From the IMG/VR virus record IMGVR_UViG_3300026966_000012: a DNA stretch of 64,000 nucleotides. One strand, given 5' to 3'. This stretch comes from a virus. Its lineage: Duplodnaviria; Heunggongvirae; Uroviricota; Caudoviricetes. The notes under the pieces were generated by a model, which saw nothing but the letters and a program-made list of their open reading frames with translations, was not told where the DNA came from and searched no databases. Within the stretch, counting starts at the first letter, position 1; each line of letters opens with the position of its first letter. This document shows, piece after piece, positions 1-64,000 of this stretch. The position numbers and the translations under genes were made by a program.

Positions 1-422
1 CGGGCTGCTGTAGCCCAGCGCCCTTTCCGCTTTCGCGCGCCGCCCCGCGCCCGCCCTGTCTGGTCCGTCAACTCCGCGAGGTGATAGTAGAGGATCTGAT
101 TAAATGCAGGAATCGTGATGTGAATACAACCCATCTACCCCCACCGCCGTGGGCCCTACTCGGCGACGCCTTCTGACGGCCGTAGCCCCTACCCTCCAGG
201 GTTGGCTCACGGCCCCCCACGCCCCGTGTACCGGGATTCATGCGCCTGTCTACGCCTGTCTCATTTCATACTCTCCGATGATACGACCCCCTCTGTTTCA
301 TCTCCGCGACCCGTCGCGTCAAACCGGCGGTGTATCAGATAGTAGAAACATTTAATATCGTATCACTCCAAGGATAAGATAGGACACCGGTCAAAACCGG
401 TGGCCAACTGGAGTGACCAGAG

Positions 423-881
423 ATGGCAAACGAGACCCAGGCGACTGAGGCACAGCAGACGACCATCGCGGGCGACGTCGACGTCGTCGACCCAACGCAG
501 CACGTCGTGGGCTTCAACGCGAAGACGATGAAGCGCGCGAAGTGGGAGGAGTACGACTTCGTGGTGACGGAGTCCGGCAACGTCGAGGTGCGCAACGCGT
601 CCTACGGGGACGACGCGGACGAGCACACGTACCACGTGGTGACTGACGCCGCGGGCATCCCGAAGTGGTGCCTGCACGCGCTGAGCGACGCGCACGAGGA
701 CGACTGGAAGCCGTGCCCGGCGATGGCCTACCACGCGGCGAAGAAGAACAAGGCGACGGGCCTCGAGACCGACGAGCTCGTGGCGCGGGGCGAGTACAGA
801 GTGTGCAAGCACGCTCTCGCCTACGCGCGCAACGAGGCGATCGTTCAGGCGGTCCGCCGCGTCAAGCAGGGTGACAACTGA
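423..881 (+). CDS. hypothetical protein, first ORF of an early cassette
   Basis: 152-aa ORF with high GC3; preceded by the module hairpin ACCGGTCAAAACCGGT and CTGGAGTGACCAGAG immediately before the ATG. Confidence 0.6.
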   Translation: MANETQATEAQQTTIAGDVDVVDPTQHVVGFNAKTMKRAKWEEYDFVVTESGNVEVRNASYGDDADEHTYHVVTDAAGIPKWCLHALSDAHEDDWKPCPAMAYHAAKKNKATGLETDELVARGEYRVCKHALAYARNEAIVQAVRRVKQGDN

Positions 882-1072
882 TGTCGTGCCCGAATTGCGG
901 CGGGGAGACCGGGCCGAACCCGGTGCGCGACGACCCGCGGACGCCGGCGATGGGCGGGCACGATCCGGGACCGACCGTCGTGTTCTGCTCGGCGGAGTGT
1001 GTCGAAACGTATGACGGCGACCCCGTGCCGGCCACGTGGGGCATCGCTATCAGCAGCCCGGAGGGACAGTGA
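881..1072 (+). CDS. small zinc-ribbon protein
   Basis: 63 aa with CPNCG...CSAEC; ATGA overlap with the upstream gene. Confidence 0.5.
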   Translation: MSCPNCGGETGPNPVRDDPRTPAMGGHDPGPTVVFCSAECVETYDGDPVPATWGIAISSPEGQ

Positions 1073-1299
1073 TGTTCCTGTTGGATGTCTACGCGGACGC
1101 TCACGACGAGTACCCGGTGCGGACGCTCGAGGCGACTGGTGTGGGGACGGCGGTGCTGACGGCGGCCCGGACGGCCGAGTCCCTCGCGGACGAAGCGTGC
1201 CGGCTCCAGGTCGGCGCTGCTGGCGAGGATGAACTGTTCGAGATGTTCCCCGACCCGGGGCATGGGACCGTGGTGGTCCGGGAGGTCGGTCGCCGATGA
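1072..1299 (+). CDS. hypothetical protein
   Basis: Internal ATG of track ORF 1036..1299 (offset confirmed by protein index); GTGATG overlap with the upstream stop. Confidence 0.45.
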   Translation: MFLLDVYADAHDEYPVRTLEATGVGTAVLTAARTAESLADEACRLQVGAAGEDELFEMFPDPGHGTVVVREVGRR

Positions 1300-1490
1300 A
1301 CGACGTCGAGTACGCGCTCTCCTGTGTCGAGATCGTGCACGGCTACCGCGATTACGTTCCGGAGGAGGTGCTGATGGGCGAGCCCGAGGTCGAACGGTTC
1401 GACAGTGCAGTGGCGAAGCTCGAACGCGCGATCGAGATGATCGATCCCGACGACCTCGCAGCCTACCACCAGCAGCGGGAGGCCGAGTGA
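1296..1490 (+). CDS. hypothetical protein
   Basis: 64-aa ORF; ATGA overlap. Confidence 0.45.
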   Translation: MNDVEYALSCVEIVHGYRDYVPEEVLMGEPEVERFDSAVAKLERAIEMIDPDDLAAYHQQREAE

Positions 1491-1669
1491 TGGTGGCCCG
1501 GCCGCGGCGCTGGATGGTGGTGACCGACGCCTGGACTGACGCTGAGTCGCCCGTGTTCCGTCGCATCCGGTCGAAGTTGGAGGCGCACAAGCTGGCACAG
1601 TTAACCGTGCGAGCGTACGACGATGGACGCCCGGTCGATGTCGTGGAGGACCTGAGCGATGAGCGGTAA
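1490..1669 (+). CDS. hypothetical protein
   Basis: Internal ATG (index 87) of track ORF 1229..1669, overlapping the previous stop (TGATG). Confidence 0.4.
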   Translation: MVARPRRWMVVTDAWTDAESPVFRRIRSKLEAHKLAQLTVRAYDDGRPVDVVEDLSDER

Positions 1670-1781
1670 CGTGCGCTGGCGGGGCCAGGAGTTCGGCGAC
1701 GGCCAGTTCATCGTCTGGGAGGGTGACCCGAACACGTCGAAGGCGTACGTGGCCGGGACGCCAGTCCCGAACGAGCCCTGA
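1659..1781 (+). CDS. small hypothetical protein (40 aa)
   Basis: Untracked ORF MSGNVRWRGQEFGDGQFIVWEGDP...; ends exactly at the conserved terminator motif GCTGTTCCGCTTTTGCGCC. Confidence 0.3.
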   Translation: MSGNVRWRGQEFGDGQFIVWEGDPNTSKAYVAGTPVPNEP

Positions 1782-1812
1782 GCTGTTCCGCTTTTGCGCC
1801 GCGCCCCGCCGC
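1781..1812 (+). terminator. conserved cassette terminator motif (T-tract in a GC context)
   Basis: CCGCTTTTGCGCCGCGCCCCGCCG; one of at least 13 copies. Confidence 0.45.
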
Positions 1813-1993
1813 TCGCCGACCCTGTCGTGTTTTCCTGTCGCCCCCTCGCGCGGCGTGGTGCGGCAACCCGGTGCCCTTGCGATGTCTCGGGTTTACCAGC
1901 AGTATCAAGTTATTAACATATCTTTATACTCGCTCCTCTCTTAGGTTAGGATAGGCACTGGGGAAACCCGGTGGCCATCTGGAGTGAAATCGA

Positions 1994-3658
1994 ATGGCAA
2001 GCAGTGACAACGACGTGGAGTACAGCACGGGACAGATCGGCGTCGACGAGGAGCGTATCATCGACGAGCTGATCTTCAGCCAGGCGGAGGGCATCGTCGA
2101 CGGCATCCGCGAGCTGGCGCAAAACGGCGTCGACGCACCCGGCTCGACGAAGGTCGAGATCAACGTGACCCCGGAGCGGACGGTCGTGGTCGACGACGGA
2201 GACGGGATGGACCTGAGCGACGAGTCGGTCCGGGAGTTCCTGACGAACCTGGGCCAGTCGACGAAGATCGACGATGAGGAGACGATTGGCCAGTTCGGCA
2301 TCGGCTTCGGTCAGGCGCTGGCGGTCGGGAAAGTGATAGTGCACAGCCAGGACTCGAAGGTCGAGTTCGACGCGAAGAACTGGTTCCGCGACTACCGGCT
2401 GTACGAGGCCGAGGAGCACTTCGACGGCACGAAAGTGACGATCGAGCACTACGAGGACGAGGTGCCCGAGGCGGGCGCGAGTGAGTGGTCCGACCACCTC
2501 GCCGACATCCGCACCCGGTTCCAGTACATGGAGCTGGTCAAGGGCGTTGAGGTGTGGCTGAACGACGAGCAAGTATCCGGATACGACCCGGCTGAGGACG
2601 ATGAGAACGCCACCGTCTACGACTCGGAACTGGCGTACATGGTCCTGAAGCACGAGAGTTACGACTGGATAACGGTGTACTCGGCGGGCCTGAAAGTCAC
2701 GGACGTCCGCGGCCACGGCATCGGGGGCACCGTGATCACGAAGCGCAACCTCGAGCTGAACACGGCGCGGAACAGCATCCGGTCTGGGTGCGAGGTCTGG
2801 CCCGAGGTCGAGGCCGAGATCGAGGAGGCACGTGTCGAGCTCCTGGACGCCGTCTCTGATTCGAAGCTGACGAACAGTGGTCGCGCGGCCGTGGGCCGCC
2901 TGGCCGCCCAGGGACACGAGGGGTTCGAGGACCGCGAAGTGTTCAAGCTGGCGAACGGTGAGATGACCACCCTCGAGACGATCCAGAGCCGAGACAGCAT
3001 CATGTTCGCTGACCAGACGGACAAGGCCGGGGGCAAGCTGGCTGACCACGGGAAGACCGTCCTGATGCGCAGCGATGGCGCGGTTCAGGCGATTCGGGAA
3101 GCGGTGAACCTCGGTCAGCTGAGCATCCCGGAGACGAAAGACGTCCAGGCGTCGGCGGCCGCGATGGGCATCGCGAACGGCTACGAGATCCTCGAGCCCG
3201 AGGAGTTCCACAGCAAGCCCCTGGCGATGGCCCGCATCCTGCGGGAGAAGATGGAGCAGTACAGCCCCTACGCGCTGGACCGGGAGATCGTGGCCGGAGC
3301 GGATAGCGGGGCCAACGCGTGGACGAAGCCGGACCCGTCGACCCTGAACCCGGTGGAGACGGCGGCGATCGCCGACTCTGAGTTCGAGTCGTTCGTCGCG
3401 ATCACGGACACCGCCTACAGCCAGTTGGCGAGCGAGGTCCTCGTGCTCGAGCTGTGGCGCATCCTGGCTCACGAGTTCGCCCACACGGAGGATTCGACGG
3501 GTGAGCCGTCCCACGGGTCGGGCTTCGCGATGCGCTTCCGCAAGATCCTCGACAAGACCCAGCCGGCGGCCGTCGAGCTCCTGAACGAGATTCGCCAGGA
3601 TGGTGTCACGGCAACGTTCGAGCGATACGACCACGGCGTCCCACACGCCCGCGCCTAA
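1994..3658 (+). CDS. GHKL-family ATPase (HATPase_c) with a C-terminal HExxH motif
   Basis: N-box ELAQNGVDA, G1 VDDGDGM, G2 GQFGIGFGQA; C-terminal ILAHEFAH; hairpin and CTGGAGTGAAATCGA leader before the ATG. Confidence 0.7.
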   Translation: MASSDNDVEYSTGQIGVDEERIIDELIFSQAEGIVDGIRELAQNGVDAPGSTKVEINVTPERTVVVDDGDGMDLSDESVREFLTNLGQSTKIDDEETIGQFGIGFGQALAVGKVIVHSQDSKVEFDAKNWFRDYRLYEAEEHFDGTKVTIEHYEDEVPEAGASEWSDHLADIRTRFQYMELVKGVEVWLNDEQVSGYDPAEDDENATVYDSELAYMVLKHESYDWITVYSAGLKVTDVRGHGIGGTVITKRNLELNTARNSIRSGCEVWPEVEAEIEEARVELLDAVSDSKLTNSGRAAVGRLAAQGHEGFEDREVFKLANGEMTTLETIQSRDSIMFADQTDKAGGKLADHGKTVLMRSDGAVQAIREAVNLGQLSIPETKDVQASAAAMGIANGYEILEPEEFHSKPLAMARILREKMEQYSPYALDREIVAGADSGANAWTKPDPSTLNPVETAAIADSEFESFVAITDTAYSQLASEVLVLELWRILAHEFAHTEDSTGEPSHGSGFAMRFRKILDKTQPAAVELLNEIRQDGVTATFERYDHGVPHARA

Positions 3659-3940
3659 GCGGGCCGTGGCGCGGCAACCCGGCGTCGGACCGGCGTGATG
3701 CTGCGGATCGAATCCGCCCGACGTCCTGGCGGCCTTCGCTACTGTCAAGTGAAGTGACCGCCTACACCCGCCTGGATGGGTCGGAGCCGTTTGTGGTAGG
3801 CTCATAGGCGGTGCGCCCGACCCGTCCCACTCCAGGTGGCCACGGCGTTTGCGATCGGGCTGGCTCCCTCGGGAGCTAAGTGGTCGCGACCGCGGGGTAT
3901 CGCTCCCCGTGTCACCTTTCGTACTGATTGCTCTGATACC

Positions 3941-3977
3941 GTGTACGTACGTACAGACGCGTGTGTACGTACATACA
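3941..3977. repeat. alternating purine/pyrimidine (GTACGTACA) palindromic element
   Basis: gtgtacgtacgtacagacgcgtgtgtacgtacataca; family of 6 copies. Confidence 0.5.
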
Positions 3978-4076
3978 GCCTTTCGGAATCCTGACTTGTC
4001 AGAACCCTTTATTACCGTATCCTGAGAAGGATTACATGGACCTCGAGAAAGCCGAGGCCAGCTGGAGTGACCAGAG

Positions 4077-4388
4077 ATGACAGATACAGCACGACTTGTC
4101 GTGAATGGCTATGTGGAACCGAGCGAGCGAGATACCCGAATTGTGTCGATCCTGGGGAGTCTGGCCGGCGTCCCGGACGGCCACCAGTTCGACTATCGCG
4201 GGATGACGATCGAAAAGCGCGTGACGACCGAGCGAGCGCGGCGCGAACCCGAGATCGCTGTCTACGACCCTGACGGCGAGTACGTCGACCAGTTCCAACC
4301 GCTCCTGTTCTCGTCGTACGAGATCGTGGAGATGCTCGACGAGATGCGAGCCTACTGGGTCGAGGAGAGTCGCGCCACGGCACTGTGA
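4077..4388 (+). CDS. hypothetical protein
   Basis: 103 aa; module leader CCTCGAGAAAGCCGAGG + CCAGCTGGAGTGACCAGAG before the ATG. Confidence 0.55.
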   Translation: MTDTARLVVNGYVEPSERDTRIVSILGSLAGVPDGHQFDYRGMTIEKRVTTERARREPEIAVYDPDGEYVDQFQPLLFSSYEIVEMLDEMRAYWVEESRATAL

Positions 4389-4468
4389 TCGTGGCCGCGA
4401 CAGCGGTCGCAGTCGTGGTCGTCGGCCTGTGGCTGTTCTACGCCCTGGTCGTCTACCTCGAGTTGTGA
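4385..4468 (+). CDS. tiny hydrophobic peptide (27 aa, predicted single TM)
   Basis: GTG start overlapping the upstream stop (GTGA); VIVAATAVAVVVVGLWLFYALVVYLEL. Confidence 0.3.
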   Translation: MIVAATAVAVVVVGLWLFYALVVYLEL

Positions 4469-4486
4469 CCGAAAACTGGTATTTAC
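4469..4486 (+). promoter_or_regulatory. CGAAAACTGGTATWTA promoter motif, copy 1
   Basis: Same motif found upstream of the protease, sheath and TMP genes. Confidence 0.4.
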
Positions 4487-4520
4487 CGCGTGGGGCCTAC
4501 CGTGACATGGAGTACCAGAG

Positions 4521-4841
4521 ATGCCCCGACCGATCGAACGGATGGGTTGTGTTGCCGACCGACTGAGCGACGAGTGGGAGCTCGATGACATCGTGATCGA
4601 GCCGTCGGCGACCGTGACAGCAATCTACCGTCACGTATCCGGGGCGTACGTCATGTGGTCGGCCGACCCGGGACACACGGTACAGTTGTGGGAGGCCGAC
4701 GGATCGGTCGAGACGTGGCTCGATGACGACGAGTTCGCTGACCTGGATTCGGCGACCGAAACTGTCCAGACCTGCGTGGAAGTCATCGAACATGCGACCA
4801 ACCGCGCCCTACCACCAGCAGCGTCGACCCCGCGCCCGTAA
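4521..4841 (+). CDS. hypothetical protein
   Basis: 106-aa ORF, high GC3. Confidence 0.5.
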   Translation: MPRPIERMGCVADRLSDEWELDDIVIEPSATVTAIYRHVSGAYVMWSADPGHTVQLWEADGSVETWLDDDEFADLDSATETVQTCVEVIEHATNRALPPAASTPRP

Positions 4842-5016
4842 CGTTCCGCTTTTCCGCACCGCCTGCGCCAACCTGTCGACTTCCCGATTCAGTCTGACCT
4901 TGCTACGTTGTGTGATTACGGGCAAACACCTCAGATATACATATATTAATATTCACTCCACCCTTAGGTAGAAGTAGGCCAGGAAAACTGGCCCACCCGA
5001 ACGGAGATAGAGAAAG

Positions 5017-5166
5017 ATGCGATACAGAGTCTACGGTACGCACAGTGGCAACGAGTTTCAGGCACCTGTCGACGCAGTCGATGCGAGTGACGCGGTCGAC
5101 GAGTTCCTCGAGTCGGTCGAGGACCCGACCGAGTTCAGCGACGTCGAGGCCGAGGTCTGGGGGTAG
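5017..5166 (+). CDS. small acidic protein (49 aa)
   Basis: Untracked ORF after the module hairpin GGCCAGGAAAACTGGCC + CACCCGAACGGAG. Confidence 0.4.
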   Translation: MRYRVYGTHSGNEFQAPVDAVDASDAVDEFLESVEDPTEFSDVEAEVWG

Positions 5167-5169
5167 CCG

Positions 5170-5340
5170 ATGTCTGGCGAACCCCACACGGGCCCGATCG
5201 ACGCACACGTGTGCGAGCTCGAACCGCTCGATGGCGACGAGTTCGCGACCGTCCACAGCAAGGGCCAGTGCACGATCTGCGGGACCGTGACGACGCCGGC
5301 CCGGGGCGTGAAGAACGCGAAGCGACAGCGGATGTGGTAG
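5170..5340 (+). CDS. small zinc-ribbon-like protein (56 aa)
   Basis: Untracked ORF MSGEPHTGPIDAHVCELEPLDGDEFATVHSKGQCTICG... Confidence 0.35.
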   Translation: MSGEPHTGPIDAHVCELEPLDGDEFATVHSKGQCTICGTVTTPARGVKNAKRQRMW

Positions 5341-5342
5341 CG

Positions 5343-5651
5343 ATGGAGACAGAGAACGTCGCGATCGTCTCGCTGGAGGCGGCTGAAGTTGCCCGACGCG
5401 AGTTGGACATCCTGATTGAACAGACTGGCGGCCCGAACGCCGGGATCGATGAGTCGTGCTCGCCGATGGCCCTCGCGCGCCAACGCATCGAGCGCCTGGA
5501 AGGCGAAGGGATAGACCCGTTCACCGTGGCGACTGTGCTGCAAGTCATGTACGGCGTCGCGGAGGAGCGTGGTGTCGAGATCAGTAGCGCCGACCCGTTG
5601 CAGGACGACGTCTTCCGGGCACGAAGCGAGTTCGAGTCGGATCTCGAGTAG
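5343..5651 (+). CDS. hypothetical protein
   Basis: Internal ATG (METENVAIV) of track ORF 5211..5651, directly after the upstream stop. Confidence 0.45.
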   Translation: METENVAIVSLEAAEVARRELDILIEQTGGPNAGIDESCSPMALARQRIERLEGEGIDPFTVATVLQVMYGVAEERGVEISSADPLQDDVFRARSEFESDLE

Positions 5652-6059
5652 TCTCGACCCTGCTGCGGTTTGCATCGTTCCTGGTGGTAGTGAGCGGTTC
5701 GATTCCGTGACGATGCCTGGCCCCCGAGCCCTCAGACGATACGTTGATAGGTTCGCGGGGCCTATGCTCACGCGGCATCCGTTAGTGATGCCGTTCCGTT
5801 CGGGTGGGATAGCACGCGTCGGGCTGTCTCGGCAAGGGCAACCACGTCAGTCGAGATCAGAGGCTCGTGCAAACCCGTTGCCCGGGGCATTTGTCCCCGG
5901 GCGCCCTTTGGTACCGCCTCGAGCGAGAGCTCTTGTTCTCTGACATCGCGTATCCGCGCCCGAGCGCGCAAACCCGGTGTGATCATGCTACGATCCTGTT
6001 CTATCAGCAATATTATCTGACAAAGATATTATTATATCAGCTCCAGCCTAAGGTAAAGT

Positions 6060-6200
6060 ATGGCACGAAAAAGCCACTCGAGCGGAGATAGCGTGAACAA
6101 GCAGCGGTACCGCGGCAACGAGTCGACCGCCGACTTCGACCTGGGCGACGCACTGAGCCAGATCTCGGAGAGCCGCGAGGAGGACGAGGACGATGAGTGA
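6060..6200 (+). CDS. small acidic protein (46 aa), N-terminus MARKSHSSGD
   Basis: ATG inside the module hairpin TGGCACGAAAAAGCCA + CTCGAGCGGAG; untracked. Confidence 0.45.
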   Translation: MARKSHSSGDSVNKQRYRGNESTADFDLGDALSQISESREEDEDDE

Positions 6201-6402
6201 GCGCATGCACCGGGAGCCGAGCAAGTTCTCGGCTGACGAACTGTCAATCGGCGACGAGATCGTGGTCGCTGGCCTCGTCCACGAGGTCATGTCGGTGGGA
6301 GAGCCCGGGAAGCAGTGCCTCGTGCGGACGGACCGGGGCGCGTTCTCGAAAGACGGCCTGAGTAGCGGGATCGACGACGGCTCCGTGGAGGTGCGCGACT
6401 GA
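6193..6402 (+). CDS. hypothetical protein
   Basis: 69 aa; ATGAGTGA overlap. Confidence 0.45.
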   Translation: MSERMHREPSKFSADELSIGDEIVVAGLVHEVMSVGEPGKQCLVRTDRGAFSKDGLSSGIDDGSVEVRD

Positions 6403-6602
6403 TGCCGATGGCATGGGGCCTCGACGAGTCGTGCCCAGACTGTGGCGAGGACGAACTGATCTGGTGGACGAAAGACGAGACTGAACGTGTCGACGAGGTG
6501 AAGGTGGACTGCACCGCCTGCGGGATGGCGTTCCCGAAGGAGATCGTCGAGAAGACTGACGACACTCCTCGCGAGGAGATTGCACGGGGGATCGTCGCAT
6601 GA
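6402..6602 (+). CDS. zinc-ribbon protein
   Basis: CPDCG...CTACG. Confidence 0.5.
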   Translation: MPMAWGLDESCPDCGEDELIWWTKDETERVDEVKVDCTACGMAFPKEIVEKTDDTPREEIARGIVA

Positions 6603-7225
6603 GCTTCGAGTTCGACGAGGACTACGAGCTCGATGCGATGTTCGAGGGCGCGACCGAGTTCGACCCCGAGTACCAGCGCGAGCGGATGCGCGAACAGCTG
6701 GAGATCGCGGCCTGGGACATCCGTGAGGGACACGTCGAGGACGGCGAGACTTGGACGATCGAGGAGCCCAGCGTGCTGACGCCGGACCCGCTCGACGACA
6801 CCGACTTCGAATGGACGCTGCGCTTCGACGACATCGACGTGCTCGGTGACGAGAGTGTTCCCGGTGTGTTCGAAGTGATGGACCCGGAGGGAGAGTACGC
6901 CGGTCAGTTCGGTGCGTACGAGGATGGCGAGGAGCTGTTGAACGCGCTGGGCCACATCGCCCAGACGTTCCACCGCGACCGGGAGATCGCGAAGTTCCAC
7001 GCCCGCGTCGACGAGATGGAGCCCGGCGACAGTCACCTGCTCCCGAGTGGGAAGATCGAGCTGCGCGATGCCGAGAAGGCCGCGATCTTCGGCCCGGGTT
7101 ACGAGGAGCGGGTCGTGACCAACGCCGACAAAGTGACGCCGAAACTCGTCAAGCGCGTCGAGGGCGACTGGCGGGCTGAGATGCGCGAGAAGTACCGCGG
7201 GACCCCGATGGAGGAGGAGTTCTGA
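6599..7225 (+). CDS. hypothetical acidic protein
   Basis: 208 aa, high GC3. Confidence 0.55.
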   Translation: MSFEFDEDYELDAMFEGATEFDPEYQRERMREQLEIAAWDIREGHVEDGETWTIEEPSVLTPDPLDDTDFEWTLRFDDIDVLGDESVPGVFEVMDPEGEYAGQFGAYEDGEELLNALGHIAQTFHRDREIAKFHARVDEMEPGDSHLLPSGKIELRDAEKAAIFGPGYEERVVTNADKVTPKLVKRVEGDWRAEMREKYRGTPMEEEF

Positions 7226-7399
7226 ATGACCTACGAGATTCCGGCCAACGCAAGTGACAGAGACGAACGTATCGCCGAGCGGATGAACGAGATGCTGTTC
7301 AACGAGTTCGACATCCCGCTCGATGATTTCGAGATCCTGAGTGAAGAAGCAGGCTCGTTCGAGATCACGATCGAACCAGGTGTCGGGACGGTGGACTGA
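7226..7399 (+). CDS. small hypothetical protein (57 aa)
   Basis: Untracked; starts 1 nt after the upstream stop. Confidence 0.35.
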   Translation: MTYEIPANASDRDERIAERMNEMLFNEFDIPLDDFEILSEEAGSFEITIEPGVGTVD

Positions 7400-7539
7400 T
7401 GGGCGTCCCCGTGGGTGAGGCTGATGGTGAGTTCGCTGTGGAGCTGACGTGCGTCGCCTGTGAGGGCACGTTCGAGACCGATGAGACGATGCCCAACGAT
7501 TGCCCCGAGTGTGGGCGGCTGAGCTACACCGCGGCCTGA
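7399..7539 (+). CDS. small zinc-ribbon protein (46 aa)
   Basis: CVACEG...CPECG; followed by terminator motif CCGCTTTTGCGCACCGCCCCGTCG. Confidence 0.4.
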   Translation: MGVPVGEADGEFAVELTCVACEGTFETDETMPNDCPECGRLSYTAA

Positions 7540-7607
7540 CCGCGCTCCGCTTTTGCGCACCGCCCCGTCGAATGAGTTATCAGTTTTGCGGTAGTATCGC
7601 CGAATAG

Positions 7608-8120
7608 ATGAGTGACGATCGCAAGCCGTGGGAGAACCCCGTGACGCTGGCGCGGGCCTACGCCGAGTACGGCTCGGCTGAAGGCGTCGCTGACGCCTGG
7701 GGCTGTTCCGAACGGACGATCCGAACGTGGCTGCACGAGCACGACGAGATCCGCGTCAAGCGACAGGGTCGACGGCCGAGCTGGGAAGACACCGAGCCCC
7801 CGAACCACGTCCTCGAAGACGACGAGGGCTACGAGATCGTCGAGGCGTTCGTTCCCGTCCGCGACGACCGTGGCGAGCTCGTGAAGATCGAACGCAAAGC
7901 CGTCCGCATGCACCGGCTGATGTGTGTCCTCGAGTGGGGGTTCGACGCCGTCTGCGACATGGAAGTGCATCACCAGGATGGAATGAAGTTGCATAACTTG
8001 CCGCGGAACCTGGTGCCGCTCGATCACCTGACGCACGCGAACATGCAGACGCATCGGCGCTGGCGGATGCCCTGGGTCGGTGACTACGAACAGGGCGACC
8101 CCGGCCCAGTGGACGCGTAG
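7608..8120 (+). CDS. HNH endonuclease with an N-terminal HTH
   Basis: HTH segment GCSERTIRTWL; HNH core EVHHQDG...NLVPLDHLTHANM. Confidence 0.65.
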   Translation: MSDDRKPWENPVTLARAYAEYGSAEGVADAWGCSERTIRTWLHEHDEIRVKRQGRRPSWEDTEPPNHVLEDDEGYEIVEAFVPVRDDRGELVKIERKAVRMHRLMCVLEWGFDAVCDMEVHHQDGMKLHNLPRNLVPLDHLTHANMQTHRRWRMPWVGDYEQGDPGPVDA

Positions 8121-8135
8121 TGGGTTACGTCTGGT

Positions 8136-8282
8136 GCGTATCCCACGTGTCGCGCGCGTTTCACGGGTCGCGTATCCCGCGCGCGTTATCCCAGGTGCGT
8201 ATCCCGGGCCCTCGTTCTCGTGTACAGCGTATCCCTTGTGAGAGCACGCGAGAGCCCTCTCCCCCAGTAGAGATACGCACCC
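8136..8282. repeat. iteron-like cluster: 5 direct GCGTATCCC repeats plus 1 inverted copy
   Basis: Copies near 8136, 8170, 8183 (GCGTTATCCC), 8197 and 8227; inverted GGGTGCGTATC near 8272. Confidence 0.55.
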
Positions 8283-8391
8283 TTCGCATATCAATCGAGT
8301 TACGTAAGCAGCTATTGCCGATTCGGCGCCCCAGCGCGGCAACCCGGTGATTGCCAACCCCTAATCTATGACTCATGTTGATAAAGAAACA

Positions 8392-8399
8392 CTTAATAT
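8392..8399 (+). promoter_or_regulatory. TATA box of a cassette promoter
   Basis: acttaatatc lies about 26 nt upstream of the ATG at 8422. Confidence 0.45.
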
Positions 8400-8421
8400 C
8401 CCTCCACTCTTAGGTTAAGAT

Positions 8422-8583
8422 ATGGGACAAAAATCCCAACTCGGGCGGAACGAGGTACAGAGCGTCAAAATTGAAACGCAGGGCTCCCATGCTACGCTCT
8501 CACACATCGAGGGCGTGTGGATCGAGGATGGAGAGCTGGTCATCCGCACCCTCGAGGACTTGCCAATTCACGGAGAAATCTGA
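8422..8583 (+). CDS. small protein (53 aa), N-terminus MGQKSQLGRNE
   Basis: ATG embedded in hairpin TGGGACAAAAATCCCA; untracked frame (track ORF 8471..8809 is a different frame). Confidence 0.4.
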   Translation: MGQKSQLGRNEVQSVKIETQGSHATLSHIEGVWIEDGELVIRTLEDLPIHGEI

Positions 8584-8734
8584 GGCACGTCCTCCCACGG
8601 GACGCGCCCCCATGTCAAGCCTTCGTCCACGCGCAGCGGAGAGTGGCGGCGCCGACGGCTCGCCCTCGCGGGCCCGAGCGCGGCAAACCGGCACCATGCG
8701 ACGCCCGCGGAATCCCCGCAGTATCAGCCGTCTT

Positions 8735-8748
8735 ACATATATTAAATA
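8735..8748 (+). promoter_or_regulatory. TATA box of a cassette promoter
   Basis: acatatattaaata, about 27 nt before the ATG at 8772. Confidence 0.45.
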
Positions 8749-8771
8749 CCCTACCCTGAGTAGGAAGAAGT

Positions 8772-9107
8772 ATGGGACAAAAATCCCACCCCCGACCGGA
8801 GCAGTGTGAAGTGCCAGGGTACTACTGGACCGCCCCCGAAGTCGTCGAGTGCTGGCGCGACCCCGAGGACGTGCTGATCGCGTGGGACGACGGTGTGTAC
8901 GTGCTGTGTGTCGGCGAGCCGGCCGAGCATGCGAGTGAGTCAGGGCGACCGCTGTGGTACGCGCCCGAAGTGCGAGTGCACGACGTGTTCGTCGACGGCG
9001 AGCGATTCGAGCTGATCGAGCGCGACGACGAGCGCCTGCGCAACGTGCGGGAAGTGAGAGTGACGCACGGGACTGCAAGCGCCGTCGCCGAGCTCGAGTC
9101 AGCGTGA
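8772..9107 (+). CDS. hypothetical protein, N-terminus MGQKSHPRPE
   Basis: ATG inside hairpin TGGGACAAAAATCCCA followed by CCCCGACCGGAG. Confidence 0.55.
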   Translation: MGQKSHPRPEQCEVPGYYWTAPEVVECWRDPEDVLIAWDDGVYVLCVGEPAEHASESGRPLWYAPEVRVHDVFVDGERFELIERDDERLRNVREVRVTHGTASAVAELESA

Positions 9108-9187
9108 TCGTCGCCGTCGTCGCGCTGCTGGTGGTGCTGATAGGGCTCGCCGTGTTCTGGGCTGTCGTGCGGGCGATGGCGTCGTAG
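9104..9187 (+). CDS. tiny hydrophobic peptide (27 aa)
   Basis: GTGA overlap; VIVAVVALLVVLIGLAVFWAVVRAMAS. Confidence 0.3.
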   Translation: MIVAVVALLVVLIGLAVFWAVVRAMAS

Positions 9188-9336
9188 GGCCCTGTCGCGT
9201 GCCGCTTTCCCGCCGCGCCCCGTCGACCGCCGTCTGTCGTTTCCCCTCCGTCCACTCCGTCACCTCCGCGCGCCGCGTCACTGAAACCCGGTGTCCATGC
9301 CACGATCCGTACCCGACGACAATATCAGCCGATTAA

Positions 9337-9349
9337 CATATCTATATAC
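9337..9349 (+). promoter_or_regulatory. TATA box of a cassette promoter
   Basis: catatctatatac. Confidence 0.45.
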
Positions 9350-9371
9350 TTGCCCCAGACGAAGGTTAAGT

Positions 9372-9575
9372 ATGGCACGAAAATGCCTCCCGGACGGGTA
9401 CAGCTGGACAGTCGACGGTGAAGACGCGCAGACGACCGAGATCTACGTCGAGAACGCAGAGGGTGAGCTGATCGGCAAAGACCACGTGGCGTCGCAGTTC
9501 GTGCGAACCGACGCCGAGCGCGAGGAAGTTGCGGCGCAGATCGCCGCGGGTGAGCGGGGGCGTCAGTTCCAGTAG
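9372..9575 (+). CDS. hypothetical protein, N-terminus MARKCLPDG
   Basis: ATG inside hairpin TGGCACGAAAATGCC; internal ATG (index 27) of track ORF 9291..9575. Confidence 0.5.
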   Translation: MARKCLPDGYSWTVDGEDAQTTEIYVENAEGELIGKDHVASQFVRTDAEREEVAAQIAAGERGRQFQ

Positions 9576-9689
9576 AGCGGCGCCGACTGTCGGTTTTACG
9601 CCGTGCCCCGTCGACCATGCGACGTTCAGCGGAAGTCGACAATATCAGCTGTCATACATATATTCATATTCGCTCCCGACCAAGATAAG

Positions 9690-9806
9690 ATGGGGAGAAA
9701 AGCCCCACCCGACGGAACCATGAGCTACGCGACCCACGTCCAGATCCGGAAGTTGCAGAGAGCGAGAGACAAGAGCCGCTGGCCGAGCGACGAGGACGAC
9801 GAGTAG
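9690..9806 (+). CDS. small protein (38 aa), N-terminus MGRKAPPDG
   Basis: ATG inside hairpin TGGGGAGAAAAGCCCCA + CCCGACGGAAC. Confidence 0.4.
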   Translation: MGRKAPPDGTMSYATHVQIRKLQRARDKSRWPSDEDDE

Positions 9807-9833
9807 CGGGGCCGCCGCGGCCCCCTCGCCGAC

Positions 9834-9872
9834 GCGTGTGTACGTACATACGCGCCCATATGTACGTACGCC
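9834..9872. repeat. GTACGTACA alternating purine/pyrimidine palindrome
   Basis: gcgtgtgtacgtacatacgcgcccatatgtacgtacgc. Confidence 0.5.
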
Positions 9873-9990
9873 CATCTCGAACCCTCACGTGCCCGAGCGC
9901 GGCAAACCGGCACCCTGCGACGTCCGTCACAAGTCGACACATATCAGCCGCTTTACGTGTCTTTAATACCCTACCAGCCCAAGGTATAGT

Positions 9991-10353
9991 ATGGAAGCCA
10001 AAAACTTCCCACCGCGAACGGTGCAGAGCGCAGAGCCAACCGACGTCGTCGAAGAAGACGGCTACCGAGTCCTGACGTACGAGGACGTCGACGTCGACAT
10101 TCGGATCTCGCGGACGATCAGCCCCGAGACGCCGAAAATCTGGGTCGCCGGCGACCGACTCGACACGCAAGTGGAGACGGTGACCGACGTCGAGTTCCTC
10201 GGCTTCGAGCTCTGGCGATACACCTACCTCGAGGGTAAGCCGACCCATGCCGGTGAGGGTCGACACCGAGGCCGATTCGCCGAGGTCGAGATCGAGGAGA
10301 ATCACTACGGCGAAGACGAAGTCCACGAGTTCAGCCTCAGGGTCAAGCGGTAG
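9991..10353 (+). CDS. hypothetical protein, N-terminus MEAKNFPPRT
   Basis: ATG in hairpin TGGAAGCCAAAAACTTCCCA. Confidence 0.55.
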   Translation: MEAKNFPPRTVQSAEPTDVVEEDGYRVLTYEDVDVDIRISRTISPETPKIWVAGDRLDTQVETVTDVEFLGFELWRYTYLEGKPTHAGEGRHRGRFAEVEIEENHYGEDEVHEFSLRVKR

Positions 10354-10394
10354 ACGGGGCTGACGCCCGGTTTCGCGCGCCGCCCCGCCGCCCG

Positions 10395-10700
10395 ACGACC
10401 CCTGTTTCCACTCCGTCTGGTCCAACGCGGAATAGTAGAGGAAATTATTATTTGCAGAGATCGAGCCCTGAATACAACCCGCCTCAGCGAGGTTCATGGG
10501 CGCTACACGTCGGCGAGTTTTGTGAGGCATGGCTCCTACCCCTTCGAGTTGGCTCACGGCATTCCGAGCGTCGTGTGGACGGTGTCTCCGCGAGGTTCGT
10601 GGGCATCTCAGGAAATGCCCCCTGATGATACGAGAACCCCTGTTTCCCTTCCGCGTGCCGCGTCACGCGAATCCGGCACGCGCCATGCGACGTCGACGTC
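10395..10700. ncRNA. copy B of a conserved roughly 250-300 nt non-coding element (candidate ncRNA or regulatory repeat)
   Basis: Aligns with 1..335 and 14085..14335; core CTCCTACCC..GCTCACGGC, GCRTCTCAGG, CCCCTGTTTCC. Confidence 0.35.
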
Positions 10701-10724
10701 CATCCAGCAGTAACAGCCGTCTTA

Positions 10725-10737
10725 CATATCTATATAC
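10725..10737 (+). promoter_or_regulatory. TATA box of a cassette promoter
   Basis: catatctatatac. Confidence 0.45.
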
Positions 10738-10760
10738 CTGCACCACTCTTAGGATAAGAT

Positions 10761-11138
10761 ATGGGAACCAAAAACCCATCCGAAGCGGAACAGAGCGACG
10801 AGATCCTCCCGGCCCTCGACCACCGCGGACTGACGGGCCACGGCAAGGCCCGACTCGAGGAGAGCGAGCTCGTGACCCCGTACCTCGTGCGGACCCTCCA
10901 GGAGGCGGACCCGGCCATCCTCCGGGCCCTCTCGCAAGTGGCTGACGCCGCCGCCTCGGCCCGGTACGGCCCCATCCAGGCCCAGCTGGCCAAGGACGAA
11001 AGCGCGAGCCGCGAGATCCAGCAGCAGTACTGGAACCAGCTGGACGACGTGAAGGGCCTGTCCCTCCTCTGCACGGAAATCCTGCGCGACGAGCGTGACG
11101 GCGTGCCCAGCGAGGACGACCCGAGACTCGGCTTCTAA
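10761..11138 (+). CDS. hypothetical protein, N-terminus MGTKNPSEAE
   Basis: ATG in hairpin TGGGAACCAAAAACCCA. Confidence 0.55.
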   Translation: MGTKNPSEAEQSDEILPALDHRGLTGHGKARLEESELVTPYLVRTLQEADPAILRALSQVADAAASARYGPIQAQLAKDESASREIQQQYWNQLDDVKGLSLLCTEILRDERDGVPSEDDPRLGF

Positions 11139-11504
11139 CGCCGACCAGCGCACTACCACCAGCAGCGGCTGGCCTGCGCACCGGTTTTCCGCCGTGCCCC
11201 GTCGCCCACGTGACCCTCGTTTCCGCTCCGCCCGCGACTGTCTCGTGCGATCGTCGCGCCCTGCTTGCGTACGTGTCCCCCCACTGTTACGCTCGTCACG
11301 CCTGCGTTCGCGGCCTGTGCTATCCGCGTCCGACCCCTGTTTCATCTCCGCGTGCCAAGGCGCGGCAACCCGGTGGCGTCCCCGTCAGCAAACGGGCCCT
11401 TTCTGCAAGCAATCCGACACTGAAATCTATAAAACGCTGTCTCAAGCCCTCTACACGAGGATTTAGACCAGAACCTTTATATCAAATCAAGTTCAAGAAG
11501 AAGT

Positions 11505-11744
11505 ATGGAATCAAAAATTCCATCCCGGACGGAGAGTGGCGAGAGTGTCGAAATCGCAGTCGGTCACCGAGCGGAGAGCGACGTCATCGCGCGGGCGCTC
11601 AACGAGAAGGCGCGGGAAGCCGAGCTCGAAGCGGAGCGGGCCGGGCCGAAAACGCAGCCCGTGCACGAGCTCGACGCCGCCGTGCTGCGAAGCGCCGCCG
11701 CCGAGTTCGAGCGCGAGTACGCCGAGTGGCGCGAGGAGCGATAG
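11505..11744 (+). CDS. hypothetical protein, N-terminus MESKIPSRTE
   Basis: ATG in hairpin TGGAATCAAAAATTCCA + TCCCGGACGGAG. Confidence 0.5.
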   Translation: MESKIPSRTESGESVEIAVGHRAESDVIARALNEKAREAELEAERAGPKTQPVHELDAAVLRSAAAEFEREYAEWREER

Positions 11745-11746
11745 AG

Positions 11747-11908
11747 ATGCGCCCCGACGTGATCGAGTGGACGGGCGAGGCGCACCTGGTGACGACGGGC
11801 TGTGACGAGTGCGGGCGATCGTTCTCGATCGACGAGGACAGCGTGCGGTGGGCGGACGAGCGCGGACGACCCGTGTTCTGCGACTCGTGCGGGTCGGGAG
11901 GGCTGTGA
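11747..11908 (+). CDS. zinc-ribbon protein (53 aa)
   Basis: CDECG...CDSCG; in frame with track ORF 11210..11908. Confidence 0.45.
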   Translation: MRPDVIEWTGEAHLVTTGCDECGRSFSIDEDSVRWADERGRPVFCDSCGSGGL

Positions 11909-11909
11909 G

Positions 11910-12017
11910 ATGCGGCGGCTGCGGACGGCGCTGCTGGCGGCGAGCGTCGTGACGCGGATCGTCGCGTTCCCGGCGGTGTTGGCTGTCGCGCGGGCCCGAG
12001 CGAGGGTCGTGCGGTGA
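11910..12017 (+). CDS. small hydrophobic peptide (35 aa)
   Basis: MRRLRTALLAASVVTRIVAFPAVLAVA... Confidence 0.3.
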   Translation: MRRLRTALLAASVVTRIVAFPAVLAVARARARVVR

Positions 12018-12229
12018 GTTCCGTGCAGCGGCGGTTGTTCGAGGAGTCGGCGGTCGGGGCGGTCTGGGTCGAAGACAGTGACGGGGGTCGCGCGCTGGTG
12101 ACCGTCGAGCGGCACCCGACGGTGTCGATGGGACGTCTGCTCGAGGCGCTCCGGGGACGTGACGACGTCGAGACGGTGCGCCAGACGACAGCGACGCACG
12201 TCGAGGCGATCGTGCGAGGTGACGCCTGA
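12014..12229 (+). CDS. hypothetical protein
   Basis: GTG start overlapping the upstream stop. Confidence 0.4.
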   Translation: MSSVQRRLFEESAVGAVWVEDSDGGRALVTVERHPTVSMGRLLEALRGRDDVETVRQTTATHVEAIVRGDA

Positions 12230-12309
12230 TGCTGGTGGTACTGCTCGTTGCCCTGCTCGTGGTGCTGTTCGGCGTCTGGCTCGTGCTGGCCGCGGCTACC
12301 GCGTTCTAA
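12229..12309 (+). CDS. tiny hydrophobic peptide (26 aa)
   Basis: MLVVLLVALLVVLFGVWLVLAAATAF; ATGA overlap. Confidence 0.3.
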   Translation: MLVVLLVALLVVLFGVWLVLAAATAF

Positions 12310-12406
12310 CCTCGCGCGACGCGCCGCGGCAACCCGGTGAATCGGTCTAAGGGCTGTTACTACCGCATCACTGATATTTAATACCTCATGCGTCGAAGAT
12401 GAAGAT

Positions 12407-12868
12407 ATGGGACCAAAATCCCACCCAACGGGCGATGAAGCGAGCGATGAAGCGAGCGACGACGTCGTTGTCGTCGATGAGTGTGCGACGTGGGTCGGGC
12501 GACGCGAAGACGTGAGTGAAGACGAAGCCGTCGCCGCGATGAGCGATGTCGAGCGGGCCGTGAAGCGGGTCGCAGACGAGCGATGGGTCGACGTCGTGCG
12601 GGTCGCGATGTGCGACGACGAAGTGCGGGCCGTCGTGAAGATGAAGCAGTGTGAAGGGCCGGGTGCGGGCGCGACGACGTGGGCGAGCGCGTTGTGCGAC
12701 GTCGAGTTGGGCGACGGGCGCGAGCGCGAAGTCGATGTGAGCGTGACGTTGCCGGGCCGTGAAGGGATGTCGGGCGATGTGATGGGCGAAGTCGAAGTCG
12801 ACGGGCGCGAGTGGGAAGTGCGACGTGAAGTGTGGGTCGACGAAGACGGGCGCGAAGTCGGGCCGTAG
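12407..12868 (+). CDS. hypothetical acidic protein, N-terminus MGPKSHPTGD
   Basis: ATG in hairpin TGGGACCAAAATCCCA. Confidence 0.5.
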   Translation: MGPKSHPTGDEASDEASDDVVVVDECATWVGRREDVSEDEAVAAMSDVERAVKRVADERWVDVVRVAMCDDEVRAVVKMKQCEGPGAGATTWASALCDVELGDGREREVDVSVTLPGREGMSGDVMGEVEVDGREWEVRREVWVDEDGREVGP

Positions 12869-12995
12869 CGCGAGCGTGGGCGACGTCGCCGCCGGGCGAT
12901 GTCGTCGCGTGTCGGTTTCGCGCCGCGCCACCGCCCAACCAGCAGTTACAGCCGGAACACGTGCCTATATATCAGTATCATGAGAAGTAAGAAGT

Positions 12996-13334
12996 ATGGA
13001 ACCGAAAAGTTCCCACCGAGCGGAGTACAGTGAGCCGCCCATCGAGCTGGCGAATGCCGTGCGACGCGGCGAGCACTACCTGCTGGGCGACGTTGGAGAG
13101 TTCGTGGTCGACGAGATCGCTGTTGGGTACCCAGTCGAGGAGCGAGACGGCGTGGTCGCCCCGAACCGCGAGGCGTTCGTCACGCGTATCGAGTTTGTGG
13201 CGCCGGGCGAGTGTATCGTGATGGGTCTTGCCGAGCTCGAGGACCGCATCGATCGAACCGATGTGTTGCCCCTGACCGTGCGCGAACGCGATGAGGAGCT
13301 GCACGCGGAGTGGGAGAGCCACGGGCTGCTGTAG
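12996..13334 (+). CDS. hypothetical protein, N-terminus MEPKSSHRAE
   Basis: ATG in hairpin TGGAACCGAAAAGTTCCCA + CCGAGCGGAG. Confidence 0.55.
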   Translation: MEPKSSHRAEYSEPPIELANAVRRGEHYLLGDVGEFVVDEIAVGYPVEERDGVVAPNREAFVTRIEFVAPGECIVMGLAELEDRIDRTDVLPLTVRERDEELHAEWESHGLL

Positions 13335-13344
13335 TCGAGGCGCA

Positions 13345-13378
13345 CCGCTGCGGTCCGCTTTTGCGCCGTGCCCCGCCG
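13345..13378 (+). terminator. conserved cassette terminator motif
   Basis: GGTCCGCTTTTGCGCCGTGCCCCGCCGCTCG. Confidence 0.45.
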
Positions 13379-13438
13379 CTCGTCGCTGCTATTACCGGTA
13401 CGCTGACACTTATACTTGCACGAGTGGTAGGTAGAAGT

Positions 13439-13630
13439 ATGGTCAGAAACGACCACCCGAACGGAGAGCTGAGCGAGTACCAGAAGGCGAACGAGCTGAG
13501 CGACGACGAGTTGCGACAGCGCGTGATCGAGCTGCGGAGCGAGCCCGCGCCGCTGGTGGGAGTGGACAGCGAGTTGGAAGCCGCCGAGGAGGTCGCGCGA
13601 GACCGCGGGCTCGGGCTGGGGATGAGCTGA
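13439..13630 (+). CDS. hypothetical protein (63 aa), N-terminus MVRNDHPNGE
   Basis: ATG in hairpin TGGTCAGAAACGACCA + CCCGAACGGAG; internal ATG (index 43) of track ORF 13310..13630. Confidence 0.45.
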   Translation: MVRNDHPNGELSEYQKANELSDDELRQRVIELRSEPAPLVGVDSELEAAEEVARDRGLGLGMS

Positions 13631-13776
13631 TGCTGGGCCACAGCGGGCCGTTCTGTCCGGACTGCGGTGCAGAGGGACTGAGCGATGAGTGGGTCGAGGG
13701 CGGGCGACGGATGGTGGCGCGACAGTGCCCAGAGCCGAGATGTAGCTCGTACTGGGAGTACGAGGTGGGCTGCTGA
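13630..13776 (+). CDS. zinc-ribbon protein (48 aa)
   Basis: CPDCG...CPEPRC. Confidence 0.4.
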   Translation: MLGHSGPFCPDCGAEGLSDEWVEGGRRMVARQCPEPRCSSYWEYEVGC

Positions 13777-14006
13777 TGCAGCGACGGATCGACGCGACCG
13801 TGGTGATCGGGAGCGACCGAAAGACGGTGTCGGTGTGGGTCGACGAAGACGCGTCCGATGCGACCCGCGAGGCCGCGGTCGAGGAGATTGTCGGCGACGT
13901 CCGGTCGTGGGAGAGTGAGCCGGTCGAGCTCGAGGGATGGGGCGAGACGGGCTGGGTCCAGGGCGATGGCCGGGACGCGATGCCCCGCCGCGAGCCCGGC
14001 TGGTAG
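13776..14006 (+). CDS. hypothetical protein
   Basis: 76 aa; ATGA overlap. Confidence 0.45.
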   Translation: MQRRIDATVVIGSDRKTVSVWVDEDASDATREAAVEEIVGDVRSWESEPVELEGWGETGWVQGDGRDAMPRREPGW

Positions 14007-14084
14007 CCCCGCCTCGCGATTGTGGCCAGTGTCGGTTTTGCGCCGTGCCCCGCCGACCCCTGCTTCCGGTCCAACGACGCTGTC

Positions 14085-14335
14085 CAGCGGATTGAGCCGA
14101 CTGTGCGCCCGCATCTGACTGTCTCCGGAGGGTCCAAGGGCGTCTCACGTCGGCGTGTTTCTGACGCTGTGACTCCTACCCTGTAGGGCCTGCTCACGGC
14201 GTTTTGACGCCTGTGCGGACACTGTCTCCCGGCGTTCTGTGAGCGTCTCAGGCTGTCGCTTGCCGTGATGTCGTACGCATGTCATGACCCCTGTTTCCAC
14301 TCCGCGCCACGTCGCGTCAAACCAGCAGTATCAGC
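14085..14335. ncRNA. copy C of the conserved non-coding element
   Basis: cacgtcggcgtgtttctgacg..ctcctaccctgtagggcctgctcacggc..gcgtctcagg..cccctgtttccactccgcg. Confidence 0.35.
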
Positions 14336-14342
14336 CGCCAAA

Positions 14343-14355
14343 CATATCTATATAC
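14343..14355 (+). promoter_or_regulatory. TATA box of a cassette promoter
   Basis: catatctatatac. Confidence 0.45.
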
Positions 14356-14378
14356 TTGTACCCTGAGAAGCATAAGAT

Positions 14379-14621
14379 ATGGGAAAGAAAAGTCCCACCC
14401 GAGCAGAACTGGCACAGAAACGCCGCGGCATCGTCAGCGCGCTCCCGTTCACGTGCCCGACCGAGCGAGGCGACCAGATCGTGGTGCACGTGCAAGACCG
14501 CAAGCTGGAGAAGTTCGAGCGCGTCGCGAAGCAGCTCGAGCTCGAAATCGTCGACCGCGAAGACGGCGGGAGTTCGCAGCAGGGCCGGCGCCTGCGCATG
14601 ACGCTGGAGACGGCCTCGTGA
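14379..14621 (+). CDS. hypothetical protein, N-terminus MGKKSPTRAE
   Basis: ATG in hairpin TGGGAAAGAAAAGTCCCA. Confidence 0.5.
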   Translation: MGKKSPTRAELAQKRRGIVSALPFTCPTERGDQIVVHVQDRKLEKFERVAKQLELEIVDREDGGSSQQGRRLRMTLETAS

Positions 14622-14761
14622 GCCGCGTCGTCCGGGTCCCGCGTCTCGGCGACCGCCGTAACCCGTGCACCGTCATGCACGAGACGCACACGGGTCGCCT
14701 GAAAGTGCGCGACCGCTACGGCTACGCCCTGCGGGTCGACCCCGAGGAGGTCGTCGAGTAG
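14618..14761 (+). CDS. small hypothetical protein (GTG start)
   Basis: GTGA overlap; same frame as track ORF 14453..14761. Confidence 0.3.
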   Translation: MSRVVRVPRLGDRRNPCTVMHETHTGRLKVRDRYGYALRVDPEEVVE

Positions 14762-14771
14762 CGCAACCGCC

Positions 14772-15293
14772 ATGTATCGCGACTACGAGATTCGATTCGA
14801 GCCGATGGACTGGCCGACGCCCGTGTACGTCAGCGAGGACGAACCCAGCCCCGACGCGGTCGACCCGATCGAGAACTGGAACGTGAAGCCGGTCGGTGGG
14901 CTGTGGACAGCACCGCTGCTCGATGACAGCGACGGCCTCGCGACCGCCTGGACAGAGTGGATGAACGCCGAGCAGTACGTCCCGTATGGCGAGAACGCTC
15001 GCCTGTACGCCCTCGAACCGCGTGACGACGTCGACCTGTTCGTGGTCGACAGCCTCGATGCCGCGAAGGAGCTGTACGCGTTCGGCGACAGCGGACCGGC
15101 CGAGGTGCTCTCGAGCGCGGTCGACTACGAGGCGATCGTCGACGAGTACGACGGCGTCCGCCTGACGCATGAGGGCCAGATCGACACGCGCCTGTCGTGG
15201 GAGGCGAATCTGAACGGCTGGGATTGTGCGTCGACGGTGTGGTTCGACTGGTGCTTCGAGTCGGTCGAAGACCTGGGCCCGCTGGAGTTGTAG
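14772..15293 (+). CDS. hypothetical protein
   Basis: 173 aa, high GC3. Confidence 0.55.
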   Translation: MYRDYEIRFEPMDWPTPVYVSEDEPSPDAVDPIENWNVKPVGGLWTAPLLDDSDGLATAWTEWMNAEQYVPYGENARLYALEPRDDVDLFVVDSLDAAKELYAFGDSGPAEVLSSAVDYEAIVDEYDGVRLTHEGQIDTRLSWEANLNGWDCASTVWFDWCFESVEDLGPLEL

Positions 15294-15295
15294 CC

Positions 15296-15330
15296 GGGCC
15301 CGCTTTTGCGCCGTGCCCCGCCGTCAGCCG
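15296..15330 (+). terminator. conserved cassette terminator motif
   Basis: CCCGCTTTTGCGCCGTGCCCCGCCG. Confidence 0.45.
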
Positions 15331-15421
15331 ACAGCAAACGGGCCTGTTCTGTGGACCGTTCCGTCCTGTTTTCGCGGATTCGGGCGTCTCAGGCCGTCTA
15401 CGCGCGGAATGGTGTGGGAAA

Positions 15422-15430
15422 ACTATATAC
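15422..15430 (+). promoter_or_regulatory. TATA box of a cassette promoter
   Basis: actatatac. Confidence 0.4.
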
Positions 15431-15453
15431 CTGTAAGTGTCCAAGTATAAGAT

Positions 15454-15651
15454 ATGGGACAAAAAATCCCAACCCGACGGAGAGCGACGCCGGCGAACCT
15501 CGAGCAGAGACTCGCCGAGATCGAGCGAGAGCTGCGGGCGATGAGCCGGGGCGACGTCGACGCAGGGACGTGCCGCTGGCTGCTGGAGGAGAAAGCCGAG
15601 CTGCGAGCCGAGCGCAACCGCCTGTTCGCGGCGACGGGGCGGTGGTCGTGA
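15454..15651 (+). CDS. hypothetical coiled-coil protein, N-terminus MGQKIPTRRR
   Basis: ATG in hairpin TGGGACAAAAAATCCCA. Confidence 0.5.
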   Translation: MGQKIPTRRRATPANLEQRLAEIERELRAMSRGDVDAGTCRWLLEEKAELRAERNRLFAATGRWS

Positions 15652-15800
15652 TGAGCGACGACGAGTTCCCGGGACCCGCGCCGATGGGCGCACGACCGCC
15701 GGACGTCGTCGAGCGGGCGAAGGAGATCGCGTACGGCGAGGTGTCGGCGACGTCCGAAGAAGTCGCCTGGGCGCTGGAGGTGATCGCGGATGAGCGATGA
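15651..15800 (+). CDS. small hypothetical protein
   Basis: Internal ATG of track ORF 15306..15800; TGATG overlap. Confidence 0.4.
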   Translation: MSDDEFPGPAPMGARPPDVVERAKEIAYGEVSATSEEVAWALEVIADER

Positions 15801-16029
15801 GTTGCTGGGCGTGATCGAGGTCGAGAGCAGCAAGCCGTACGTGAAAGACGTGTACGACGTGGTCCGCGTCGATGGGCCCGATCTCGAGACGGTCTGCGTC
15901 GAAGCTGGCGAGCGCCACGAGCTGGGCGACCGCGTCCGCTGGCCGAACGAGCTCGTGACGGTGATGTCCCGGGCGACGCTGTACGACCCCGACGGCAACG
16001 AGATCGAGATGGCTGAGCTCGGCCGATAG
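15790..16029 (+). CDS. hypothetical protein
   Basis: 79 aa. Confidence 0.45.
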   Translation: MSDELLGVIEVESSKPYVKDVYDVVRVDGPDLETVCVEAGERHELGDRVRWPNELVTVMSRATLYDPDGNEIEMAELGR

Positions 16030-16082
16030 GGCCCCGGCTCCCGCCTCGGCCTACGCGCGCCAAGGCGCCGCAACCCGGCAAC

Positions 16083-16120
16083 GCGTGTGGGTACGTACCG
16101 ACGTGTGTGTATGTACAGAC
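16083..16120. repeat. GTACGTACA alternating purine/pyrimidine element (degenerate copy)
   Basis: gcgtgtgggtacgtaccgacgtgtgtgtatgtacagacg. Confidence 0.4.
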
Positions 16121-16305
16121 GCCGACCCCGAACCCCGATTCGCCCGACCGGCTGCACTACCACCAGCAGCGACCGGCTCAGCCGACAAAAAACGGGCCCA
16201 CATCACGACGGTTTTCACGCGCGGAATCCAAAACGAACGCCTCAGGGCTCCTACGCGCGGAATGTGACCAGAAACTATATACCTGTCAAAGTACAAGTAT
16301 GTAAT

Positions 16306-16542
16306 ATGGAATCAAAAATTCCATCCCGACGGAGCAGCGAAGCGTGCGAGAACGGTGTCGAGAACGCGATCAGTGAGCGAGAACGTCGCCTCGTGCGGGA
16401 CGTGACGGCCATCGTCAACGAGCTCGAGACGATCTCGCAGCACGACGAGATGCTGAGCGGGCGAATGACGAAGCAGTGGGCCGAGGGGCTGTGCGACGCA
16501 GTCGACGAGTTCGCCGAGTCGGACCCGCACGCGCAGGAGTAG
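16306..16542 (+). CDS. hypothetical protein, N-terminus MESKIPSRRS
   Basis: ATG in hairpin TGGAATCAAAAATTCCA. Confidence 0.5.
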   Translation: MESKIPSRRSSEACENGVENAISERERRLVRDVTAIVNELETISQHDEMLSGRMTKQWAEGLCDAVDEFAESDPHAQE

Positions 16543-16544
16543 GG

Positions 16545-16610
16545 CGGGCGAGCGGGCTTTTTTGTGGGCGCTGATGTCGCGTGCCGATTTTCCGCCGTGC
16601 CCCGCGCCGC
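16545..16610 (+). terminator. T6 tract plus conserved terminator motif closing the cassette array
   Basis: gggcttttttgtggg, then GTGCCGATTTTCCGCCGTGCCCCGCGCCGCG. Confidence 0.5.
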
Positions 16611-17133
16611 GTCGTCCAGCCGAACGGTGGGTGTCGTTCCCGTGGGCGCTCGAGCTGACGCCGTGTCGTACGGTGACGCTCTGACCCGTGCAGTCGGTCG
16701 CGTCGTACGGCGGGCCCCCTGAACGGCGCCCCACTAAAGTCAAATTTTAGATATATCCTCGTTTCGACCTACTTTTCAGGGCACACCGCTGTGAGAGGTG
16801 CGTATCGACAATAATCTATCATAACCCCTCCCGAATAGCTCCCCATAACCCTGTCTTCAACGATGTCGCCCGTCCACGTCCCCATTTGTCGGGCACACCG
16901 ATTTTCAGGCACTCGCCTCTGGTGGTAGTGAGTTTCGGTGACATGAACCATATCGATTGACCTGTATGTACCCATATTTCGAATCATAACGAAAATTATA
17001 TATCCGCTTACTGACTATCTTAGAATGTCCCTCCCGTGGAACGGAGTGACGCATTGCATGAAGCGAACGCACGACCGGCCTGGAGACCCGGTCACGTACC
17101 CGAGTAGCACCGCACTCACTACCACCAGGGACG

Positions 17134-17448
17134 GTGATTCTGGTGAGTGAAGCTGACCAGTTCACGCCTGAGATGGTGGAACGTATCGAGGAGTTGCAAG
17201 ATGATGAGTCGGTCGACTCGCGTAACACGAACCGCCACGAGGATGGTTGGGTTCGATTCTACGTCGAGTGCCCTGACTGTCACGTCCCGATGGCCCGAAC
17301 GACGGTCGAAGCCAAAGACGTCGACGAGACCCACTCGCGATCGACGCACCGATGCATTTGTCCCGAGTGTCACGCAGTCCAGACGAACCTGACTGTCTAC
17401 CGCGAGACCTACAACTTCGACGAGAAGCACCGGAGGAGTGATGAGTAA
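17134..17448 (+). CDS. zinc-finger protein
   Basis: CPDCH...CICPECH. Confidence 0.55.
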   Translation: MILVSEADQFTPEMVERIEELQDDESVDSRNTNRHEDGWVRFYVECPDCHVPMARTTVEAKDVDETHSRSTHRCICPECHAVQTNLTVYRETYNFDEKHRRSDE

Positions 17449-17743
17449 CACGTACTTCGTGAACGACGTCTCTCGACAGCAGGCCGGTGACCTGTGGCAC
17501 GTTGCCGAACAGAGTACCGACCCGTACTCGAACTGGGTTGCCCGAGCGGCCCGGAGTTTGTACGAGGAACTGGACATCGATGATCGTGGGCGGATTCGAC
17601 TCGATGGCAACCAGACGTACCATCGAGCGCGCAAGTTGGTCGAAGCCCATGCCTCCGGAATAGGTTATGTCAACCGTCCTGAATTAGCCCAGTCGTGGGA
17701 AGACATGCTCGACCGCGTCTTGAACGCACAGGTGGTGCCCTGA
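17438..17743 (+). CDS. hypothetical protein
   Basis: 101 aa. Confidence 0.5.
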   Translation: MMSNTYFVNDVSRQQAGDLWHVAEQSTDPYSNWVARAARSLYEELDIDDRGRIRLDGNQTYHRARKLVEAHASGIGYVNRPELAQSWEDMLDRVLNAQVVP

Positions 17744-17991
17744 TGTCGAGTGATCCGCGGATGCTCCAACTGCTCCAGAGTCAGAACGAACTGCTTCGTC
17801 AGCAGAACGCGTTTGTCGCCGATCTCGCGAAGACGCAGAACGACCTGCTGCGATTCCAGTACCTGGAGCGTCTTGGTCGGATGCCAGAGGTCGAGATGGC
17901 CGAGGAGTACGTCCACTCGGACAAGGTCGAGCGACTCCGCATCACTGTAGTCAAAGGCTCTGATGGGGACACCCCAAAACTTCACGATTAA
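17743..17991 (+). CDS. hypothetical coiled-coil protein
   Basis: Internal ATG (index 16) of track ORF 17695..17991; TGATG overlap. Confidence 0.45.
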   Translation: MSSDPRMLQLLQSQNELLRQQNAFVADLAKTQNDLLRFQYLERLGRMPEVEMAEEYVHSDKVERLRITVVKGSDGDTPKLHD

Positions 17992-17993
17992 AG

Positions 17994-18422
17994 ATGACAT
18001 TAGCAAGTGGAGCGGAAGACTTGCCGAAACGACTCGGAGAACTGTTCGACGACCCACGTCTCGGGCTGGTCAGTGTCCGGCATGGGTCGGGGCGCGACGG
18101 CGTCCTCCCGTACAAGTCGGTTTCTCAACTCCCGAACGAGAAGCCGGCCATCGAGATCGCACACGAAGATCCGTATCTCACAGAGACGACGCTCACGTTC
18201 GACGCACTACTGGCTGAGTACGGTTGCACGTACACGACGGTTGGCGAGAACACCTACGTCTACGAGGTGACCAGTCTCGGCGAGGACGCGATGAAGGACA
18301 TGGACGTCGTCCGCGGCCTTGCAGACGCTGGGTTGTCGGCACTGGCCGCTGGTGACATAGACGGTGTGGAGGACGTGCTCAGGGAGATAGAGGACATCGC
18401 TGTTCAGTGGGAGGACCCGTGA
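17994..18422 (+). CDS. hypothetical protein
   Basis: 142 aa. Confidence 0.5.
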   Translation: MTLASGAEDLPKRLGELFDDPRLGLVSVRHGSGRDGVLPYKSVSQLPNEKPAIEIAHEDPYLTETTLTFDALLAEYGCTYTTVGENTYVYEVTSLGEDAMKDMDVVRGLADAGLSALAAGDIDGVEDVLREIEDIAVQWEDP

Positions 18423-18673
18423 CGGGCGACGACGGATACGTACCACCAGGAGCGATGCCCCGAAACGCGAATCGGATGAAAGAGGCTGTCAGACAGTGGA
18501 ACGCTGCGGTCGAAGGGCTCCAGGAGCTCGTCGACGATCTCGATGATCTCGACATCCCCGACCGACACGACATGCGGGAAGCTGAGGAGACCATCATGCA
18601 CGACCTTCCGGACGCGGAGCTGTTCCTGCGCGATGCGTGGGATGACCTAACAACGGTATTCGATGATGAGTGA
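18407..18673 (+). CDS. hypothetical protein (start uncertain: GTG at 18407 or 18419)
   Basis: Track ORF; acidic. Confidence 0.45.
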   Translation: MGGPVTGDDGYVPPGAMPRNANRMKEAVRQWNAAVEGLQELVDDLDDLDIPDRHDMREAEETIMHDLPDAELFLRDAWDDLTTVFDDE

Positions 18674-18869
18674 CGACGAAACAATCACGGTAGAAACGGA
18701 CGGAGAAACGTACGCAGACATCCGCGTCGACGGCGAGGTGGCTGCATCGGTCGATGTTGTCGACAAGGACCAGGTGAAAGCAAAGCTCTACGAGCTGACG
18801 AACGCGGCTGACCGAGACGCGATAGACGTCTGGTTCCTGGACCGGCCGACGGAGGGCGACGATGAGTGA
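18663..18869 (+). CDS. hypothetical acidic protein
   Basis: 68 aa. Confidence 0.45.
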   Translation: MMSDDETITVETDGETYADIRVDGEVAASVDVVDKDQVKAKLYELTNAADRDAIDVWFLDRPTEGDDE

Positions 18870-19305
18870 GCAGGAGGAACCGATCACGTTGGCCGAGCTC
18901 CTGGGAGACGAGGAGGTCGAGTTCGTCGTGTTCAAAGACGGCGACGAGGTGACCACATTCGAGGACTTCGGTGCAGCTGTCGACCGTGTGCTCGAGACTG
19001 TGGGCCTCGATGTTGGCGTGGTCCAGAACGTCGGTGGCCCGCGGCGCCCGGTGTACCTCTCGATGGCGGGTGTCGTTGAGACACTGCTCGCCGACGTGCC
19101 CGACGATGTCCACTTACAGCTGCGAGAAAAGTACAGCGAGTTGATCGACCGACATGGTAAGCTCAAGGACGCTGCTCGTGAGGCCGACGTGACCGACGAC
19201 CCGATGCACGCACCCGGTGAGATCCGGGCCGAGGCGGATGGTGTGCTCTACGGCATCCAGGCTATCGAGGAGGTTCTGAACGACATCGAGGGAAACGATG
19301 AGTGA
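18862..19305 (+). CDS. hypothetical protein
   Basis: 147 aa. Confidence 0.5.
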   Translation: MSEQEEPITLAELLGDEEVEFVVFKDGDEVTTFEDFGAAVDRVLETVGLDVGVVQNVGGPRRPVYLSMAGVVETLLADVPDDVHLQLREKYSELIDRHGKLKDAAREADVTDDPMHAPGEIRAEADGVLYGIQAIEEVLNDIEGNDE

Positions 19306-19720
19306 ACACGTCGCGACGTACGCACTGGAGCTCAAGCGCGACGTTGGGGGGATGACAGTCTGGTATCAGGTCGAGGCCGAGGGCGATGTCGATCTCGACG
19401 AGGACGAGCTACGTGAGATGGGTGTCGACGCTGTCGAGGCGAACCTCCCTGACGCCCCTGTCGGCGACCTGGTCCTCGCGTTTGCCGAGATGACCGAGCT
19501 GGAGACGTCGGCGTACACGTTCGAGTTCTCTGAGACGGTAAACTACCACGCAGATGGCACCGACTGTCAGGGCCTCGCTGCTGGTGGTAGTCTCGACGAG
19601 GATGGTGAGCTACGTCTCACGGTCTACCGGACGGAGATGGACGGCGTAGACGTGAGCAAACCGACGAAGGTGGACCGGGTGGCCATCGACGACGTGAAGG
19701 CGGTAGTGGACGATGAGTAG
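19298..19720 (+). CDS. hypothetical protein
   Basis: 140 aa. Confidence 0.5.
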   Translation: MSEHVATYALELKRDVGGMTVWYQVEAEGDVDLDEDELREMGVDAVEANLPDAPVGDLVLAFAEMTELETSAYTFEFSETVNYHADGTDCQGLAAGGSLDEDGELRLTVYRTEMDGVDVSKPTKVDRVAIDDVKAVVDDE

Positions 19721-20054
19721 CACCGTCCAGGGACAGGTGTCGAAAGCCTCCTCGTCGTTTTCGAGCTGGTGGGAGATCGAGCTCGAGATACCGTTCGAGA
19801 TGGCGATGGATGCGTACTTCGTCTACCGCGAGTCGAGCCACAAGTGCTCTGACCGTATGGCGAACGCCCTGTACTACGGCATGAAGCTCGCTAACCACGA
19901 GCGGTCGGATATGGTCGAGGTCGAAGTCACTTACTACGACCAGGGGTGGCGGACCTGGTTGCTGAAGACCGTCAACATGCGCCCGTACTTTGCGTCCGAC
20001 CCGGAGCAGGTGAAGCATCTGGAGGAGTTGGCCGACCTGTTGGAAAACATCTGA
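19713..20054 (+). CDS. hypothetical protein
   Basis: 113 aa. Confidence 0.5.
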   Translation: MSSTVQGQVSKASSSFSSWWEIELEIPFEMAMDAYFVYRESSHKCSDRMANALYYGMKLANHERSDMVEVEVTYYDQGWRTWLLKTVNMRPYFASDPEQVKHLEELADLLENI

Positions 20055-20245
20055 TGTCAGTCGAGGAGACCGGCGTGTGCCCCCACTGTGAGATCAACCT
20101 CAAGCAGACGGGGACAGCCTTCGGGAAGTACGACAGCGCACTCCTGTTCACGTACGAGGGTCACCTGGTGTTCGAGTGCCCTGATGTCCCCCCACAGACA
20201 CGAGCGCACCTCAATGAGGGAAAGGGTCATACTTCCCTGAAGTGA
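20054..20245 (+). CDS. small zinc-binding protein
   Basis: CPHC...ECPD; internal ATG of track ORF 19946..20245; TGATG overlap. Confidence 0.4.
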   Translation: MSVEETGVCPHCEINLKQTGTAFGKYDSALLFTYEGHLVFECPDVPPQTRAHLNEGKGHTSLK

Positions 20246-20246
20246 A

Positions 20247-20633
20247 ATGTCAGGTATGAGTTTCGAAAAGTACCAGGGGTCGAGCCGTGGTCGGAAAACG
20301 ATCAGTCACCCATGTGTTAAAATCTGGTCGTCCGGTAAGATCGCCTTCAACGACGTGGCTGTCGAGGAGTGGCTGGATAATGCAGAGTACGTCGGGATCT
20401 GGACGCACAGTGAGATTCCACAGGTGGCCATCGCTCCGTCGACGAAGTCAAACTCGGGTCTCCCACACGTCTATGCGCTCCATACGCAGGGGACGTACAA
20501 CGGCAAGCTCCTCCAGGTACGCAAGTTGCTCCGCGATTTCGGATGTTCCCGACCGGACGAATCTCTCGAGCTCGACGCCTGGTACGACGACGATCGGGAG
20601 ATGATGGTTGTCGACCTGGACCCACTGACGTGA
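20247..20633 (+). CDS. hypothetical protein
   Basis: 128 aa. Confidence 0.5.
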   Translation: MSGMSFEKYQGSSRGRKTISHPCVKIWSSGKIAFNDVAVEEWLDNAEYVGIWTHSEIPQVAIAPSTKSNSGLPHVYALHTQGTYNGKLLQVRKLLRDFGCSRPDESLELDAWYDDDREMMVVDLDPLT

Positions 20634-20685
20634 CCCCCACCCCCGGGACACCGATATAGCCTGTCCGAGCGGTGAGCCCTATTGG

Positions 20686-20717
20686 TACGGCGAGTCGGTT
20701 CGATTCCGACCAGGGCC
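20686..20717 (+). other. tRNA 3'-half-like fragment (T-arm GTCGG-TTCGATT-CCGAC plus acceptor 3' strand CAGGGCC); possible att-site remnant
   Basis: Canonical T-loop GGTTCGATTCC; no matching 5' acceptor strand or anticodon arm upstream. Confidence 0.4.
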
Positions 20718-20751
20718 GTGTGCGCCCACACGCTGGCGCCCAAGAAGTAGC

Positions 20752-21180
20752 GTGGAACGGAACCATGACGCAGATAACCCAGGAGGTGGCGCAACGATGG
20801 AGGTAATCGTTACGCCGTACGGCAACGAACCGAAGTTAGTGACGAAGGCGGAAAGTCTGGTGCGCGACGGCTACGCTGCTGATGTGTGGGTACTATGCGA
20901 ACGCATCCTCGCCTCGAATGGGGCTGATATGCTGGTCCAGTTGCGAAACGAGGATGGGGACAACTGGCTCATCGAGGAGAAGGGGCTCGGGACAGCTGTG
21001 CTCCAGCAGGACTGCATCGCGATCGAGGCCGAACACCAGACGGAGAACGCGGTCCTCGTTGGTCGATACGCGACACCTGGCGGTCAGGGGACGGAGTCCG
21101 GGCTCCACCTCCGTGATACGCTCGGAGACATATGGCTTCCGAAAAGCCAGATCACCTCGTTTGAACTGAAGTCTGACTGA
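20752..21180 (+). CDS. hypothetical protein (start may be the ATG at 20797, MEVIV)
   Basis: Track ORF. Confidence 0.45.
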   Translation: MERNHDADNPGGGATMEVIVTPYGNEPKLVTKAESLVRDGYAADVWVLCERILASNGADMLVQLRNEDGDNWLIEEKGLGTAVLQQDCIAIEAEHQTENAVLVGRYATPGGQGTESGLHLRDTLGDIWLPKSQITSFELKSD

Positions 21181-21200
21181 CACCACCCCAACGATAGACC

Positions 21201-21734
21201 ATGCGACAAGATACCACAACGGAAGACGTGAACACACTGGAGCTGACGGTGAACGATGGCCACCCGCTCGACGCGGTCGCTGCGGCGCTTGATGCGCTGG
21301 ACGTGACTGAGGACCGTATCCAGACAGCACAGATCGCAGTCACCTACGAACCCGACCACTCGGTACCACCAGAACCGGCTGTCGAAGATGAGCCAGTGCA
21401 GGACGAGGAAGAAACCGTCGAGCTCGACATCAACGTGGTCGATACCTGCTCCGTTTCGTACGGGAGTCAAGCGCACGCGATCCTCAAACACCTCGAGGAG
21501 ATCACGGACGAGAACGAGTGGGCAACCCCACTTGGGGTCGCAGAGCGACTCGGTGATGAAAGCAAAGCGACGACCGTGAGCGCGCAGATCTCGAAGTACC
21601 ACGATCGTGAGTTGGTAGAGAGAGCGCCACGAGACGACATCCCGCAAACGGCATACAAGTACAAGATCACGCTTCTTGGGCGGGAGGCGTTGCGTCGGTG
21701 CGAGTTCGAGGAGGACCAGAGCATCCCTGCATGA
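21201..21734 (+). CDS. putative winged-helix DNA-binding protein
   Basis: C-terminal region AHAILKHLEEITDENEWATPLGVAERLGDESKATTVSAQISKYHDRELVER resembles ArsR/MarR-type wHTH. Confidence 0.45.
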   Translation: MRQDTTTEDVNTLELTVNDGHPLDAVAAALDALDVTEDRIQTAQIAVTYEPDHSVPPEPAVEDEPVQDEEETVELDINVVDTCSVSYGSQAHAILKHLEEITDENEWATPLGVAERLGDESKATTVSAQISKYHDRELVERAPRDDIPQTAYKYKITLLGREALRRCEFEEDQSIPA

Positions 21735-22012
21735 GTCGAAAACGGGCGGGACTCTCGCCGCGACAACTCGGTGCGTTGACTCGCGGTGGGTTGGTCGAGG
21801 TAGACGATGGGACGCGACGCTCCGTCGAGCTGTACTGTGTACAGGACGATGCAGAGGTGTGGACGAGAATCGCGACGACAGACGATGGGGAGGAGTTGAC
21901 CGTACTTTCGTTCCCCGAGAGTACGTGGGAGGACGTCCTCGATGTCCTCGGTATCGACGATGGACGCGATAAGGTCAAGGTCGGCTCGATGGTGTGGGTG
22001 TGTCGAGACTGA
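21731..22012 (+). CDS. hypothetical protein
   Basis: Internal ATG of track ORF 21698..22012; ATGA overlap. Confidence 0.4.
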   Translation: MSRKRAGLSPRQLGALTRGGLVEVDDGTRRSVELYCVQDDAEVWTRIATTDDGEELTVLSFPESTWEDVLDVLGIDDGRDKVKVGSMVWVCRD

Positions 22013-22696
22013 CGCTGCTGGTGGTAGTGGTGACAGGTCGATATTAAATATTCTTATACTTGCCACTGTATCGGGATGAGTGATCGGCGTAGATCAGGGT
22101 TAAAACTGTCTGATGGGCTTATCTGTGGGACAACCCGAAAGTTATAATGAGTTGGGGAGCAGAGTGTATGATACCGGATATGGATAGCCACATCGGGGTG
22201 GTAGACACGATGTTGATCACCCCAGACCCACACGAGCTGCACACGCACTACGAACTACTGGAGCTTGGGCGCGAGGAGTTCCACGGGACAGTCACTGTCG
22301 TTGGACTGGCATCGTAGCCTGACGAGACGATCTTCGAGATATGACCCCCACACTCGGGACGCGGTTTACTGGTGTCCACCGTGAGTCCGATGTGTTGGTT
22401 CCATTGGTCAAAAACTCGGCCGTATGGCCCGTTAGGGCGGGATTATCGTACTATGTAGGGTCTGTATCTAAATACTTGCACGCCGTAGTGTATGCTACGG
22501 GAAAGTGCCCTGTCCTCTCAACAGTGCAGAGCACAGACCCGTTCAACTGGGTAGCTGCGAGCGACCCCCTTTCGGAACGTGAGCGATCCACCTGGGGAGG
22601 TGTCGCCTCACGTCGCTCTCAGTTTTACGTACTCACGCCCGTGAGACTGGTGTCTCTCATTCCGTTCGATTCGGGACACGGGAATCACCCATCTGG

Positions 22697-23119
22697 GTGA
22701 GGTTTCAAACGATGGAAGAACTACCGCCGACAGCTGAGCCGGCGCACGAACAGGAGTATAATGTGACGATGCCGCGCGAGATGGTCGTCTACTACGACAC
22801 GGTGCTGGACCAGACGATCACGGTCCGTGACGTCGACGACTCGGACGACGGGTTCGTCACGTACCACCCTGACGGTGACCCGGAGGGGATGCAGAGCGAT
22901 CCCATGAATCGCTTCTTGGCGTGGTTGGCCGCTGGCCGCTTCGTCAAGCTGGGCGACCGAATGGAAGCACATGGGCTCGACGCGAGTGACAAGGAGGTAG
23001 CCCGAGTCTTCGCCGAGGCGTACGGATACGACCCGCGCGAGTTCCGACCGATGGAGCTCGCTCGGTTCCTCCTATCCGAGCGGCTCGACGAAACGTTGAT
23101 CATGGAGGAAGATGGATAG
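22697..23119 (+). CDS. hypothetical protein
   Basis: 140 aa. Confidence 0.45.
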   Translation: MRFQTMEELPPTAEPAHEQEYNVTMPREMVVYYDTVLDQTITVRDVDDSDDGFVTYHPDGDPEGMQSDPMNRFLAWLAAGRFVKLGDRMEAHGLDASDKEVARVFAEAYGYDPREFRPMELARFLLSERLDETLIMEEDG

Positions 23120-23294
23120 CGCGCTGCAAGACTTCGACGAAATAGAGGTGTCGGACGACGACTGGCACCACCTGGAGGTCACGATGTGCGGCGCGGAGGT
23201 CGAGGGGATCGTCTTCGACGGCGACATCGTCTTCGCCACGGAGCAGTACATGTCGGGGCGAACCGACCTGGACGACGTCGACGTGGGTCGCTAA
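23112..23294 (+). CDS. hypothetical acidic protein
   Basis: 60 aa. Confidence 0.35.
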   Translation: MDSALQDFDEIEVSDDDWHHLEVTMCGAEVEGIVFDGDIVFATEQYMSGRTDLDDVDVGR

Positions 23295-23382
23295 CTGGGT
23301 ACGACCCATGTATCTTCCCCATTACCGGTCTATTCACTCCTGCTGACTATTCGATATAGATTGTACGGCATCAACCCCGAAA

Positions 23383-23400
23383 CGGGTATTTGTATATAAA
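23383..23400 (+). promoter_or_regulatory. strong TATA box ahead of the packaging module
   Basis: tttgtatataaaatc in an AT-rich intergenic region. Confidence 0.45.
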
Positions 23401-23445
23401 ATCACCGCAACACTTTTCTGATACTAAAGACCAACTATCACATAG

Positions 23446-24120
23446 ATGAGTGGTGGACGCCGCCCGGACATTGACAGGTCCCCGTTCCGGGACGAGATCC
23501 GTATGCTCCTCAAGAGCAAGGGTCGTGCGCATAGCCCGACCTACGAGGAGCTGCAAGAGACGATCGAAGAACGGTACGGAGAGGAACTCACTGTCCGACA
23601 ACTCCGCGACTACATGAACAAGGAGTTGCTCCCCGAGGAGCTCATGCCCGCCAAGGAGGCGCAGGAGGAGTTAGAGCGCCGGAAGGAAACGGTCGATATC
23701 GCCGCCAAGCGACAGGAACTGGTCGAGCTACAAGAGTCGCGACTGGGGAAAGCAGTCGACACGGAGGAGCAGATGGGTGGGATGCTCCTCGACCAGGTGA
23801 ATGAACAGATCGAGCTGAAAGACAAACTGCTCGAATCCCTGTCGAAAGACTACGAACGGCTTGGTGTCCTCCAGTCCACGTCGGACATCGATATCGACGT
23901 CAACCAGATTCAGGCCGACCCGTTCAGTCAGATGCTCGCCGAGTCCCTCCAGATCGAGCTCGAGGAAGATACTGACGACGAGCATGCTGACTACCGCGAC
24001 CCGGAGGACATCCGCAACGAAGCTGAGTCTGACGAGGAGTTCGAGGAAGGTGAGTCCGAGGACGCCTGGATGGACAAAGACCCCGACGAGATCAGCCTCG
24101 ACGACCTCCCCGACGAGTAG
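23446..24120 (+). CDS. putative terminase small subunit (positional call; acidic, HTH-like N-terminus)
   Basis: Sits immediately upstream of the large terminase; N-terminus TYEELQETIEERYGEELTVRQLRDYMNKE. Confidence 0.4.
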   Translation: MSGGRRPDIDRSPFRDEIRMLLKSKGRAHSPTYEELQETIEERYGEELTVRQLRDYMNKELLPEELMPAKEAQEELERRKETVDIAAKRQELVELQESRLGKAVDTEEQMGGMLLDQVNEQIELKDKLLESLSKDYERLGVLQSTSDIDIDVNQIQADPFSQMLAESLQIELEEDTDDEHADYRDPEDIRNEAESDEEFEEGESEDAWMDKDPDEISLDDLPDE

Positions 24121-24134
24121 CCACTACCACCAGA

Positions 24135-24172
24135 AGCGTGTGTACGTACATACGCGCCCATACGTACATACA
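24135..24172. repeat. GTACGTACA alternating purine/pyrimidine palindrome
   Basis: gcgtgtgtacgtacatacgcgcccatacgtacataca; adjacent to dispersed motif CCACTACCACCAGAAGCG. Confidence 0.5.
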
Positions 24173-24192
24173 CCCCCTGAAGCCCTCCCCAA

Positions 24193-25836
24193 ATGCCCAC
24201 AGCGAACCTCCTGAACACGAAGGCCGGCAAGTTCGGCCAGGTCCCCGGCGCCGCCTCTCGCGCTCGCATGTCCGAGCTCGTCGAGGGGAAAGGTGCGATC
24301 GACCTTCGCGACTACCAGTCCCACTTCGAGCAAGCGTTCGACGATCCCGTCGAAGCACAGATCAAGTTCGAGAACTGGTGTTGCCGAGTCAAAGACACGC
24401 TGATCTCGTCGTCGGGTATCGATCTCCGACCATACCAGAAGGAGTTCTCCGATCGCATCATCAAGTCCGTCGTTCGGAATGATGGACAGACGTTCTTCGC
24501 CGAATGGGCTCGTCAGAGTGGAAAAACGGAGACACTGGCCTCGACGGCCTACGCGGTGTCTGTCCTGTTTGCCCCGATCCGCATCGGTATTTTCGGTCCG
24601 AAGCAGCGACAGGCGCAGATCATGTGGGACCGCGTGAAAGAGCGGTACAACCAGGAGGTTCTCGACGGACTTGGGCTCGAGATCGAGAAGTATGGGGGAA
24701 ACACGTTCAAGCTCTCCTCTGGGTCCGTGGTTCAGGCGATCACGGCTGGCTCGGGGAACATTGAGGGGGAGACATTCGACCTGATCCTCATCGACGAGAC
24801 GCAGAAGATCAGCCGCCGGATGCTCCTTGCGGAGATCTGGCCGATGGGGGCGGAGACCAACGCGACGAAGTGTTGTATCGGAACGCCGCACTTCCAGGAC
24901 TGCTGGTTCCGAGAGCAGCTGGAGCGGCTGAAGGGCACGCCGTTCTGTATGATATACGACTGGCGGACGCCGGCGAAATACTCGAAGAACTACCGGAAAT
25001 CGATCGCCCGCCAGCTGGAGCAGATGAGTCCGGAGTCCGAGGAGTTCCGCACACAGTACGAGCTCGAGTGGATTCTGGAGTCGGGGATGTTCATCACGAT
25101 AGAGGACTGGCGCCGGATGAACCCGCCGCCGCTCATGACCCCGGTCGTGACGAAAGAGGAGCTGTACGACAGCGAGATCAACTCGAAGTGGCAAGTGAGA
25201 GCGGGCGTCGACCTCGCGAAAGAACACGACTCGACTGTTCTGACGGTCACTGGCAAATACTTCGGGTCGTGGGAGCCATACTGGGATGGCTTCTCGGAGG
25301 AGACGATCGTACTCCTCGACGTGGTCGAATTGGAGGGCCTCGAGTACCCGGACCAGATAGACATCATTCAGGAGGAACTGGACCGATGGCACGCCGACGT
25401 GCTTGGAGTGGACTCGACTGGTGTCGGCGACCCGGTGACAGATATCCTGAAGCGAGAGCTGAACCAGCACGTCGAGGGCATCAAGTTCACGTCATCGAGC
25501 AAGCACGACCTGTACAAACACGTCGAGCGGAAGGTGAAGGTCGAGGAGGAATGGGACTACTGCAACTTCGTGATCCCAAAGAAGGTCCGCTCCTACCCAC
25601 ACCTGGAGGTGTCGATGCGGAAGATGGAAGAACAGTGGTTGGAGCTGACGAAAGAGTACAAAGGGTCACGCATGAGTGTTGAGGGACCGGATAGCGGGCA
25701 CGACGACTACCCGGACAGTGCAGCCCTCTCCATGTGGGTGCAGGACGCCGACTACAACATCGACGAGAAGCACATGACCTCGCCAACCCCAGTCCTGGGG
25801 ACGATGAACGGCATCGGGGCGAAGATCGGGTACTGA
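24193..25836 (+). CDS. terminase large subunit
   Basis: Walker A ARQSGKTE, Walker B LILIDETQ, C-terminal nuclease region GVDSTGVGD; 547 aa. Confidence 0.9.
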   Translation: MPTANLLNTKAGKFGQVPGAASRARMSELVEGKGAIDLRDYQSHFEQAFDDPVEAQIKFENWCCRVKDTLISSSGIDLRPYQKEFSDRIIKSVVRNDGQTFFAEWARQSGKTETLASTAYAVSVLFAPIRIGIFGPKQRQAQIMWDRVKERYNQEVLDGLGLEIEKYGGNTFKLSSGSVVQAITAGSGNIEGETFDLILIDETQKISRRMLLAEIWPMGAETNATKCCIGTPHFQDCWFREQLERLKGTPFCMIYDWRTPAKYSKNYRKSIARQLEQMSPESEEFRTQYELEWILESGMFITIEDWRRMNPPPLMTPVVTKEELYDSEINSKWQVRAGVDLAKEHDSTVLTVTGKYFGSWEPYWDGFSEETIVLLDVVELEGLEYPDQIDIIQEELDRWHADVLGVDSTGVGDPVTDILKRELNQHVEGIKFTSSSKHDLYKHVERKVKVEEEWDYCNFVIPKKVRSYPHLEVSMRKMEEQWLELTKEYKGSRMSVEGPDSGHDDYPDSAALSMWVQDADYNIDEKHMTSPTPVLGTMNGIGAKIGY

Positions 25837-25916
25837 ACCCCTCTGACAACCTAACATTTTTCTGGTAATACCACATTAGCAATACACTTAAGCGTAGGTA
25901 GTACCAGATTTGTGAT

Positions 25917-26057
25917 ATGGGAAGAACAGTCGAGACGGGCGCCGTGAACGAGCGTCCTGAAGATATTCGGGAAGAAGGACAGTGTCCGTGCTGCGGGACC
26001 GAAGTATCCGCAGAAGACCACGACCACGAGTGCAGCTGCTCGGACGAGAGCGAGTAA
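25917..26057 (+). CDS. small Cys-rich protein (46 aa)
   Basis: CPCCG...ECSCS; untracked. Confidence 0.3.
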   Translation: MGRTVETGAVNERPEDIREEGQCPCCGTEVSAEDHDHECSCSDESE

Positions 26058-26073
26058 CCTGGAGTCGCCCTGA

Positions 26074-27807
26074 ATGAGTGACGCAGAAACACCGACAGAC
26101 GACGCGAACGATCCAGTCGAGATCACCGCCGAGGTCGAGTCGGCTGACGGCACAACGGCAACGGTCACCCGATCGGCATCGCTGGCCGAAGTTGTCTCTG
26201 AGCCCCGCGAGATCCTCGAGAAAGATCAGTTCGAGACTGACTTCGACCTGTATGAACGGCTCATAGAGATCGACCCCGAACTGGCTGGGACGATCCGCGC
26301 ACAGGCACAGCTGGCCTCTGGCTTCGAACTAATCCACCCCACTACAGAAGGAGACAGTGAGGAGCCGACGGACGCAGATGTGACCGCACATAACGACTGC
26401 ATGGAGCTGGTCCAGGCCCTGGACCTCGACCTGTCCCAGCCGTCGATGTTCAAGCACATGATCGGGATGGGTAACGACATCTCGAAGATCATCTATTCGG
26501 ATGGCGTTGGCGTGACTGGTCTCCAGTCGCTCCCCCTCCGGTCGGTGACGATCATCGACGAGGACACACAGCCGGGTGTGCAGAACGCAATTGCTGAAGC
26601 GAAAAAGCAGGCGCAGGACGACGAGGAGATCGAGCTCACGACGTACACCGATAACCTCCCGGACGCAGTCGTACAGGATGCCGACTTCTACGTCCTGAAC
26701 GAGGGCAAGAAGGACATGAAGATGATCGAGTCGTGGAAGATCCTTCACCTCGCTGTCGAGCGCCGTGGCAACTGGTTCACCGACAAGTTCGACCGCAAGA
26801 CCTACGGGGTGTGGGGTGCCCCGCGAATCGAGCCGACAAAGTTCGCCCTCCAGGCCAAGCACAACACGCTCACGAACAAGGTGTCGATGGATGACTCACT
26901 GATCGCCCGTGAGATCTACCACATCGACGTCGCCACGCTATTCGGCCACATCAATAACGACGACAAACGAGAGAAGAAAGCGAAAAAGTACGCCTCCGAC
27001 CTCAAGGAGACACTCGAGGGACTGGGTCCCGACGAGAAGCCGATCCTCCCGGACGAAGTGAGCGTCGACGTTCAGGGACCCGAGGGGAAGGCCAAAGAGC
27101 ACGGTGACTTCCTCGACCTGATGAACGATTCCATCATGCACGCACTGACGTTCAACGTCTCTGGCGTCGGGCGTGACGCTGGTGGACCGTACATTGGGAA
27201 CCGGCCGGCGAAGGATACGTCGCTGAACAACGTCCGGCACCTTCGCGAGACGATGGGTCGACAACTCCGGAAGCTGTTCAAGATCCACCTGCTCCTCAAG
27301 CACCCCGAGTGGCGCGAGGATATGGCCGACCCCGAGGACGTCTCGACATGGAAGCTCCGCGATGACATCACGCTCCCCAAAGTCGAGTGGGCGCAGATGG
27401 AAGACGGAGACCTCGAGCGCATCGTCAACGCGGCGACGAAAGCGTACGGGTCGAAGCTGATCACGCGTAACGAGGCCCGAGAGATGTTCGGCCTCGACCC
27501 GATCCCCGACGACGAGATCGACCGCCTGTTCCAGGACCAGTTCATGAACATGGAGATTCAGGACGAGTTCAACCGACGCCAGCAAGAGCGTCAACAGGAG
27601 GATGCCCCCGAACGGGATCAGGATACTGAGGAAGAAGACGAGGAGGATGCAAGTGTTGCTCAGACCGCCTCCACCTCACTACCACCAGAAGCGCAAGAAA
27701 CAGTCGCGAATGAATCGTTCCGATCGGCGCTGGCCACAGGGTTCGATGACGCTGTGTCGAACATGAACGTCGCGCTGAGTCAGGGGGATGCTGATGACAC
27801 TGAGTGA
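26074..27807 (+). CDS. portal protein
   Basis: 577 aa directly after the terminase; acidic C-terminus; size and position typical of a portal. Confidence 0.75.
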   Translation: MSDAETPTDDANDPVEITAEVESADGTTATVTRSASLAEVVSEPREILEKDQFETDFDLYERLIEIDPELAGTIRAQAQLASGFELIHPTTEGDSEEPTDADVTAHNDCMELVQALDLDLSQPSMFKHMIGMGNDISKIIYSDGVGVTGLQSLPLRSVTIIDEDTQPGVQNAIAEAKKQAQDDEEIELTTYTDNLPDAVVQDADFYVLNEGKKDMKMIESWKILHLAVERRGNWFTDKFDRKTYGVWGAPRIEPTKFALQAKHNTLTNKVSMDDSLIAREIYHIDVATLFGHINNDDKREKKAKKYASDLKETLEGLGPDEKPILPDEVSVDVQGPEGKAKEHGDFLDLMNDSIMHALTFNVSGVGRDAGGPYIGNRPAKDTSLNNVRHLRETMGRQLRKLFKIHLLLKHPEWREDMADPEDVSTWKLRDDITLPKVEWAQMEDGDLERIVNAATKAYGSKLITRNEAREMFGLDPIPDDEIDRLFQDQFMNMEIQDEFNRRQQERQQEDAPERDQDTEEEDEEDASVAQTASTSLPPEAQETVANESFRSALATGFDDAVSNMNVALSQGDADDTE

Positions 27808-28654
27808 CCAACTCATGGAGCACGTAGACACACTCCGTTCGGAGCACGAAGAAGCGACCGAGACACACATGCGCGACGCATACGATGATGGGGCGTACCA
27901 GGAAGCAAAGTGGCTTCGTAACCTGGGCGTCCAGGTCACTACCCCCGACCCTGAGCCGGGGGACGAGCTCGATGAAATCCGAGAGCGAGCTGCGTCTCGC
28001 ACCCGGTGGTACGACGATGCGCTGGAAAATGCCGTATTCTCAAGTCTCGAAGAATCGAAGGGTAGCGTCTATGAGACGCTTGCTCGCGTGTTCGACGATG
28101 GGTTCACGATCACTCCCGGAGAAGCGCCGGTCAAGTGGGTCAGTCCCGATGGTTCGGCGTCGTTTGACGACCGCACGGTCGCCTCGATAACGCTCGATCC
28201 TGAGACCTACTTCGAATGGGTGACGGCGGTGGCTATTGTCGAAGCACGGAGTGCCGGCCGCGTATCCGTTCAGCTCGAACTGGGCGAAGTCATGGGTCAC
28301 GTGTGGGTCGACCCGCTCGACGAACAGACGACCCCCATGGCCGCTCGCCTCCACGGTGAAACGTACGGCCGAGACGGCTTCCCGTTTTACCCACCTGTCG
28401 CATACGGCGGGCGGTCGCGTGTGTGGCCGGTGTTCGAAGCATCGTCGACGCCGGCGGCACGGCTCCCGTCGGTAGATACGCTCGTGGGCCAGCGAGAACG
28501 CTGGTTCATCAACTACTCGCGGATGCAGAACGGGGAGCTCCCGGAAGACGACTGGGCGAGCGAGCCTGTGGTCGAGGGAGAATACAACCTGGCGTTCATC
28601 TACACGCAGTTACTCCCGCGAGACCCTGCACAGTACCTCCCCACCAACGAATAA
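27788..28654 (+). CDS. putative head morphogenesis / minor head protein (Mu F or SPP1 gp7-like)
   Basis: Position immediately after the portal; 288 aa. Confidence 0.4.
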   Translation: MLMTLSDQLMEHVDTLRSEHEEATETHMRDAYDDGAYQEAKWLRNLGVQVTTPDPEPGDELDEIRERAASRTRWYDDALENAVFSSLEESKGSVYETLARVFDDGFTITPGEAPVKWVSPDGSASFDDRTVASITLDPETYFEWVTAVAIVEARSAGRVSVQLELGEVMGHVWVDPLDEQTTPMAARLHGETYGRDGFPFYPPVAYGGRSRVWPVFEASSTPAARLPSVDTLVGQRERWFINYSRMQNGELPEDDWASEPVVEGEYNLAFIYTQLLPRDPAQYLPTNE

Positions 28655-28920
28655 TGTCCCCCAACAAACCACTCGCAGACTGGCAAAAGCTGACGATCAT
28701 GGCCCAGGCCCCGTTCCGGGGCAACCGGACTATCGCAAAGCGCGCGGAATGCTCTGTCTGGGCTGTTAGGAAGTACCGCTCGATGATGAAGGAGAACGGC
28801 CACGCCCTCGACGTCGGAGTGACCGAGGAGTACGATGAAGCCCTCGTCTCAGAGGAAGCGATGGAGATTTTCGACACGATCGTCGACGAAGGGCTGAACC
28901 AGGAGCGCGGGAGGATATGA
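28654..28920 (+). CDS. small HTH-like protein
   Basis: Internal ATG (index 77) of track ORF 28423..28920; TIAKRAECSVWAVRKY. Confidence 0.4.
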   Translation: MSPNKPLADWQKLTIMAQAPFRGNRTIAKRAECSVWAVRKYRSMMKENGHALDVGVTEEYDEALVSEEAMEIFDTIVDEGLNQERGRI

Positions 28921-29147
28921 TGCCCCGGGCGAAGGACGTGGTGAGCGTCCTCCTGGTCGGCGCTGTCACGAGCGTGTGGCTCTACCAGACGCTCGACCCG
29001 GCGCTGGCTGAGGACTTCGCTATTAAAGCCCTCGCACTCACGTTCGCGGCTGCTGGTGGTATCACACTGTTCGGTCGTGGGACGATGAGAGCTGCAAAGA
29101 GGGTGGCTGAATCGACACTCCGCCCGCGAGAAAAGACCGAGGAATGA
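28917..29147 (+). CDS. small membrane protein
   Basis: Two predicted TM segments. Confidence 0.45.
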   Translation: MMPRAKDVVSVLLVGAVTSVWLYQTLDPALAEDFAIKALALTFAAAGGITLFGRGTMRAAKRVAESTLRPREKTEE

Positions 29148-29545
29148 GACTCGTCAAACAGGAGAACTGGAACGATTGTGCGCCAGCATGTTTGGCCATG
29201 GTCACTGGCGTACCGATTACCGAAGTCAAAGGGTTCGTTCACGTCCCGACGACACACGCGGAGATGTATGCGTTTCTGTATCATCGGGTCGACGAAGTGA
29301 ATCTGATCCCGATTCTCGACGAGATGAAATTTCGCGACGTGAGAAGGAGAGATGAGCTGTTCCGCGACAATCGCCCGTTCGATGAGCGGACGGTGATCCT
29401 GACCGTGTCTGCGCCGTATCCAGAAGTCTCCTGGCACGCCCTCGTCATCCACGACGGAGAGGTACTGGACCCGAAGCAGGAGTGGAACGACGTTGACGGA
29501 CTCACAGACGTAAGTTGCGTATGGGGATTCGACATCAAGCCCTGA
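29144..29545 (+). CDS. putative papain-like/C39-type cysteine peptidase
   Basis: QENWNDCAPACLAMV (Gln, Cys) and a later WHALVIHDG His. Confidence 0.4.
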   Translation: MRLVKQENWNDCAPACLAMVTGVPITEVKGFVHVPTTHAEMYAFLYHRVDEVNLIPILDEMKFRDVRRRDELFRDNRPFDERTVILTVSAPYPEVSWHALVIHDGEVLDPKQEWNDVDGLTDVSCVWGFDIKP

Positions 29546-29634
29546 GCCTGTCGACTTCCCAGACAGGTGGGAGATAGAAGGGTCGAATCACCAGACAAGT
29601 AAGCTTTTTATCAATGTAACGTATTTGGTAATAT

Positions 29635-30654
29635 ATGCAAGCTGTTGTAGATGCAACTGGAAACGCACCCAGCCTCGCACCCCTGAACGCGCGCCGCTCT
29701 CGATTCAGCCTCCCAGTCGCTGGAGAGACGATCATCGAGCGCGTCGTAAGCGGGCTCGTCGATATCGGTGTTGAACGGATCGCGATTGTCACGGACGAAG
29801 ACTCCATCCGGACGATCTTCGGCGCTGAGCGCGGTGTCGATCGGCTCGGCATGGAGGACGTCGAACTGTGTTTCATCCCGCACTACTACGGCGACACAGC
29901 GTCGAAGACACGCGGTCTGGCGGAAGACACTGGCTTCCTGTGGGTCCGTGGCGATACACTCTACGACTGGGAGACGATTGCCCAACTCGCCGAGCACGAT
30001 GCGGCACTCGGATACGTCCCTCACCCGCACGAGGCGGCCCACGGGAAGCTCCAGATCAACGGTGACGACCTGCGCGCATCGCCCGGCGAATACACACACT
30101 CTGGGGCACACCTGGCCTACGCGTACAAGTTCCCACCCCGAGCTCACGAGTGGGACTACGGAATCGATCCGATGACAGAGGAACTCGCCACGGAGCCCGG
30201 CACAGAGGAGGTCTCGATTCGCTGGACGCCGATCACGAACCCGAGAGACTATCTGCAAGCGAACCTCGAGCGGGCCGGTGCTGGTGGTAGTGAGATGTCG
30301 GTCGATGGAACACTGGTCGGACCCTGCGTGATCGGAGAGGACGTGACCGTCGGACCGGGTGCTGTGGTCGAATCGTCTGTGCTCCTGGACGGTGCGACTA
30401 TCGGTGCCGGATCGTACGTTGGATACTCAGTGGTCGACGAGGGCGTCACTATCGAACAGAACGTGACGACGAATACGCGAGCAGCCAGTGGGGAAACGGT
30501 CGTCGCAGAGTTCGGCGGCGAACGGGTAGACACTGGGATGACGGAGTTCGGGACAGTCTTCGGCCCAGGGGTGACGGTTCAGGCCGGGGCGACGGTCATG
30601 CGCGGGACCACGATCGACACGGGACTGACTGTTGATCCTGGGGAAGTTCGCTGA
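29635..30654 (+). CDS. sugar-nucleotidyltransferase-like protein with a C-terminal hexapeptide-repeat (left-handed beta-helix) domain
   Basis: N-terminal NTP-transferase-like fold; hexapeptide repeats GPCVIGEDVTVGPGAVVESSVLLDGATIGAGSYVG. Confidence 0.65.
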   Translation: MQAVVDATGNAPSLAPLNARRSRFSLPVAGETIIERVVSGLVDIGVERIAIVTDEDSIRTIFGAERGVDRLGMEDVELCFIPHYYGDTASKTRGLAEDTGFLWVRGDTLYDWETIAQLAEHDAALGYVPHPHEAAHGKLQINGDDLRASPGEYTHSGAHLAYAYKFPPRAHEWDYGIDPMTEELATEPGTEEVSIRWTPITNPRDYLQANLERAGAGGSEMSVDGTLVGPCVIGEDVTVGPGAVVESSVLLDGATIGAGSYVGYSVVDEGVTIEQNVTTNTRAASGETVVAEFGGERVDTGMTEFGTVFGPGVTVQAGATVMRGTTIDTGLTVDPGEVR

Positions 30655-30698
30655 GTGCGTGAAAACCCGTATCAGAGCCTGATAGCGTAGGAGATTCA

Positions 30699-31025
30699 GT
30701 GTACGTCGAAGACCTCTCATCCGGCTACCTGCTGACGAAGCTCAGCGTCGAACTGTGGGACGAGGACTACGGGGCGATGGACTACGCAGACCACGGAATC
30801 CTGTCTGACGTCGTCTACGACGGTGGCCGCCATCCGTTGTTGATCAAAGGACAGCGACATCGGTCGATGTACATCCCCGTCTACCCCGAATCGTCGGTCC
30901 CACGAGATACGGTATTCGTCCCTGGTGAGGGTCGAGCACCGCAGCCGGAACAGGAACGCATACTTGTCGCAAAACGTGCACATGCCCTCAAGCTACTCAG
31001 GCTGATGAGCCACGACCCCCTCTGA
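30699..31025 (+). CDS. hypothetical protein
   Basis: 108 aa. Confidence 0.4.
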   Translation: MYVEDLSSGYLLTKLSVELWDEDYGAMDYADHGILSDVVYDGGRHPLLIKGQRHRSMYIPVYPESSVPRDTVFVPGEGRAPQPEQERILVAKRAHALKLLRLMSHDPL

Positions 31026-31030
31026 ACCCC

Positions 31031-31066
31031 CGCACGTACATATACACACGCACATATGTACGTGCA
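31031..31066. repeat. perfect 34-36 nt alternating purine/pyrimidine palindrome (Z-DNA-prone)
   Basis: cgcacgtacatatacacacgcacatatgtacgtgca; identical copy at 51791. Confidence 0.6.
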
Positions 31067-31562
31067 AAAGGGTAGAGAGTCTGAAAGGGATTAGGTAGGA
31101 AAGTTTTCATTCCGACGTGTGCCGACCCTGTTTCCAGACCGTAACCCCCCACCTCTCGGGCCTGTAAACCACTCTCCACGCAATCCGGCCGAAAAGGCCC
31201 TCTAAACCGCACTCTCAGAGCTTCTATCCTTTGAATATGCCATGTCTGAGCGACATTCTGGGTATCCAGACTGGTTTCCCCTCACCAACCACTCATGTCC
31301 GATACCGCAGGATAACCACCCTGACACTCGTACCACCAGGAACGAAGGCCCGTATTCCTTCAAGATATACAGAGACAAGCAGAGTGGAATCGATAGACTG
31401 CACTGACCTCCACGCATATACGAAAAACGACAGAACAGAAATCTTTAATATCACATCCCACATATTTCTATTCACCCACAGCTACCCAGTGGGACGTGCT
31501 CCCCGAGTGCGTAGAACGGAGATATACATGAAGGAATGGCGACAGAAGTGGAGGAATAGTCT

Positions 31563-32444
31563 ATGAACGAACGTGCGCAGTCAGCGGCTGGGCCGATTGC
31601 GGTCGTGGTCCTGGTCGGTGCCGTTATCCTTGTCGGAGTTGGTCTCGCGTCGATGCAGACAGTCGACGAGGGACACGTCAAAGTGGTCACCTACAAAGGC
31701 AACGCCGAAGGGACGTTCTACCCCGGCAACTGGTATTTCATCAACCCGATCACGCAGGGGACCGTGTCGGTCGACGTTCGGCCACAGGTGATGCAGATGG
31801 TTGCTGCACAGGGAGAAGGCGAGCGTTCCGAGTTCGACGACTCGATCAAAGTAGTGACTAACGACAACATGCGAGTGCCAGTTGACGTTGCGATCACCTA
31901 CCAGGTCGACGACCCGGTCACCTTCTATGAGGAGTGGAAGACTCACGACCAGGCCCGACAGCGGGCGATCCGACCTGGGTCCCGGGCCGCCATCTACACC
32001 GTTGGTGGTGGGATGTCCGGTACCGAGATCACCAACGACGAGGCACGAGAGCGGATGCGCCTCGCTGTTGCTGAAGAACTGGAAGACCGGTTCGACGGGA
32101 CGGGGCTCGCTCTGATCGCTGTCGACATCCGTGGCGTGTACCCACCCGACTCGTTCCTGGATGCGGCCGAGAACGCCCAGGCCGAGCGTCAGGAGATCAT
32201 CGCTGAACAGCACCGACAGGAAGTTGCCAGAGAGCACGCAGAAACGCTCCGTATCGAAGCCGAAGGTGAGCGAGACGCCCGCCTGATCCGCGCCGAAGCG
32301 TACGAGAACGACGCTGTCCTCGAAGCGATGTACATCGACGAGCTCAGCGAGTCCAACGTGATCTACGTACCGGTCGGTAACGATGGCGTGCCACTGTTCA
32401 TGGACGTCAGCGACGACGAGAACAGTACAAGCGGGAGTCCGTAA
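31563..32444 (+). CDS. SPFH/band-7 (prohibitin/stomatin-like) membrane protein
   Basis: N-terminal TM segment; SPFH domain with a coiled-coil EA-rich tail. Confidence 0.85.
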   Translation: MNERAQSAAGPIAVVVLVGAVILVGVGLASMQTVDEGHVKVVTYKGNAEGTFYPGNWYFINPITQGTVSVDVRPQVMQMVAAQGEGERSEFDDSIKVVTNDNMRVPVDVAITYQVDDPVTFYEEWKTHDQARQRAIRPGSRAAIYTVGGGMSGTEITNDEARERMRLAVAEELEDRFDGTGLALIAVDIRGVYPPDSFLDAAENAQAERQEIIAEQHRQEVAREHAETLRIEAEGERDARLIRAEAYENDAVLEAMYIDELSESNVIYVPVGNDGVPLFMDVSDDENSTSGSP

Positions 32445-32447
32445 GTC

Positions 32448-32627
32448 ATGGCTCTCGCGGTCGTGGGCCTCCTGCTCGTGTGGGTGTCTCTGTGCATCGT
32501 TACGTTCGTCGCCTATCGGATGTACATGCGCCACCGCGACCGGAAGCACGAGGAGCGTATCAAACAGCTGGAGACGCAGCAAACGCTGTTCGAGAACGAC
32601 GAGCTGTTCGACGACGAGGACCTGTAA
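32448..32627 (+). CDS. small membrane protein partner of the SPFH protein (59 aa)
   Basis: MALAVVGLLLVWVSLCIVTFVAY, then a charged tail. Confidence 0.4.
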   Translation: MALAVVGLLLVWVSLCIVTFVAYRMYMRHRDRKHEERIKQLETQQTLFENDELFDDEDL

Positions 32628-32628
32628 G

Positions 32629-32724
32629 ATGATCCCGCCCGAATCGTACTGGATGGCGGCGGGAGCGGTACTGGGCGTCGCGGGGACGCTCCTGGGACTG
32701 TACCTCGACGGGTACATCCCGTAG
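32629..32724 (+). CDS. tiny membrane peptide (31 aa)
   Basis: MIPPESYWMAAGAVLGVAGTLLGLYLDGYIP. Confidence 0.3.
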   Translation: MIPPESYWMAAGAVLGVAGTLLGLYLDGYIP

Positions 32725-32731
32725 CGGCGAC

Positions 32732-32776
32732 TGTCGGCCCGGCTGGGTCATTCGGGGTTCGAATCCCCGACCGACA
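32732..32776 (+). other. tRNA-like minihelix (acceptor-like stem TGTCGG/CCGACA plus T-arm CGGGG-TTCGAAT-CCCCG); candidate attP core or tRNA-like element
   Basis: Canonical T-loop GGTTCGAATCC; no D arm or anticodon arm. Confidence 0.4.
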
Positions 32777-32788
32777 CTGGGGTGACCA

Positions 32789-33601
32789 ATGCAAATCAAA
32801 CAAATCGCAGGCACGCCGCACCCCGAGCGACTGGTGAGTCTGTGTGCACGAAACGACTATCGAGCTGATGGCGTCATCGACCACTCATTCGCCGAGATCA
32901 TGGCGGGTGTGAAAGTGGACGACGACGTCGTCGACGATCTCCGTGAGGAGTGGTTTGACGACGACGATGTTGCACGGGACGACCCGTGGGATGCGATGCC
33001 AGCCGAGTTCAGAACAGAAGCAGAACAACGATCGCTCCTCAAGCATACCATGAACGAGGGCCACTGGGGCGTGTTCGAGCACCCACAGGCGACGCTCGCG
33101 CTCGAGGGTATCACCCGGACATCGATGGCGCAGATCACGCGCCACCGACACTTCACGTTCGACATCATGTCCCTCCGATACGTCACACTCGACTTCGACT
33201 CGGTCGAGGAGATGAAGGAGCGATTCGCCGAGCCTGATGAGATCACGGCCGAGGAGGTCGTGAGTCGGAACGGCGTCGAGACCATCGACATGGACCCCGA
33301 CGAGCGCGAGGAGATCTGGTGGGAGACGATCGCCCACACCGCCCACACCTACAACACACTCGTGGACGCTGGCGTCCCTCAGGAAGAAGCGCGCAAAGTC
33401 CTCGGTATGGGAACGAAGGTCAACATCATGATGTCTGGGAACGCCCGGGCCTGGATGCACCTTCTGAACATCAGAGGGAAAGCGAACGTCCAGGGAGAGG
33501 CCCGAAACATCGCTGACGGCGTGATGGGCGAGATGAAGGAGTGGATGCCGTACACGTTCGAGCGGTACGACGACATGCTCCCACTGAGACTGAACCCATG
33601 A
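32789..33601 (+). CDS. thyX: FAD-dependent thymidylate synthase ThyX
   Basis: ThyX signature RHRHFTFDIMSLRY (RHRxxSxxxxSxRY-like). Confidence 0.85.
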   Translation: MQIKQIAGTPHPERLVSLCARNDYRADGVIDHSFAEIMAGVKVDDDVVDDLREEWFDDDDVARDDPWDAMPAEFRTEAEQRSLLKHTMNEGHWGVFEHPQATLALEGITRTSMAQITRHRHFTFDIMSLRYVTLDFDSVEEMKERFAEPDEITAEEVVSRNGVETIDMDPDEREEIWWETIAHTAHTYNTLVDAGVPQEEARKVLGMGTKVNIMMSGNARAWMHLLNIRGKANVQGEARNIADGVMGEMKEWMPYTFERYDDMLPLRLNP

Positions 33602-34044
33602 GTCAGAAGAAGCTTCCACGATACCAACGGCTGACACCACCGAGAGTACACAACGATGATTACGCCACATACAGAGGCGAATCGATCGGATGGGTTGGAC
33701 GAGCGGAGAACCGTCGTGGGAATGTATTCGTCCAGTATCGACCGAAGGGGGTGAAAGAGCTCCGTAAAGAGGACGGTCGTCGAACAGTCTCGTTCACGAC
33801 GGGAATCCTCGACTACGTACGCGAGCAGCTTGGTGCCAAATGGTTGCTCTCGATCATGTACACAGGGCGCGTCCTGGAGTACGACCTTGCGCAGTTCGAT
33901 GATGGATGGGTCGGTGGTAAGCACCCGGAGACGACGGAGGCGATCGTCAACCTGTACTTTGAGGACGCGCTGTACGAGTGGGAGTACGGCCAGATCAAAC
34001 TGACTGAGCCGATAAACGAGCTCGAGAAGGAGTATGAACAGTGA
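33598..34044 (+). CDS. hypothetical protein
   Basis: Internal ATG (index 19) of track ORF 33541..34044; ATGA overlap. Confidence 0.5.
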   Translation: MSQKKLPRYQRLTPPRVHNDDYATYRGESIGWVGRAENRRGNVFVQYRPKGVKELRKEDGRRTVSFTTGILDYVREQLGAKWLLSIMYTGRVLEYDLAQFDDGWVGGKHPETTEAIVNLYFEDALYEWEYGQIKLTEPINELEKEYEQ

Positions 34045-34217
34045 ACCCAACGGAAGCGCGACAGCGCGTGAAGGACGAGTTCGCACTGGCGGCCGACCTG
34101 ATGGCGACTGGTGACGTCGAACCAGAAGTGATGCGAGAAATGGTTGACAACGTGATCGGTCGATACAACGCCTATCTCGGCGACGAGATCGAAAACATCT
34201 ACGAAGACAATGAGTAA
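34041..34217 (+). CDS. small hypothetical protein (58 aa, GTG start)
   Basis: GTGA overlap; untracked. Confidence 0.35.
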   Translation: MNPTEARQRVKDEFALAADLMATGDVEPEVMREMVDNVIGRYNAYLGDEIENIYEDNE

Positions 34218-34668
34218 CGCAAACACTACAGACGCAGACGCAACGATTCAGAGCAGAGACGACATCCCGGACCGCGACGAGCTCGTCGAGCTTCGACGCG
34301 ACCGTGGCCTCACGAACGGTGAGATCGCAGAGAATCACATCACCGAGTTCAGCTCTCGACAGATAGGGATCTTCGCCTCGATGTACGGCATCGAGAAGGG
34401 CTGGAAGGACGCTGAGTACGTGCAGGAACAAATCGATAGAGGGGTGACCCCCGAAGAACTGGCCGAGCAGTGGCCGATCACGGCCGGCACCGTTCGCGGC
34501 TGGATGGCCGAACACGGTATCGAGGAGAACCCGATCCCTGACGCTTACGCCGACGCGGTCGAGGCGCTGGAACACCTCGCCGAGGTCGTCGACGACGACG
34601 ATCTCGCGACCGAGTACGAGGAGTTCGCGAACGAGCTCGTCGACGACGAGGGTAGCCTGTTCAACTAA
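34210..34668 (+). CDS. HTH-containing protein
   Basis: PEELAEQWPITAGTVRGWMAEHGI; paralog of the 34671 ORF. Confidence 0.5.
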   Translation: MSNANTTDADATIQSRDDIPDRDELVELRRDRGLTNGEIAENHITEFSSRQIGIFASMYGIEKGWKDAEYVQEQIDRGVTPEELAEQWPITAGTVRGWMAEHGIEENPIPDAYADAVEALEHLAEVVDDDDLATEYEEFANELVDDEGSLFN

Positions 34669-34670
34669 CC

Positions 34671-35411
34671 ATGGCCTCGGTAAAGGAACTGTTCAGGTGG
34701 CACATGGGCCTCAAAGCAGATATCGCGGAGATGGCGGAGAGTCTGGAGGTTGAGAACCCTGACGAACTGGTGAGACAGCTGCGCGACGACGGATACCCGA
34801 TTAGAGACGACGACCCAGACTACGGAACAATGGCAACCACGCAAGACACAGAAACTGACGGACAGAACGATGAACACCCCCTCGCGACGGAGAAAAACAG
34901 TCTCAAATCTGTTGACAACCTGAACGAGATCTACGCGGACCTGGAGACGAGGGACGATTACCCATACGACGAAGTTCCATCGAAAGAGCTGTTGAAGCGA
35001 CTCCTGCACTACTGGGGGTTGAAAAAGATCCATGCGGCTGGTATCCTGGAGGAGAAGTCGTCAGCAATCAGCACGTACACGGAAGCGTACGGCTTAAAGA
35101 GAGCGTGGAACGATCCTGACGCGATCCAGCGTGCGATCGACAACGGAGATACGGTTCATGAGCTCGCCGAGCGATGGGTTATCAGTGAGTCCACGTTGAG
35201 AAAAGCCATCGACAAGTACGACATCCGCACGATGTCGCTCATGGTCGCCTACTCGGAAATCATCGAAGCAGGAGACGTGATACTCGAGCAGACGGACAAC
35301 CCCGAGTTGGAAGAACAGCTTCGACAGGTGATCACGACTGTGAAAGCGGAGAGAGGGATGGAAAGTAGTGAGATCGGACAAAAGACAGTTGTAGAGGCTG
35401 AGGCCGAATGA
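34671..35411 (+). CDS. HTH-containing protein (paralog)
   Basis: DTVHELAERWVISESTLRKAIDKYDI. Confidence 0.5.
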   Translation: MASVKELFRWHMGLKADIAEMAESLEVENPDELVRQLRDDGYPIRDDDPDYGTMATTQDTETDGQNDEHPLATEKNSLKSVDNLNEIYADLETRDDYPYDEVPSKELLKRLLHYWGLKKIHAAGILEEKSSAISTYTEAYGLKRAWNDPDAIQRAIDNGDTVHELAERWVISESTLRKAIDKYDIRTMSLMVAYSEIIEAGDVILEQTDNPELEEQLRQVITTVKAERGMESSEIGQKTVVEAEAE

Positions 35412-35725
35412 GTACCGAGCGGTATGAGGAGTCTTCGGTCGGTGAGCCGAACATCCTCGAAGAAGCCAACGACACGGTCGGTCAGCGGGCCGAGGAGTAC
35501 GGGCCGCCGACTGAGAACTTCCGGTGCATCGCCGACATGTGGTCTGGATACCTCGGCATCGAGGTGACGCCGTACGACTACGCGATGCTCATGCAGCTCG
35601 CGAAGATCGGGCGCACCAAGACCGGTGGACCTGACCGGGACACGCACGTCGACATCCCGGGATATGCGCTCACGGCCGATCTCGTCAATCAGGACGGGTC
35701 GGAGCCAGGGCCGTACCTCGGCTGA
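35408..35725 (+). CDS. hypothetical protein
   Basis: 105 aa. Confidence 0.5.
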   Translation: MSTERYEESSVGEPNILEEANDTVGQRAEEYGPPTENFRCIADMWSGYLGIEVTPYDYAMLMQLAKIGRTKTGGPDRDTHVDIPGYALTADLVNQDGSEPGPYLG

Positions 35726-35726
35726 T

Positions 35727-35785
35727 GTCCTAACTAATCTCACCCACACGAGCCGTTCGAATCTTAGTTAGGACAGCGAAACGCT
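35727..35785. repeat. 11-bp inverted repeat (GTCCTAACTAA / TTAGTTAGGAC) with a 37-bp spacer
   Basis: Intergenic, immediately after the stop at 35725. Confidence 0.4.
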
Positions 35786-35914
35786 CAGTTCCCAAACTCG
35801 TGTTTCGAGACGACGATGGAGCTACAGTAATGCGTTTGACCGATAGTAAGAAAATAGACCTATCAGTATTAGAAAACTATATACTCGCACACTGACTACT
35901 CTTAGCAAACAAGC

Positions 35915-36877
35915 ATGCCCACCCAGTTAGCAGTTGAAGCGGACAGCAAGAACCACTGGGCGCTCCTGTGCCTCGCGCTCTACCAGGAGGAGCACGCGGC
36001 GGGAGCTACCACACGTGAGTTGTACGAAACGGCCGATGGCGTCTTCGACAACGCACAGCGCCTCTCCGGCGCGTTCCACTCCCTGTACAACAAGCGCCGC
36101 CTCCTCGAGCGTGAAGACGACCTGAGTCATCCGAGGGCGTACCGCTACTATCTGAACGAAAGCGGATGGTCGATGCTCAAGCACATCGGAAGCCCGACGC
36201 GAACGCCCGGCGGTGATCGTGTTCGGAGTATCGACATCCCTGACAAACCACCGGCTGTCAAAGCGCCAAGTGAGTACAAGCAGGTCGAGATCACCGACGA
36301 TGCTGACGAAGCAGGTCAGGACCCTGGCCCGTTCGAGTCCGCCAAGTCACGGCGCCGGTACTTTGCCCAACAGGACGAGAGTGAGTATCTCGACTGGCTG
36401 GAGAACAAGTGGGCGCCGAACCACCGCCTGACTGACGAGCAGTCTGGGATGACGGGGGAGGAGGTCGACGAGATGATCGAGCTGAACCGTCGAGCGGAGG
36501 CGAACGGCGAGGTTCGGTTCGAAGGCCACGATGAGATGATGGAGCAGGTGTTCGGCGATGATGACGACGAGGAGGAGTCGGTGGAGACGATCGATCTCTC
36601 ACCCGACTGGGACTGGCTTGGGACGCAACTCGTCAAGCTCGGATTCGTCGGTCTCGCACGGGATGCGTTCGAGGCGAAGCTCTCGCCGCGCATCGTCTAC
36701 AACGACGTTCTCGACACGATTCAGGAACACGCTGGTGATCCAGATGCCGACCTGGACCTGGAGACCGGCGCAGGTGGTGCGACCATGGTTGAGGCACCGG
36801 CCGACCCGGAGCAGGTGTCCCGGTTCAAGCAGGCACTCGGCATCGACAACACGGACTCCGACACAGCCACCGCCTAA
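35915..36877 (+). CDS. protein with N-terminal winged-helix (MarR/PadR-like) fold
   Basis: N-terminal 90 aa HTH-like; TATA aaaactatatactc upstream. Confidence 0.5.
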   Translation: MPTQLAVEADSKNHWALLCLALYQEEHAAGATTRELYETADGVFDNAQRLSGAFHSLYNKRRLLEREDDLSHPRAYRYYLNESGWSMLKHIGSPTRTPGGDRVRSIDIPDKPPAVKAPSEYKQVEITDDADEAGQDPGPFESAKSRRRYFAQQDESEYLDWLENKWAPNHRLTDEQSGMTGEEVDEMIELNRRAEANGEVRFEGHDEMMEQVFGDDDDEEESVETIDLSPDWDWLGTQLVKLGFVGLARDAFEAKLSPRIVYNDVLDTIQEHAGDPDADLDLETGAGGATMVEAPADPEQVSRFKQALGIDNTDSDTATA

Positions 36878-36986
36878 AAAACACCTACCACCAGCAACGC
36901 CCGTTTGGAGCACGGCGGTTCAACTCCGCCGGCGGGCCTGCGCTCCCCACCAGCGCGTTAGAAAACCGTGGGACGGAGTACAAGAA

Positions 36987-37238
36987 ATGACCGCAGATAC
37001 CCAGTCTACCAGCACCGGGTCTACCGAGAACCGGGAGCTGATGAGAGTGGACGTGCTCGCTGAGGACGGGCACCTCCACGAGTTTCGCAATGTCGTCGAT
37101 GCGCACGAGCGTGGCGACGGCGTCCAAGTAACGTATCTCGACGACGGTGAGGAAATCGTCGAAACCGTGGGCGAGATGGGTGGGCGCATCGTGTGCGCAC
37201 TCATACCGGCCAGGTACGGGGGACAGAGCGATGATTGA
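36987..37238 (+). CDS. hypothetical protein
   Basis: Internal ATG (index 143) of track ORF 36558..37238; GGACGGAG box before the ATG. Confidence 0.45.
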   Translation: MTADTQSTSTGSTENRELMRVDVLAEDGHLHEFRNVVDAHERGDGVQVTYLDDGEEIVETVGEMGGRIVCALIPARYGGQSDD

Positions 37239-37488
37239 CCCGGTCCACCTGGTGGTCCTCGACGGTGAGTGTGACGTGTTCGAGGACGGCTACGGGATTC
37301 AGCCGGCGCACCGCGTCGCCGTGACCGACTATTACGGTGACTTCGAGTTCCCTGGCTCGGAGGTGTATTCAACGGCCATCAAAGCGCACGGCGCCAACGG
37401 GATCGTCTACATCCGAGAGTCTGATATCAACTACATCGTCGACCTGTCTGACGACGAGTTCCGACCCGTCGGCGAGGAGAGTGCGTGA
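37231..37488 (+). CDS. hypothetical protein
   Basis: Internal ATG of track ORF 37147..37488. Confidence 0.45.
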   Translation: MIDPVHLVVLDGECDVFEDGYGIQPAHRVAVTDYYGDFEFPGSEVYSTAIKAHGANGIVYIRESDINYIVDLSDDEFRPVGEESA

Positions 37489-38009
37489 CCATGACTGATG
37501 ACTTTGTCCCTGTCCGCCGCGAGGTCGCCGAGCTTGCCGCCCAGGAGCTGTTCGAACAGGCGGAGTACACAGACGTCCCAGAACAATCGGACCGCCGTGA
37601 GCGGCTGCTGGAGGCCGCAGAATCGATCACAGTATCAGTCAATGGCGACCACGATGGGAAGCTCAGTCACCCGGACAGAGAGACGTGCGTCCGAGAGGAG
37701 GTGTTTCTCGAGGAAGACCCAACTGACGAGTACCTGGACGAGGCCGGGTGGAACGTCGTCTACAACTGTCCGATGTGTGGCCGGCGTTACGAATACTTCT
37801 ACGGGTTCGAGGGCATCTACGACACGGAGACGAAGCGGTACATTACGTCAGAGTCGTTCGACCCCTCGTGGGAGTGGGACGAAGAAGACGGGTACCACGA
37901 TGGACAGTGTTTCTCAATCCCCGCCACCGACGACGCCCGGTACGAACGGGTGTACATCATGGATGGGCTGTACGACCCACTCGATCACGAACAGATCTGG
38001 AGTGCCTGA
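37485..38009 (+). CDS. zinc-finger protein
   Basis: CPMCGRRYEY. Confidence 0.5.
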   Translation: MTMTDDFVPVRREVAELAAQELFEQAEYTDVPEQSDRRERLLEAAESITVSVNGDHDGKLSHPDRETCVREEVFLEEDPTDEYLDEAGWNVVYNCPMCGRRYEYFYGFEGIYDTETKRYITSESFDPSWEWDEEDGYHDGQCFSIPATDDARYERVYIMDGLYDPLDHEQIWSA

Positions 38010-38695
38010 TGGCGGTTACGACACAGGTCCCGACAACACTCGCCGACTGGTACCACCAGCACGACTACGGCGCCGTGCAGGACCGGCTCGCCACTGTCCG
38101 AGACGTCACGCTCGACGGTGAGATCGAGCAGGCGGCCGAGAACATCCGGCGAGCTTACCACTTCGCCGTCCTCTCGATTCGGACGGTCAAAGACATCCAC
38201 GAGCATGCGTTCGACCTATGGATGGACGGCACTGCGCTTGAGGACGCAGTACGCATCGCCGGCGTCAACTTTTACCGGAACAAAGTCGGTTGGATTCGAC
38301 AGACTGAGGAGTCGGTTCACTGGAAGGGGCTTGTTCGGAGTGTTCGAGAACACGTCGCCCGTGACGAGCTCGGCTCACTCATGGACCTGAACGAACGACT
38401 GTCCGGTGTCCACTACGCGAAGTGGGGCTTCACACTCGCACTGTCCGGTGTGTGGGAAGTGATCTGTATCGATAGCAACGTCAAGAATCACTACGGGATC
38501 GACGGGCGACTCGATCTTCGGTCGAACGATGGGATCGACACCTACCGTGAGATGATCGACCGTGTGGTGCGCGACGTGCCCGGCGACGTCCCGCCGTTTG
38601 TCGCGCAGTGGGTGGTGTACGATTACCAGCGCGGTGAACACGCCACGCACGACCCGTACTTCGAATCGGCCTACCCGTTCGCGGAGGGTGTCTGA
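38009..38695 (+). CDS. hypothetical protein
   Basis: Internal ATG (index 87) of track ORF 37748..38695. Confidence 0.5.
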   Translation: MAVTTQVPTTLADWYHQHDYGAVQDRLATVRDVTLDGEIEQAAENIRRAYHFAVLSIRTVKDIHEHAFDLWMDGTALEDAVRIAGVNFYRNKVGWIRQTEESVHWKGLVRSVREHVARDELGSLMDLNERLSGVHYAKWGFTLALSGVWEVICIDSNVKNHYGIDGRLDLRSNDGIDTYREMIDRVVRDVPGDVPPFVAQWVVYDYQRGEHATHDPYFESAYPFAEGV

Positions 38696-39696
38696 TGGAC
38701 ATCGACGAGATCTACGAGCAAGAGATTGACGCTCGCGAAGACATCGTCGAGGCGTGTCCCATCGACATCTACGTCGCGTCGATCAACCCCTACTGGGCAT
38801 ACCCGAACAAGCTGATGTCGTACTACGAGACGCGGCCCGGCGTTCGTGATTCGTGTCGCCAGGTGATCGTCGACTCTGGGAAGACGCGTATCGGTAACAT
38901 GAGCGAGATCATCCAGGCGGCTATCGACATGGATGCTGACCAGGTGATACCGCCGGACCCGACGCCATACACAGACGGGTACGACGAGCTCACGCCCCAC
39001 GGCCACGCCGAGGAACAGGCACAGCACTACTGGGAGTGGTATCGAGAAGACGTCGACGGGACGATTTTGCTCCCGATCCACCCGCCGTATCAGCGGTTTA
39101 TTGAGGAGCTCGGTCGGTGGGACCCTGGGCACATACTCGGGTACGAGGACGACCCGTACTTCGACTACCCGAGTACGCCTGAAGCTGAAGAACGCTACCT
39201 CGCCGGTGTCGAGCACTACTCGCTCACGTACGACCTGATCGGTGCCGCCGATGGCGTTGCGGTCGGGAGCCTCCTGGGCCTCGACGTCTTCGAGCAGATC
39301 ACGGCACTCAAGCAAGTACGAGAGGCGGTCGGGCCGTACAAACACGTCCACGCACTTTCGCCGACCCCTCGGCCCGAGATGCTGCTGTTTCTCCGGCGAA
39401 ACCCTGGGATTATCGACTCACTCGACCTGTCGACGCCCGAGACGGCGCCGGCTGGGAACAAGCTTCCCGACCTGCGGTTCTATCCGCAGATGAAGTACCT
39501 GTTCCCACCAGCCCATGCGAACATCAGCCCCGTCAGAGGTGCAGCGTCGACGATGATCGCGCTCATGCTCAACTTCTGGCTGAGTGAGTGGGTCAAAGAG
39601 GAGGAGTTGATGGAGATGCTCGAGGAGCACTACGACTGGGTCGAGCGTGAGCAGACCGCCCAGACCGGCCTGGAGGCGTTCGGACATGGCGACTAA
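38695..39696 (+). CDS. TGT/DpdA-like protein, degenerate paralog
   Basis: VIVDSGKTRIG (degenerate DSGG box); C-terminal half aligns with the 39686 ORF. Confidence 0.4.
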   Translation: MDIDEIYEQEIDAREDIVEACPIDIYVASINPYWAYPNKLMSYYETRPGVRDSCRQVIVDSGKTRIGNMSEIIQAAIDMDADQVIPPDPTPYTDGYDELTPHGHAEEQAQHYWEWYREDVDGTILLPIHPPYQRFIEELGRWDPGHILGYEDDPYFDYPSTPEAEERYLAGVEHYSLTYDLIGAADGVAVGSLLGLDVFEQITALKQVREAVGPYKHVHALSPTPRPEMLLFLRRNPGIIDSLDLSTPETAPAGNKLPDLRFYPQMKYLFPPAHANISPVRGAASTMIALMLNFWLSEWVKEEELMEMLEEHYDWVEREQTAQTGLEAFGHGD

Positions 39697-40915
39697 CCTC
39701 GTCGACGACGGTCATCGTCCCACGCCGGAACGAGACACGTTCCGTCACGTCTGGGCGAGAGAACGCGGGCCCTGGGTCGTCCTTGAGCGCATCAAAGGGA
39801 CGCGAATGGAGAGCGGTGAGATCGTCGCTGAGTGCGATGACTACCTGGAGGCACTCGCGTTCGCTGTCGATTCCGAGACAGAGGACTGGGTTATCACGGA
39901 GATCGCTGGTCAGTGCTGCAACTGTGGACAGCTGGTTGTCGTCGACGAGCTCGCTGAGGAGCCGACGTGTCCACACTGCAACGACGTCCTCTGGCTGGCC
40001 GCCGAGCAGCGACGGTTGGCCGAGTTTGCCCGCGACCGGCTGGCGTTCGATATGTACTGGGGTGTTGCCTCTGGCGCACAGCGGAAAGCGATCCGTGTCC
40101 TTGCGCACGGATTCGACCATCGCGAGCCAGACAATCTCAACATCATGCTGAACTACGCGACGCAGAATAATCAGCTCCTGACCGAGAAGGGACTGGAGCT
40201 CATGACGAACGTCGAGACCCTGTTTATCGACTCTGGCGGCTACTCGTTCTTCGAGCGAGAGGGTGGATACGACACTTCAGACTGCGAGTACCTGCGATAC
40301 ATCGCCCGCGTGCAACCTGATTACTTCGCACTCAGGGATTACCCGTGTGAGCCTGACATCCTGGATGCACGCGACACGACCGTCCAATACCACCAGCAAC
40401 GGACGACAGAGAAAGCCCAGATCCTGCTCGATATGCTTGATGACTTTGCGATCACGGCCACACCAGTTGCGGTCGTGCAGGGGTGGTCGCCCGATGATTA
40501 TCGGTCACACCTCCGGCAACTCTATCGCGCTGGTGTCCTCGACGAGGTGGAGCACATCGGCATTGGGACCCTCTGTGGTCGCGAAGACGTTGCCCAGATC
40601 GCGACCATCGTCGAGGCCGTCAGAAAGAGTGTTGGACCGGACTTCAAAATACACGGGTTCGGTGTCAAGCGAGAGGCGTTAGAACGCCCGGACGTCGTCG
40701 AGTCACTCGACTCGGCCGACACACTCGCGTACAGCATGAAGCCGATGTACGATTCAATCGCTACTGGTGGTATGGTCGCGAACACGTGGAAACACGAAGC
40801 GCGAGGGTTCCTGGATTACTATGCCACGATCCACGAGTCGCTCAGACGAATCGAGCACGGGGAAGCCGACGAAGATATAGTCGCCCAACAGACGCTTGCA
40901 TCATATGGTGACTGA
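39686..40915 (+). CDS. tRNA-guanine transglycosylase (TGT)/DpdA-like protein with an N-terminal zinc ribbon
   Basis: FIDSGGYSFFE matches the TGT substrate-binding box DSGG[FY]Q; CCNCGQ...CPHC. Confidence 0.5.
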   Translation: MATNLVDDGHRPTPERDTFRHVWARERGPWVVLERIKGTRMESGEIVAECDDYLEALAFAVDSETEDWVITEIAGQCCNCGQLVVVDELAEEPTCPHCNDVLWLAAEQRRLAEFARDRLAFDMYWGVASGAQRKAIRVLAHGFDHREPDNLNIMLNYATQNNQLLTEKGLELMTNVETLFIDSGGYSFFEREGGYDTSDCEYLRYIARVQPDYFALRDYPCEPDILDARDTTVQYHQQRTTEKAQILLDMLDDFAITATPVAVVQGWSPDDYRSHLRQLYRAGVLDEVEHIGIGTLCGREDVAQIATIVEAVRKSVGPDFKIHGFGVKREALERPDVVESLDSADTLAYSMKPMYDSIATGGMVANTWKHEARGFLDYYATIHESLRRIEHGEADEDIVAQQTLASYGD

Positions 40916-41046
40916 AAGAAAGAGTTCTATTGGCACACAGTCTTGCGATTAGAACAGGTAAGAAAACAGAAACATATTTTACCTCCTACTGCATACATAG
41001 ATTACCCACCGGGCACAGGGCCTGGTGGCGTGGAACGGAGTTACTG

Positions 41047-42099
41047 ATGGAAGACGGACCAGATACGCATGACGTCCCCGGGCACGACCGGGCGACAGGC
41101 ATCGACGACCCCGTACCGGACCGCGAGTATGGGGACCAGGACCACCGGCCTGAGGACGAGGTCGATCCCGCCGAAGACGACCGCTACACGATGGAGGACG
41201 AGTACGCGGTGGATGAGGTCGGCGGATATGGTTCCAGCAAACACTACGGCACGTACTGTGCGTTCGACTTCGCACAGGCGGCGGAACAGGCTCAGGATGA
41301 GCACCCCGCTCTCGACCTGGGCCTCGTCCATGTGACTCACCTGGAAACGGGAGAGACGCAGCATGTAGAGCTCGAGCCCACGGGACAGGACCCAGACGGA
41401 ACGGTCGACGTGGCCACGGACACGGTTGAGCTCGAAGGCGAGATCGGAACGCTCGAGCCCGACGTTGACGAGGAGGAGATGGAGAGAGTCAACGACTCAC
41501 TCGAGGACTGGATAACGACACTGGAGCTGAACGCGTTCCTCGAGACCTACGACTACCTGTGGGCCGAGTATCCGGTCGACGATGGGGAGGACGTTGTCTA
41601 CGTCGTTCCGGATGCAGAACGGTCGTTCACGAACAAGGAGGAGCTCGCATACTTCATCCACCAGCTCGAACAGTACCCGAAGCAGGTGAGCGTCAGGGCA
41701 CAGGTGCAGTGTCGCTTTGACCTGATGCTGGCGTCGCCGGATAGCGACCCGGAAACAGCCGCGAATGATCAGGTCGCATCGGCAATCGAATCAGTGGGCG
41801 TCACAGTTGACGGCGTGAACGTGATCGACGTCGAAGATGTCCCCAAGTATCCTGAGAGTGAGCAGGCCGACGTGGAAGACCCGATCCCAGACATCGGCGA
41901 CACTATTCGATTCATCCTCCCCGGAGATGGTGTCGAACGCGATGGTGTTGTCAAAACGGTTCGCGGGTTCGACGGCGATATCGAGATCGAGGTGGAAACC
42001 GCGGACAAGAACAATCAGACGTACGTCTCTCCAGAGCACATCACGAGTGTCCAGCCAGCTGATGATGCTGACACGCCCGATCACGAGGTGTTCAACTGA
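41047..42099 (+). CDS. hypothetical highly acidic protein
   Basis: ATG after a hairpin + CGTGGAACGGAG box; upstream part of the track ORF looks non-coding. Confidence 0.45.
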   Translation: MEDGPDTHDVPGHDRATGIDDPVPDREYGDQDHRPEDEVDPAEDDRYTMEDEYAVDEVGGYGSSKHYGTYCAFDFAQAAEQAQDEHPALDLGLVHVTHLETGETQHVELEPTGQDPDGTVDVATDTVELEGEIGTLEPDVDEEEMERVNDSLEDWITTLELNAFLETYDYLWAEYPVDDGEDVVYVVPDAERSFTNKEELAYFIHQLEQYPKQVSVRAQVQCRFDLMLASPDSDPETAANDQVASAIESVGVTVDGVNVIDVEDVPKYPESEQADVEDPIPDIGDTIRFILPGDGVERDGVVKTVRGFDGDIEIEVETADKNNQTYVSPEHITSVQPADDADTPDHEVFN

Positions 42100-42470
42100 T
42101 GTTCAACCCAGTTTCATGGGTTCGACGGTTGGTGTCGGGGTCTCCAGACCCTGACCCCTCCCCTGTGGAGGCCGACATCGAGCCTCCGGAGACTGTGGCG
42201 CGCGATGTAGCACTCTACCCGGACATCGACGACATGATCGAGTTCGCTGAACGCCGCGGTCGGGTGCTCCGATACGATGATGCAGAGACGGTGGTTGTCA
42301 AGCTCGACGAGACACAGTCGATGACGCCGGTTGCTGTCGAACAGATCGACTGCATCGTTGCTGGTGGTAGTCCGCACCTCCCCGACCATGATGTGTTCGG
42401 GACGGAGACGCCTGACCACCCAGTGTTCGAAGCCGACGAGGACCTTCCGGACCACGAGGTGTTCGCCTGA
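42099..42470 (+). CDS. hypothetical protein
   Basis: 123 aa; PDHEVF repeats. Confidence 0.45.
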   Translation: MFNPVSWVRRLVSGSPDPDPSPVEADIEPPETVARDVALYPDIDDMIEFAERRGRVLRYDDAETVVVKLDETQSMTPVAVEQIDCIVAGGSPHLPDHDVFGTETPDHPVFEADEDLPDHEVFA

Positions 42471-42652
42471 TGGCCGACAGAGGGCCGTGGGCGATCGTAG
42501 AACTGTCTGTCGGGGATCGAGCTGACCAGTTCTACAACGATGAGGGGGAGTTGCTGACGGTATCTCTCCCTGTCTACGGTGTGTTCGACGACGAGGAACT
42601 GGCGGAGGACAATGTCGAGGAGAACCAGACGGTGATCGAGGTGTTCCCGTGA
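42470..42652 (+). CDS. hypothetical protein
   Basis: 60 aa. Confidence 0.4.
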   Translation: MADRGPWAIVELSVGDRADQFYNDEGELLTVSLPVYGVFDDEELAEDNVEENQTVIEVFP

Positions 42653-42966
42653 TCCTCGATGACAGGTTCCTGGAGGGGCTGTACTACGACGCCCAATACG
42701 GCGACATCGTTCGTCTCGACAGGGACGAGAAAGCAGGCGTTGTTATCATCCTCAGTCCGGACAGAGAGGAGCTCGACCGTGTCGACCCAGTCGACTTCGA
42801 CGAGGGAGACATGTACCCAGTCCCGGAACTGGCTGTCGACGACCCAGCGACGTTCATGGCCAACGTCTACGAAGACGCGCTCGAGGTCGACGCACTCGAT
42901 GTTCGAGAGTGGGCCGGGTACATGTACGCCAGCGATCGCACAACACTCGTCGAGGTTGAGCCATGA
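42649..42966 (+). CDS. hypothetical protein
   Basis: 105 aa. Confidence 0.45.
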   Translation: MILDDRFLEGLYYDAQYGDIVRLDRDEKAGVVIILSPDREELDRVDPVDFDEGDMYPVPELAVDDPATFMANVYEDALEVDALDVREWAGYMYASDRTTLVEVEP

Positions 42967-43226
42967 CGGTCGTCGATGTCGTCATCTCGTTCGCAACCTC
43001 GGCGAAAGTCGAGATAGGCGATTACGACAGGGAGACCGCCTTCGGCGATGACTTCCCATGGAAGGAGTTCGACGAGGCACTGGTCGAGTATCTCGACTCA
43101 CTCTCCGAGGACGAGCTTCGTGAGCTCTATCGAGAGCCAGAGGCGATCGCCATGGACGATCCGATCTTCGGCGGCTTCGGTGACGCAGCGGCGGACGTCG
43201 AGATGGAGGTGAACGATGGCGCCTGA
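42963..43226 (+). CDS. hypothetical protein
   Basis: 87 aa. Confidence 0.45.
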   Translation: MTVVDVVISFATSAKVEIGDYDRETAFGDDFPWKEFDEALVEYLDSLSEDELRELYREPEAIAMDDPIFGGFGDAAADVEMEVNDGA

Positions 43227-43365
43227 ACGGTACGCCTCGTACATCGAGTTCGAGGATGATGTCGACCAGGCGTTCAAGGACCTGGTACAGGAGACGCTGG
43301 AGCAGTCAGCGTTTATCGAGACGCACTGGGTCGGTGAGCATCTCGCAGTTGAGGAGGTTGAGTGA
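43216..43365 (+). CDS. small hypothetical protein (49 aa)
   Basis: Untracked. Confidence 0.3.
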   Translation: MAPERYASYIEFEDDVDQAFKDLVQETLEQSAFIETHWVGEHLAVEEVE

Positions 43366-43682
43366 TGTCGGGTGTCGAGTTCAGTGGAGAGACCGCTCGC
43401 ATCGACGACACGGCTGACCACGACGAGACGGTCGATCACGTTCCAGACAACATGGCCGCTCACTTCGCGGGTGCCTATGAAAAGGGCGCGCTCGCGAGGC
43501 GACGCGGCGAAGACCAGTCAGCGAACCCGTACATCGCACGGTACAACCCAGACTCGGCGATGGGGGGTGAGTGGGGTCATGTCTGGTCGAACGCCTGGCG
43601 ACTCGGCTGGGAGAACGAACGCCGTGAACAAGAGGGAGAATCGATCCTGAGCTACCGGAAAGCCTGGAAGATGGGGCGATAA
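43365..43682 (+). CDS. hypothetical protein
   Basis: Track ORF 43362..43682 with the ATG at 43365. Confidence 0.45.
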   Translation: MSGVEFSGETARIDDTADHDETVDHVPDNMAAHFAGAYEKGALARRRGEDQSANPYIARYNPDSAMGGEWGHVWSNAWRLGWENERREQEGESILSYRKAWKMGR

Positions 43683-43882
43683 TGGCGACCGCTGACGAGA
43701 CGACACAGGAGACCCTCTCACCCATACCACCAGCAGCCCGGTGTGTGAACTACGCCGACTGTGGCAACGAGACGCCTGGTGGCGAGGATGCTGGGAACAT
43801 GATGTGCGATGCGTGTCTCGACGCTGCACGTGCTGGTGGGACAGGACACGACCTGGCGACGCCCGACGAAGACGACGCATAG
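43682..43882 (+). CDS. zinc-binding protein
   Basis: CVNYADCG...CDAC. Confidence 0.45.
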   Translation: MATADETTQETLSPIPPAARCVNYADCGNETPGGEDAGNMMCDACLDAARAGGTGHDLATPDEDDA

Positions 43883-43980
43883 TACGTAGACTATCTGAAT
43901 CGAATCGAATTGAAGGAATCAACCATGCCATAACTGAACGGCAAACTGAACCGAAGTGACGTAGCAAGAGACTGAGATAG

Positions 43981-44418
43981 ATGGCACAACACACACGGCC
44001 ATACCCGTACGCAGAATCGCTCAAGAACACCCAGCTGATGGCGTTGTACGACCGAGGACCGTTGTTCTCGGATGAGCTCCCCAACGGAGCCCGTTTTACA
44101 CCGCGCTCTCGCCCGTATGTCGGGTCGGTACAACCGACGTGGGGGAGTGGCAAGTCAGTCTGGTATCTCTGGGGAGACGAACGGCAAGCGATCCGCCGAT
44201 TCGTTAAGACGTACGAGGATGAAGTACGGGACGCTATGGTTAGCAAGAACAGCGCACTCTGTGCTCGACTGGACGACGCTCTCTGGCGGATGCTTTGCGA
44301 GGAGTTCTACTGGGGCGTTGCCACAGACGAGGAACAGAAAGAAATTGGTGCACGACAGCGGCGGGTCCGATCGCAAGCCACACAGAACGAGATCGACGCG
44401 GAGGCACAGGATGTCTGA
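43981..44418 (+). CDS. hypothetical protein
   Basis: 145 aa. Confidence 0.5.
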   Translation: MAQHTRPYPYAESLKNTQLMALYDRGPLFSDELPNGARFTPRSRPYVGSVQPTWGSGKSVWYLWGDERQAIRRFVKTYEDEVRDAMVSKNSALCARLDDALWRMLCEEFYWGVATDEEQKEIGARQRRVRSQATQNEIDAEAQDV

Positions 44419-44854
44419 AGACGACGGCTCTACTGACGCCGATACTGACGTCGACGAAATGGGGCTGGACCCTGACAACGAAATCGTGTACTTCGAGCGA
44501 CGACAGGAGGACGAAAGCGAGTTCCCTGATACGTATCGCGACGCGCAGATACGAGAACTCGCAAACTCTCGGGAGACGCTGGCGATCGAGTTGACGCTTC
44601 GCCAACTTCAGGGGTGGGCGGATACACTCGGAGCGAAACTCTCCGAACAGCGGCGTCGGGTTGGAGAAGATCTCGCGGCCGTCGACGAGGTGTACATCCT
44701 CTACCGGACGAGAGATGGAATCAAAGTCGACGCGAAGGGTGTCGCGTTCACACTCAGAGCGGCGAAAGAGGCACAAATGGAGCTGAGATCTGATCTCGAC
44801 GAACCGTGGTGTGAGGAAATAGAGCTCGAAACACTCCCGTTTTTCACGGGCTAA
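44411..44854 (+). CDS. hypothetical protein
   Basis: Internal ATG (index 113) of track ORF 44072..44854. Confidence 0.45.
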   Translation: MSEDDGSTDADTDVDEMGLDPDNEIVYFERRQEDESEFPDTYRDAQIRELANSRETLAIELTLRQLQGWADTLGAKLSEQRRRVGEDLAAVDEVYILYRTRDGIKVDAKGVAFTLRAAKEAQMELRSDLDEPWCEEIELETLPFFTG

Positions 44855-45012
44855 CTACGCGCCCTCACACGCACTCTAACGGAATCCGATGCCCGGCCCA
44901 TACTGGTCCTTACTATACGGATACAACAGATACAACGCCTATACAGCACCTTCTGAGCGATCATTATGTTTAGATAATAGGGTTTTTATCCCATACCGCC
45001 ATACTAACGGAG

Positions 45013-45669
45013 ATGACACTGGTGGCCGAGTTCAGTGTGACGACGCCGATTCTGGAAGATACTCGCTTGTCGTTCCCACATATATCACTCGAGATGGTGA
45101 GTCTCTATCTCACAGAGGACGGTCAGGTAAAGTTAGTGCTATGGGTTGAAGGAGATGGTGAGGAGGAGTTTTTTATGGAAATGCAGCACGATATGACAGT
45201 GGATGACGTGGAGGTGTTGGCACACCTCGATGATGACTCCCGAATCCTGTGCTCGGTGGTACTGACTGAAGAAGCGTCAAAGATGACGTCATACTCACAG
45301 GTAGTCGAATCGGATGTCGTTTGGATCAGTGTGGTCATGCAGGGAGACAGGGGCCGATGGTTGGTTCGGATACACGACAGAGACCGTCTGAGCCGATTCG
45401 TTCGAGGGATACGAGACGAGAATAATGAATCGATTCAACTGGTGAGTCTGTACGACGATGCCGAGATGAAACGTGGTGAGCGAGGACGGGTAGAGGTTTC
45501 TGTGCCCCAGTTAGATGCGCTGTCTACCGCGTACGAGATGGGGTACTTCGACAATCCACGACGAGCATCACTCGATCAGGTGGGTGATCAGCTGGGGATC
45601 TCGTCTGGAGCTGTGAGTGGACGGATCAGACGGGCTGTGAGAACATTGGTTCGAGAGACCGTAGAGTAG
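45013..45669 (+). CDS. HTH_10 (Bat/bacterio-opsin-activator type) transcriptional regulator
   Basis: C-terminal QLDALSTAYEMGYFDNPRRASLDQVGDQLGISSGAVSGRIRRAVRTLV is the haloarchaeal HTH_10 signature; lower GC3 than neighbours. Confidence 0.65.
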   Translation: MTLVAEFSVTTPILEDTRLSFPHISLEMVSLYLTEDGQVKLVLWVEGDGEEEFFMEMQHDMTVDDVEVLAHLDDDSRILCSVVLTEEASKMTSYSQVVESDVVWISVVMQGDRGRWLVRIHDRDRLSRFVRGIRDENNESIQLVSLYDDAEMKRGERGRVEVSVPQLDALSTAYEMGYFDNPRRASLDQVGDQLGISSGAVSGRIRRAVRTLVRETVE

Positions 45670-45990
45670 ATTGTGGGCGTGAGTAACAGATGGTTATACA
45701 TAAAGTATTGATAGCGACACGGTACGTGTTATAGCCATATGCGGCGATTGATCGGTAGAGAGGAGTCTGGCCAAAACCACCGCCTAAACAGGTAGTATTT
45801 TATTTTTATGTAATGGTTTAATGTCCAACTCTAAATAGCTATTTCAGGCTCTCTAAGAACTGTTTATAGTAATTCTGTCTATTTAAGAAGACTGATACAA
45901 CGTAACACTTATCTCCTAATCGCGACAAGGTACGAGTACCCCTCGGCGAAGGGGGTCGTCCCACGACGGGACGCGGCTACCCACACCTCC
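45670..45990. other. AT-rich non-coding region (lowest GC in the window); candidate origin or regulatory region
   Basis: A/T runs such as tattttatttttatgtaatggtttaatg; no ORFs. Confidence 0.35.
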
Positions 45991-45994
45991 CCAG

Positions 45995-46372
45995 ATGTCG
46001 ACAGCCACACGAAACCAATCGGTAGAGATTGGTACAGAAACGACGACGCTCGTCCGGGTCGCTATAGAAGATGGCGACCATGGATACGTTATCGTCCAGT
46101 TCGAAACGGACTACGAGCCCGCAACGCACTCAGAAGTACAGGAGCGAGTGCGGGCAATGTGGAACAATCTCCCCGTCCGCGAGTATCGGACACTTGCCGG
46201 CCGAGTAGTTACACAGTGGCCCGGTGCTGTCGCTGGTGTCTGTGGTGGAGTTCTTCAACACGATCCGTCCCAAGAGACATGGCATTGCGAACATTGCGAT
46301 GTCCGACTTCCCCCAGGAGTCTGGGCGGCTCATGTTGAAGGCTGCTTTCGCTCACAGTGGAGAGATCAATGA
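45995..46372 (+). CDS. hypothetical protein
   Basis: C-terminal HCEHCD. Confidence 0.5.
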   Translation: MSTATRNQSVEIGTETTTLVRVAIEDGDHGYVIVQFETDYEPATHSEVQERVRAMWNNLPVREYRTLAGRVVTQWPGAVAGVCGGVLQHDPSQETWHCEHCDVRLPPGVWAAHVEGCFRSQWRDQ

Positions 46373-46812
46373 CGACAGAACCAACTGACGTACTGGAAGA
46401 ACAGAAAGCAACATTCGAAGCGAAGAATGAGGACTACTCGGACACGTGGATCGTGTCGGGTATCGCCCTCTCCTCGCTTCACGACGAGCCCGTGGTGCTC
46501 GATTCAGACATCGACCACATCGTGAACGGAAACGTTCACCGTCTCCTCGACAAGGTGCTGCGCGGCTACAGCGCAACGATCATCAACGACGACGTCAACT
46601 TCGAAGCGGCGGTTGACTCGTTCAGAGATGCAGCAACCTACGCGGCGATGCTCGCGTCGGTGCTCGAGGGAGAACCAACGGAACGGCTTCACACGGCGTA
46701 CGATAACGCCCTCGCAGGCGGTATCGACGAAGGCGATCTCGATGTGCTGATCAACGCCCACGAGAGTAGTACACCGACCAGCATCGGCTACAGCCCGGAG
46801 GACCCGCGATGA
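46357..46812 (+). CDS. putative all-alpha NTP pyrophosphohydrolase (MazG-like), weak
   Basis: Adjacent to a clear MazG-like gene; EDYSDTW. Confidence 0.3.
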   Translation: MERSMTTEPTDVLEEQKATFEAKNEDYSDTWIVSGIALSSLHDEPVVLDSDIDHIVNGNVHRLLDKVLRGYSATIINDDVNFEAAVDSFRDAATYAAMLASVLEGEPTERLHTAYDNALAGGIDEGDLDVLINAHESSTPTSIGYSPEDPR

Positions 46813-47150
46813 GCTGGGACACCGAGTTCGACGACCGCTACCAGGAGATGGCCTGGGTCGTCGCAGATGGCTGGGAGATGCGTCCGGAGTACAGTAGCGA
46901 CCGAGACTACGTCGCGCAACTCGAAGCTGTCCGCGAGGAAGTGCTCGAGCTCTCGCACGCGATCCGTGGCGAGGGACGTGACGACCCGTCGATTGTCGGT
47001 GAGGAACTCGCCGACTGTCTGATCACGCTCCACCTGCTGGCTGTGCAGTTAGATGTCAACCCCTGGCCATACTACCACGCCAAGCAAGAGTACAACATGA
47101 ACAAGACGGGCACACGGACGGAGTCGGGCAAAGTCATAGACGACGCGTAA
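46809..47150 (+). CDS. MazG-like nucleotide pyrophosphohydrolase
   Basis: REEVLELSHAI...EELADCLITLHLLAVQL matches the MazG EE..E / EELGDLL pattern. Confidence 0.55.
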   Translation: MSWDTEFDDRYQEMAWVVADGWEMRPEYSSDRDYVAQLEAVREEVLELSHAIRGEGRDDPSIVGEELADCLITLHLLAVQLDVNPWPYYHAKQEYNMNKTGTRTESGKVIDDA

Positions 47151-47245
47151 ACCGCCATACGGCGGCAACGTACACACTTATTATCCCCCAGCGACTACAA
47201 GATAAGCACCCACTCCTGGAGCGGAGTGTATCAGAATAGAGTAAT

Positions 47246-50236
47246 ATGAGCCAACCAGACAGTAGTGTGCGCCTCCCGAAGAAGCAAACAACGGGAGCCA
47301 CGCTCGAAGACCGACTGACAGAGAACGCGTACCAGCGGATTATTCCACAGCGATACCTCAAGAAGGACGAGAACGGTGTGCCAACGGAGGAGCCAGAAGA
47401 CCTGTTCGAACGCGTGGCGAAGAACATCGCCATCGCTGAGGCGATCCACACGGACGAGACGGTGTGGATAGAACCCAGGCACATCAAGCCCGACCACCCG
47501 CGACGCGAGGACCTGATCCGCGAGGTATTCGACGACTACGGCATCGCTGATGCCGAGGGCATGGAGCCGACCACGGAACTGGACGAGGAGAACGCCAAGT
47601 GGGTCTCCTACGATACAATCATCGACGACCTCGACACTACCACCAGAAGCGTCGTCGAGGACACGAAAGAGCGGTTCCAGGATCGTATGGAGCGTCTGGA
47701 TTTCATCCCGAACAGCCCCACCCTCGCCAACGCCGGCGACGAGCTCCAGCAACTCAGCGCATGTTTCGTGATGTCCCCGGAAGACGACATCGCTGACATC
47801 CACGACACGCTTCGTGATGCTGCGCTGACGTTCCAGTCGGGAGGCGGCGTTGGGTATGCGTTCAGCTACCTTCGACCCTACGGTGACCGTGTCGGCTCGA
47901 CTGGTGGTATCGCATCGGGCCCGCTCACGTTCATGCGGACCTACGACCAGATGTGCCGGACGATCGCCCAGGGCGGGATGCGCCGCGGCGCGCAGATGGG
48001 TGTGATGCGAGTCACGCACCCTGACGTGATCTTCTTCATCCACTCGAAGAACAAGGACGTCTCACTCGCGCAGGCCCTCCGTCTGAACGACCCGAAGGAC
48101 TACGTAAACTCGTCGTACGGGGAAGCCCTCGAAGAAGCCCGCGACACACTCGAGCGGTTCACTGACGACGAAGGACGTCTCGAACCACACCTCCGAAACG
48201 CTGTCGAGGCACAGCTCGCCAACTTCAACATCAGCGTGACGGTCACCGACGACTTCATGCTGGCCGTGGAGAACGACGAGCTCCACACGTTCATCAACCC
48301 GCGCACTGGACAGCCCCACATCGCGACCGAGGAGACCAAAGAGATGTACGAGTGGTTCGACCTGGGTCACCACGTCACTGTGGGAGAGCCACTACGTGTC
48401 CCGGCTCGCGAGATCTGGGATGACATCATCGAAGGTGCGCACGAGAACGGCGAACCAGGGGTGCTGTTCATCGACAGTGCGAACGCGGACCACTCGTTCC
48501 CGACGGAATCGACGCCGACATGGCGCGACGACGATCAGTTCGAGATGTCGACGACCAACCCCTGTGGCGAGCAATGGCTCATGGAGAACGAGGCGTGCAA
48601 TCTGGGCCACATAAACCTCTCGACGCTTGTGGCCGAGGATGCACCCGACTGGCGAACGTACCTCGACACATACGGCGCCCCGAGTGGGTACGAACCCGAC
48701 CGGTCTGAGATGGCATACGTCGTTGGTGATTTCCTCGAGAAAGCCATCGACTGGGAGGAGCTCGACGCCCGCGTCGACGACGGCGTTCGGTTCCTCGACA
48801 ACGTCGTCACCATGTCGTCATTCCCCACCCCGGAGATCGAACAGACAGTACGGGATAACAGGAAGATAGGACTCGGGATCATGGGACTGGCCCAGATGTT
48901 CGTGCAGATCGGGACCAAGTACGGGAGCGATGTCTCGAACGAAGTGACCAGACAGGTGATGCGCCACATCAACCAGCGGTCGAAAGACGCATCGCTACGT
49001 CTGGCTGACCAGCGTGGGTCGTTCGAAAACTGGGAGCACTCGAAGTACGCCGACCCGACCGCCCACACAGACTGGTTCGAGCGCCAGACTGGAGAGGCGG
49101 CCGACGTCTGGGAAGATGGCTACCCGATACGGAACCACAACACGACCACAGTGGCGCCGACTGGGACAACTGGAATGATCGGAAACACGAGCGGTGGATG
49201 TGAACCGATCTTCGGTGTTGCACACTTCAAAAACGTCTCTCAGGACATCCAGGGAGACGAGCAGCTCGTTGAGTTCGACGACTATTTCCTCCGTGTCCTG
49301 GAGGCTAACGACGTCGACGTCGAAGCGGCGAAGACAGAGTGTCTCGAGCAGATGCAAGCCAACGAGTTCGAGGGTGTGAAGGGGCTCGAAACGGTCCCGG
49401 ACGAGATCGGCGAGCTATTCGTCACCACGGACATGCTCAGTGGCCTCGAGCACGCGTCTGTCCAGTGTGCCGCCCAGGAGGGCGTGGACAGTGCGATCAG
49501 CAAGACCGTCAACTTCCCCAACAGCGCGACCAAACAGGACGTGCAGGAAGTGTACGCGTACCTGTGGAGCCACGGAGCCAAGGGAGGAACGATCTACCGC
49601 GATGGGTCCCGTTCGAAGCAAGTGATCTCAACCAGAGCTGATCACGGAGACGTGGCCGGCGGAGAGCCCATGTCGCGAGAGGACGCTGAGGCTCGAATCG
49701 ACGAGCTCGCAGAGGAACACGGTATCCCACTGGCCGCCGCTGAGCAACCCGCTACTGGTGGTATCGAGCTGGCTGAGCCGGGCAAGGTTCTGTCTGCTCG
49801 ACGCGAGCGCATCAAGACGGGATACGGGAACATGTACGTCAACATCGGGTTCGACGACGAGGGTCGCCCCATCGAGACGATCTGCAACATCGGGAAGTCG
49901 GGCGGGTTCACCAACTCGATGGTCGAGGCCATCGGCAAACTGTCGTCGCTGGCACTCCAGGCTGGCGTTCCAGCCGAGGAAGTAGTCGAGAAACTCGACG
50001 GCATCTCCTCGCCGGACATCGGGTTCGACGATGGTGAGCAGATAGCCTCACTCCCGGACGGTATCGCCACCGCACTTCGTCGTGCGGTCGAGGCCGAGAG
50101 TGAAGCGACACTCGAGATCAAAGCCCACAACGATCACAACCCGAACGAGGAGTCCTGTCCGGACTGTGGCGGCGACGTCGTTTACGACGGTGGGTGCCCG
50201 AAGTGCGCCCTCGAGTGTGGTTGGTCGAAGTGCTGA
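47246..50236 (+). CDS. nrdJ: class II (adenosylcobalamin-dependent) ribonucleotide reductase
   Basis: 996 aa; active-site TTNPCGEQ; C-terminal zinc ribbon CPDCGG...CPKCALECGWSKC. Confidence 0.85.
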   Translation: MSQPDSSVRLPKKQTTGATLEDRLTENAYQRIIPQRYLKKDENGVPTEEPEDLFERVAKNIAIAEAIHTDETVWIEPRHIKPDHPRREDLIREVFDDYGIADAEGMEPTTELDEENAKWVSYDTIIDDLDTTTRSVVEDTKERFQDRMERLDFIPNSPTLANAGDELQQLSACFVMSPEDDIADIHDTLRDAALTFQSGGGVGYAFSYLRPYGDRVGSTGGIASGPLTFMRTYDQMCRTIAQGGMRRGAQMGVMRVTHPDVIFFIHSKNKDVSLAQALRLNDPKDYVNSSYGEALEEARDTLERFTDDEGRLEPHLRNAVEAQLANFNISVTVTDDFMLAVENDELHTFINPRTGQPHIATEETKEMYEWFDLGHHVTVGEPLRVPAREIWDDIIEGAHENGEPGVLFIDSANADHSFPTESTPTWRDDDQFEMSTTNPCGEQWLMENEACNLGHINLSTLVAEDAPDWRTYLDTYGAPSGYEPDRSEMAYVVGDFLEKAIDWEELDARVDDGVRFLDNVVTMSSFPTPEIEQTVRDNRKIGLGIMGLAQMFVQIGTKYGSDVSNEVTRQVMRHINQRSKDASLRLADQRGSFENWEHSKYADPTAHTDWFERQTGEAADVWEDGYPIRNHNTTTVAPTGTTGMIGNTSGGCEPIFGVAHFKNVSQDIQGDEQLVEFDDYFLRVLEANDVDVEAAKTECLEQMQANEFEGVKGLETVPDEIGELFVTTDMLSGLEHASVQCAAQEGVDSAISKTVNFPNSATKQDVQEVYAYLWSHGAKGGTIYRDGSRSKQVISTRADHGDVAGGEPMSREDAEARIDELAEEHGIPLAAAEQPATGGIELAEPGKVLSARRERIKTGYGNMYVNIGFDDEGRPIETICNIGKSGGFTNSMVEAIGKLSSLALQAGVPAEEVVEKLDGISSPDIGFDDGEQIASLPDGIATALRRAVEAESEATLEIKAHNDHNPNEESCPDCGGDVVYDGGCPKCALECGWSKC

Positions 50237-50355
50237 TCGCGTAGACTCACCGTTTTTCGGATAGCTTGAAACCAAACGAGTGGAAGCCACTCGTGTATGA
50301 AAACACTCTTAATCTGATAGTACCAAGAATGTGATAACGCCTCCCCAGGTGTCAC

Positions 50356-51165
50356 ATGGACAAAGAAACAACGGAAGTGTCGGCCCACACCAACTGGGTC
50401 CACCCGCAGCTGCGAAACGCGGGCTTCGATATCTTCGACGTGGAGGGGTACAGTCTGGACGAGGACGCGGATTCGGTCGAGCTGTTCATCGACCGCCGGA
50501 GAGTCCGCGACGTCCGAGGGTACAACGCTGGCCGAGTCTGGCGCGAACTACAGCAGACAGTCGACGATACAGAACTGGAGGCGAAGGAGCGGCTCGCCAC
50601 GCGCGCAGGCTGTGACTACGTCGTCGCGGTCTATGACGACAAACGCGTCCGAGTGTACCGAGTAGACAGCCAGGGTGTCGAAACGATCACCGAGGAACTG
50701 TCCTTCCCCGAGTTCGGTGTCTGGGTGTTCAGCCACAACTCGACGACCGAGCTCGGTAAGGAGTTCATCCACGACGACGACTTCCCGACGCTGGACGCGG
50801 CCCTGAGACAGAACGGGACGCCGTGGCCGCCGAACCTCGATGGGTTCTGGTACGACGATGATGGGGTGCAGTGTCTCATCGAGTATCAGACCACGAACGT
50901 CACGTCCCCGGCGAATCACTCGAACAACCGCTATTTCTCACAGGACCACGGCCGCTGGAAACACCTCTGGGGGCTGGCACAGGCGCTCGACCTCCCGCTC
51001 GTGATCGTCGTCTGGTCGCCCAACGAGAAGTACCAGAACGAAGTGAAGGTAAAGATCGTCCACGAGGTCAACTTCAGCGGTCGTGACCGCGGCCTGTCTT
51101 ACTCCAGTGTGCAGCTGCTGGAGCCAGCGCAGGTGAGTGACGAGATCCGGATGGTGGCCCAATGA
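50356..51165 (+). CDS. hypothetical protein
   Basis: 269 aa. Confidence 0.5.
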   Translation: MDKETTEVSAHTNWVHPQLRNAGFDIFDVEGYSLDEDADSVELFIDRRRVRDVRGYNAGRVWRELQQTVDDTELEAKERLATRAGCDYVVAVYDDKRVRVYRVDSQGVETITEELSFPEFGVWVFSHNSTTELGKEFIHDDDFPTLDAALRQNGTPWPPNLDGFWYDDDGVQCLIEYQTTNVTSPANHSNNRYFSQDHGRWKHLWGLAQALDLPLVIVVWSPNEKYQNEVKVKIVHEVNFSGRDRGLSYSSVQLLEPAQVSDEIRMVAQ

Positions 51166-51530
51166 CGTTCGAGTACCAGCACGCCCGGGCCGACCGGGTC
51201 GTCGACGGTGACACGATCTGGATGACAGTGGATGTTGGGTTCTACCAGTACGTGAAGATCCCGTTCCGACTCATCGACGTCGATACGCACGAGATCCACT
51301 TCGTTAGCCACGATAGCGAGGAGTACAAGCAGGGAATGGTGGAGAAACAGTTCGTCATCGATTGGCTCACTGAAGCTGAGCTCGGTCGTGGCGACTGGCC
51401 GCTGGAGCTGATCACATACGGCACCGGAAAGTACGGTCGGTGGTTGGCCTACGTCAAGCGCAAGAGTGACGGCGCGATCCTGAACGAGGACCTGCTCGAC
51501 GCGTTCGACGACATTCGGTACGGTGAGTGA
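51162..51530 (+). CDS. SNase-like (thermonuclease) nuclease
   Basis: RVVDGDTIWM and a staphylococcal-nuclease-like layout. Confidence 0.55.
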   Translation: MTFEYQHARADRVVDGDTIWMTVDVGFYQYVKIPFRLIDVDTHEIHFVSHDSEEYKQGMVEKQFVIDWLTEAELGRGDWPLELITYGTGKYGRWLAYVKRKSDGAILNEDLLDAFDDIRYGE

Positions 51531-51789
51531 GATGGGGCGTGAGAGCGTACCGGTCAGTCGTCGCGACCTGCTGATCGCCCTGGGCGCCGGGTCCGTAACA
51601 CTGGCTGGCGACTTCGTCAGAACGAGAACGACAGTCGTTGGGGACGAGTGTGAGCCAGTGACGGTGTGTACACCCACCGGATACGGTGACTGTGGCTACG
51701 GTGAGGGTCCCTTTGGCGGAACCGACCCGAGCGCCGACTTGCTCGGCTACAGTGAGGGTGGGTACGGGACCGGAGGATACGGCGGATAG
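51523..51789 (+). CDS. small Tat-signal secreted Gly-rich protein
   Basis: Twin-arginine SRRDLLIALGAGS; GYG repeats. Confidence 0.5.
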   Translation: MSEMGRESVPVSRRDLLIALGAGSVTLAGDFVRTRTTVVGDECEPVTVCTPTGYGDCGYGEGPFGGTDPSADLLGYSEGGYGTGGYGG

Positions 51790-51790
51790 G

Positions 51791-51826
51791 CGCACGTACA
51801 TATACACACGCACATATGTACGTGCA
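51791..51826. repeat. perfect alternating purine/pyrimidine palindrome (identical to 31031 copy), followed by a T-run
   Basis: cgcacgtacatatacacacgcacatatgtacgtgca + gggtttta. Confidence 0.6.
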
Positions 51827-51831
51827 GGGTT

Positions 51832-52431
51832 TTAGAGCAGGTTGTCGACGACAGTTAGTGTTCGGGTGGTGAGTTCGTCGAGCCCACGATTGTTTTGTAC
51901 GACGGCGTCTGCACGCTGGAAGTAGTCCCTGACCCCCGCATCGTGCTCGCGATCGGTCCGTTCGCGCAAATATCGAGCACTGTCGATGGGGTCCTCGCCC
52001 CCTTTCCCCCTACCCTCACGGGTTGCAAACCACCTAACACGGTCGCCGAAGGTCGCGTCGACCCACACAACGTGTGCCTCAATGTCTAACTCGGCCGCGA
52101 GGTAGTCAACTTCGGCGGGATTCCGGGTCCCTTCCAGGACAACGACATCGGACTCGTCGAGATGCTCGCGGATGGGGCCGGTGCAGGGAACGGCCACTCC
52201 ATACTCACCATGCTCCTCTCTGAGAGCTTCGGCGTAGGCCCACACTTCATCCTCGTCGCTCGACTCCATGGCTTCTCTGAGCGTCTCACCCATGCTCACG
52301 ACTGGAAACCCCTGTTCTCCCAGGAGTTGAGCGGCTGTGCTTTTCCCACTTGCCGGATATCCCGCGAGTGCTATGATAGTCATCATGATATGTAATATAT
52401 CCCGAAACAAGAACATTGCGCTCACTACCAC
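51832..52431 (-). CDS. P-loop nucleotide kinase (adenylate/dNMP kinase-like); only minus-strand gene
   Basis: Walker A AGYPASGKST; start probably at MMTII (52386). Confidence 0.6.
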   Translation of the reverse strand: MVVSAMFLFRDILHIMMTIIALAGYPASGKSTAAQLLGEQGFPVVSMGETLREAMESSDEDEVWAYAEALREEHGEYGVAVPCTGPIREHLDESDVVVLEGTRNPAEVDYLAAELDIEAHVVWVDATFGDRVRWFATREGRGKGGEDPIDSARYLRERTDREHDAGVRDYFQRADAVVQNNRGLDELTTRTLTVVDNLL

Positions 52432-52522
52432 CAGAAGCGTTTGATTGTGCCCCGTCTATCCGGGTGAGGTGACCCGAGTATAACAAATATATTCTCGATT
52501 GTATCTGTTCAAAGAGTAGTTA

Positions 52523-52539
52523 CGAAAACTGGTATATAT
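52523..52539 (+). promoter_or_regulatory. late promoter motif CGAAAACTGGTATATAT
   Basis: TATA about 28 nt before the ATG at 52563. Confidence 0.5.
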
Positions 52540-52562
52540 GTTCGTGCGTGTTTGACAACTTG

Positions 52563-53366
52563 ATGGGTGACCCACAGACCGCCGAAATCCTTCTCGACAC
52601 CCCCGAGGTAGTCGTCGAGACGGCTGCGGACGGAGATACCGTCGAGAGCGTCAAGCTCGTCGGTACCATGTTCGCAGACGGACTCAACGCCAACGCCTGG
52701 GGCCTTACAGAGAAGGGTGCGAAGGCGATCGCGTCCTCGCTTGAGGGCGAAGATCTAACGGCTGGTCATCCTCCCGTCGTAGGGTACGGCTTCACACGAA
52801 GCATCCACGACGGGCCGGGCAAACCCATCGGTTCAGTCACAGACACCGGCGTTCAGTTTTTCCAAGCTGCGATGATGGCCGACGTCGGCGGTGGGTACAC
52901 CGCTGAGTACGAGGCCGAGGTAACGTCCCCGGCGTATGCCGAGGACTTCCAGCAGGGACTGATGATCGGTGGTGACTACGGCGTCTCGATCGGGATCACC
53001 GCTCGGGACGAGGATGCCATCTGTTCAATTGATGGCGAAGTCTTCGCGGAGTGCAAGCACTTCCGTGGAGAGGAAGTCGACGGCAAGATCGCTGGCCCAC
53101 TCTACGATGCTGGGGAAGCTGACCACCTCGCGGTGGTCTATGTCCCTGCATGGGAGGAGGCCGACTCCGAAGTAACTGACGCGAACGCAGCGATGCTCGC
53201 GTCAACTGCGGACGAGTTCTTCGGTCAGCCGTTCGACGCCACCAGCAACCAGCAAGCAGACGCGACCGCCGACACCGGCACCGCAGATTCCACCGAGGAG
53301 ACCTGCACCGATGATCGGTATCGTGTCCAGGTCACACCTGACCCAACGTTCACACTTCAACTATAA
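52563..53366 (+). CDS. putative prohead protease / head maturation protein (positional call)
   Basis: First gene of the head block, upstream of scaffold and capsid; ATG inside the track ORF that starts with GTG at 52548. Confidence 0.35.
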   Translation: MGDPQTAEILLDTPEVVVETAADGDTVESVKLVGTMFADGLNANAWGLTEKGAKAIASSLEGEDLTAGHPPVVGYGFTRSIHDGPGKPIGSVTDTGVQFFQAAMMADVGGGYTAEYEAEVTSPAYAEDFQQGLMIGGDYGVSIGITARDEDAICSIDGEVFAECKHFRGEEVDGKIAGPLYDAGEADHLAVVYVPAWEEADSEVTDANAAMLASTADEFFGQPFDATSNQQADATADTGTADSTEETCTDDRYRVQVTPDPTFTLQL

Positions 53367-53368
53367 CC

Positions 53369-54022
53369 ATGAGCGACGACGACACCCCGAACCAGCACAC
53401 GGTCGCGCTCGCCGACCTCTCCGTTCCCAAGATCCGGTCTGAGAACGAGCAGGTCGCCGAGGAGATCGACCGACTGGAGGGCCGCGTCGAGGAACTTCAG
53501 GCTGTGAAGGCCGAGGCGGAAGCCCGTGCCGACCAGCTCGAGGAGGAAGCAGAGAGCTTCGAAGCAGAGAAGCAGGATGCCCTCGACGACACAGCGGCCG
53601 AGTACGAGGAACAGATCGCAGAGCTCGAGACGGAGCTCGAGGCGAAAGACGAAATCATCGAGGAGATCCGCGAGGCCGAGCGCCAGCAGGCTCTCGACCG
53701 CTTCAGCGAAGCGTTCTCCGCCGCAACCGGTGCGGACGAGGAGGCCGTCGAGGCCAAGCTCGCAGAGTTCGACGACGCGCCCAAGGCGACGGTGGAAGCC
53801 GCCGCAGAGGGCTACGAAGTCGCAGCCGAGCGCGCCGAATCCGCAGCCAACGTCGAGTCCACCGAGGAGAACCTCGGCGGCACCGGAGACGCCCCGGGAG
53901 CAGACGCGACCGAGGACCGGAAGCAGGAGATCGCCCGCGAGATGGGCGTCCTCGACCAGCTCGAAGCAGCTGACGACCTGAAGCCCCAGGGCTTCGAGGT
54001 CAACACAGAGGGGGGAGCGTAG
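53369..54022 (+). CDS. scaffolding protein (acidic coiled-coil)
   Basis: EAEA-rich coiled-coil immediately upstream of the capsid gene. Confidence 0.55.
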   Translation: MSDDDTPNQHTVALADLSVPKIRSENEQVAEEIDRLEGRVEELQAVKAEAEARADQLEEEAESFEAEKQDALDDTAAEYEEQIAELETELEAKDEIIEEIREAERQQALDRFSEAFSAATGADEEAVEAKLAEFDDAPKATVEAAAEGYEVAAERAESAANVESTEENLGGTGDAPGADATEDRKQEIAREMGVLDQLEAADDLKPQGFEVNTEGGA

Positions 54023-54469
54023 ATGAGCCGAGCAGCAGAGGTCGGCGACAACCTGAACTTCACCTCGGACGACGCCGCTGACGGCGGCTTCGACTCCGAG
54101 GGCTACGTCCTCGAACCCGGAGACGACAACGGGCGAACGGTCAAGAAAGCCGGCGCTGGCTCCAACACGAACGCCTTCATGGGCGTCAACCACAAGAGCA
54201 CCTACAACTACGACGAGTCTGTCGTCCAGCAGGGTGTCCCCGTCGGGGTCATCCAGGACGGCGTCGCGATGGTGCTCTGCATGGGCGGAGCCAACTACCA
54301 GCTCGGCGAGCACGTGTACTTCCCCGACACTGGGGAGGATGCGGGCGTCGCCTCCAAGTCGAACAACAGCAACACGGAAGTCGGCAAGGTCGTCGAAGAC
54401 CACGATGACTCCGCAGGCTCGGCGAGCGACCCGGTGCTCGTCAAGGTCCGCGTCGACGGGAGGGTCTAA
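54023..54469 (+). CDS. hypothetical head protein
   Basis: 148 aa. Confidence 0.45.
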   Translation: MSRAAEVGDNLNFTSDDAADGGFDSEGYVLEPGDDNGRTVKKAGAGSNTNAFMGVNHKSTYNYDESVVQQGVPVGVIQDGVAMVLCMGGANYQLGEHVYFPDTGEDAGVASKSNNSNTEVGKVVEDHDDSAGSASDPVLVKVRVDGRV

Positions 54470-54471
54470 AC

Positions 54472-55419
54472 ATGGCAAAGCAGACAATCACTGAGATCGC
54501 CGCAGACGGCGAAGCGACAGAAGACGACGTACTCCGTCGCCAGGTCGTGCGCGAGCTGCTCTACAAGCAGGCCGGGAACCTCTCGGTCGGCACGCAGATC
54601 GTCGACACGACCTCGTTCGACGTGCTCGACGTCAAGTTCGAGTACCCCGGCGAGATGTCGGCGGAGTACCCGGTGGCACAAGACACCACCGTGGACCGAC
54701 AGAAGATCACCTGGAACGAGTTCGACATGTCCCTCCAGCAGGGAGAGGGTCGGTACTTCATCGCCGACTCCGCCAAGCTCCGGGGCATGGGCGACCTCCA
54801 GCAGCGGTTCACCCAGCAGCGCCAGGGAGAGGCCCTCGCGCGCCGGAAAGACGAGAACATCCTCTCGGCTCTCCTGAACGGCTCCCCATCCGCCAACGAC
54901 GACACCGCGTCGGCCGGCGACGAGTGGGACCAGCCCGACGTGGACATGGTCAACAAGCTCCACGGCATGTGGACGGACATCCTCACGAACGCGCCGATCA
55001 ACAACGCGAACATCGGCAACTTCAGTGTCGTCCTCCCCATCGAGATCTGGGCGGAGATCAACCAGGTCGAGCTGATCAACAACGTGCAGCAGCAGATCCG
55101 GGACTACCTCGGAACCACGTTCGGGTTCAGCATCTACCCGACCAAGCTCGGGCTCCACGACGACGACAACGTGGACCTCCAGGACGAGGCCATCATGCTC
55201 ATCCCCGGCGACGAGACCGCCATCCACGGCGTGCTCTCGGACAACGCGGCCGCCTCCGCAGGCGTGCCGCTCGTCGAGGAAGAACGCATCGCGGGCCGCG
55301 GCGACGAGTACATCGTCAGCCAGTGGTTCAACACCGCGATCGTCGAGCACGAGGGTGCCGGCGCTGGCGAGAGCCCGCGCATCGCCACCCGGAAGAACGT
55401 CAACAGCAACCGGAGCTAA
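54472..55419 (+). CDS. major capsid protein (putative, HK97-fold size class)
   Basis: 315 aa following the protease and scaffold. Confidence 0.55.
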   Translation: MAKQTITEIAADGEATEDDVLRRQVVRELLYKQAGNLSVGTQIVDTTSFDVLDVKFEYPGEMSAEYPVAQDTTVDRQKITWNEFDMSLQQGEGRYFIADSAKLRGMGDLQQRFTQQRQGEALARRKDENILSALLNGSPSANDDTASAGDEWDQPDVDMVNKLHGMWTDILTNAPINNANIGNFSVVLPIEIWAEINQVELINNVQQQIRDYLGTTFGFSIYPTKLGLHDDDNVDLQDEAIMLIPGDETAIHGVLSDNAAASAGVPLVEEERIAGRGDEYIVSQWFNTAIVEHEGAGAGESPRIATRKNVNSNRS

Positions 55420-55449
55420 ACGCTCCGGTAACGAGTAGGTGAAGACATC

Positions 55450-55824
55450 ATGATCGACATCGGTGAAACGTTCGCCGCCCGGCGATTCGGTACGCTCTCG
55501 TACGTGCTTCACGGGGCCCTCGCAGCCCAGGACTACCTGGGCGACACGGCCGGGGACAGCGGTGTGTCCATGCCGGCCTGCACGCTCAACCACGTGCACT
55601 ACCACCTGGGTTCCGCTGACGACGGAAACACGGACGTCGTGTTCCACAACGAGACGCAAGGCACGAGCGACACCGTGACGCTCAGCACCAACACGGAAGA
55701 CGACGCTGCTCTCGATCTCGACTTCGACGAGGGAGATGAGCTCGCTGTCGAGGTGGGTGCGGTCACCACACCCGGTAGCGACCTGTCCCTCCTGGTCGAG
55801 TACGAGCAGCAGGAGATCGCCTAA
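55450..55824 (+). CDS. hypothetical structural protein
   Basis: 124 aa. Confidence 0.45.
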   Translation: MIDIGETFAARRFGTLSYVLHGALAAQDYLGDTAGDSGVSMPACTLNHVHYHLGSADDGNTDVVFHNETQGTSDTVTLSTNTEDDAALDLDFDEGDELAVEVGAVTTPGSDLSLLVEYEQQEIA

Positions 55825-55854
55825 CTGGGGTTCGTTCCCCCACCCTGACGCCCA

Positions 55855-56361
55855 ATGGTTGACTTTATCGACGATTACGACGCGCTGACAGTGGACGAAA
55901 TAGTCGAGCGGCTCGAAGACAGGCCCGCCGAAGATCTCGTTGCGCTGAAAGCACATGAAGCAGACCACAAAGCCCGGGTGACACTACTCGATGAAATCGA
56001 CACACGACTCGATCGACACGAAGGCGGAGATAGTACAGGCGATCGAGCGGAAGCAGAAGATAGCCCCCGGGACGTCGGTGAGTCCGACGATACAGACGGC
56101 CCTCAAGACAATGAGTCGGTTCAGGGAGCTGGACTCCCAGATGAGTCGGGCACAGCGTCGGACGAAAGAACTGACGACGGTGATGCCGTGGGAGTAAACA
56201 CGCCTGACTCTGGCGACGAAGTGCTGGTCAGGTACATGGGCCACGGCCGCGGGTACGCCGCTGGCCACTGGTTCGATGCCGCCTACGAAGAACGCACCGT
56301 CACATACGACAAGCGAATCGCGGACGCGGTCGATGAGGGGACACTGAGACTCCTCGACTGA
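55855..56361 (+). CDS. hypothetical acidic protein
   Basis: 168 aa. Confidence 0.45.
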   Translation: MVDFIDDYDALTVDEIVERLEDRPAEDLVALKAHEADHKARVTLLDEIDTRLDRHEGGDSTGDRAEAEDSPRDVGESDDTDGPQDNESVQGAGLPDESGTASDERTDDGDAVGVNTPDSGDEVLVRYMGHGRGYAAGHWFDAAYEERTVTYDKRIADAVDEGTLRLLD

Positions 56362-56393
56362 CCGCTCACTACCACCAGCAACGGGATTAACAC

Positions 56394-57032
56394 ATGGAAG
56401 ACTGTCCAATCGATAACTACGACCAGATGACCGTCAGCGAGGTTGGGTCAGCTGTCGGGCCGTATACCAACGGCCTCGAACAGCTATCTGACTCCGACCT
56501 CGTCGAACGGCTCGAGCTGGTCACGGCGGTACTGGAATACGAACGTGCCCACAAAGACCGGAAGACAGCGAAGTCTTCCATCACTGAAGTTCGAGACGCC
56601 CTCGTCGCCGAGGCGCGCCCACGCGGACTGCTCACCCCGGATGAGGAAGCCGAGACTGAAAGCGACGACGCTGACGACGTGCAGACAGACGAAGAAGACG
56701 ACGCAGACGCTGGCGATGCTGACGATGCTGACGGCGAAGATACTGGGGATGGCGATGATCCTGAGCCTGACGCTGCTGAGGACGAGAGCGAGGAGGGTGC
56801 TGAAGACGTAGCCCCGACATCCGGTCCGATGCAGCAGCGCGACAACGAAACGAGAGAGGCCGCGTTTACTGGCGCTGACCGGCGCTCACGTGTCCTCGTT
56901 CGGAACCACCTGAAGGAAGCACGACGCGTTGCGGGACATGCGTTCGATGGTGGAGAAGTCAAAGAGATCGTCCTCGACGACAAACTCCGAGCGGCGATCC
57001 GACGTAACCAGCTCCAGGTGGTGAAGGGGTAG
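56394..57032 (+). CDS. hypothetical protein with a poly-acidic (D/E/A) tract
   Basis: 212 aa. Confidence 0.45.
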   Translation: MEDCPIDNYDQMTVSEVGSAVGPYTNGLEQLSDSDLVERLELVTAVLEYERAHKDRKTAKSSITEVRDALVAEARPRGLLTPDEEAETESDDADDVQTDEEDDADAGDADDADGEDTGDGDDPEPDAAEDESEEGAEDVAPTSGPMQQRDNETREAAFTGADRRSRVLVRNHLKEARRVAGHAFDGGEVKEIVLDDKLRAAIRRNQLQVVKG

Positions 57033-57425
57033 ATGCCAAACAAAGAAGCGGCCTTCGCCTGTGAAATCCGCGACACACAGGCCCACAACAGCGACGACGA
57101 TCCTGACGGTGACGCGGAGTTTACTGTCGTCACGGACACGCTCCACCCTGGAGACACGTTCCGGCACTACGATGCGATCACCGTCCACGTTGAGAACACG
57201 CACGATCAGGCGTTCGACGTGACGGTCCAGTCCGATCATCACGAGGGCGACTTTACGAACCCCGTCGACGAGACAACGCTCTCTCCTGGGTCGGGCGGCG
57301 CTGCGAACACCACGTTCGTCACACCGCGCGGGAAACTCCGGTTCAGTTTCGCGGCGCCCGCGTCGTCCCCCGGCTCCGGTCAGTACAAGTGCTACGTGTA
57401 CGCGAGTGGCCCGCCGAAGCGGTGA
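57033..57425 (+). CDS. hypothetical structural protein
   Basis: 130 aa. Confidence 0.45.
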   Translation: MPNKEAAFACEIRDTQAHNSDDDPDGDAEFTVVTDTLHPGDTFRHYDAITVHVENTHDQAFDVTVQSDHHEGDFTNPVDETTLSPGSGGAANTTFVTPRGKLRFSFAAPASSPGSGQYKCYVYASGPPKR

Positions 57426-57431
57426 TCTTCG

Positions 57432-57830
57432 ATGGTCGTTGAAGCCCGCGACGTGAGAACGGCGCTGAACGAGATCGACGAAGATGCCATCTCGAACGGG
57501 GTTATCACCCAGAAGATCGGACAAGCGAAGGTGATCGTCACTGACCGTGGTGTCAAAGAGTCTGACGATCAGTACGAGTACGCAGTGATCCAGACGGCCG
57601 CGTTCCTGGCGTTCATGGCCAGCCCACCGATGGAGCAAAAGCGTGCCCTCGATGCCGAGGCGCACTGGAACGTCAAGGACTACATCGAGAACCTCAAGTG
57701 GCAAATGAATCTCGCCCTGGAATCCGCTGGCGGCGCTTCTGGTGGTAGGTCGGCTGCGTTCGTCGACAACACAGATGGTGTCTACGACGACGTTACGAGC
57801 GACACTGACGACACGCAGTTTTCGCGATGA
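57432..57830 (+). CDS. hypothetical structural protein
   Basis: 132 aa. Confidence 0.45.
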   Translation: MVVEARDVRTALNEIDEDAISNGVITQKIGQAKVIVTDRGVKESDDQYEYAVIQTAAFLAFMASPPMEQKRALDAEAHWNVKDYIENLKWQMNLALESAGGASGGRSAAFVDNTDGVYDDVTSDTDDTQFSR

Positions 57831-57919
57831 TCTGTGAGACGGCACTCACGGTTGGCATCTGGGCCATCGTCCTGTGCGTTGTTATCCTGTTCGTTTGGAC
57901 GGTGCTCGCGGACAGATAG
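57827..57919 (+). CDS. tiny membrane peptide (30 aa)
   Basis: ATGA overlap; MICETALTVGIWAIVLCVVILFVWTVLADR. Confidence 0.3.
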   Translation: MICETALTVGIWAIVLCVVILFVWTVLADR

Positions 57920-57960
57920 CACCAAACCTGATATCAAGTGCGTGAGACGTATCGCTATCC

Positions 57961-58395
57961 ATGGCGAGTAAAGTCGTCGACATCAACCGAATCCCGCAGC
58001 TCATTCTGGCGCTCGACGAGGCGCAGGAGGAGTATCTCGAGCATATGGGGAAAGCCATCCTCGAGCAGATCGACATGGGATTCGACAAGGGTGCCGACCC
58101 CCTCGGCCGGCCATGGGAGCCACTCGATCCCGAGACAGTCGCTCGGAAAGGACACGACGATATTCTCATCGAATCCGGCGACCTCCGGGACTCGTTTGTC
58201 TACCACGTCGACAAGGGTGAGAACGCCGTTGCTATCGGGTCGAACAGCCCCCTCATCGAGTTCCACGAGTACGGGACGGAAGACATCCCACAGCGTCCAA
58301 TCCTCCAGCCGGCGTCCATCTGGGCGGAAGAACGGCTTATCGTCCCCATGGGACGAGAAGTGCTTGGAAGCCACATAGACCAGGTGACCTTCTGA
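57961..58395 (+). CDS. putative virion morphogenesis protein (Mu gpG / P2 gpS-like)
   Basis: EDIPQRPILQPA resembles the Phage_tail_S PxRPFL box. Confidence 0.35.
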   Translation: MASKVVDINRIPQLILALDEAQEEYLEHMGKAILEQIDMGFDKGADPLGRPWEPLDPETVARKGHDDILIESGDLRDSFVYHVDKGENAVAIGSNSPLIEFHEYGTEDIPQRPILQPASIWAEERLIVPMGREVLGSHIDQVTF

Positions 58396-58742
58396 TGCCG
58401 GACTTTACGGCAACGGATGCGATCATGAACGATGGTCGGTGGAGAGCTGTCGTACCGGTCACACCACAGGGGACGATCACGAACACGAGCGGCTACGCAA
58501 CCCACACACCTGGCGACCCTGTCGACGTCGAGGCGGTCATCAGACCGGCTGCTGCGACGCGCTACTCGGTAATCGCCGAGGGACTGTCGGACGGAGCTGA
58601 GTACGTCATGTTTGTCCGCCACGGAGCACCTGTCTCGTCGGGCGACCAGCTCGACTACGAGGGTTCGACCTACGAGGTGCGGGGGTTGGAGGCTGACCCA
58701 TATGACGGGCTCAAGATCTTCGAGCTCGTCGAGGAGGTCTAA
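58395..58742 (+). CDS. hypothetical structural protein
   Basis: 115 aa. Confidence 0.45.
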   Translation: MPDFTATDAIMNDGRWRAVVPVTPQGTITNTSGYATHTPGDPVDVEAVIRPAAATRYSVIAEGLSDGAEYVMFVRHGAPVSSGDQLDYEGSTYEVRGLEADPYDGLKIFELVEEV

Positions 58743-59360
58743 ATGCTCAGTCACGCAGAACAGCAGCGAATCTACGACTCCGTGCCGACCTCATACTCGG
58801 TGAGTTGGGACGGGTCAACGTACACGTACAGCAACCTCCCTGTCTGGTGGGCTGACCAAGATCACGACATCGACCTCCCTGAGATCGTCCTGGGCTGGAC
58901 CGTCCAGGGTGTCGAGAAAAGCGGCCAGCAACCGATGAATCAGGTGCTCGACTACGACTACAAGCCGAACCAACAGGGGATGGACATCACCCGTGGGACC
59001 CGGGTGTACGACGAGATGCAGGTCACGTTCGCCGTCGAAGCAGACCAGAACGCTGACGGCGTCCCCGCGCCGGTTCGGTCGAACGCGTTTGGCGAGGTGT
59101 TACTCGACCACTTCCGGTACGCGTTCTCCCAGAACAGTGAGGGCTCGAATGGGGAACGAGCAGTGGTGGCCCGCGTGGTCGAGGAGCCATCTATCGTCCC
59201 GGCCGAGATCGACGGCGATCGTGGGCTGCGAGCACGGTTCCCCGTCAGATTCCACTACACGGACACGCACGTCGACGACGAGCCCACAGTCGAGCGGGTC
59301 GAGGGCGACGTGGACCTGGACGACGACCCCAACACCGTCGATTCGTTCTCGTACGACTAA
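58743..59360 (+). CDS. hypothetical structural protein
   Basis: 205 aa. Confidence 0.45.
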   Translation: MLSHAEQQRIYDSVPTSYSVSWDGSTYTYSNLPVWWADQDHDIDLPEIVLGWTVQGVEKSGQQPMNQVLDYDYKPNQQGMDITRGTRVYDEMQVTFAVEADQNADGVPAPVRSNAFGEVLLDHFRYAFSQNSEGSNGERAVVARVVEEPSIVPAEIDGDRGLRARFPVRFHYTDTHVDDEPTVERVEGDVDLDDDPNTVDSFSYD

Positions 59361-59512
59361 TAGACGCCCGCCGACCCACTTATCGGGCCACAACCCCCAC
59401 CTCTCGGGCCTGCAAACCCTCCTCCGGGAGCGTACGAATGGCCATGTATTCTCACTCTCTACTTTTGAGAGGTCTTCGAAGAATACGTGGACGTTGGCGA
59501 CCCAGAACATTA

Positions 59513-59530
59513 GCGAAAACTGGTATATAC
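59513..59530 (+). promoter_or_regulatory. late promoter motif GCGAAAACTGGTATATAC
   Basis: TATA about 31-37 nt before the ATG at 59561. Confidence 0.5.
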
Positions 59531-59560
59531 GCCAGATTGTGTCTGTTCTGATGAAACGAT

Positions 59561-60916
59561 ATGCCAACCAGTGTAGTCGACCTGAGCCTGTCGTCGAGCA
59601 CTGGTGCCACGGTCCAAGAGACGTACAACGACATCTGCGTCATCGGCCATGCCACCAGCGCACCCACGGCTGGGTTCAACACCGTGAAGTCCTACACGTC
59701 CGCCTCGGACGTGGAATCGGACTTCGGGGCCAACTCTGACGTTCACACCGCCTCACAAGCCCTCGCGGAGATGGGCGTCGAGAGTTGGTCGGTCATCGTA
59801 GCAGAAGAAAAGACAGTCACTGACGAAGTGGTCGGAAGCTCCGACTCGTCCGCAGTCACGAACGGGACAGTCGCGAACACACCGATGCACGACGACGACT
59901 CGGTCATCGACGTCACCGTCGACGGCGGGAGTTCGCTGACGAAGAACTTCACGACGGACGACCCGAGCTCGAAGTCGCCGGCCGCTGGTGAGTGCTACAT
60001 CAACACCGACACCGGAGAAGTAGAGTCCGGTGACGCATCGTCCGGGTCGGGCAACGGGATCGAGGTGGACTACCACTACCTCGACTGGTCCCCGGTCAAG
60101 ACGGAGATCGAGCCTCAGGGCTTCGACCTGGTGTTCCTCGCAGACACGTACTTCGACGTTCCCGGGTACGGGAACCTCGACGAGGTCGTGACCTGGGCCA
60201 GCTCGAACGACGCCGGTGTCGTCGGTGCCTCGGTGAACGGCGACAACGAGTCGACCGAGCAGGACGCGATGGACATTGCCCACGAAGTCGGCGGTGCCGT
60301 CTCCTCGGGTTACTACATGCAGGTGGCCCACAAGTCGACCGACGACGTCGCGGCCTACATCGTCGGCCAACTCGGCGTGAACGAAGCCTGGTTCGACCCA
60401 TTCTGGGACGGCGACGGCTACCCGTTCGCGACGAACTACTACAGCCGCGCCAACGTCGGCGACCCCGCCTCGGCGGGAACGTTCGAGGGTGGCGATGCCA
60501 GTAACCAGGAAGGCGCGACCAACGTCGTGATCAGTGTCGACGGGACGAAAGTCCTCTCGAACTCGCTGACCACAGCCGGCTCGTCGTCGAACTACCAGTT
60601 CTTCGACGTCGCCCGGACAGAATCGTTCGTCGCCAGCGAGATCGAAAACGCACTCACGTCGCTGCGTCTGTCGAGTGACCAGATCCCGTACACGTCCCAG
60701 GGTCGCTCGGCCATCATCGGCGCGATCCAGGGCCAGCTCCAGGAGTACGTCTCCGGACAGGGAGCCCCGCTCTCGGAACTGGACATCACGGCACCCACGA
60801 TCGACCAGATCTCGGACTCTGACAAGGCGAACCGCGTGTTCCCCAACATCAGCGTCACCGGCACGCTGGCCGGGAACGTGCACGAGTTCGGCGTCGATCT
60901 GAACGTGAAGGTCTAA
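59561..60916 (+). CDS. putative tail sheath protein
   Basis: 451 aa directly upstream of a roughly 130-aa tube-like protein. Confidence 0.45.
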   Translation: MPTSVVDLSLSSSTGATVQETYNDICVIGHATSAPTAGFNTVKSYTSASDVESDFGANSDVHTASQALAEMGVESWSVIVAEEKTVTDEVVGSSDSSAVTNGTVANTPMHDDDSVIDVTVDGGSSLTKNFTTDDPSSKSPAAGECYINTDTGEVESGDASSGSGNGIEVDYHYLDWSPVKTEIEPQGFDLVFLADTYFDVPGYGNLDEVVTWASSNDAGVVGASVNGDNESTEQDAMDIAHEVGGAVSSGYYMQVAHKSTDDVAAYIVGQLGVNEAWFDPFWDGDGYPFATNYYSRANVGDPASAGTFEGGDASNQEGATNVVISVDGTKVLSNSLTTAGSSSNYQFFDVARTESFVASEIENALTSLRLSSDQIPYTSQGRSAIIGAIQGQLQEYVSGQGAPLSELDITAPTIDQISDSDKANRVFPNISVTGTLAGNVHEFGVDLNVKV

Positions 60917-60931
60917 AGGAGGTGAGATAAG

Positions 60932-61321
60932 ATGCCAAAATCAGAGTACGACGCCCGCGAAGTCTCGATCATGGTCGATGGGGTCGCAATCGCCGACCTC
61001 GACTCGTTCGGATACGACCAGAGTAAAGCCCACGAGCTCGAACGCACCCTCGACGAGGGAAGCGTTTGGGTGAAGGGAACCGGGGAGTTCACCGGGACAG
61101 TGGTCATGAAGGCCACGTCCGACAACATCCCGGACGTCGAAGACCTGTTCCAGAACGACGAGATCTTCGACATCACGATCCAGTACGCAAGCACGGAGCC
61201 ACGCGATCAGAGCGTGTTCACCCGAGTCATGCTCCAGGACTGGGGCCCATCGGACTACGAGCTCGATGGACTCCCGACGTTCGAAGGGTCCTGGGAAGCC
61301 GACGAGGTCGCCCACAGCTAA
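60932..61321 (+). CDS. putative tail tube protein
   Basis: 129 aa after the sheath. Confidence 0.4.
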   Translation: MPKSEYDAREVSIMVDGVAIADLDSFGYDQSKAHELERTLDEGSVWVKGTGEFTGTVVMKATSDNIPDVEDLFQNDEIFDITIQYASTEPRDQSVFTRVMLQDWGPSDYELDGLPTFEGSWEADEVAHS

Positions 61322-61367
61322 CCTCGACGGCAAAACTGTTATAGCGACGGAATCAGTAATCTGATAT

Positions 61368-61976
61368 ATGTCGGGTAACGACAAGTCTGACCCAGAAGTC
61401 ACTGAGCGTCGCGACGTTACTGACCTCTCGACAAACGATGAGGTAGAAGAAGCTGTCGACGACATGCTCGGTATCCCGGAAGAAGAACGGCCGGAACGCA
61501 ATCTGTCCGTCCCAGAGGGCGAAGAAGACCTGGAAGCAGAAGCCGACGAACCAGAGCTTCGCCCCGAGGTCGAAGCGCACATGGAAGCCGCGCGTGAGCA
61601 ACAAGAGGCCCAGGAAAGTGAGTCCTCGACAGAGGTGACCGTCAGCTCGCTCGATGAGCCAGACGAGTGGGAAAGCTTCGACTTCGAAGACCAGGAGTGG
61701 ACGCTCGACGACGCCAAAGAGCCCGAGATCCGCGAGATCCGCGGGATGGTGTTCAAACTCGCCGAGCCAGAAGACGACGACGAGATCCTCAACCAGCTGG
61801 AAGTCGCGAGCGACGGCGACCGCTGGGACCAGATGTTCGCTCTGGTCAGCCTCGTGGTGGAGGGCCCGGAGGTCACAGAGGAGCGGTGGGACAACATGAG
61901 CTTCGCCTCCAAGCTCGCACTCGGGTCGGCCGCAGCTGACTACCTGGGGCTGGACGAGGGTTTTCTCGACGAATAA
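61368..61976 (+). CDS. acidic protein, possible tail assembly chaperone
   Basis: Position between the tube and TMP; very acidic. Confidence 0.35.
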   Translation: MSGNDKSDPEVTERRDVTDLSTNDEVEEAVDDMLGIPEEERPERNLSVPEGEEDLEAEADEPELRPEVEAHMEAAREQQEAQESESSTEVTVSSLDEPDEWESFDFEDQEWTLDDAKEPEIREIRGMVFKLAEPEDDDEILNQLEVASDGDRWDQMFALVSLVVEGPEVTEERWDNMSFASKLALGSAAADYLGLDEGFLDE

Positions 61977-62352
61977 GGGGCTGGGCACAGTCCCCTGCTG
62001 GCCAGATCACGGTCAGCATCGCCCTGAGATTCAACAAAGAGATCGAAGAAGTCGATGCATGGCCCTGGCGCCGCCGATTCGCTTACGCCCTGGCGATCGG
62101 CGCAGTCGAAAACCAGGAGAACGCACAGTCCGAGCTCCCGAATGTAAATACAAGCCAACTCCCCGCTGGCGCGAACGTGAATACGCACATGCCCTCCGGC
62201 AAAGAAGTCCACCCATCCGTCGCGAAGCACGACCACGTATTCCACGTCGAGAACGGCAACTGACCGCTCACTACCACCAGGAGCGTCTGTGGCATACACT
62301 TATTACCGCATACTGTCAATATCTATATATGGAACTAACTGAAAGAAGCACC

Positions 62353-62778
62353 ATGGGACTGACTGAAGAAACCGCGGCTGACTGGATCGGGCGATCGAAA
62401 GAGGAGATGCCCGATGACCTTACCAGTATGTTCGACGCGTTTGACTCACCGTGCCCAGAGTGTAACGAGAACATGGTCGCGTTCGCGCCAGAAGGTATCG
62501 ATAGCGAGTGTGTCTGCTTTGGCTGTGGGGCTGAGCTCCGCTCACACGACGTCGACAATATGTTCGAGGTGGCCAAAGAGAAAGTCGACAACCACATCGA
62601 GACTCGGGGAGAAAGAAAGGAAGCGATGTCGAAGGGTGAGTACAAGCGCGAGGGTAACAAGAACCTCGCGAAGATGCTCGGGATCATCGGTATACTGTTC
62701 TGTCTCACGATCATCGGCATCCCGATAGGTGCTGTCCTGATATACCTCGCCGCTCGCATCGCTCCTGACGAGGAGTGA
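62353..62778 (+). CDS. zinc-ribbon membrane protein
   Basis: CPECN...CFGCG and a C-terminal TM; TATA atctatatat about 25 nt upstream. Confidence 0.45.
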   Translation: MGLTEETAADWIGRSKEEMPDDLTSMFDAFDSPCPECNENMVAFAPEGIDSECVCFGCGAELRSHDVDNMFEVAKEKVDNHIETRGERKEAMSKGEYKREGNKNLAKMLGIIGILFCLTIIGIPIGAVLIYLAARIAPDEE

Positions 62779-62795
62779 CCTGATCTATTTCTGAC

Positions 62796-62814
62796 CCGAA
62801 AACTGGTATATAGG
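62796..62814 (+). promoter_or_regulatory. late promoter motif CCCGAAAACTGGTATATAG
   Basis: Fourth copy, upstream of the TMP. Confidence 0.45.
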
Positions 62815-62921
62815 CCAAATCGTCTTCGTTACAGTAGCAGGCGGTAGTCGTACCGCCGGCGCCGGCCATGAGAGTATCCGCGTCAGTCCCCCAAGAGCGT
62901 CTGTTCGAGGTGGTCGAATAG

Positions 62922-64000
62922 ATGGTTTTCCAGCAGATAAGACATCTTTTTATAACTCTCGACGCCACTGACAAGGCTACCAGAAAGCTCAAGCAGGTAG
63001 ACCGGACTGCGGATAACCTCACGAGGACACAGCGTGAGGCGGCTGAAGCGACACGGAAGTATCGACAGCGGCTCGTGGCGGCTGGGTTCGGTGCAGCGAT
63101 TCTCACCGGCGCACTCGCCCGCATGGTCCAGATGACCGCCGAGGTCGACCGCACGTTCGCCCGCATTGAGGGGACGAGTGGGGCGACGGCCGAGGAGATG
63201 GCACGTATCCGTGAGGAAGCAGAGCGGATCGGTGCGGAGATGCCTGTCCTCATGTCTGACGCTGCTCAATCGTTCGAACAGCTCAGCTATGCCGGCTTTA
63301 GTGTCGAAGAACAGATAGCGGCCGCGAGTGCTGTGACCGAGCTCGCCATCGCGGGTAACATGGAAATGGCCCAGTCGGCTCGTATCGCCTCGTCGGCCGT
63401 GAGAGCCTTCAGCCTCGAAGCCACCGAGGTGGAACAGATCACAGAGTCGATGGCGGCGACGTTTACGAACAGCGCCTTCGAGATGGCCGAGATGGCGCAG
63501 TCGCTCGAGTACGCAATGTCCACAGCGTCGCAGGCGAACCAGTCGTTTACTGAAGTCGTCGCGGCCCTGGGTGTTCTCGCCGACATCGGCCTCCGTGGGA
63601 CGAAAGCAGGGACGGCCCTGGAACGCATGTTCACCCGGCTCGCCAAGCAGAACGGCGAGACAGCGGACGCGATGCAGACGCTCGGGCTCACGATGGACGA
63701 CCTCGTCGACTCACAGGGCGATTTCCTCGACCTGAGTGCGATCGTCCAGATCATCAGCCAGAACATCGAGGAACTCGGCGTGGGTGGTGCCGAGACGCTT
63801 CGTATCCTCCAGGAGCTATTCGGCGCTCGTGGTGGTAGGGCTGCGGCGGCGCTCGTGAACAACACGGACAAGTTCCTCACGAAGATCGGCGACAACGCCC
63901 GTGCAGAGATCCACGCCACGATGGCCACGCTGAACGAACTGAATGAGGAAGAACTCGCCCAAACGAACGAGGTGCTGAACATGATGGTCGAGAACTTCGA
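62922..64000 (+). CDS. tail tape measure protein (3'-truncated at the window end)
   Basis: Untracked because no stop in the window; N-terminal TP901-like TMP domain ...MAQSARIASSAVRAFSLEATE...; Ala-rich and helical. Confidence 0.75.
   Translation, partial: MVFQQIRHLFITLDATDKATRKLKQVDRTADNLTRTQREAAEATRKYRQRLVAAGFGAAILTGALARMVQMTAEVDRTFARIEGTSGATAEEMARIREEAERIGAEMPVLMSDAAQSFEQLSYAGFSVEEQIAAASAVTELAIAGNMEMAQSARIASSAVRAFSLEATEVEQITESMAATFTNSAFEMAEMAQSLEYAMSTASQANQSFTEVVAALGVLADIGLRGTKAGTALERMFTRLAKQNGETADAMQTLGLTMDDLVDSQGDFLDLSAIVQIISQNIEELGVGGAETLRILQELFGARGGRAAAALVNNTDKFLTKIGDNARAEIHATMATLNELNEEELAQTNEVLNMMVENF

What the first reader, a model, noticed from the sequence alone, without database searches (positions are those of the whole stretch)
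29144..30654. Sugar-nucleotidyltransferase with hexapeptide-repeat domain beside a C39-like cysteine peptidase inside the morphogenesis region
ORF 29635..30654 combines an NTP-transferase-like N-domain with a long left-handed beta-helix (GlmU or G1P-thymidylyltransferase architecture). In a virus this suggests synthesis of an activated sugar for virion glycosylation or DNA/sugar hypermodification. The upstream ORF 29144..29545 has the Gln...Cys(ACLAMV)...His layout of C39 or papain-like peptidases, and could be a maturation or lysis-related peptidase.
Basis: partly seen in the sequence, partly recalled or inferred. Interest (0 to 1): 0.55.

Follow-up and report, generated by a model that had tools for sequence, protein, structure and literature searches.

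The report
Viral C39 peptidase and dead GlmU-like protein
A salt-loving archaeal virus carries a small, intact-looking cysteine peptidase next to a protein that keeps the shape of a sugar-activating enzyme but has lost nearly all of that enzyme's catalytic residues, so it probably does not make activated sugars as its database label suggests.

Summary
Both ORFs are real and at the stated coordinates. They lie in a haloarchaeal myovirus-like genome distantly related to HGTV-1, at the end of the terminase-portal gene block and about 22 kb from the capsid and tail genes.

ORF2 (29635-30654) has the ST0452/archaeal-GlmU fold (pLDDT 91). In all 8 known clade members the nucleotidyltransferase residues and the acetyltransferase catalytic His are replaced or deleted. 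The GxGTR arginine survives in one member only. Both domains are still under purifying selection (dN/dS about 0.1), and the gene always follows terminase and portal.

ORF2 is therefore best read as a repurposed pseudoenzyme, not an NDP-sugar synthase (RefSeq's label for the homologue). My preferred mechanism is a non-catalytic, GMPPA/KONJAC-like modulator of host NDP-sugar synthesis; this is inference only. It is a new variant of a known kind and of moderate interest.

The parts
29144..29545 (+). ORF1, a 133-aa stand-alone C39-type (papain-like, clan CA) cysteine peptidase. Putative catalytic residues are Gln6 (29159-29161), Cys12 (29177-29179), His98 (29435-29437) and Asp109 (29468-29470).
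29635..30279 (+). ORF2 N-domain (residues 1-215). It has a Rossmann-like sugar-nucleotidyltransferase fold with a remodelled, non-canonical cleft.
   Evidence: Foldseek matches ST0452, VTC1, GMPPA/B and AGPase. hhalign against cellular GlmU-type enzymes gives probability 100% and E=1e-47. The canonical Lys23, GTAD, EKP, RGExE-TD loop and DxG are lost in 8 of 8 clade members, and the GxGTR Arg13 in 7 of 8 (P0005 keeps it). dN/dS is 0.08.
30298..30654 (+). ORF2 C-domain (residues 222-339 plus the stop codon). It is a left-handed beta-helix about 45 residues shorter than in cellular homologues and lacks the acetyltransferase catalytic His.
   Evidence: Pfam Hexapep, Hexapep_GlmU and LbH_EIF2B hits. 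'HLSYVGD' has become 'AGSYVGY', and the His is absent in 8 of 8 members. dN/dS is 0.11.
29605..29619 (+). A TATA-like T-rich box (TTTTTATC) and a 'TGTAA' motif lie 16-30 nt upstream of the ORF2 ATG. This is a probable separate promoter for a leaderless ORF2 mRNA.
   Evidence: A T-rich box and TGTAA are conserved upstream of the ORF2 homologues in all 6 loci compared. The pattern is rare in the window: 4 matches against 0.1 expected. Promoter function is inferred, not tested.
28917..29147 (+). A 76-aa small protein with two hydrophobic segments. Its stop overlaps the ORF1 start (ATGA). It is context only and a possible membrane partner of ORF1.
   Evidence: Sequence and overlaps are. It is conserved in L001 and L003. 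Analogous small hydrophobic proteins occupy the same position in L005, L006 and L022.
28654..28920 (+). An 88-aa highly conserved small protein (MSPNKPLADWQK...) between the 288-aa post-portal ORF and the TM protein. It is part of the same tightly overlapping gene string that ends with ORF1.
   Evidence: It is 98%, 70%, 68%, 57% and 62% identical in L001, L003, L004, L005 and L006. Overlapping start and stop codons are seen.
30699..31025 (+). A DUF5802 protein of 108 aa, the most constant downstream neighbour of ORF2.
   Evidence: Pfam DUF5802 at E=3.4e-11. It is present after the ORF2 homologue in L001, L003, L005, L006 and L023-25.

Best explanation
ORF1 is a cytoplasmic, stand-alone C39-type cysteine peptidase with an intact Gln-Cys-His-Asp site. 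It is the last gene of the tightly overlapping portal gene string, and its start is coupled to a small two-segment membrane protein. Its family points to cleavage after a Gly-Gly or small-residue site in an unidentified viral or host protein. It is an accessory function, not an essential one.

ORF2 descends from the haloarchaeal bifunctional sugar-1-phosphate nucleotidylyltransferase/acetyltransferase (archaeal GlmU, ST0452 type). It keeps the two-domain fold but has lost the catalytic residues of both activities. It is nevertheless conserved under purifying selection as a fixed gene behind terminase and portal in this virus group.

It therefore most likely acts without catalysing either ancestral reaction. 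My preferred mechanism is inferred, not shown. ORF2 would oligomerise through its beta-helix and modulate the host's NDP-sugar (UDP-GlcNAc-type) pyrophosphorylase, either by co-assembling with it or by binding a sugar nucleotide in its remodelled cleft. This is how the inactive paralogues GMPPA and KONJAC act on GMPPB and VTC1.

The fold, residue loss, selection and synteny are shown here. Non-catalytic action, the partner and the ligand are inferred.
For: Fold and descent:
- TIGR03992 at E=1e-25.
- The best cellular hits are haloarchaeal GlmU-type enzymes.
- AF2 pLDDT 91 and Foldseek ST0452 at E about 1e-17.
- hhalign probability 100% over 337 columns.

Residue loss, seen in two independent alignments:
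- Lys23, GTAD, EKP, the RGExE-TD loop, DxG and the HLSYVGD His are absent in 8 of 8 members; the GxGTR Arg13 is absent in 7 of 8.
- Only the GD of 'NGD' is kept.
- PMC9168903 names the equivalent VTC1 residues (Gly9, Thr12, Arg13, Lys23, Asp111, Glu195-Lys196, Asp219) as ligand-binding or catalytically critical.
- PF00483 is absent from all clade members but present in all cellular homologues.

Not a decaying gene:
- dN/dS is 0.095 against L001 (N-domain 0.08, beta-helix 0.11), similar to portal at 0.13 and ThyX at 0.10.

Fixed position:
- The gene sits behind terminase and portal in every locus with enough flank.

Precedent:
- Inactive GMPPA assembles with GMPPB through beta-helix contacts, and KJC1/2 up-regulate VTC1 (PMC9168903).
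- Foldseek also matches GMPPA/B, VTC1-KJC2 and eIF2B.

ORF1:
- Searches support the C39 assignment.
- Searches show it is dispensable.
Against: No biochemical data exist, and loss of canonical residues does not prove inactivity.

Seven of 8 members keep a set of clade-specific polar residues around the former cleft (R105, D107, Y162, K165, H171, W173, Y175). These could form a new catalytic or ligand site.

The complete relative NZ_CP058532.1 encodes intact GDP-mannose-4,6-dehydratase-like and NDP-sugar dehydrogenase genes. The virus group therefore does handle nucleotide sugars, and an upstream synthase would fit that pathway.

Nothing here tests hetero-oligomerisation with a host enzyme. The beta-helix is only about 29% identical to host enzymes.

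The position next to portal would also suit a virion or assembly protein.

The family is small, with 8 distinct sequences.

The ORF1 substrate is unknown, and no double-glycine leader substrate or ABC transporter is present.
Confidence: 0.5

Rival explanations
1. ORF2 is an active NDP-sugar synthase (sugar-1-phosphate nucleotidylyltransferase, with or without acetyltransferase activity). It would supply activated sugar for virion or host glycosylation or for DNA modification.
For: The fold and family are correct. PGAP names the homologue 'NDP-sugar synthase'. The related complete genome encodes intact GDP-Man-4,6-dehydratase-like (Pfam E=4e-62) and UDPG/GDP-Man dehydrogenase (E=3e-31) genes that would need an NDP-sugar input. 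The Asp of 'NGD' is retained in 7 of 8 members.
Against: The PK Lys, the base-binding GTAD, EKP, the sugar-phosphate loop, the second metal Asp and the acetyltransferase His are all missing in 8 of 8 members, and the GxGTR Arg in 7 of 8. PF00483 is not detected, and TIGR03992 scores 90 bits against a cut-off of 292. No glycosyltransferase was found in the window or annotated in the complete relative. The host already supplies NDP-sugars. The DNA-modification gene present is DpdA, which acts through 7-deazaguanine and not a sugar.
Confidence: 0.12
2. ORF2 is a structural or assembly protein of the virion, for example a trimeric beta-helix head or neck appendage or an assembly factor. In this view an enzyme fold was recruited for its rigid trimeric helix.
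For: It holds a constant position immediately after the terminase, portal and 288-aa ORF block in all loci. The catalytic residues are lost while the fold is retained under purifying selection. Few polar residues are invariant across all 8 members.
Against: ORF2 is separated from the portal gene string by an 89-nt gap with its own promoter-like element. Its downstream neighbours are DUF5802, SPFH and ThyX, not structural genes. The capsid and tail module is about 22 kb away. The N-domain is as constrained as the beta-helix, which is unexpected if only the helix mattered. There is no PHROG structural annotation; phrog_5353 has unknown function.
Confidence: 0.17
3. ORF2 has acquired a new catalytic or ligand-sequestering function in the remodelled cleft, for example a different nucleotide-dependent reaction or a 'sponge' for a nucleotide-type metabolite or signal.
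For: Clade-specific polar residues line the former cleft and are conserved in 7 of 8 members: R105, D107, Y162, K165, H171, W173, Y175 and the motif AYAYKFPxxAHEWDYGxDPM. N-domain dN/dS is 0.08.
Against: The motif is not kept in the most divergent member, P0007. No polar residue unique to the clade is invariant in all 8. ORF2 matches no PADLOC defence or anti-defence model. No candidate ligand is known.
Confidence: 0.2
4. ORF1 is the capsid-maturation (prohead) protease or the lysis enzyme of the virus.
Against: ORF1 is absent from the L006/L022 lineage and has a stop at the Cys codon in L005, although terminase, portal and ORF2 are kept there. The known prohead proteases of HK97-fold viruses that I can recall are not papain-like. 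ORF1 has no signal peptide or wall-binding domain. Distant relatives sit among small accessory genes of bacteriophage-like contigs.
Confidence: 0.15

Closest known systems
ST0452 of Sulfolobus tokodaii and archaeal GlmU (TIGR03992; PDB 2GGO, 5Z09, 5Z0A): bifunctional sugar-1-phosphate nucleotidylyltransferase/acetyltransferase
   Same: Both share the two-domain architecture of a Rossmann-like N-domain plus a left-handed beta-helix. ST0452 is the best sequence and structure match. Haloarchaeal members are the closest cellular homologues and the probable source of ORF2.
   Different: The catalytic and substrate-binding motifs of both activities are lost (a GxGTR arginine survives in one of 8 members). 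About 45 residues (2-3 helix coils) and the 10-residue sugar-phosphate loop are deleted. ORF2 is not linked to glmS as the cellular genes are. Its score is far below the family cut-off.
Non-catalytic paralogues of NDP-sugar pyrophosphorylases: GMPPA (with GMPPB), KONJAC1/2 (with VTC1), GlgD, and eIF2B gamma/epsilon
   Same: They have the same fold and impaired or absent catalysis, and they act through beta-helix-mediated assembly with an active partner (PMC9168903). They appear among the Foldseek matches as 7d72, 8yre and 9hve. The top Pfam match of ORF2's helix is LbH_EIF2B.
   Different: ORF2 is not orthologous to any of them. It is an independent, virus-borne derivative of the GlmU branch. 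No partner has been shown. GlgD and eIF2B are cited from my own knowledge and were not tested here.
C39 double-glycine peptidase domains of bacteriocin/AMS-PCAT ABC transporters: ComA PEP (5XE8), PCAT1 (8VP3, 7S5J) and LahT150 (6MPZ)
   Different: ORF1 is stand-alone, with no ABC transporter and no recognisable leader-peptide substrate. It is virus-encoded in an archaeal setting. The sequence is below the Pfam cut-off (14 bits against 22).
PeiR, PeiW and PeiP pseudomurein endoisopeptidases of methanogen viruses and proviruses
   Different: Haloarchaea have no pseudomurein. ORF1 lacks wall-binding repeats and is a closer match to C39 domains.

Membership tests
Sugar-1-phosphate nucleotidylyltransferase (Pfam PF00483; archaeal GlmU TIGR03992) | Two-domain fold: Rossmann-like nucleotidyltransferase domain followed by a left-handed beta-helix | tested here: met
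   AF2 pLDDT 91.4. Foldseek ST0452 at E about 1e-17, TM up to 0.78. hhalign probability 100%.
Sugar-1-phosphate nucleotidylyltransferase (Pfam PF00483; archaeal GlmU TIGR03992) | N-terminal signature loop G-x-G-T-R-(L/M) and the downstream Lys ('PK') that bind the NTP phosphates | tested here: not met
   The query has 'ATGNAPSL' and 'SRF'. Arg13 is lost in 7 of 8 clade members and Lys23 in 8 of 8. The role of the equivalent VTC1 residues is described in PMC9168903.
Sugar-1-phosphate nucleotidylyltransferase (Pfam PF00483; archaeal GlmU TIGR03992) | Base- and sugar-binding motifs (Q..GTAD, EKP, NAG, RGE-E-TD loop) and the two metal- or phosphate-binding Asp residues | tested here: not met
   GTAD, EKP and NAG are replaced, the RGE-E-TD loop is deleted, and the DxG Asp is replaced by Pro or Gln. 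Only the 'NGD' Asp is kept, in 7 of 8 members.
Sugar-1-phosphate nucleotidylyltransferase (Pfam PF00483; archaeal GlmU TIGR03992) | Score above the curated family cut-off | tested here: not met
   TIGR03992 scores 90.5 bits against a cut-off of 292.1. PF00483 is not reported. NTP_transf_3 scores 22 bits against 27.
Sugar-1-phosphate nucleotidylyltransferase (Pfam PF00483; archaeal GlmU TIGR03992) | Pyrophosphorylase activity | not testable with these tools
   This needs an enzyme assay.
Hexapeptide (LbH) acetyltransferase domain of the GlmU type | Hexapeptide-repeat left-handed beta-helix | tested here: met
   PF00132 scores 37.4 bits against a cut-off of 27, and Hexapep_GlmU 34.5 against 23.3. 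The model shows regular short strands over residues 226-339.
Hexapeptide (LbH) acetyltransferase domain of the GlmU type | Catalytic His in 'H-L-S-Y-V-G-D' (ST0452 His308 by my recollection of the literature; invariant His in the 5 cellular homologues aligned here) | tested here: not met
   The position is Ala in 6 clade members, Phe in one and Pro in one. The following Asp is also lost, and 'RRK' is not conserved.
Non-catalytic regulatory paralogues of NDP-sugar pyrophosphorylases (GMPPA/KONJAC-like) | Same fold with catalytic residues impaired, retained under selection | tested here: met
Non-catalytic regulatory paralogues of NDP-sugar pyrophosphorylases (GMPPA/KONJAC-like) | Physical assembly with, and regulation of, an active paralogue | not testable with these tools
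   No multimer prediction or interaction data were available. This is the inferred step.
Peptidase family C39 (Pfam PF03412; clan CA) | Papain-like fold closest to the bacteriocin-processing peptidase domains | tested here: met
Peptidase family C39 (Pfam PF03412; clan CA) | Gln (oxyanion), Cys, His and Asp in this order, with the Gln six residues before the Cys | tested here: met
   Q6, C12, H98 and D109 are invariant in 11 of 11 sequences.
Peptidase family C39 (Pfam PF03412; clan CA) | Score above the Pfam gathering cut-off | tested here: not met
   The window protein scores 14 bits against a cut-off of 22, matching residues 3-21 only. Eight of 11 relatives give C39 as their top hit, best E=1.2e-5. 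P0064 carries a precomputed PF03412 hit.
Peptidase family C39 (Pfam PF03412; clan CA) | Association with an ABC exporter and a double-glycine leader substrate | tested here: not met
   ORF1 is stand-alone at 133 aa. No ABC transporter appeared among the window ORFs scanned. A candidate Gly-Gly site in the ORF2 linker was tested and rejected.
Peptidase family C39 (Pfam PF03412; clan CA) | Cleavage after Gly-Gly | not testable with these tools
   This needs biochemistry.

The most novel reading that the evidence does not exclude
ORF2 is a virus-encoded, doubly inactivated GlmU paralogue. It co-assembles through its beta-helix with the host's GlmU-type or NDP-sugar pyrophosphorylase, or senses its product, and re-tunes the host's UDP-GlcNAc/NDP-sugar supply during infection. 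Possible purposes are to feed virus-encoded sugar-tailoring enzymes or to alter S-layer glycosylation and so block superinfection. This would be the first viral counterpart of the GMPPA/KONJAC type of pseudoenzyme regulator.
Probability: 0.2. Interest if true: 0.7.

Novelty: new variant of a known kind. Interest (0 to 1): 0.45.

Why it matters
If the reading is right, a whole lineage of haloarchaeal myoviruses keeps a captured host sugar-activation enzyme whose two active sites have both been dismantled while the fold is preserved. Viral pseudoenzymes that act on host metabolism by binding rather than by catalysis are little explored in archaeal viruses.

It also corrects a misleading automatic annotation: RefSeq labels the homologue WP_179171713.1 'NDP-sugar synthase'. 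Inferring virion glycosylation or sugar-based DNA modification from that label would be unsafe.

The cultured strain Halobaculum halophilum Gai3-2 carries a complete relative as a 148.9-kb circular episome, so the question can be tested experimentally.

ORF1 adds a rare, minimal, stand-alone C39-type peptidase family shared by archaeal and bacterial viruses. Its substrate is unknown.

Tried and rejected
1. Annotated phage relatives. megablast and tblastn of the region, ORF1 and ORF2 against INPHARED gave no match. Only the terminase matched, and distantly: Bacillus BCD7 at 31%, and HGTV-1 only weakly.

2. ORF1 cleaves the ORF2 interdomain linker at Gly-Gly (AGG 217-219). The GG is present in four members with an intact ORF1 and absent where ORF1 is lost. 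However, P0004 (L023) has an intact ORF1 and no GG, so I rejected the idea.

3. ORF2 and DUF5802 were captured together from a host glmU locus. Cellular glmU genes sit next to glmS, not DUF5802. DUF5802 has no literature, no PDB relative and no other plasmid hit. Rejected.

4. Co-occurrence of ORF2 with the dehydratase and dehydrogenase genes on viral contigs. The result was inconclusive, because IMG/VR returned only one ORF2 contig and only unrelated dehydratase contigs.

5. Sequence-only PDB searches for ORF1, both single sequence and profile, found nothing. Fold comparison was needed.

6. PADLOC defence models gave no hits for ORF1, ORF2 or their neighbours.

7. The ORF2 upstream motif as a general viral promoter. 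It is not recurrent in the window.

8. A GTDB genome scan found no further ORF2 relatives. The family stays at 8 distinct sequences.

9. Literature searches for ST0452 and GlmU residue assignments were unproductive. I used the VTC1 paper and the cellular alignment instead.

10. The 482-aa insert after the ORF2 homologue in L001, and other variable neighbours, had no informative Pfam hit.
Full report
**Observation.** Both ORFs are present exactly as described: 29144..29545 (+, 133 aa) and 29635..30654 (+, 339 aa). The window has about 60% G+C, and nearly all genes are on the + strand and encode acidic proteins.

**Genomic setting.** The window contains the following genes:
- A large terminase at 24193-25836, 31% identical to Bacillus phage BCD7 TerL; two Halogranum-virus records are among the 49 matches but rank below the 12 listed.
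- A portal at 26074-27807 (PHROG portal families).
- DpdA, a class II ribonucleotide reductase and ThyX.
- A tail sheath at 59561-60916.

The closest complete relative is 'plasmid unnamed3' of Halobaculum halophilum Gai3-2 (NZ_CP058532.1, 148,857 bp, circular). It encodes a terminase, a head-tail adaptor, a tape measure, baseplate J and ParA/ParB, so it is a myovirus-like episome. IMG/VR lists another relative as a viral genome. The 'virus' premise therefore holds.

The 'morphogenesis region' premise holds only in part. The two ORFs follow terminase and portal, but the genes after them are DUF5802, SPFH and ThyX, and the scaffold-like, probable capsid and tail genes begin about 22 kb downstream.

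**Gene organisation.** The portal, a 288-aa ORF, an 88-aa conserved ORF, a 76-aa protein with two hydrophobic segments, and ORF1 form a string with overlapping stop and start codons. ORF2 follows after an 89-nt gap. That gap contains a T-rich TATA-like box and a TGTAA motif, both conserved upstream of the ORF2 homologues in six loci. I infer that ORF2 is a separate transcription unit, but this is not shown.

**ORF1: family and residues.** Pfam gives only a sub-threshold C39 hit on residues 3-21 (14 bits against 22). The family is very small: two proteins in the word-indexed search, and nine in the exhaustive HMMER search of 1.84 billion representatives.
- In an 11-sequence alignment at 26-72% identity, Gln6, Cys12, His98 and Asp109-Pro110 are invariant.
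- Eight of the 11 members independently give Peptidase_C39 as their top Pfam family.
- The nucleophile is Cys12, in register with the C39 profile and six residues after the Gln.

**ORF1: structure.** The AF2 model (pLDDT 82, pTM 0.81) is most similar to C39 double-glycine peptidase domains.
- The archaeal-virus lytic peptidase PeiR follows at 11.5, then other papain-like enzymes.
- Foldseek agrees.

ORF1 is therefore a stand-alone C39-type cysteine peptidase with an intact catalytic set, under purifying selection (dN/dS 0.12).

**ORF1: function.** ORF1 is not essential to this virus group.
- In L005 the codon at the Cys position is TGA.
- Two independent contigs of another lineage (L006 and L022) lack the gene altogether, while terminase, portal and ORF2 are retained.
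- Distant relatives sit among small accessory genes in bacteriophage-like contigs.

This argues against an essential prohead protease. A late accessory or lysis-related function remains open.

**ORF2: homology.** ORF2 is homologous along its full length to the archaeal bifunctional sugar-1-phosphate nucleotidylyltransferase/acetyltransferase.
- TIGR03992 scores E=1e-25, though only 90 bits against a cut-off of 292.
- The best PDB sequence and structure match is ST0452.
- The AF2 model has pLDDT 91.4.
- hhalign against 16 cellular homologues gives probability 100% and E=1e-47 over 337 columns.

**ORF2: a distinct viral clade.** The seven closest database relatives (34-84% identity, 335-352 aa), together with ORF2, form a clade that lacks the PF00483 hit carried by every cellular homologue.

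**ORF2: loss of catalytic residues.** Two independent alignments, MAFFT and hhalign, give the same picture for the clade:

| Cellular motif | Viral clade |
|---|---|
| LAAGEGTR(M/L) | DATGNAPSL and variants; Arg lost in 7 of 8 |
| PK Lys | lost in 8 of 8 |
| Q..GTAD | absent |
| EKP and NAG | replaced |
| 10-residue RGE-E-TD loop | deleted |
| DxG Asp | replaced by Pro or Gln |
| HLSYVGD (acetyltransferase) | AGSYVGY; His lost in 8 of 8 |
| GD of 'NGD' | kept, in 7 of 8 |

The VTC1 structure paper names the equivalent residues (Gly9, Thr12, Arg13, Lys23, Asp111, Glu195-Lys196, Asp219) as ligand-binding or catalytically critical (PMC9168903). The viral beta-helix is also about 45 residues shorter than the cellular one.

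**ORF2: still under selection.** The gene is not decaying. dN/dS against L001 is 0.095 (0.08 for the N-domain and 0.11 for the helix), similar to portal (0.13) and ThyX (0.10). The gene holds the same position behind terminase and portal in every locus with enough flank.

Clade-specific motifs are conserved in 7 of 8 members (FLxVRGDxLYD and AYAYKFPxxAHEWDYGxDPM). No clade-specific polar residue is invariant in all eight.

**Interpretation of ORF2.** What ORF2 does instead is inferred. This superfamily has repeatedly produced inactive paralogues that assemble with active enzymes through the beta-helix and regulate them: GMPPA with GMPPB, and KONJAC with VTC1 (PMC9168903). These also appear among the structural matches. 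On that precedent I favour a non-catalytic modulator of host NDP-sugar synthesis.

The complete relative encodes well-preserved GDP-mannose-4,6-dehydratase-like and NDP-sugar dehydrogenase genes (Pfam E=4e-62 and 3e-31). These lie outside the part that is syntenic with the window. They show that the virus group does handle nucleotide sugars. That fits a regulator of sugar-nucleotide supply, but it also keeps alive the rival that ORF2 is a very divergent synthase.

Other rivals are a structural or assembly role, suggested by position, and a new ligand or catalytic site in the remodelled cleft. None can be excluded with the tools available.

**ORF1 and ORF2 are not an obligate pair.** ORF1 is missing or disrupted in some lineages that keep ORF2. 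The one specific link I could test, C39 cleavage at a Gly-Gly in the ORF2 linker, failed on P0004.

**Comparison with known families.** ORF1 meets the structural and catalytic-residue criteria of C39. It does not meet the Pfam score cut-off or the transporter and leader-peptide context, so it is a new stand-alone viral member of a known kind.

ORF2 meets the fold criterion of the ST0452/GlmU family and fails its catalytic-motif criteria. It should not be filed as a member enzyme. It resembles the non-catalytic paralogue class in principle but arose independently.

A review of metabolic genes in archaeal tailed viruses does not mention either gene type (PMC8651126).

**Verdict.** This is a new variant of a known kind, of moderate interest (0.45).

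Noticed in passing
window 31026-31562 (also L001 12837-13379 and L003 11556-12129): A noncoding gap of about 540 nt after DUF5802 is conserved (75% mean column identity) between genomes whose synonymous sites are saturated. It contains an invariant 'ACCCACAGCTACCCAGTGGG' hairpin, a second hairpin whose stem differs between genomes but still pairs, and an invariant 'GGAACGGAG'. There is no tRNA or Rfam match. It may be a structured RNA or a regulatory element.
   Followed up: partly
L005 about 9220-9258 (Logan ERR14693532_77361): The ORF1 homologue has TGA exactly at the catalytic Cys codon (MELVRQDEAAD*MAASLSMVTG), so gene callers start it downstream. This is probably a nonsense mutation or pseudogene. 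To my knowledge haloarchaea have no selenocysteine machinery.
   Followed up: partly
window 8300-13050: A repeated intergenic cassette occurs in at least 4-6 copies. It contains 'GCGCGGCAAMCCGG', 'CCATGCGACG', an AT-rich 'TTACATATCTATATAC' promoter-like box, and a start codon embedded in a palindrome, 'ATGGGACAAAAATCCCA'. As a result several small ORFs begin MGQKS, MGTKNP, MGPKSHP or MESKIP.
   Followed up: partly
window 39647-40915: A DpdA homologue (Pfam E=7e-20) suggests 7-deazaguanine modification of the viral DNA. The relative NZ_CP058532.1 has one too. ThyX (32789-33601) and a class II RNR with a TSCPD domain (47246-50236) lie nearby.
   Followed up: no
NZ_CP058532.1 (L009-L012), Halobaculum halophilum Gai3-2 'plasmid unnamed3': This record, deposited as a plasmid, is a complete 148.9-kb myovirus-like episome. 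It encodes a terminase, tape measure, baseplate J, head-tail adaptor and ParA/ParB. It also carries intact GDP-mannose-4,6-dehydratase-like and NDP-sugar dehydrogenase genes at 31.8-34 kb.
   Followed up: partly
L001 3394-6153 and L005 3625-6297: The terminase large subunit of two relatives carries an intein with a LAGLIDADG endonuclease (919 and 890 aa). The window's terminase (547 aa) has no intein.
   Followed up: no
window 31563-32627: An SPFH/Band-7 protein (Pfam E=1e-26) is followed by a 59-aa single-pass membrane protein. Together with the 76-aa membrane protein upstream of ORF1, they give the 28.9-32.7 kb stretch a membrane or envelope flavour. SPFH is present in L003 but absent in L001.
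   Followed up: no
window 1994-3658: A 554-aa protein has an Hsp90/GHKL-type ATPase domain (HATPase_c_3). PMC8651126 lists an Hsp90-like chaperone as a feature of HGTV-1 and HSTV-2, which supports a distant relationship to that group.
   Followed up: no

What the first reader, a model, noticed from the sequence alone, without database searches (positions are those of the whole stretch)
31563..32724. Virus-encoded SPFH/prohibitin-like protein with two tiny membrane partners
ORF 31563..32444 is a clear SPFH/band-7 protein. In cellular genomes these pair with NfeD-type small membrane proteins. Here two tiny TM peptides follow it directly (59 aa and 31 aa). SPFH proteins in viruses are uncommon. 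The pair could organise membrane microdomains for virus assembly, exit or superinfection exclusion.
Basis: partly seen in the sequence, partly recalled or inferred. Interest (0 to 1): 0.55.

Follow-up and report, generated by a model that had tools for sequence, protein, structure and literature searches.

The report
Halovirus SPFH protein with small partner
A salt-loving archaeal virus carries a membrane-scaffold (SPFH/prohibitin-like) gene followed by a tiny membrane protein; the same pair occurs in many related viruses and in host chromosomes, so it is a borrowed host module and not a rarity.

Summary
ORF 31563-32444 is a genuine SPFH/Band-7 protein (Pfam E 1.3e-26; AF2 model matches HflK/C, stomatin, erlin and prohibitin cage subunits). 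Two tightly packed small hydrophobic ORFs follow it.

- SPFH genes are routine in haloarchaeal tailed viruses: 45 halovirus records from three named families carry one, and it falls in PHROG 200.
- The 59-aa ORF is a real, conserved partner. Its profile hits only the position just downstream of the SPFH gene, in 26 of 32 independently fetched loci. Four of four partner homologues found by themselves sit behind a Band_7 gene. dN/dS is 0.04-0.3.
- The partner is not NfeD-like. It has one TM segment plus a charged helix, is 44-79 aa long, and shows no informative domain fusions.
- The same pair sits in cellular haloarchaeal contexts, so the virus carries a captured host operon.
- The 31-aa ORF looks coding by codon-position GC, but it has no homologue in any relative.

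The likely mechanism is inferred, not shown: an outward-facing SPFH cage tied to a single-pass partner, acting as an auxiliary membrane-scaffold module during early or middle infection. The function has not been tested. This is a new member of a known kind, of modest interest.

The parts
31027..31069 (+). Strong hairpin directly after the stop codon of the upstream DUF5802 gene (30699-31025). It is one member of a repeat family dispersed through the window. It is the likely end of the upstream transcription unit, which would make the SPFH gene the first gene of the next unit after a roughly 490-nt spacer of about 50% GC.
   Evidence: Repeat family D7 has copies at 3938, 9831, 16082, 24133, 31027 and 51787. 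The RNA fold gives -27.2 kcal/mol with z = -6.5. The spacer has flat codon-position GC. Its role as a terminator or unit boundary is inferred.
31563..32444 (+). SPFH/Band-7 (prohibitin/HflK-like) membrane protein of 293 aa. It has an N-terminal TM helix, an SPFH domain, a long coiled-coil helix, and a disordered acidic tail carrying an N-S-T sequon.
   Evidence: Pfam Band_7 E 1.3e-26. PHROG 200 E 7.8e-35. NCBIfam HflK reaches 50.9 bits, below its cutoff of 159.4. AF2 model. Foldseek against PDB. Homologues in 45 halovirus records.
32448..32627 (+). Conserved SPFH-associated small membrane protein (59 aa). It has one N-terminal TM segment, an aromatic/Arg boundary (AYRMY), and a charged helix with a (R/K)HE(E/K) motif and an acidic end. 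It probably sits N-out/C-in.
   Evidence: Homologues lie directly behind the SPFH gene in HF1 (HfxHF1_240), HGTV-1 gp230, HHTV-2 gp79, VOLN27B and many metagenomic and genomic loci. The profile hits only that position. The reverse look-ups agree. dN/dS is 0.04-0.3. There are 75 clusters at 50% identity, nearly all 45-79 aa. K+R counts are 9 on the N flank and 91 on the C flank across 25 members.
32629..32724 (+). Lineage-specific 31-aa ORF with a Gly/Ala-rich hydrophobic core (glycine-zipper-like). Its composition looks coding, but no homologue was found.
   Evidence: GC by codon position is 0.66/0.47/0.88, with Fisher p = 0.001 for position 3 against position 2. No off-frame or non-coding window reached this pattern. 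tblastn against all loci finds nothing below E 0.1 apart from itself. It was called in one of three identical metagenome contigs.

Best explanation
This is a two-gene membrane module captured from haloarchaeal hosts. It consists of a cage-forming SPFH protein of the prohibitin/HflK-like type and a dedicated 44-79-aa single-pass partner encoded immediately downstream and probably co-translated.

Shown:
- The SPFH fold and overall architecture.
- Conservation and synteny of the partner, purifying selection on it, and its co-divergence with the SPFH gene.
- Presence of the same pair in cellular genomes.

Inferred:
- The SPFH subunits assemble, like HflK/C, prohibitin and erlin, into a ring or dome on the outer face of the cytoplasmic membrane (N-in, domain out).
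- The partner spans the membrane with its charged helix in the cytoplasm. It would serve either as the cage's membrane-embedded client or as a link from the cage to the cytoplasm.
- The virus expresses the pair with its replication and nucleotide-metabolism genes, as an auxiliary function that reorganises or stabilises the host membrane while virions are made.
- It therefore does not act as a structural, lysis or lysogeny function.

The 31-aa ORF B is probably a translated, lineage-specific add-on and not a core part of the module.
For: Fold and architecture:
- establish the SPFH domain and the full-length cage-subunit architecture.

Partner family:
- Direct inspection finds homologues just downstream of the SPFH gene in three named virus families and in the window's own clade.
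- An HMM built from 7 partners hits only the position downstream of the SPFH gene on the same strand. This holds in 26 of 32 non-redundant loci fetched through the SPFH protein, and there is a single hit in the whole 64-kb window.
- Reverse test: 4 of 4 partner homologues found from the partner profile alone lie 0-1 ORF behind an SPFH gene. Three are Pfam Band_7 calls. In L056 the upstream product is cut by the contig end and was identified by the SPFH HMM.
- dN/dS is well below 1 in four subgroups.
- SPFH and partner distances correlate (Mantel r = 0.62, 0 of 2000 permutations reach it).
- An exhaustive profile search finds 75 clusters. Nearly all are standalone proteins of 45-79 aa.

Host origin:
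- The pair is flanked by a TerB-domain gene and a radical-SAM gene in the Halorubellus litoreus chromosome.
- It is flanked by 3-hydroxyacyl-CoA dehydrogenase and aldolase genes, or by response-regulator and kinase genes, in MAG contigs.
- HHTV-2-type viral SPFH proteins are 64-67% identical to these cellular ones.

Orientation:
- In the HF1 group, the SPFH N flank carries 2 K and the C flank 0 K/R with 4 D/E.
- The C-terminal tails carry 37 N-x-S/T sequons against 17.5 expected from composition.
- Tat/lipobox lipoproteins are inserted in the module in the HHTV-2-like loci and in L008.
- Partner K+R counts are 9 (N flank) against 91 (C flank).
- Alternative partners seen with related SPFH genes, in L047 (annotated DUF8108) and L012, are 2-TM proteins with a C-terminal Cys-rich segment that looks like a zinc ribbon, which would be cytoplasmic.

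Timing and dispensability:
- In HF2 the 16-49 kb region that holds the prohibitin gene is transcribed early to middle (PMC8707807).
- Two HF1-group proviruses lack the gene (PMC7230728).
- In the window the gene sits directly upstream of ThyX.
Against: - No experiment or co-folding shows that the two proteins touch. Adjacent genes co-diverge simply because they are co-inherited.
- Orientation is not settled. In the window's own clade the SPFH flanks carry 1-2 K/R on the N side and 2-4 on the C side. For the partner, net-charge rules give opposite answers in different subgroups.
- The sequon excess is based on related, S/T/N-rich tails.
- Six SPFH loci lack the partner: L012, L024, L027, L028, L041 and L047.
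- Expression timing is extrapolated from HF2 region-level data. In the window the module lies between packaging genes and nucleotide-metabolism genes.
- A 'membrane scaffold' role is generic, and no client has been identified.
- Archaea lack HflK/C-type proteins according to PMC2636767. Whether they also lack the FtsH protease that HflK/C controls was not checked here.
Confidence: 0.6

Rival explanations
1. SPFH-NfeD-type pair: the small ORFs are miniaturised NfeD equivalents that sit inside the cage on the same side as the SPFH domain and regulate it.
For: The gene adjacency and co-divergence resemble SPFH-NfeD operons (PMC2636767). QmcA, the SPFH subunit of the solved QmcA-YbbJ (NfeD) complex 8z5g, is among the structural matches. 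If the partner were N-in/C-out, its charged helix would share a compartment with an outward-facing SPFH domain. Net-charge counts in the HF1 group allow this reading.
Against: Neither ORF shows an NfeD Pfam hit, even at E up to 10. The partner has one TM segment, not three, has no room for the beta/OB domain at 44-79 aa, and lies downstream, not upstream. NfeD is not found with HflK/C- or prohibitin-type SPFH. The K+R bias favours a cytoplasmic tail.
Confidence: 0.12
2. Lysis or viroporin module: ORF A (and perhaps ORF B) is a holin- or viroporin-like pore former, and the SPFH cage holds it in check until release.
For: ORF A has the textbook holin and viroporin architecture: small, one TM segment, highly charged C-terminal tail. 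There are weak architecture-level hits to Vpu (E 4e-4 for one family member, 0.095 for the window protein) and to Chordopox A13L. To my knowledge no lysis genes have been identified in haloarchaeal tailed viruses, and a keyword search of a large comparative study (PMC8651126) found no mention of 'holin'. ORF B has a glycine-zipper-like TM segment.
Against: The same pair is kept under purifying selection in cellular, non-viral contexts. The module sits with early-middle or replication genes, not late genes, in HF2-type genomes. There is no adjacent lytic enzyme. The hits lie far below family thresholds.
Confidence: 0.1
3. Superinfection exclusion: the outward-facing cage, plus the lipoprotein in some lineages, blocks genome entry or receptor access for later-arriving viruses.
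For: The module shows early-gene-like placement and small membrane proteins. Secreted lipoproteins recur in it, which recalls T4 Imm/Sp and the T5 Llp and Cor lipoproteins (from my own knowledge). The module is carried by the lytic isolates.
Against: Cellular copies exist in non-viral contexts. Two related proviruses lack the gene, so lysogens do not depend on it. PADLOC shows no defence-family match. No receptor-related evidence was found.
Confidence: 0.12
4. ORF B is not a gene, and the 'second partner' is an accident of sequence, for example a remnant of a signal peptide or of a decayed tRNA region.
For: No relative carries a homologue, including the closest relatives L008, L009 and L010. 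It was called in only one of three identical contigs. Its hydrophobicity is borderline. A tRNA T-arm-like 11-mer lies 32 nt downstream, and HF1-type viruses have tRNA genes at the equivalent place.
Against: Its codon-position GC pattern is typical of genuine genes and was never reached by off-frame or non-coding windows. It has an SD-like GAGGA 8 nt upstream and a 1-nt spacing to ORF A.
Confidence: 0.35

Closest known systems
HF1/HF2 'prohibitin family protein' (HfxHF1_235 / HrrHF2_235) followed by the 44-aa hypothetical protein HfxHF1_240. Equivalents are HGTV-1 gp229/gp230 and HHTV-2 gp81/gp79.
   Same: The gene pair is the same: an SPFH protein with an N-terminal TM segment, then a single-pass protein with a charged tail on the same strand, 1-90 nt downstream. 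The window's SPFH protein is 30-34% identical to these. Partner profile E-values range from 1e-25 to 1e-17.
   Different: The window's pair belongs to a separate, so far uncultured clade. Its nearest relatives are metagenomic at 40-49% identity. Its partner tail is longer than in the HF1 group (59 against 44 aa). It carries the extra ORF B. No tRNA genes flank it. HHTV-2-type loci insert a Tat lipoprotein between the two genes.
Cellular haloarchaeal SPFH operons: the Halorubellus litoreus chromosome locus (L025) and MAG loci L026 and L029.
   Same: They carry the same SPFH clade and the same small-partner family, 7-11 nt downstream. They are the probable source of the viral genes.
   Different: Their neighbours are metabolic and signalling genes. 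Their tails are S/T/N-rich. They share only about 30-35% identity with the window protein.
E. coli HflK/C (SPFH3) cage enclosing FtsH (PDB 9cz2, 7vhq, 7wi3).
   Same: It is the best structural match (E about 1e-15) and the best NCBIfam match. It shares the N-terminal TM segment, the SPFH domain, the long coiled-coil helix and the C-terminal cap segment. The extracytoplasmic orientation is probably the same.
   Different: The score is far below the HflK equivalog cutoff (50.9 against 159.4 bits). The window has a single SPFH gene, not a K/C pair. SPFH3 is reported absent from archaea, and no FtsH-type client is evident.
Prokaryotic and eukaryotic prohibitins (SPFH4; PDB 8rrh, 9o9z) and erlins.
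   Same: They show a similar size and architecture, are single-TM type II proteins, and have no NfeD partner. GenBank annotators label the haloviral homologues 'prohibitin family'.
   Different: Sequence identity in the structural alignments is only 17-20%. No small single-pass partner is described for them in the sources I read.
SPFH-NfeD pairs (QmcA-YbbJ, PDB 8z5g; Pyrococcus horikoshii stomatin with its NfeD protease).
   Same: An SPFH gene forms an operon with a small membrane protein, and the two co-evolve.
   Different: The partner lacks every defining NfeD feature. The gene order is reversed. The likely orientation of the SPFH domain is opposite to that of stomatin and QmcA.

Membership tests
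SPFH / Band 7 superfamily (Pfam PF01145) | Band_7 domain scoring above the Pfam gathering threshold | tested here: met
   94.2 bits against a cutoff of 23.6, E 1.3e-26, residues 33-223.
SPFH / Band 7 superfamily (Pfam PF01145) | Cage-subunit architecture: membrane anchor, SPFH alpha/beta domain, long coiled-coil helix, C-terminal segment | tested here: met
   AF2 model with pLDDT 81. Full-length Foldseek matches to HflK/C, stomatin, erlin, prohibitin and QmcA at E 1e-15 to 1e-12.
SPFH / Band 7 superfamily (Pfam PF01145) | Assembly into a large homo-oligomeric ring or dome on a membrane | not testable with these tools
   No multimer prediction or experiment is available. Assembly is inferred from homology only.
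HflK/HflC (SPFH3) FtsH modulators | Score above the NCBIfam equivalog cutoff (TIGR01933 / TIGR01932) | tested here: not met
   HflK 50.9 bits against 159.4. HflC 17 bits against 134.4.
HflK/HflC (SPFH3) FtsH modulators | Two paralogous SPFH genes (K and C) in one operon | tested here: not met
   The SPFH HMM finds a single gene in the 64-kb window and in every related locus.
NfeD (SPFH-associated partner) | About 140-150 aa, three N-terminal hydrophobic stretches, and a C-terminal soluble all-beta (OB-like) domain, as defined in PMC2636767 | tested here: not met
   ORF A has 59 aa, one TM segment and a helical charged tail. ORF B has 31 aa. No NfeD hit appears in Pfam at E up to 10.
NfeD (SPFH-associated partner) | Accompanies stomatin-type, flotillin-type or YqfA-type SPFH (SPFH1/2/5) | tested here: inconclusive
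   The best family-level affinities are HflK-like and prohibitin-like, and those subfamilies have no NfeD. No formal SPFH subfamily phylogeny was made.
Haloarchaeal/haloviral SPFH-associated single-pass protein (unnamed; HF1 gp240-like; PHROG 27041 for the HF1 subgroup) | 44-79 aa, with an N-terminal TM segment, an aromatic/basic boundary and a charged helix | tested here: met
   Alignments A2 and A5. The window protein scores 4e-14 in the exhaustive profile search. The match to PHROG 27041 is only E 7e-4.
Haloarchaeal/haloviral SPFH-associated single-pass protein (unnamed; HF1 gp240-like; PHROG 27041 for the HF1 subgroup) | Encoded on the same strand within 0-1 ORF downstream of an SPFH gene | tested here: met
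   The window gene starts 3 nt after the SPFH stop codon. The arrangement holds in 26 of 32 forward loci and 4 of 4 reverse look-ups.
Phage holins | Small protein with at least one TM segment and a highly charged C-terminal tail | tested here: met
   Sequence features of ORF A. This is resemblance only.
Phage holins | Located in a lysis cassette with a lytic enzyme, expressed late, and lethal on induction | tested here: not met
   The neighbours are the SPFH gene and ThyX. The same pair occurs in cellular operons. Expression and lethality cannot be tested here.
Known anti-phage defence systems (PADLOC) | Match to a defence-system protein model | tested here: not met
   None of the three proteins hits any model at E up to 0.1.

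The most novel reading that the evidence does not exclude
The SPFH protein and its single-pass partner form an undescribed two-component membrane system of haloarchaea that tailed viruses of several families have captured. An outward-facing cage under the S-layer would be coupled, through the partner's TM segment, to a cytoplasmic charged helix. Viruses would use it to control envelope integrity, release timing or entry of competing viruses. That would give a first handle on how archaeal tailed viruses manage the host envelope.
Probability: 0.25. Interest if true: 0.6.

Novelty: new member of a known kind. Interest (0 to 1): 0.3.

Why it matters
In the papers I searched, SPFH genes in haloarchaeal tailed viruses are annotated or listed but never functionally examined. 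The same holds for their small downstream neighbour, which every record annotates as 'hypothetical protein'.

This analysis shows that the neighbour is a conserved, selected, co-diverging partner shared with host chromosomes. That turns an isolated annotation into a defined two-gene module that can be deleted in tractable systems (HF1 or HF2 on Halorubrum, Hardygib1 on Haloferax gibbonsii).

It also corrects the expectation that prokaryotic SPFH genes should pair with NfeD. How tailed viruses handle the archaeal envelope (entry, exclusion, release) is poorly understood, so a conserved virus-borne membrane module is a reasonable, though not exceptional, lead.

Tried and rejected
Searches that found nothing:
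- Megablast of 29-36 kb against phage records gave no match.
- A single-protein scan of IMG/VR found nothing. The alignment-based scan was needed.
- ARAGORN found no tRNA in the window.
- Rfam at E up to 1 on 30.9-33.0 kb gave only sub-threshold miRNA-like hits on the hairpin and no tRNA.
- PADLOC gave no hits.
- Pfam and NCBIfam gave only sub-threshold, architecture-level hits for the partner: COX14, Vpu, A13L and DUF7365.

Leads considered and downgraded:
- The T-arm-like motif at 32756-32766 does not align to a full tRNA, and its fold is no better than shuffles (z = -0.74). The exact 11-mer occurs at least once in 8 of 100 shuffles. I treat it as a possible remnant only.
- DUF8108 was precomputed for the Halogeometricum neighbour gene, but the local Pfam copy did not reproduce it. 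That protein is a different partner type, with two TM segments plus a Cys-rich C-terminal segment.
- P0117 looked like a natural SPFH-partner fusion, which would fix the two soluble parts on opposite sides of the membrane. Its locus L057 has a frameshift in the SPFH N-terminus, so it may be a pseudogene or an assembly error. I did not rely on it.

Not attempted:
- Co-folding of SPFH with the partner, because no multimer tool is available. A read-through fusion construct would not have been interpretable.
Full report
**1. What is at the coordinates**

The + strand carries three tightly packed ORFs:
- 31563-32444, 293 aa.
- 32448-32627, 59 aa (ORF A). It starts 3 nt after the preceding stop codon.
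- 32629-32724, 31 aa (ORF B). It starts 1 nt after the preceding stop codon.

SD-like motifs lie 7-10 nt upstream of each start (read).

The 293-aa protein is an unambiguous SPFH/Band-7 protein:
- Pfam PF01145 gives E 1.3e-26, at 94 bits against a cutoff of 23.6.
- PHROG 200 gives E 7.8e-35.
- The best NCBIfam model is HflK, at 50.9 bits. This is far below its cutoff of 159.4.
- An AlphaFold2 model built on 21 homologues has pLDDT 81. It shows a TM helix (5-30), the SPFH domain (31-192), a 50-residue helix (196-247), a second helix (250-263) and a disordered acidic tail.
- Foldseek against the PDB returns full-length matches to cage-forming SPFH subunits. HflK/C comes first (9cz2, 7vhq; E about 1e-15). 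Stomatin, erlin, prohibitin and QmcA follow.

ORF A has a strong N-terminal hydrophobic segment (KD 2.79). ORF B has a borderline, Gly/Ala-rich one (KD 1.68).

**2. Setting**

The window is viral:
- It encodes a large terminase (24193-25836), a portal (26074-27807), a tail-sheath-like protein (59561-60916), ThyX (32789-33601), a DpdA-like transglycosylase (39686-40915) and a class II RNR (47246-50236).
- The proteome is acidic and almost every gene lies on one strand.
- No isolate is close. Megablast finds nothing, and the terminase is at most 31% identical to anything in the phage collection.

The upstream DUF5802 gene ends at 31025. It is followed at once by a strong hairpin (z = -6.5) that belongs to a dispersed repeat family. 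A spacer of about 490 nt with about 50% GC and no coding signal comes next. The SPFH gene therefore probably opens a transcription unit that runs on into ThyX. This is inferred.

**3. Are SPFH genes unusual in viruses?**

They are not unusual in this group.
- tblastn finds homologues at 30-34% identity in 45 records of haloarchaeal tailed viruses. These cover Hafunaviridae (HF1, HF2, the HRTV, HCTV, HJTV and HSTV series, Serpecor1, Hardycor2, VOLN27B, Hardygib1), HGTV-1 (Halomagnusviridae) and HHTV-2 (Saparoviridae). Alteromonas and Arthrobacter phages also have homologues.
- Most of these genes are already annotated as 'prohibitin family' or 'SPFH superfamily'. The rest are labelled 'hypothetical protein', sometimes with an SPFH/Band 7 note, or 'lipoprotein' in RefSeq.
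- Band-7 ORFs in T4-like phages were tabulated in 2006 (PMC1524935).
- None of the papers I found assigns a function.

**4. ORF A is a conserved partner**

By inspection:
- HF1 has a 44-aa ORF (HfxHF1_240) 1 nt after its prohibitin gene.
- HGTV-1 has gp230 (54 aa) 86 nt downstream.
- HHTV-2 has gp79 (61 aa) after one intervening lipoprotein gene.
- VOLN27B has an unannotated equivalent.
- The window's closest metagenomic relatives (40-49% identity) have one too.

All share a short N-terminus that usually contains one Lys, a TM segment of about 22 residues, an aromatic/basic boundary, and a charged helix that often contains (R/K)HE(K/E).

Forward test:
- I built an HMM from seven partners and searched the six-frame translation of every fetched locus and of the whole window.
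- Every hit lies just downstream of the SPFH gene on the same strand.
- This holds in 26 of 32 non-redundant loci that were fetched through the SPFH protein and have enough downstream sequence.
- The window has exactly one hit, which is ORF A.

Reverse test:
- A profile search with the partner alone returned 25 small proteins.
- The four independent ones I looked up all lie 0-1 ORF behind an SPFH gene. Three are Pfam Band_7 calls. In L056 the upstream product is cut by the contig end and was confirmed with the SPFH HMM.

Further support:
- Pairwise dN/dS is 0.04-0.3 in unsaturated comparisons within four subgroups.
- SPFH and partner distances correlate (Mantel r = 0.62; 0 of 2000 permutations reach it).
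- An exhaustive profile search of 1.84 billion representatives finds 75 clusters at E up to 1e-3. All but three are standalone proteins of 45-79 aa, so there are no informative fusions.
- One apparent SPFH-partner fusion (P0117) sits in a locus with a frameshift, so I discounted it.

**5. The partner is not NfeD, and the pair is not virus-specific**

NfeD proteins are 140-150 aa. They have three hydrophobic stretches and an all-beta domain. They accompany SPFH1, SPFH2 and SPFH5. No NfeD is known for HflK/C-type or prohibitin-type SPFH (PMC2636767). ORF A fails each defining feature and gives no NfeD hit.

The same SPFH-partner pair occurs in cellular settings:
- In the Halorubellus litoreus chromosome it lies next to TerB-domain and radical-SAM genes.
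- In MAG contigs it lies next to 3-hydroxyacyl-CoA dehydrogenase and a DeoC-type aldolase, or next to response regulators and kinases.
- HHTV-2-type viral SPFH proteins are 64-67% identical to these cellular proteins.

Other arrangements also exist:
- A related Halogeometricum SPFH gene, in a housekeeping neighbourhood, is followed by a 113-aa protein with two TM segments and a Cys-rich C-terminal segment, annotated as DUF8108.
- Viral contig L012 has a similar 2-TM protein upstream, with a weak zinc-ribbon hit, and no small partner.

The parsimonious reading is that viruses captured a host operon, possibly more than once.

**6. ORF B**

- No relative has a counterpart, including the closest ones.
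- All other copies are 100% identical DNA, so selection cannot be measured.
- Its codon-position GC pattern (GC3-GC2 = 0.41) matches genuine genes in the window (mean 0.37). None of 218 off-frame windows and none of 102 non-coding windows reached it.
- I rate it as probably translated but lineage-specific, and not a core partner.

**7. Orientation and mechanism (inferred)**

Several weak lines of evidence place the SPFH domain outside the cell, as in HflK/C, prohibitin and erlin:
- The HF1-group proteins have 2 Lys before the TM segment. After it they have no K/R and 4 D/E.
- The disordered C-terminal tails carry 37 N-x-S/T sequons against 17.5 expected from composition. The window has one such NST sequon.
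- Tat/lipobox lipoproteins are inserted in the module in HHTV-2-like loci and in L008.

For the partner, K+R counts are 9 on the N flank against 91 on the C flank over 25 members. This favours a cytoplasmic tail. The alternative partners with Cys-rich, zinc-ribbon-like C-terminal segments would also face the cytoplasm.

The evidence is not decisive. The window's own clade has ambiguous SPFH flanks, and net-charge rules disagree between partner subgroups.

On timing and dispensability:
- The HF2 region that contains the prohibitin gene is transcribed early to middle (PMC8707807).
- Two HF1-group proviruses lack the gene (PMC7230728).

My best account is an accessory, host-derived membrane-scaffold module used during replication. 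The single-pass protein would be the cage's membrane-embedded client or its link to the cytoplasm.

The rivals and their confidences are:
- A holin/viroporin role for the partner: 0.10.
- Superinfection exclusion: 0.12.
- A miniature NfeD-like lumenal partner: 0.12.

None of these is excluded. The first two are weakened by the cellular copies.

**8. Verdict**

The feature is real and the SPFH call is correct, but the framing needs correcting. This is a new, divergent member of a gene pair already present, though undescribed as a pair, in published halovirus genomes and in host chromosomes.

The modest new content is the recognition of the small partner family and its exclusive linkage to this SPFH clade. 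Interest is 0.3.

Noticed in passing
window 32756-32766 (context 32725-32788): The intergenic stretch between ORF B and ThyX contains GGTTCGAATCC inside GGGGTTCGAATCCCC, a tRNA T-arm look-alike flanked by TGTCGG...CCGACA. ARAGORN and Rfam find no tRNA, the fold is not better than shuffles, and the 11-mer occurs at least once in 8 of 100 shuffles. HF1-type viruses have real tRNA genes flanking their SPFH module, and HF2 uses a tRNA-like gene as attP, so this could be a decayed tRNA or att remnant.
   Followed up: partly
window 31027-31069; also 3938-3980, 9831-9873, 16082-16124, 24133-24175, 51787-51829: There is a dispersed family of GTACGTACATA-type palindromic hairpins. The copies at 31027 and 51787 look nearly identical by eye, and the copy at 31027 has a 12-bp stem with z = -6.5. 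Several copies lie at ends of ORFs or just upstream of genes; the 24133 copy lies upstream of the terminase gene. They are candidate terminators or regulatory sites.
   Followed up: partly
window about 1900-16330 (e.g. 8393-8438, 8743-8788, 10697-10791, 12378-12423, 14315-14409, 15420-15482, 16272-16334): An intergenic repeat family carries a TATA-like box (TATATAC/TTAATA) followed by ...AAGATATGGGAC(A)AAAATCCCA, which includes an ATG and a small hairpin. It gives many ORFs the same 'MG(Q/T/P)K..P' N-terminus. It resembles the promoter-bearing intergenic repeats of HF2. A second repeat (CCGCTTTTGCGCCGTGCCCCGCCG, 7-8 copies) and a third (GCGCGGCAACCCGGTG, 9 copies) occupy the same region.
   Followed up: no
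window 31070-31562: A spacer of about 490 nt lies upstream of the SPFH gene. It has about 50% GC against about 60% elsewhere, flat codon-position GC and no convincing ORF. It could be a promoter or regulatory region or a non-coding RNA. Rfam has no match.
   Followed up: partly
window 4795-4823, 11139-11167, 16143-16171, 27665-27693, 47623-47651, 56355-56383, 62257-62285: The motif CACTACCACCAGCAGCG (ACTACCACCAG core) recurs seven times across the whole window, in coding and non-coding places. It is unexplained.
   Followed up: no
whole window / protein P0001: The identical SPFH protein is recorded on 5-7 metagenome contigs, the longest 320,643 bp. This is more than twice the 143,855-bp HGTV-1 record, the largest halovirus genome among the SPFH hits. 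The window may come from a very large virus, a concatemer, or an element integrated in a replicon. The long contig itself was not retrievable.
   Followed up: no
window 39686-40915: A DpdA-like or queuine tRNA-ribosyltransferase-like gene (Pfam DpdA E 6.6e-20; PHROG 1279) suggests 7-deazaguanine modification of the viral DNA.
   Followed up: no
L003 3297-3584, L019 3909-4205, L052 2743-2997, L053 2751-2999, L056 685-993, L008 5130-5624: Small Tat-signal/lipobox lipoproteins (RR...LAGC) are inserted between the SPFH gene and the partner in HHTV-2-like loci, and after the partner in L008. The HHTV-2-like ones share a C-terminal YW.YVVESL.YQN motif. They form a third, optional component of the module.
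   Followed up: partly
L047 9004-9345 and L012 2465-2932: Two related SPFH genes have a different neighbour. One is cellular (Halogeometricum limi) and one is on a 50% GC viral contig. Each has a 113-155-aa protein with two TM segments and a C-terminal CxxC...CxxC zinc-ribbon-like segment, annotated DUF8108 in the precomputed data. It lies downstream in one case and upstream in the other.
   Followed up: partly
L057 224-1081: One metagenomic gene reads as an SPFH protein fused in frame to the partner's TM segment and charged tail. The same locus has a frameshift in the SPFH N-terminal region, so it may be a pseudogene or an assembly error and not a true fusion.
   Followed up: partly
C-terminal 30 residues of SPFH proteins in 34 loci (window 32355-32441): N-x-S/T sequons are about twice as frequent as composition predicts (37 against 17.5), and many tails are S/T/N-rich. 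This hints that the cap of the SPFH assembly is extracellular and glycosylated.
   Followed up: partly

What the first reader, a model, noticed from the sequence alone, without database searches (positions are those of the whole stretch)
38695..40915. Two paralogous TGT/DpdA-like proteins: candidate 7-deazaguanine DNA hypermodification
ORF 39686..40915 has FIDSGGYSFFE, matching the tRNA-guanine transglycosylase substrate-pocket box DSGG[FY]Q, plus an N-terminal zinc ribbon. ORF 38695..39696 shares the C-terminal half (LLGLDVFEQITALKQVREAVGPYKHVHALSP versus TLCGREDVAQIATIVEAVRKSVGPDFKIHGFGV) but has a degenerate DSGK box. The genes overlap by 11 nt and are co-transcribed. DpdA-type TGT homologues in phages and haloviruses insert preQ0/preQ1/archaeosine-type bases into DNA to evade restriction. 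A duplicated pair, one possibly catalytically altered, would be a variation on that theme. No QueC/D/E or FolE genes are seen in this window, so the base may be scavenged from the host.
Basis: partly seen in the sequence, partly recalled or inferred. Interest (0 to 1): 0.75.

Follow-up and report, generated by a model that had tools for sequence, protein, structure and literature searches.

The report
Two different DpdA-type enzymes in halovirus
A large virus of salt-loving archaea carries, back to back, two distantly related enzymes of the kind that swap guanine in DNA for a 7-deazaguanine base, and it has no genes to make that base, so it probably uses the host's supply to shield its DNA from restriction enzymes.

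Summary
ORF B (39686-40915) is a clear member of the DpdA family (Pfam PF23859, 71.7 bits against a cut-off of 27). It carries an N-terminal CxxC...CxxC zinc ribbon. ORF A (38695-39696) matches no curated family. Profile comparison (98% probability, E 8e-14), a TGT-like predicted fold and aligned catalytic residues place it in the same superfamily.

- **A is not degenerate.** D60, D88 and D244, the counterparts of the three catalytic aspartates of Salmonella DpdA, are conserved in 60-61 of 61 family members.
- **The pair is not a duplication.** A belongs to a separate haloarchaeal family of about 180 clusters. That family includes the annotated but untested "DpdA" of Halorubrum virus HRTV-29. 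Close relatives of this virus carry A without B.

No preQ0 synthesis genes are found in the window, nor in a complete 149-kb relative, the Halobaculum halophilum "plasmid". Most likely both enzymes are independent DNA-guanine transglycosylases that use host preQ0 and differ in target motif or in base. This is a new variant of a known anti-restriction theme. Interest is moderate, and it can be tested in a cultured strain.

The parts
38009..38695 (+). Gene X: conserved 228-aa protein of unknown function. Its stop overlaps the ATG of ORF A (TGATG).
   Evidence: Called as a 228-aa gene on other contigs. It is 85% identical in L013 and 61% in L005/L006, always directly upstream of the A homologue. 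It is absent from the Halobaculum plasmid and from L004. No Pfam, PHROG or PDB hit. dN/dS is 0.085. It is unrelated to DUF6884.
38695..39696 (+). ORF A: 333-aa transglycosylase-like protein of the TGT/DpdA superfamily, of the HRTV-29 gp33 type.
38872..38880 (+). ORF A D60-S61-G62: the DSG motif with the predicted general acid/base Asp.
   Evidence: D60 is conserved in 61/61 and S61 in 57/61 family members. The motif aligns with D182-S-G of ORF B. The equivalence to Asp95 of Salmonella DpdA is inferred from the motif (PMC10164549).
38956..38958 (+). ORF A D88: predicted base-binding Asp.
   Evidence: Conserved in 60/61 members. It aligns with D218 of ORF B, which is invariant in 28/28.
39079..39081 (+). 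ORF A H129: predicted base-recognition residue (Q in most of the family).
   Evidence: The family has Q in 53 and H in 7 of 61 members. It aligns with Q265 of ORF B. Q265 aligns with the H of 'VAHGW' in 7ui4, which is His181 by my own count of chain positions with an offset of 20 (PMC10164549).
39415..39426 (+). ORF A D241-S-L-D244: the DSxD motif with the predicted nucleophile Asp (D244).
   Evidence: D244 is conserved in 61/61, S242 in 59/61 and D241 in 53/61 members. The motif aligns with D342-S-A-D345 of ORF B.
39686..39696 (+). The 11-nt overlap of ORF A and ORF B.
   Evidence: Sequence GGACATGGCGACTAA. The same overlap is present in L013, L017 and L018.
39686..40915 (+). ORF B: 409-aa DpdA-family DNA-guanine transglycosylase homologue.
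   Evidence: Pfam PF23859 DpdA at E 6.6e-20, 71.7 bits against a cut-off of 27. PHROG 1279 at 2e-28. PADLOC DpdA at 1.3e-8. 94 homologues were found, nearly all carrying PF23859.
39914..39979 (+). ORF B N-terminal zinc ribbon (CCNC-x14-CPHC).
   Evidence: Both CxxC pairs are conserved in P0008. The zinc-ribbon family matches are below threshold.
40205..40741 (+). ORF B DpdA catalytic domain (residues 174-352). It contains DSGG (40229-40240), D218 (40337-40339), Q265 (40478-40480), H323 (40652-40654) and DSAD (40709-40720).
   Evidence: Extent of the Pfam match. D182, D218, H323 and D345 are invariant in 28/28 members. D345 aligns with the Asp of 'SIDS' in 7ui4. By my count of chain positions with an offset of 20, that Asp is the nucleophile Asp256 (PMC10164549).
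41047..42099 (+). Gene DN: conserved, very acidic 350-aa protein. It follows the A gene, or the A-B pair, in all syntenic relatives.
   Evidence: tblastn hits in L013, L007, L005/6 and L004. The start is taken from the gene calls. No family hit.

Best explanation
The window is part of a haloarchaeal tailed virus of about 150 kb. Between its thymidylate synthase and ribonucleotide reductase genes it encodes two independent base-exchange enzymes of the TGT/DpdA superfamily.

ORF B is a canonical DpdA. [quoted passage not shown] D182 then activates an incoming 7-deazaguanine base, which replaces the guanine. The N-terminal zinc ribbon may help bind DNA.

ORF A belongs to a different, older DpdA-like family, the HRTV-29 gp33 type. 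It keeps the same catalytic set (D60, D88, H129, D244) and is predicted to do the same chemistry on its own.

The virus has no FolE, QueD, QueE or QueC, so the base is most likely host preQ0, which haloarchaea make for archaeosine in tRNA. Having two enzymes most likely widens the set of guanine contexts that get modified, or adds a second base. Either would give resistance to more host restriction systems.

Shown here: homology, family membership, conserved catalytic residues, gene arrangement, absence of synthesis genes, and purifying selection. Inferred: DNA as the substrate of A, preQ0 as the base, division of labour between A and B, and the anti-restriction role.
For: - **B is a DpdA.** Pfam, PHROG and PADLOC all hit it. 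Its catalytic residues are invariant across 28 homologues and align to the solved DpdA 7ui4. PMC10164549 gives the catalytic roles of those residues.
- **A is homologous to B.** A has a TGT/DpdA-like predicted fold and conserved catalytic positions.
- **The A family contains HRTV-29 gp33**, which is annotated DpdA.
- **The A family is linked to DNA.** In three other elements it sits next to or near DUF6884, a YaaA-like protein predicted to bind DNA and flip bases (PMC11701544). This points to DNA rather than tRNA as its substrate.
- **A and B act independently.** A occurs alone in L001, L004, L005, L014, L016, L024 and HRTV-29. B-type genes occur alone widely.
- **A and B co-occur a second time** in a different arrangement, in Halorubrum pallidum (L026).
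- **No preQ0 genes** are found in the window or in the whole 148.9-kb relative.
- **There is precedent.** Virus DNA can be modified by a virus-encoded DpdA alone, using the host's preQ0 (PMC6884629, PMC8651126).
- **Both genes are under purifying selection** (dN/dS 0.06 and 0.08).
Against: - No chemistry was measured.
- Phages that encode only a DpdA can show no modification (Orion) or trace modification (7-11, 0.02% of G) (PMC6884629).
- A matches no curated DpdA or TGT model.
- The stacking aromatic residue after DSGG (Y186 in B) has no conserved equivalent in this subclade of A (DSGKTR), so its pocket may take something else.
- Bacterial DpdA needs the ATPase DpdB. No such partner lies in the window.
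Confidence: 0.55

Rival explanations
1. One of the two enzymes, more likely A, is a tRNA-guanine transglycosylase. It would serve the virus's own large tRNA set, for instance by inserting preQ0 at position 15 as arcTGT does. Only the other enzyme would modify DNA.
For: The complete relative encodes 31 tRNA genes. The TGT superfamily is ancestrally a tRNA enzyme family. Five of 61 members of the A family give weak hits to Pfam TGT, and none hits the DpdA model.
Against: No PUA domain or arcTGT C-terminal domain was detected in A or B. The A family also occurs in the small virus HRTV-29 (36.6 kb), next to the portal gene. HGTV-1, which carries many tRNA genes, gave no match to A or B in the searches of the phage collection. 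The A family is associated with DUF6884, a predicted DNA-binding protein.
Confidence: 0.12
2. A and B form an obligate heterodimer like eukaryotic QTRT1/QTRT2, with A as a non-catalytic or regulatory subunit.
For: The genes overlap by 11 nt and are translationally coupled. The pair is conserved in three lineages and co-occurs again in L026. TGT enzymes work as dimers (PMC6884629).
Against: A keeps every catalytic residue, with 60-61 of 61 conserved, unlike QTRT2. A occurs without B in the closest syntenic relatives and in HRTV-29. B-type proteins mostly occur without A.
Confidence: 0.07
3. A has left base exchange on nucleic acids. It could be a protein-modifying TGT-like enzyme, as Cap10 of type IV CBASS is, or a DNA glycosylase or anti-defence enzyme that removes rather than inserts a base.
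Confidence: 0.08
4. The genes are present but have little effect. Modification would be absent or at trace level, because precursor supply or a missing partner limits the reaction.
For: Mycobacterium phage Orion, which has only a DpdA, is unmodified. Salmonella phage 7-11 has 0.02% dADG (PMC6884629). Attempts to show activity of DpdA3 and DpdA4 in E. coli failed (PMC10516641).
Against: Both genes are under strong purifying selection and their catalytic residues are invariant. By general knowledge, not tested here, haloarchaeal hosts make preQ0 for archaeosine, unlike Orion's host.
Confidence: 0.1

Closest known systems
Phage DpdA (the 'DpdA1' group: phage 9g, CAjan, Mycobacterium phage Rosebush; Pfam PF23859)
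   Same: ORF B scores above the Pfam threshold and hits the phage family PHROG 1279. It shares 25-32% identity with the DpdA of mycobacteriophages and of a Methanofastidiosa virus. It has the same DSGG, D, Q and DSxD residues.
   Different: B has an extra N-terminal domain of about 125 aa with a zinc ribbon. Only some halophile homologues have an analogous extension. The virus carries no preQ0 genes, whereas Rosebush and CAjan carry the whole pathway (PMC6884629).
HRTV-29 gp33 'DpdA' (Halorubrum tailed virus 29, genus Dpdavirus)
   Same: It is in the same HMM family as ORF A (205 bits). Like ORF A, it has no Pfam hit and sits in a haloarchaeal tailed virus with no preQ0 genes. It was proposed to use host preQ0 (PMC8651126).
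   Different: gp33 is shorter (243 aa) and only distantly similar to ORF A: tblastn with ORF A itself did not find it. It is paired with a DUF6884 gene rather than with gene X or a second DpdA. It has not been tested experimentally.
DpdA4 (HVTV-1 gp69, HF2; Pfam DUF6610)
   Same: Specific to archaeal viruses, found as a singleton in many haloviruses, and a remote TGT homologue. Its four invariant residues D163, D190, H263 and D287 line up with D60, D88, H219 and D244 of the A family.
   Different: Neither ORF A nor any of 61 family members hits DUF6610, while HVTV-1 gp69 scores 190.8 bits. The profile-profile probability is only 35%. The A family is much closer to PF23859-type DpdA (98%).
Bacterial Dpd system (DpdA with the ATPase DpdB, then DpdC)
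   Same: The same predicted double-displacement chemistry. B aligns with the solved Salmonella DpdA around the nucleophile.
   Different: B scores 36.5 bits against the NCBIfam DpdA equivalog, whose cut-off is 200. There is no DpdB, DpdC or restriction genes dpdD-K nearby. A ParB-N protein exists in the relative's genome, but about 87 kb from the A-B pair.
Eukaryotic QTRT1/QTRT2 and the archaeal arcTGT/ArcS paralogue pairs
   Same: Two TGT-superfamily paralogues act in one pathway.
   Different: In those pairs the second paralogue has lost transglycosylase catalysis or has gained the ArcS C1 domain. ORF A keeps the catalytic residues, and neither A nor B contains a PC-x3-KPY motif or gave a Pfam match other than DpdA/TGT and weak zinc-finger hits.

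Membership tests
DpdA, Pfam PF23859 (ORF B) | HMM score above the curated gathering threshold | tested here: met
   71.7 bits against 27, E 6.6e-20, residues 174-352.
DpdA, Pfam PF23859 (ORF B) | Three active-site aspartates (Asp95, Asp130 and Asp256 of Salmonella DpdA) and the base-recognition residue (His181) | tested here: met
   D182, D218 and D345 are invariant in 28/28 homologues, and Q265 in 27/28. Q265 and D345 align directly with the H of 'VAHGW' and the D of 'SIDS' in 7ui4. I equate these with His181 and Asp256 by counting chain positions with an offset of 20. The mapping of the first two Asp rests on the DSG and RDYP motifs. Residue roles are from PMC10164549.
DpdA, Pfam PF23859 (ORF B) | Exchange of guanine in DNA for preQ0 or a derivative | not testable with these tools
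   Needs a biochemical assay or LC-MS/MS of DNA.
Bacterial DpdA equivalog, NCBIfam NF041059 (ORF B) | Score above the equivalog cut-off, and a DpdB ATPase partner | tested here: not met
   36.5 bits against a cut-off of 200. No ParB-like gene was found in the window ORFs scanned.
DpdA, Pfam PF23859 (ORF A) | HMM score above the curated gathering threshold | tested here: not met
   No Pfam hit at E <= 1. None of 61 family members hits PF23859.
TGT/DpdA superfamily (ORF A) | Significant profile-level homology to a bona fide DpdA family across the catalytic core | tested here: met
   hhalign gives 98.1% probability, E 8e-14, over 148 columns. The A-family HMM hits ORF B at 4.7e-12.
TGT/DpdA superfamily (ORF A) | TGT-like (beta/alpha)8 barrel | tested here: met
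TGT/DpdA superfamily (ORF A) | Catalytic Asp, Asp and Asp-nucleophile positions retained | tested here: met
   D60 in 61/61, D88 in 60/61 and D244 in 61/61 members. Q/H129 in 60/61 and H219 in 61/61.
HRTV-29-type DpdA-like family (ORF A) | Same HMM family as HRTV-29 gp33 | tested here: met
   Against the A-family HMM, ORF A scores 284 bits and gp33 scores 205 bits (E 9e-65). gp33 gives no hit to the B-family or DpdA4 HMMs.
DpdA4 / DUF6610 (ORF A) | Match to PF20314 | tested here: not met
   No hit for ORF A or for any of 61 relatives, whereas HVTV-1 gp69 scores 190.8 bits. hhalign against a DpdA4 profile gives 35% probability.
tRNA-guanine transglycosylase, Pfam PF01702 (A and B) | Score above the gathering threshold, plus tRNA-recognition modules (PUA and C-terminal domains for arcTGT) | tested here: not met
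   B scores 15.4 bits against 26.3. A has no hit. No PUA domain was detected.
ArcS / ArcS2 (ORF A) | C1 domain (DUF5591) with the PC-x3-KPY-x2-S-x2-H motif | tested here: not met
   ORF A had no Pfam hit at all. Neither translation contains a PC-x3-KPY motif. The motif is taken from PMC10516641.
QTRT2-like non-catalytic partner (ORF A) | Loss of the catalytic residues and obligate co-occurrence with the catalytic paralogue | tested here: not met
   The catalytic residues are retained. A occurs without B in L001, L004, L005, L014, L016, L024 and HRTV-29.

The most novel reading that the evidence does not exclude
The HRTV-29-type family, which includes ORF A, is a sixth and functionally distinct DpdA subfamily. 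Its members would insert a different base, or act in a different DNA context, from canonical DpdA. This virus would then carry two chemically or positionally distinct guanine replacements, both made from host precursors. The recurrent partners of the family (DUF6884, or gene X here) would be accessory base-flipping or base-supplying factors of a new DNA base-exchange module.
Probability: 0.2. Interest if true: 0.7.

Novelty: new variant of a known kind. Interest (0 to 1): 0.5.

Why it matters
DpdA is treated as the signature gene for 7-deazaguanine in viral DNA, and five subfamilies have been described. This locus adds three points:

- **A poorly covered family.** A sizeable haloarchaeal DpdA-like family, with about 180 clusters at 50% identity, is missed by Pfam, PHROGs, NCBIfam and PADLOC. 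Its only annotated member I found in a cultured virus is HRTV-29 gp33.
- **Two subfamilies in one virus.** A single virus can carry two different DpdA subfamilies side by side. I found no description of this in the papers I read.
- **A whole virus lineage with tRNA genes and no preQ0 pathway.** It would depend on the host's archaeosine precursor pool.

If both enzymes are active, the pair is a natural experiment on how DpdA enzymes divide sequence or base specificity. The cultured strain Halobaculum halophilum Gai3-2 carries the same pair on a 149-kb element, so the question can be tested directly.

Tried and rejected
- **DNA search of phage genomes.** blastn of the locus against phage genomes found no match.
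- **tblastn with ORF A.** tblastn of ORF A against phage genomes found no match. The link to HRTV-29 appeared only when distant family members were used as queries.
- **PDB sequence search.** A search with the ORF A profile gave only noise.
- **The search for related loci.** The 6-sequence alignment found one IMG/VR contig.
- **Third homologous-protein search.** Run with the 61-sequence profile, it returned only 10 proteins because of the candidate cap.
- **Wrong accession.** I fetched NC_021328 from memory expecting HVTV-1, but it is HGTV-1. The correct record is KC117377.
- **DpdA4 membership of ORF A.** Rejected.
- **ArcS and QTRT2-like readings.** Rejected; see the membership table.
- **Gene X.** I suspected a helix-hairpin-helix glycosylase from reading the sequence, but no tool supported this. 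It is also unrelated to DUF6884.
- **DUF6884, ParB-N and DUF8048 homologues in the window.** None found.
- **Second structure prediction.** Not used, because no fold-search jobs remained.
Full report
**What the window is.** All large ORFs are on the + strand and encode very acidic proteins. Pfam identifies:
- a T4-type large terminase (24193-25836);
- a DUF3383 protein, taken here as the tail sheath (59561-60916);
- ThyX (32789-33601);
- a class II ribonucleotide reductase (47246-50236);
- an NDP-sugar synthase, an SPFH protein and a haloarchaeal HTH_10 regulator.

The locus is about 71% identical at the DNA level to the circular 148,857-bp "plasmid unnamed3" of Halobaculum halophilum Gai3-2, and the gene order is the same. 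That element encodes terminase, tape measure and baseplate proteins, a family B DNA polymerase and 31 tRNAs. It is therefore a large tailed-virus genome. An IMG/VR contig carries ORF A at 95% identity. The window is thus part of a haloarchaeal tailed virus or provirus of about 150 kb.

**The observation.** ORF A (38695-39696, 333 aa) and ORF B (39686-40915, 409 aa) exist as described and contain all the quoted peptides. They overlap by 11 nt. They close a chain of overlapping genes: 37147-37488, 37485-38009, X at 38009-38695, then A and B. The junctions are of the TGATG type. There is no T-run inside the chain, and a 131-nt AT-richer spacer comes only after B. Gene callers on independent metagenome contigs chose the same starts. 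Against the IMG/VR relative, dN/dS is 0.085 for X, 0.059 for A and 0.077 for B. All three are therefore real genes under selection.

**ORF B.** It matches Pfam DpdA (PF23859) at 71.7 bits against a cut-off of 27. It also hits PHROG 1279 ("queuine tRNA-ribosyltransferase") at 2e-28, and PADLOC DpdA. The tRNA enzyme model PF01702 reaches only 15.4 bits, below threshold. The bacterial DpdA equivalog reaches 36.5 bits against a cut-off of 200. tblastn finds DpdA genes of about 400 mycobacteriophages and a few other phages at 25-32% identity. Ninety-four homologues, nearly all carrying PF23859, come mostly from hypersaline metagenomes and haloarchaeal genomes.

In an alignment of 28 of them, D182 (DSGG), D218 (RDYPCE), H323 and D345 (DSAD) are invariant, and Q265 is present in 27 of 28. 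The profile aligns Q265 and D345 with the H of 'VAHGW' and the D of 'SIDS' in the solved Salmonella DpdA (7ui4). By my count of chain positions, these are His181 and the nucleophile Asp256. PMC10164549 describes Asp95 as the general acid/base and Asp130 and His181 as base-binding. It reports that alanine substitutions of the nucleophile Asp and of Asp95 abolish exchange.

The first 125 residues or so are an extension with two CxxC pairs (C77/C80 and C95/C98). These are conserved in the Halobaculum orthologue. Other halophile homologues carry different zinc-ribbon extensions. The matches to zinc-ribbon families are all below threshold.

**ORF A.** No Pfam, PHROG, NCBIfam or PADLOC model matches it. 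The word-indexed search found only six relatives. The exhaustive HMM search found 182 cluster representatives, 132 of them at E <= 1e-10. The members that carry names are all from Halobacteria: Halobaculum, Salinigranum, Halorientalis and Halorubrum. Of 61 members scanned, none hits PF23859 or DUF6610, and five hit PF01702 weakly.

The homology to ORF B is marginal for the pair (E 3e-4) but clear with profiles. hhalign gives 98.1% probability, E 8e-14, over 148 columns. An A-family HMM hits ORF B at 4.7e-12. The alignment pairs these residues of A and B:

| ORF A | ORF B | Motif or predicted role |
|---|---|---|
| D60 | D182 | DSG, general acid/base |
| D88 | D218 | base binding |
| Q/H129 | Q265 | base recognition |
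| GxG | GxG | strand motif |
| H219 | H323 | conserved His |
| D241-S-x-D244 | D342-S-x-D345 | DSxD, nucleophile |

Conservation in the A family is D60 61/61, S61 57/61, D88 60/61, Q/H129 60/61, H219 61/61 and D244 61/61.

Together these results place A in the TGT/DpdA superfamily with an intact catalytic set. The "degenerate DSGK box" differs from the TGT consensus only after the Asp-Ser-Gly. Most of the family has I, F or Y at the position that is K in this subclade.

**Which known subfamily is A?**
- **Not DpdA4.** HVTV-1 gp69 scores 190.8 bits on DUF6610, while A and its relatives score nothing. A DpdA4 profile built from six haloviruses aligns with the A family at only 35% probability. 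Even so, the four invariant D/D/H/D positions of each family coincide. The B family shows no detectable similarity to DpdA4.
- **Not ArcS.** There is no C1-domain match and no PC-x3-KPY motif.
- **The HRTV-29 type.** Queries with two distant A-family members hit gp33 of Halorubrum tailed virus 29 (genus Dpdavirus), which is annotated "DpdA". gp33 scores 205 bits on the A-family HMM, nothing on the B or DpdA4 HMMs, and nothing in Pfam.

Liu et al. (PMC8651126) noted this DpdA homologue in a virus without preQ0 genes and proposed that it uses the host pathway. I found no experimental test. ORF A is therefore a member of an annotated but uncharacterised DpdA-like family that current profile libraries do not cover.

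**Is the pair a duplication?** No.
- X-A-B-DN occurs in the window, in the IMG/VR relative and on two other metagenome contigs.
- A-B-DN, without X, occurs in the Halobaculum element.
- X-A-DN, without B, occurs in L005/L006, where A is 53% identical.
- A-DN, without X or B, occurs in L004, where A is 47% identical.
- A stands alone in unrelated contexts in L001, L014, L016, L024 and HRTV-29.

B therefore looks like an addition between A and DN in one lineage. The two types also co-occur in a different arrangement on a Halorubrum pallidum contig. There they lie on opposite strands, 4.6 kb apart, with ParB-N, an N6 methyltransferase and DUF6884. This suggests the combination is useful rather than accidental.

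In HRTV-29 and L016 the A-type gene overlaps a DUF6884 gene, and L026 has one 4.5 kb away. Pfam's curators predict that DUF6884 is a YaaA-like protein that binds DNA and flips bases (PMC11701544). This is circumstantial support for DNA as the substrate of the A family. The window has no DUF6884, and gene X is unrelated to it.

**Source of the base.** tblastn with HVTV-1 FolE, QueE, QueD, QueC and QueF found nothing in the window or in 139 kb of the Halobaculum element. The annotation of the whole 148.9-kb element lists no such gene. Haloarchaea insert preQ0 into tRNA through arcTGT (PMC10516641, introduction). That they synthesise it themselves is general knowledge and was not tested here.

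The precedents are mixed:
- Phage 9g DpdA expressed alone in E. coli inserts host preQ0.
- Phage 7-11 carries 0.02% dADG.
- Phage Orion, whose host lacks the pathway, is unmodified (PMC6884629).

**Mechanism and rivals.** The best-supported reading is two independent DNA-guanine transglycosylases fed by host preQ0. They would differ in target motif or in base, and so broaden protection from restriction. The rivals are:
- one enzyme serves the virus's tRNAs, of which the relative has 31;
- an obligate QTRT1/QTRT2-like heterodimer, which is contradicted by A's intact catalytic set and by its occurrence alone;
- a non-nucleic-acid or glycosylase role for A;
- little or no modification in practice.

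None of these can be excluded without chemistry.

**Verdict.** B is an ordinary new member of DpdA with an unusual N-terminal zinc ribbon. A is a member of the HRTV-29-type family, which is poorly covered by profile libraries. Two different DpdA subfamilies coupled in one virus that lacks the preQ0 pathway is a new variant of a known anti-restriction strategy.

Noticed in passing
window 8300-13500: A repeated intergenic cassette occurs in at least 7 copies. Each copy has a GC-rich block, then an AT-rich TATA-like stretch (CAGCCGTCTTACATATCTATATAC), then AAGAAGTATGGGACAAAAATCCCACCC. In that last part the ATG of a small ORF sits inside a short inverted repeat (TGGGA-N5-TCCCA). The small ORFs that follow share N-termini of the type M-G/E-x-K-S/N-H/F-P (starts at 8772, 9991, 10761, 12407 and 12996). 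This looks like a family of co-regulated early genes with a hairpin at the start codon.
   Followed up: partly
window 38009-38695: Gene X is a 228-aa protein rich in invariant W, H and Y. It is translationally coupled to ORF A and conserved upstream of A in two lineages, but absent from others. No sequence family or PDB match was found.
   Followed up: partly
L028 5607-6732 (HRTV-29 gp32-gp33); L016 10001-11367; L026 5448-12176: A-type DpdA-like genes recur next to DUF6884, a YaaA-like protein predicted to bind DNA and flip bases. The two may form a two-gene module. No such gene is present in this window.
   Followed up: partly
L007-L009, L027 (NZ_CP058532.1, Halobaculum halophilum Gai3-2 'plasmid unnamed3'): This record is deposited as a plasmid but encodes terminase, tape measure and baseplate proteins, a family B DNA polymerase, RNR, ThyX, ParA and 31 tRNAs. 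It is syntenic with the window. It is evidently a large tailed-virus genome, carried as an episome or sequenced from virions. It offers a cultured system for testing the A-B pair.
   Followed up: partly
window 29635-30654; L008 31800-34068: The virus encodes an NDP-sugar synthase with a hexapeptide-repeat domain. Its complete relative also encodes GDP-mannose 4,6-dehydratase and a nucleotide-sugar dehydrogenase. These could serve glycosylation of the virion or of DNA.
   Followed up: no
L026 1-4197; L008 26939-27964; one search hits H38, H70, H71: ParB-N proteins lie near DpdA-type genes in Halorubrum pallidum. Some mycobacteriophages (Knocker, Rinkes, Funsized) match DpdA4 (DUF6610) within a gene annotated as a ParB-like nuclease domain protein. 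This recalls the need of bacterial DpdA for the ParB-like ATPase DpdB.
   Followed up: no
window 1994-3658, 31563-32444, 35408-35725, 51832-52431: Other auxiliary genes are present: a GHKL/MORC-like ATPase (HATPase_c_3), an SPFH/Band 7 protein, a DUF6378 protein and, on the minus strand, a P-loop kinase-like protein.
   Followed up: no
window 41047-42099: Gene DN is a very acidic 350-aa protein that always follows the A gene, or the A-B pair, in the syntenic relatives. No family match was found.
   Followed up: partly
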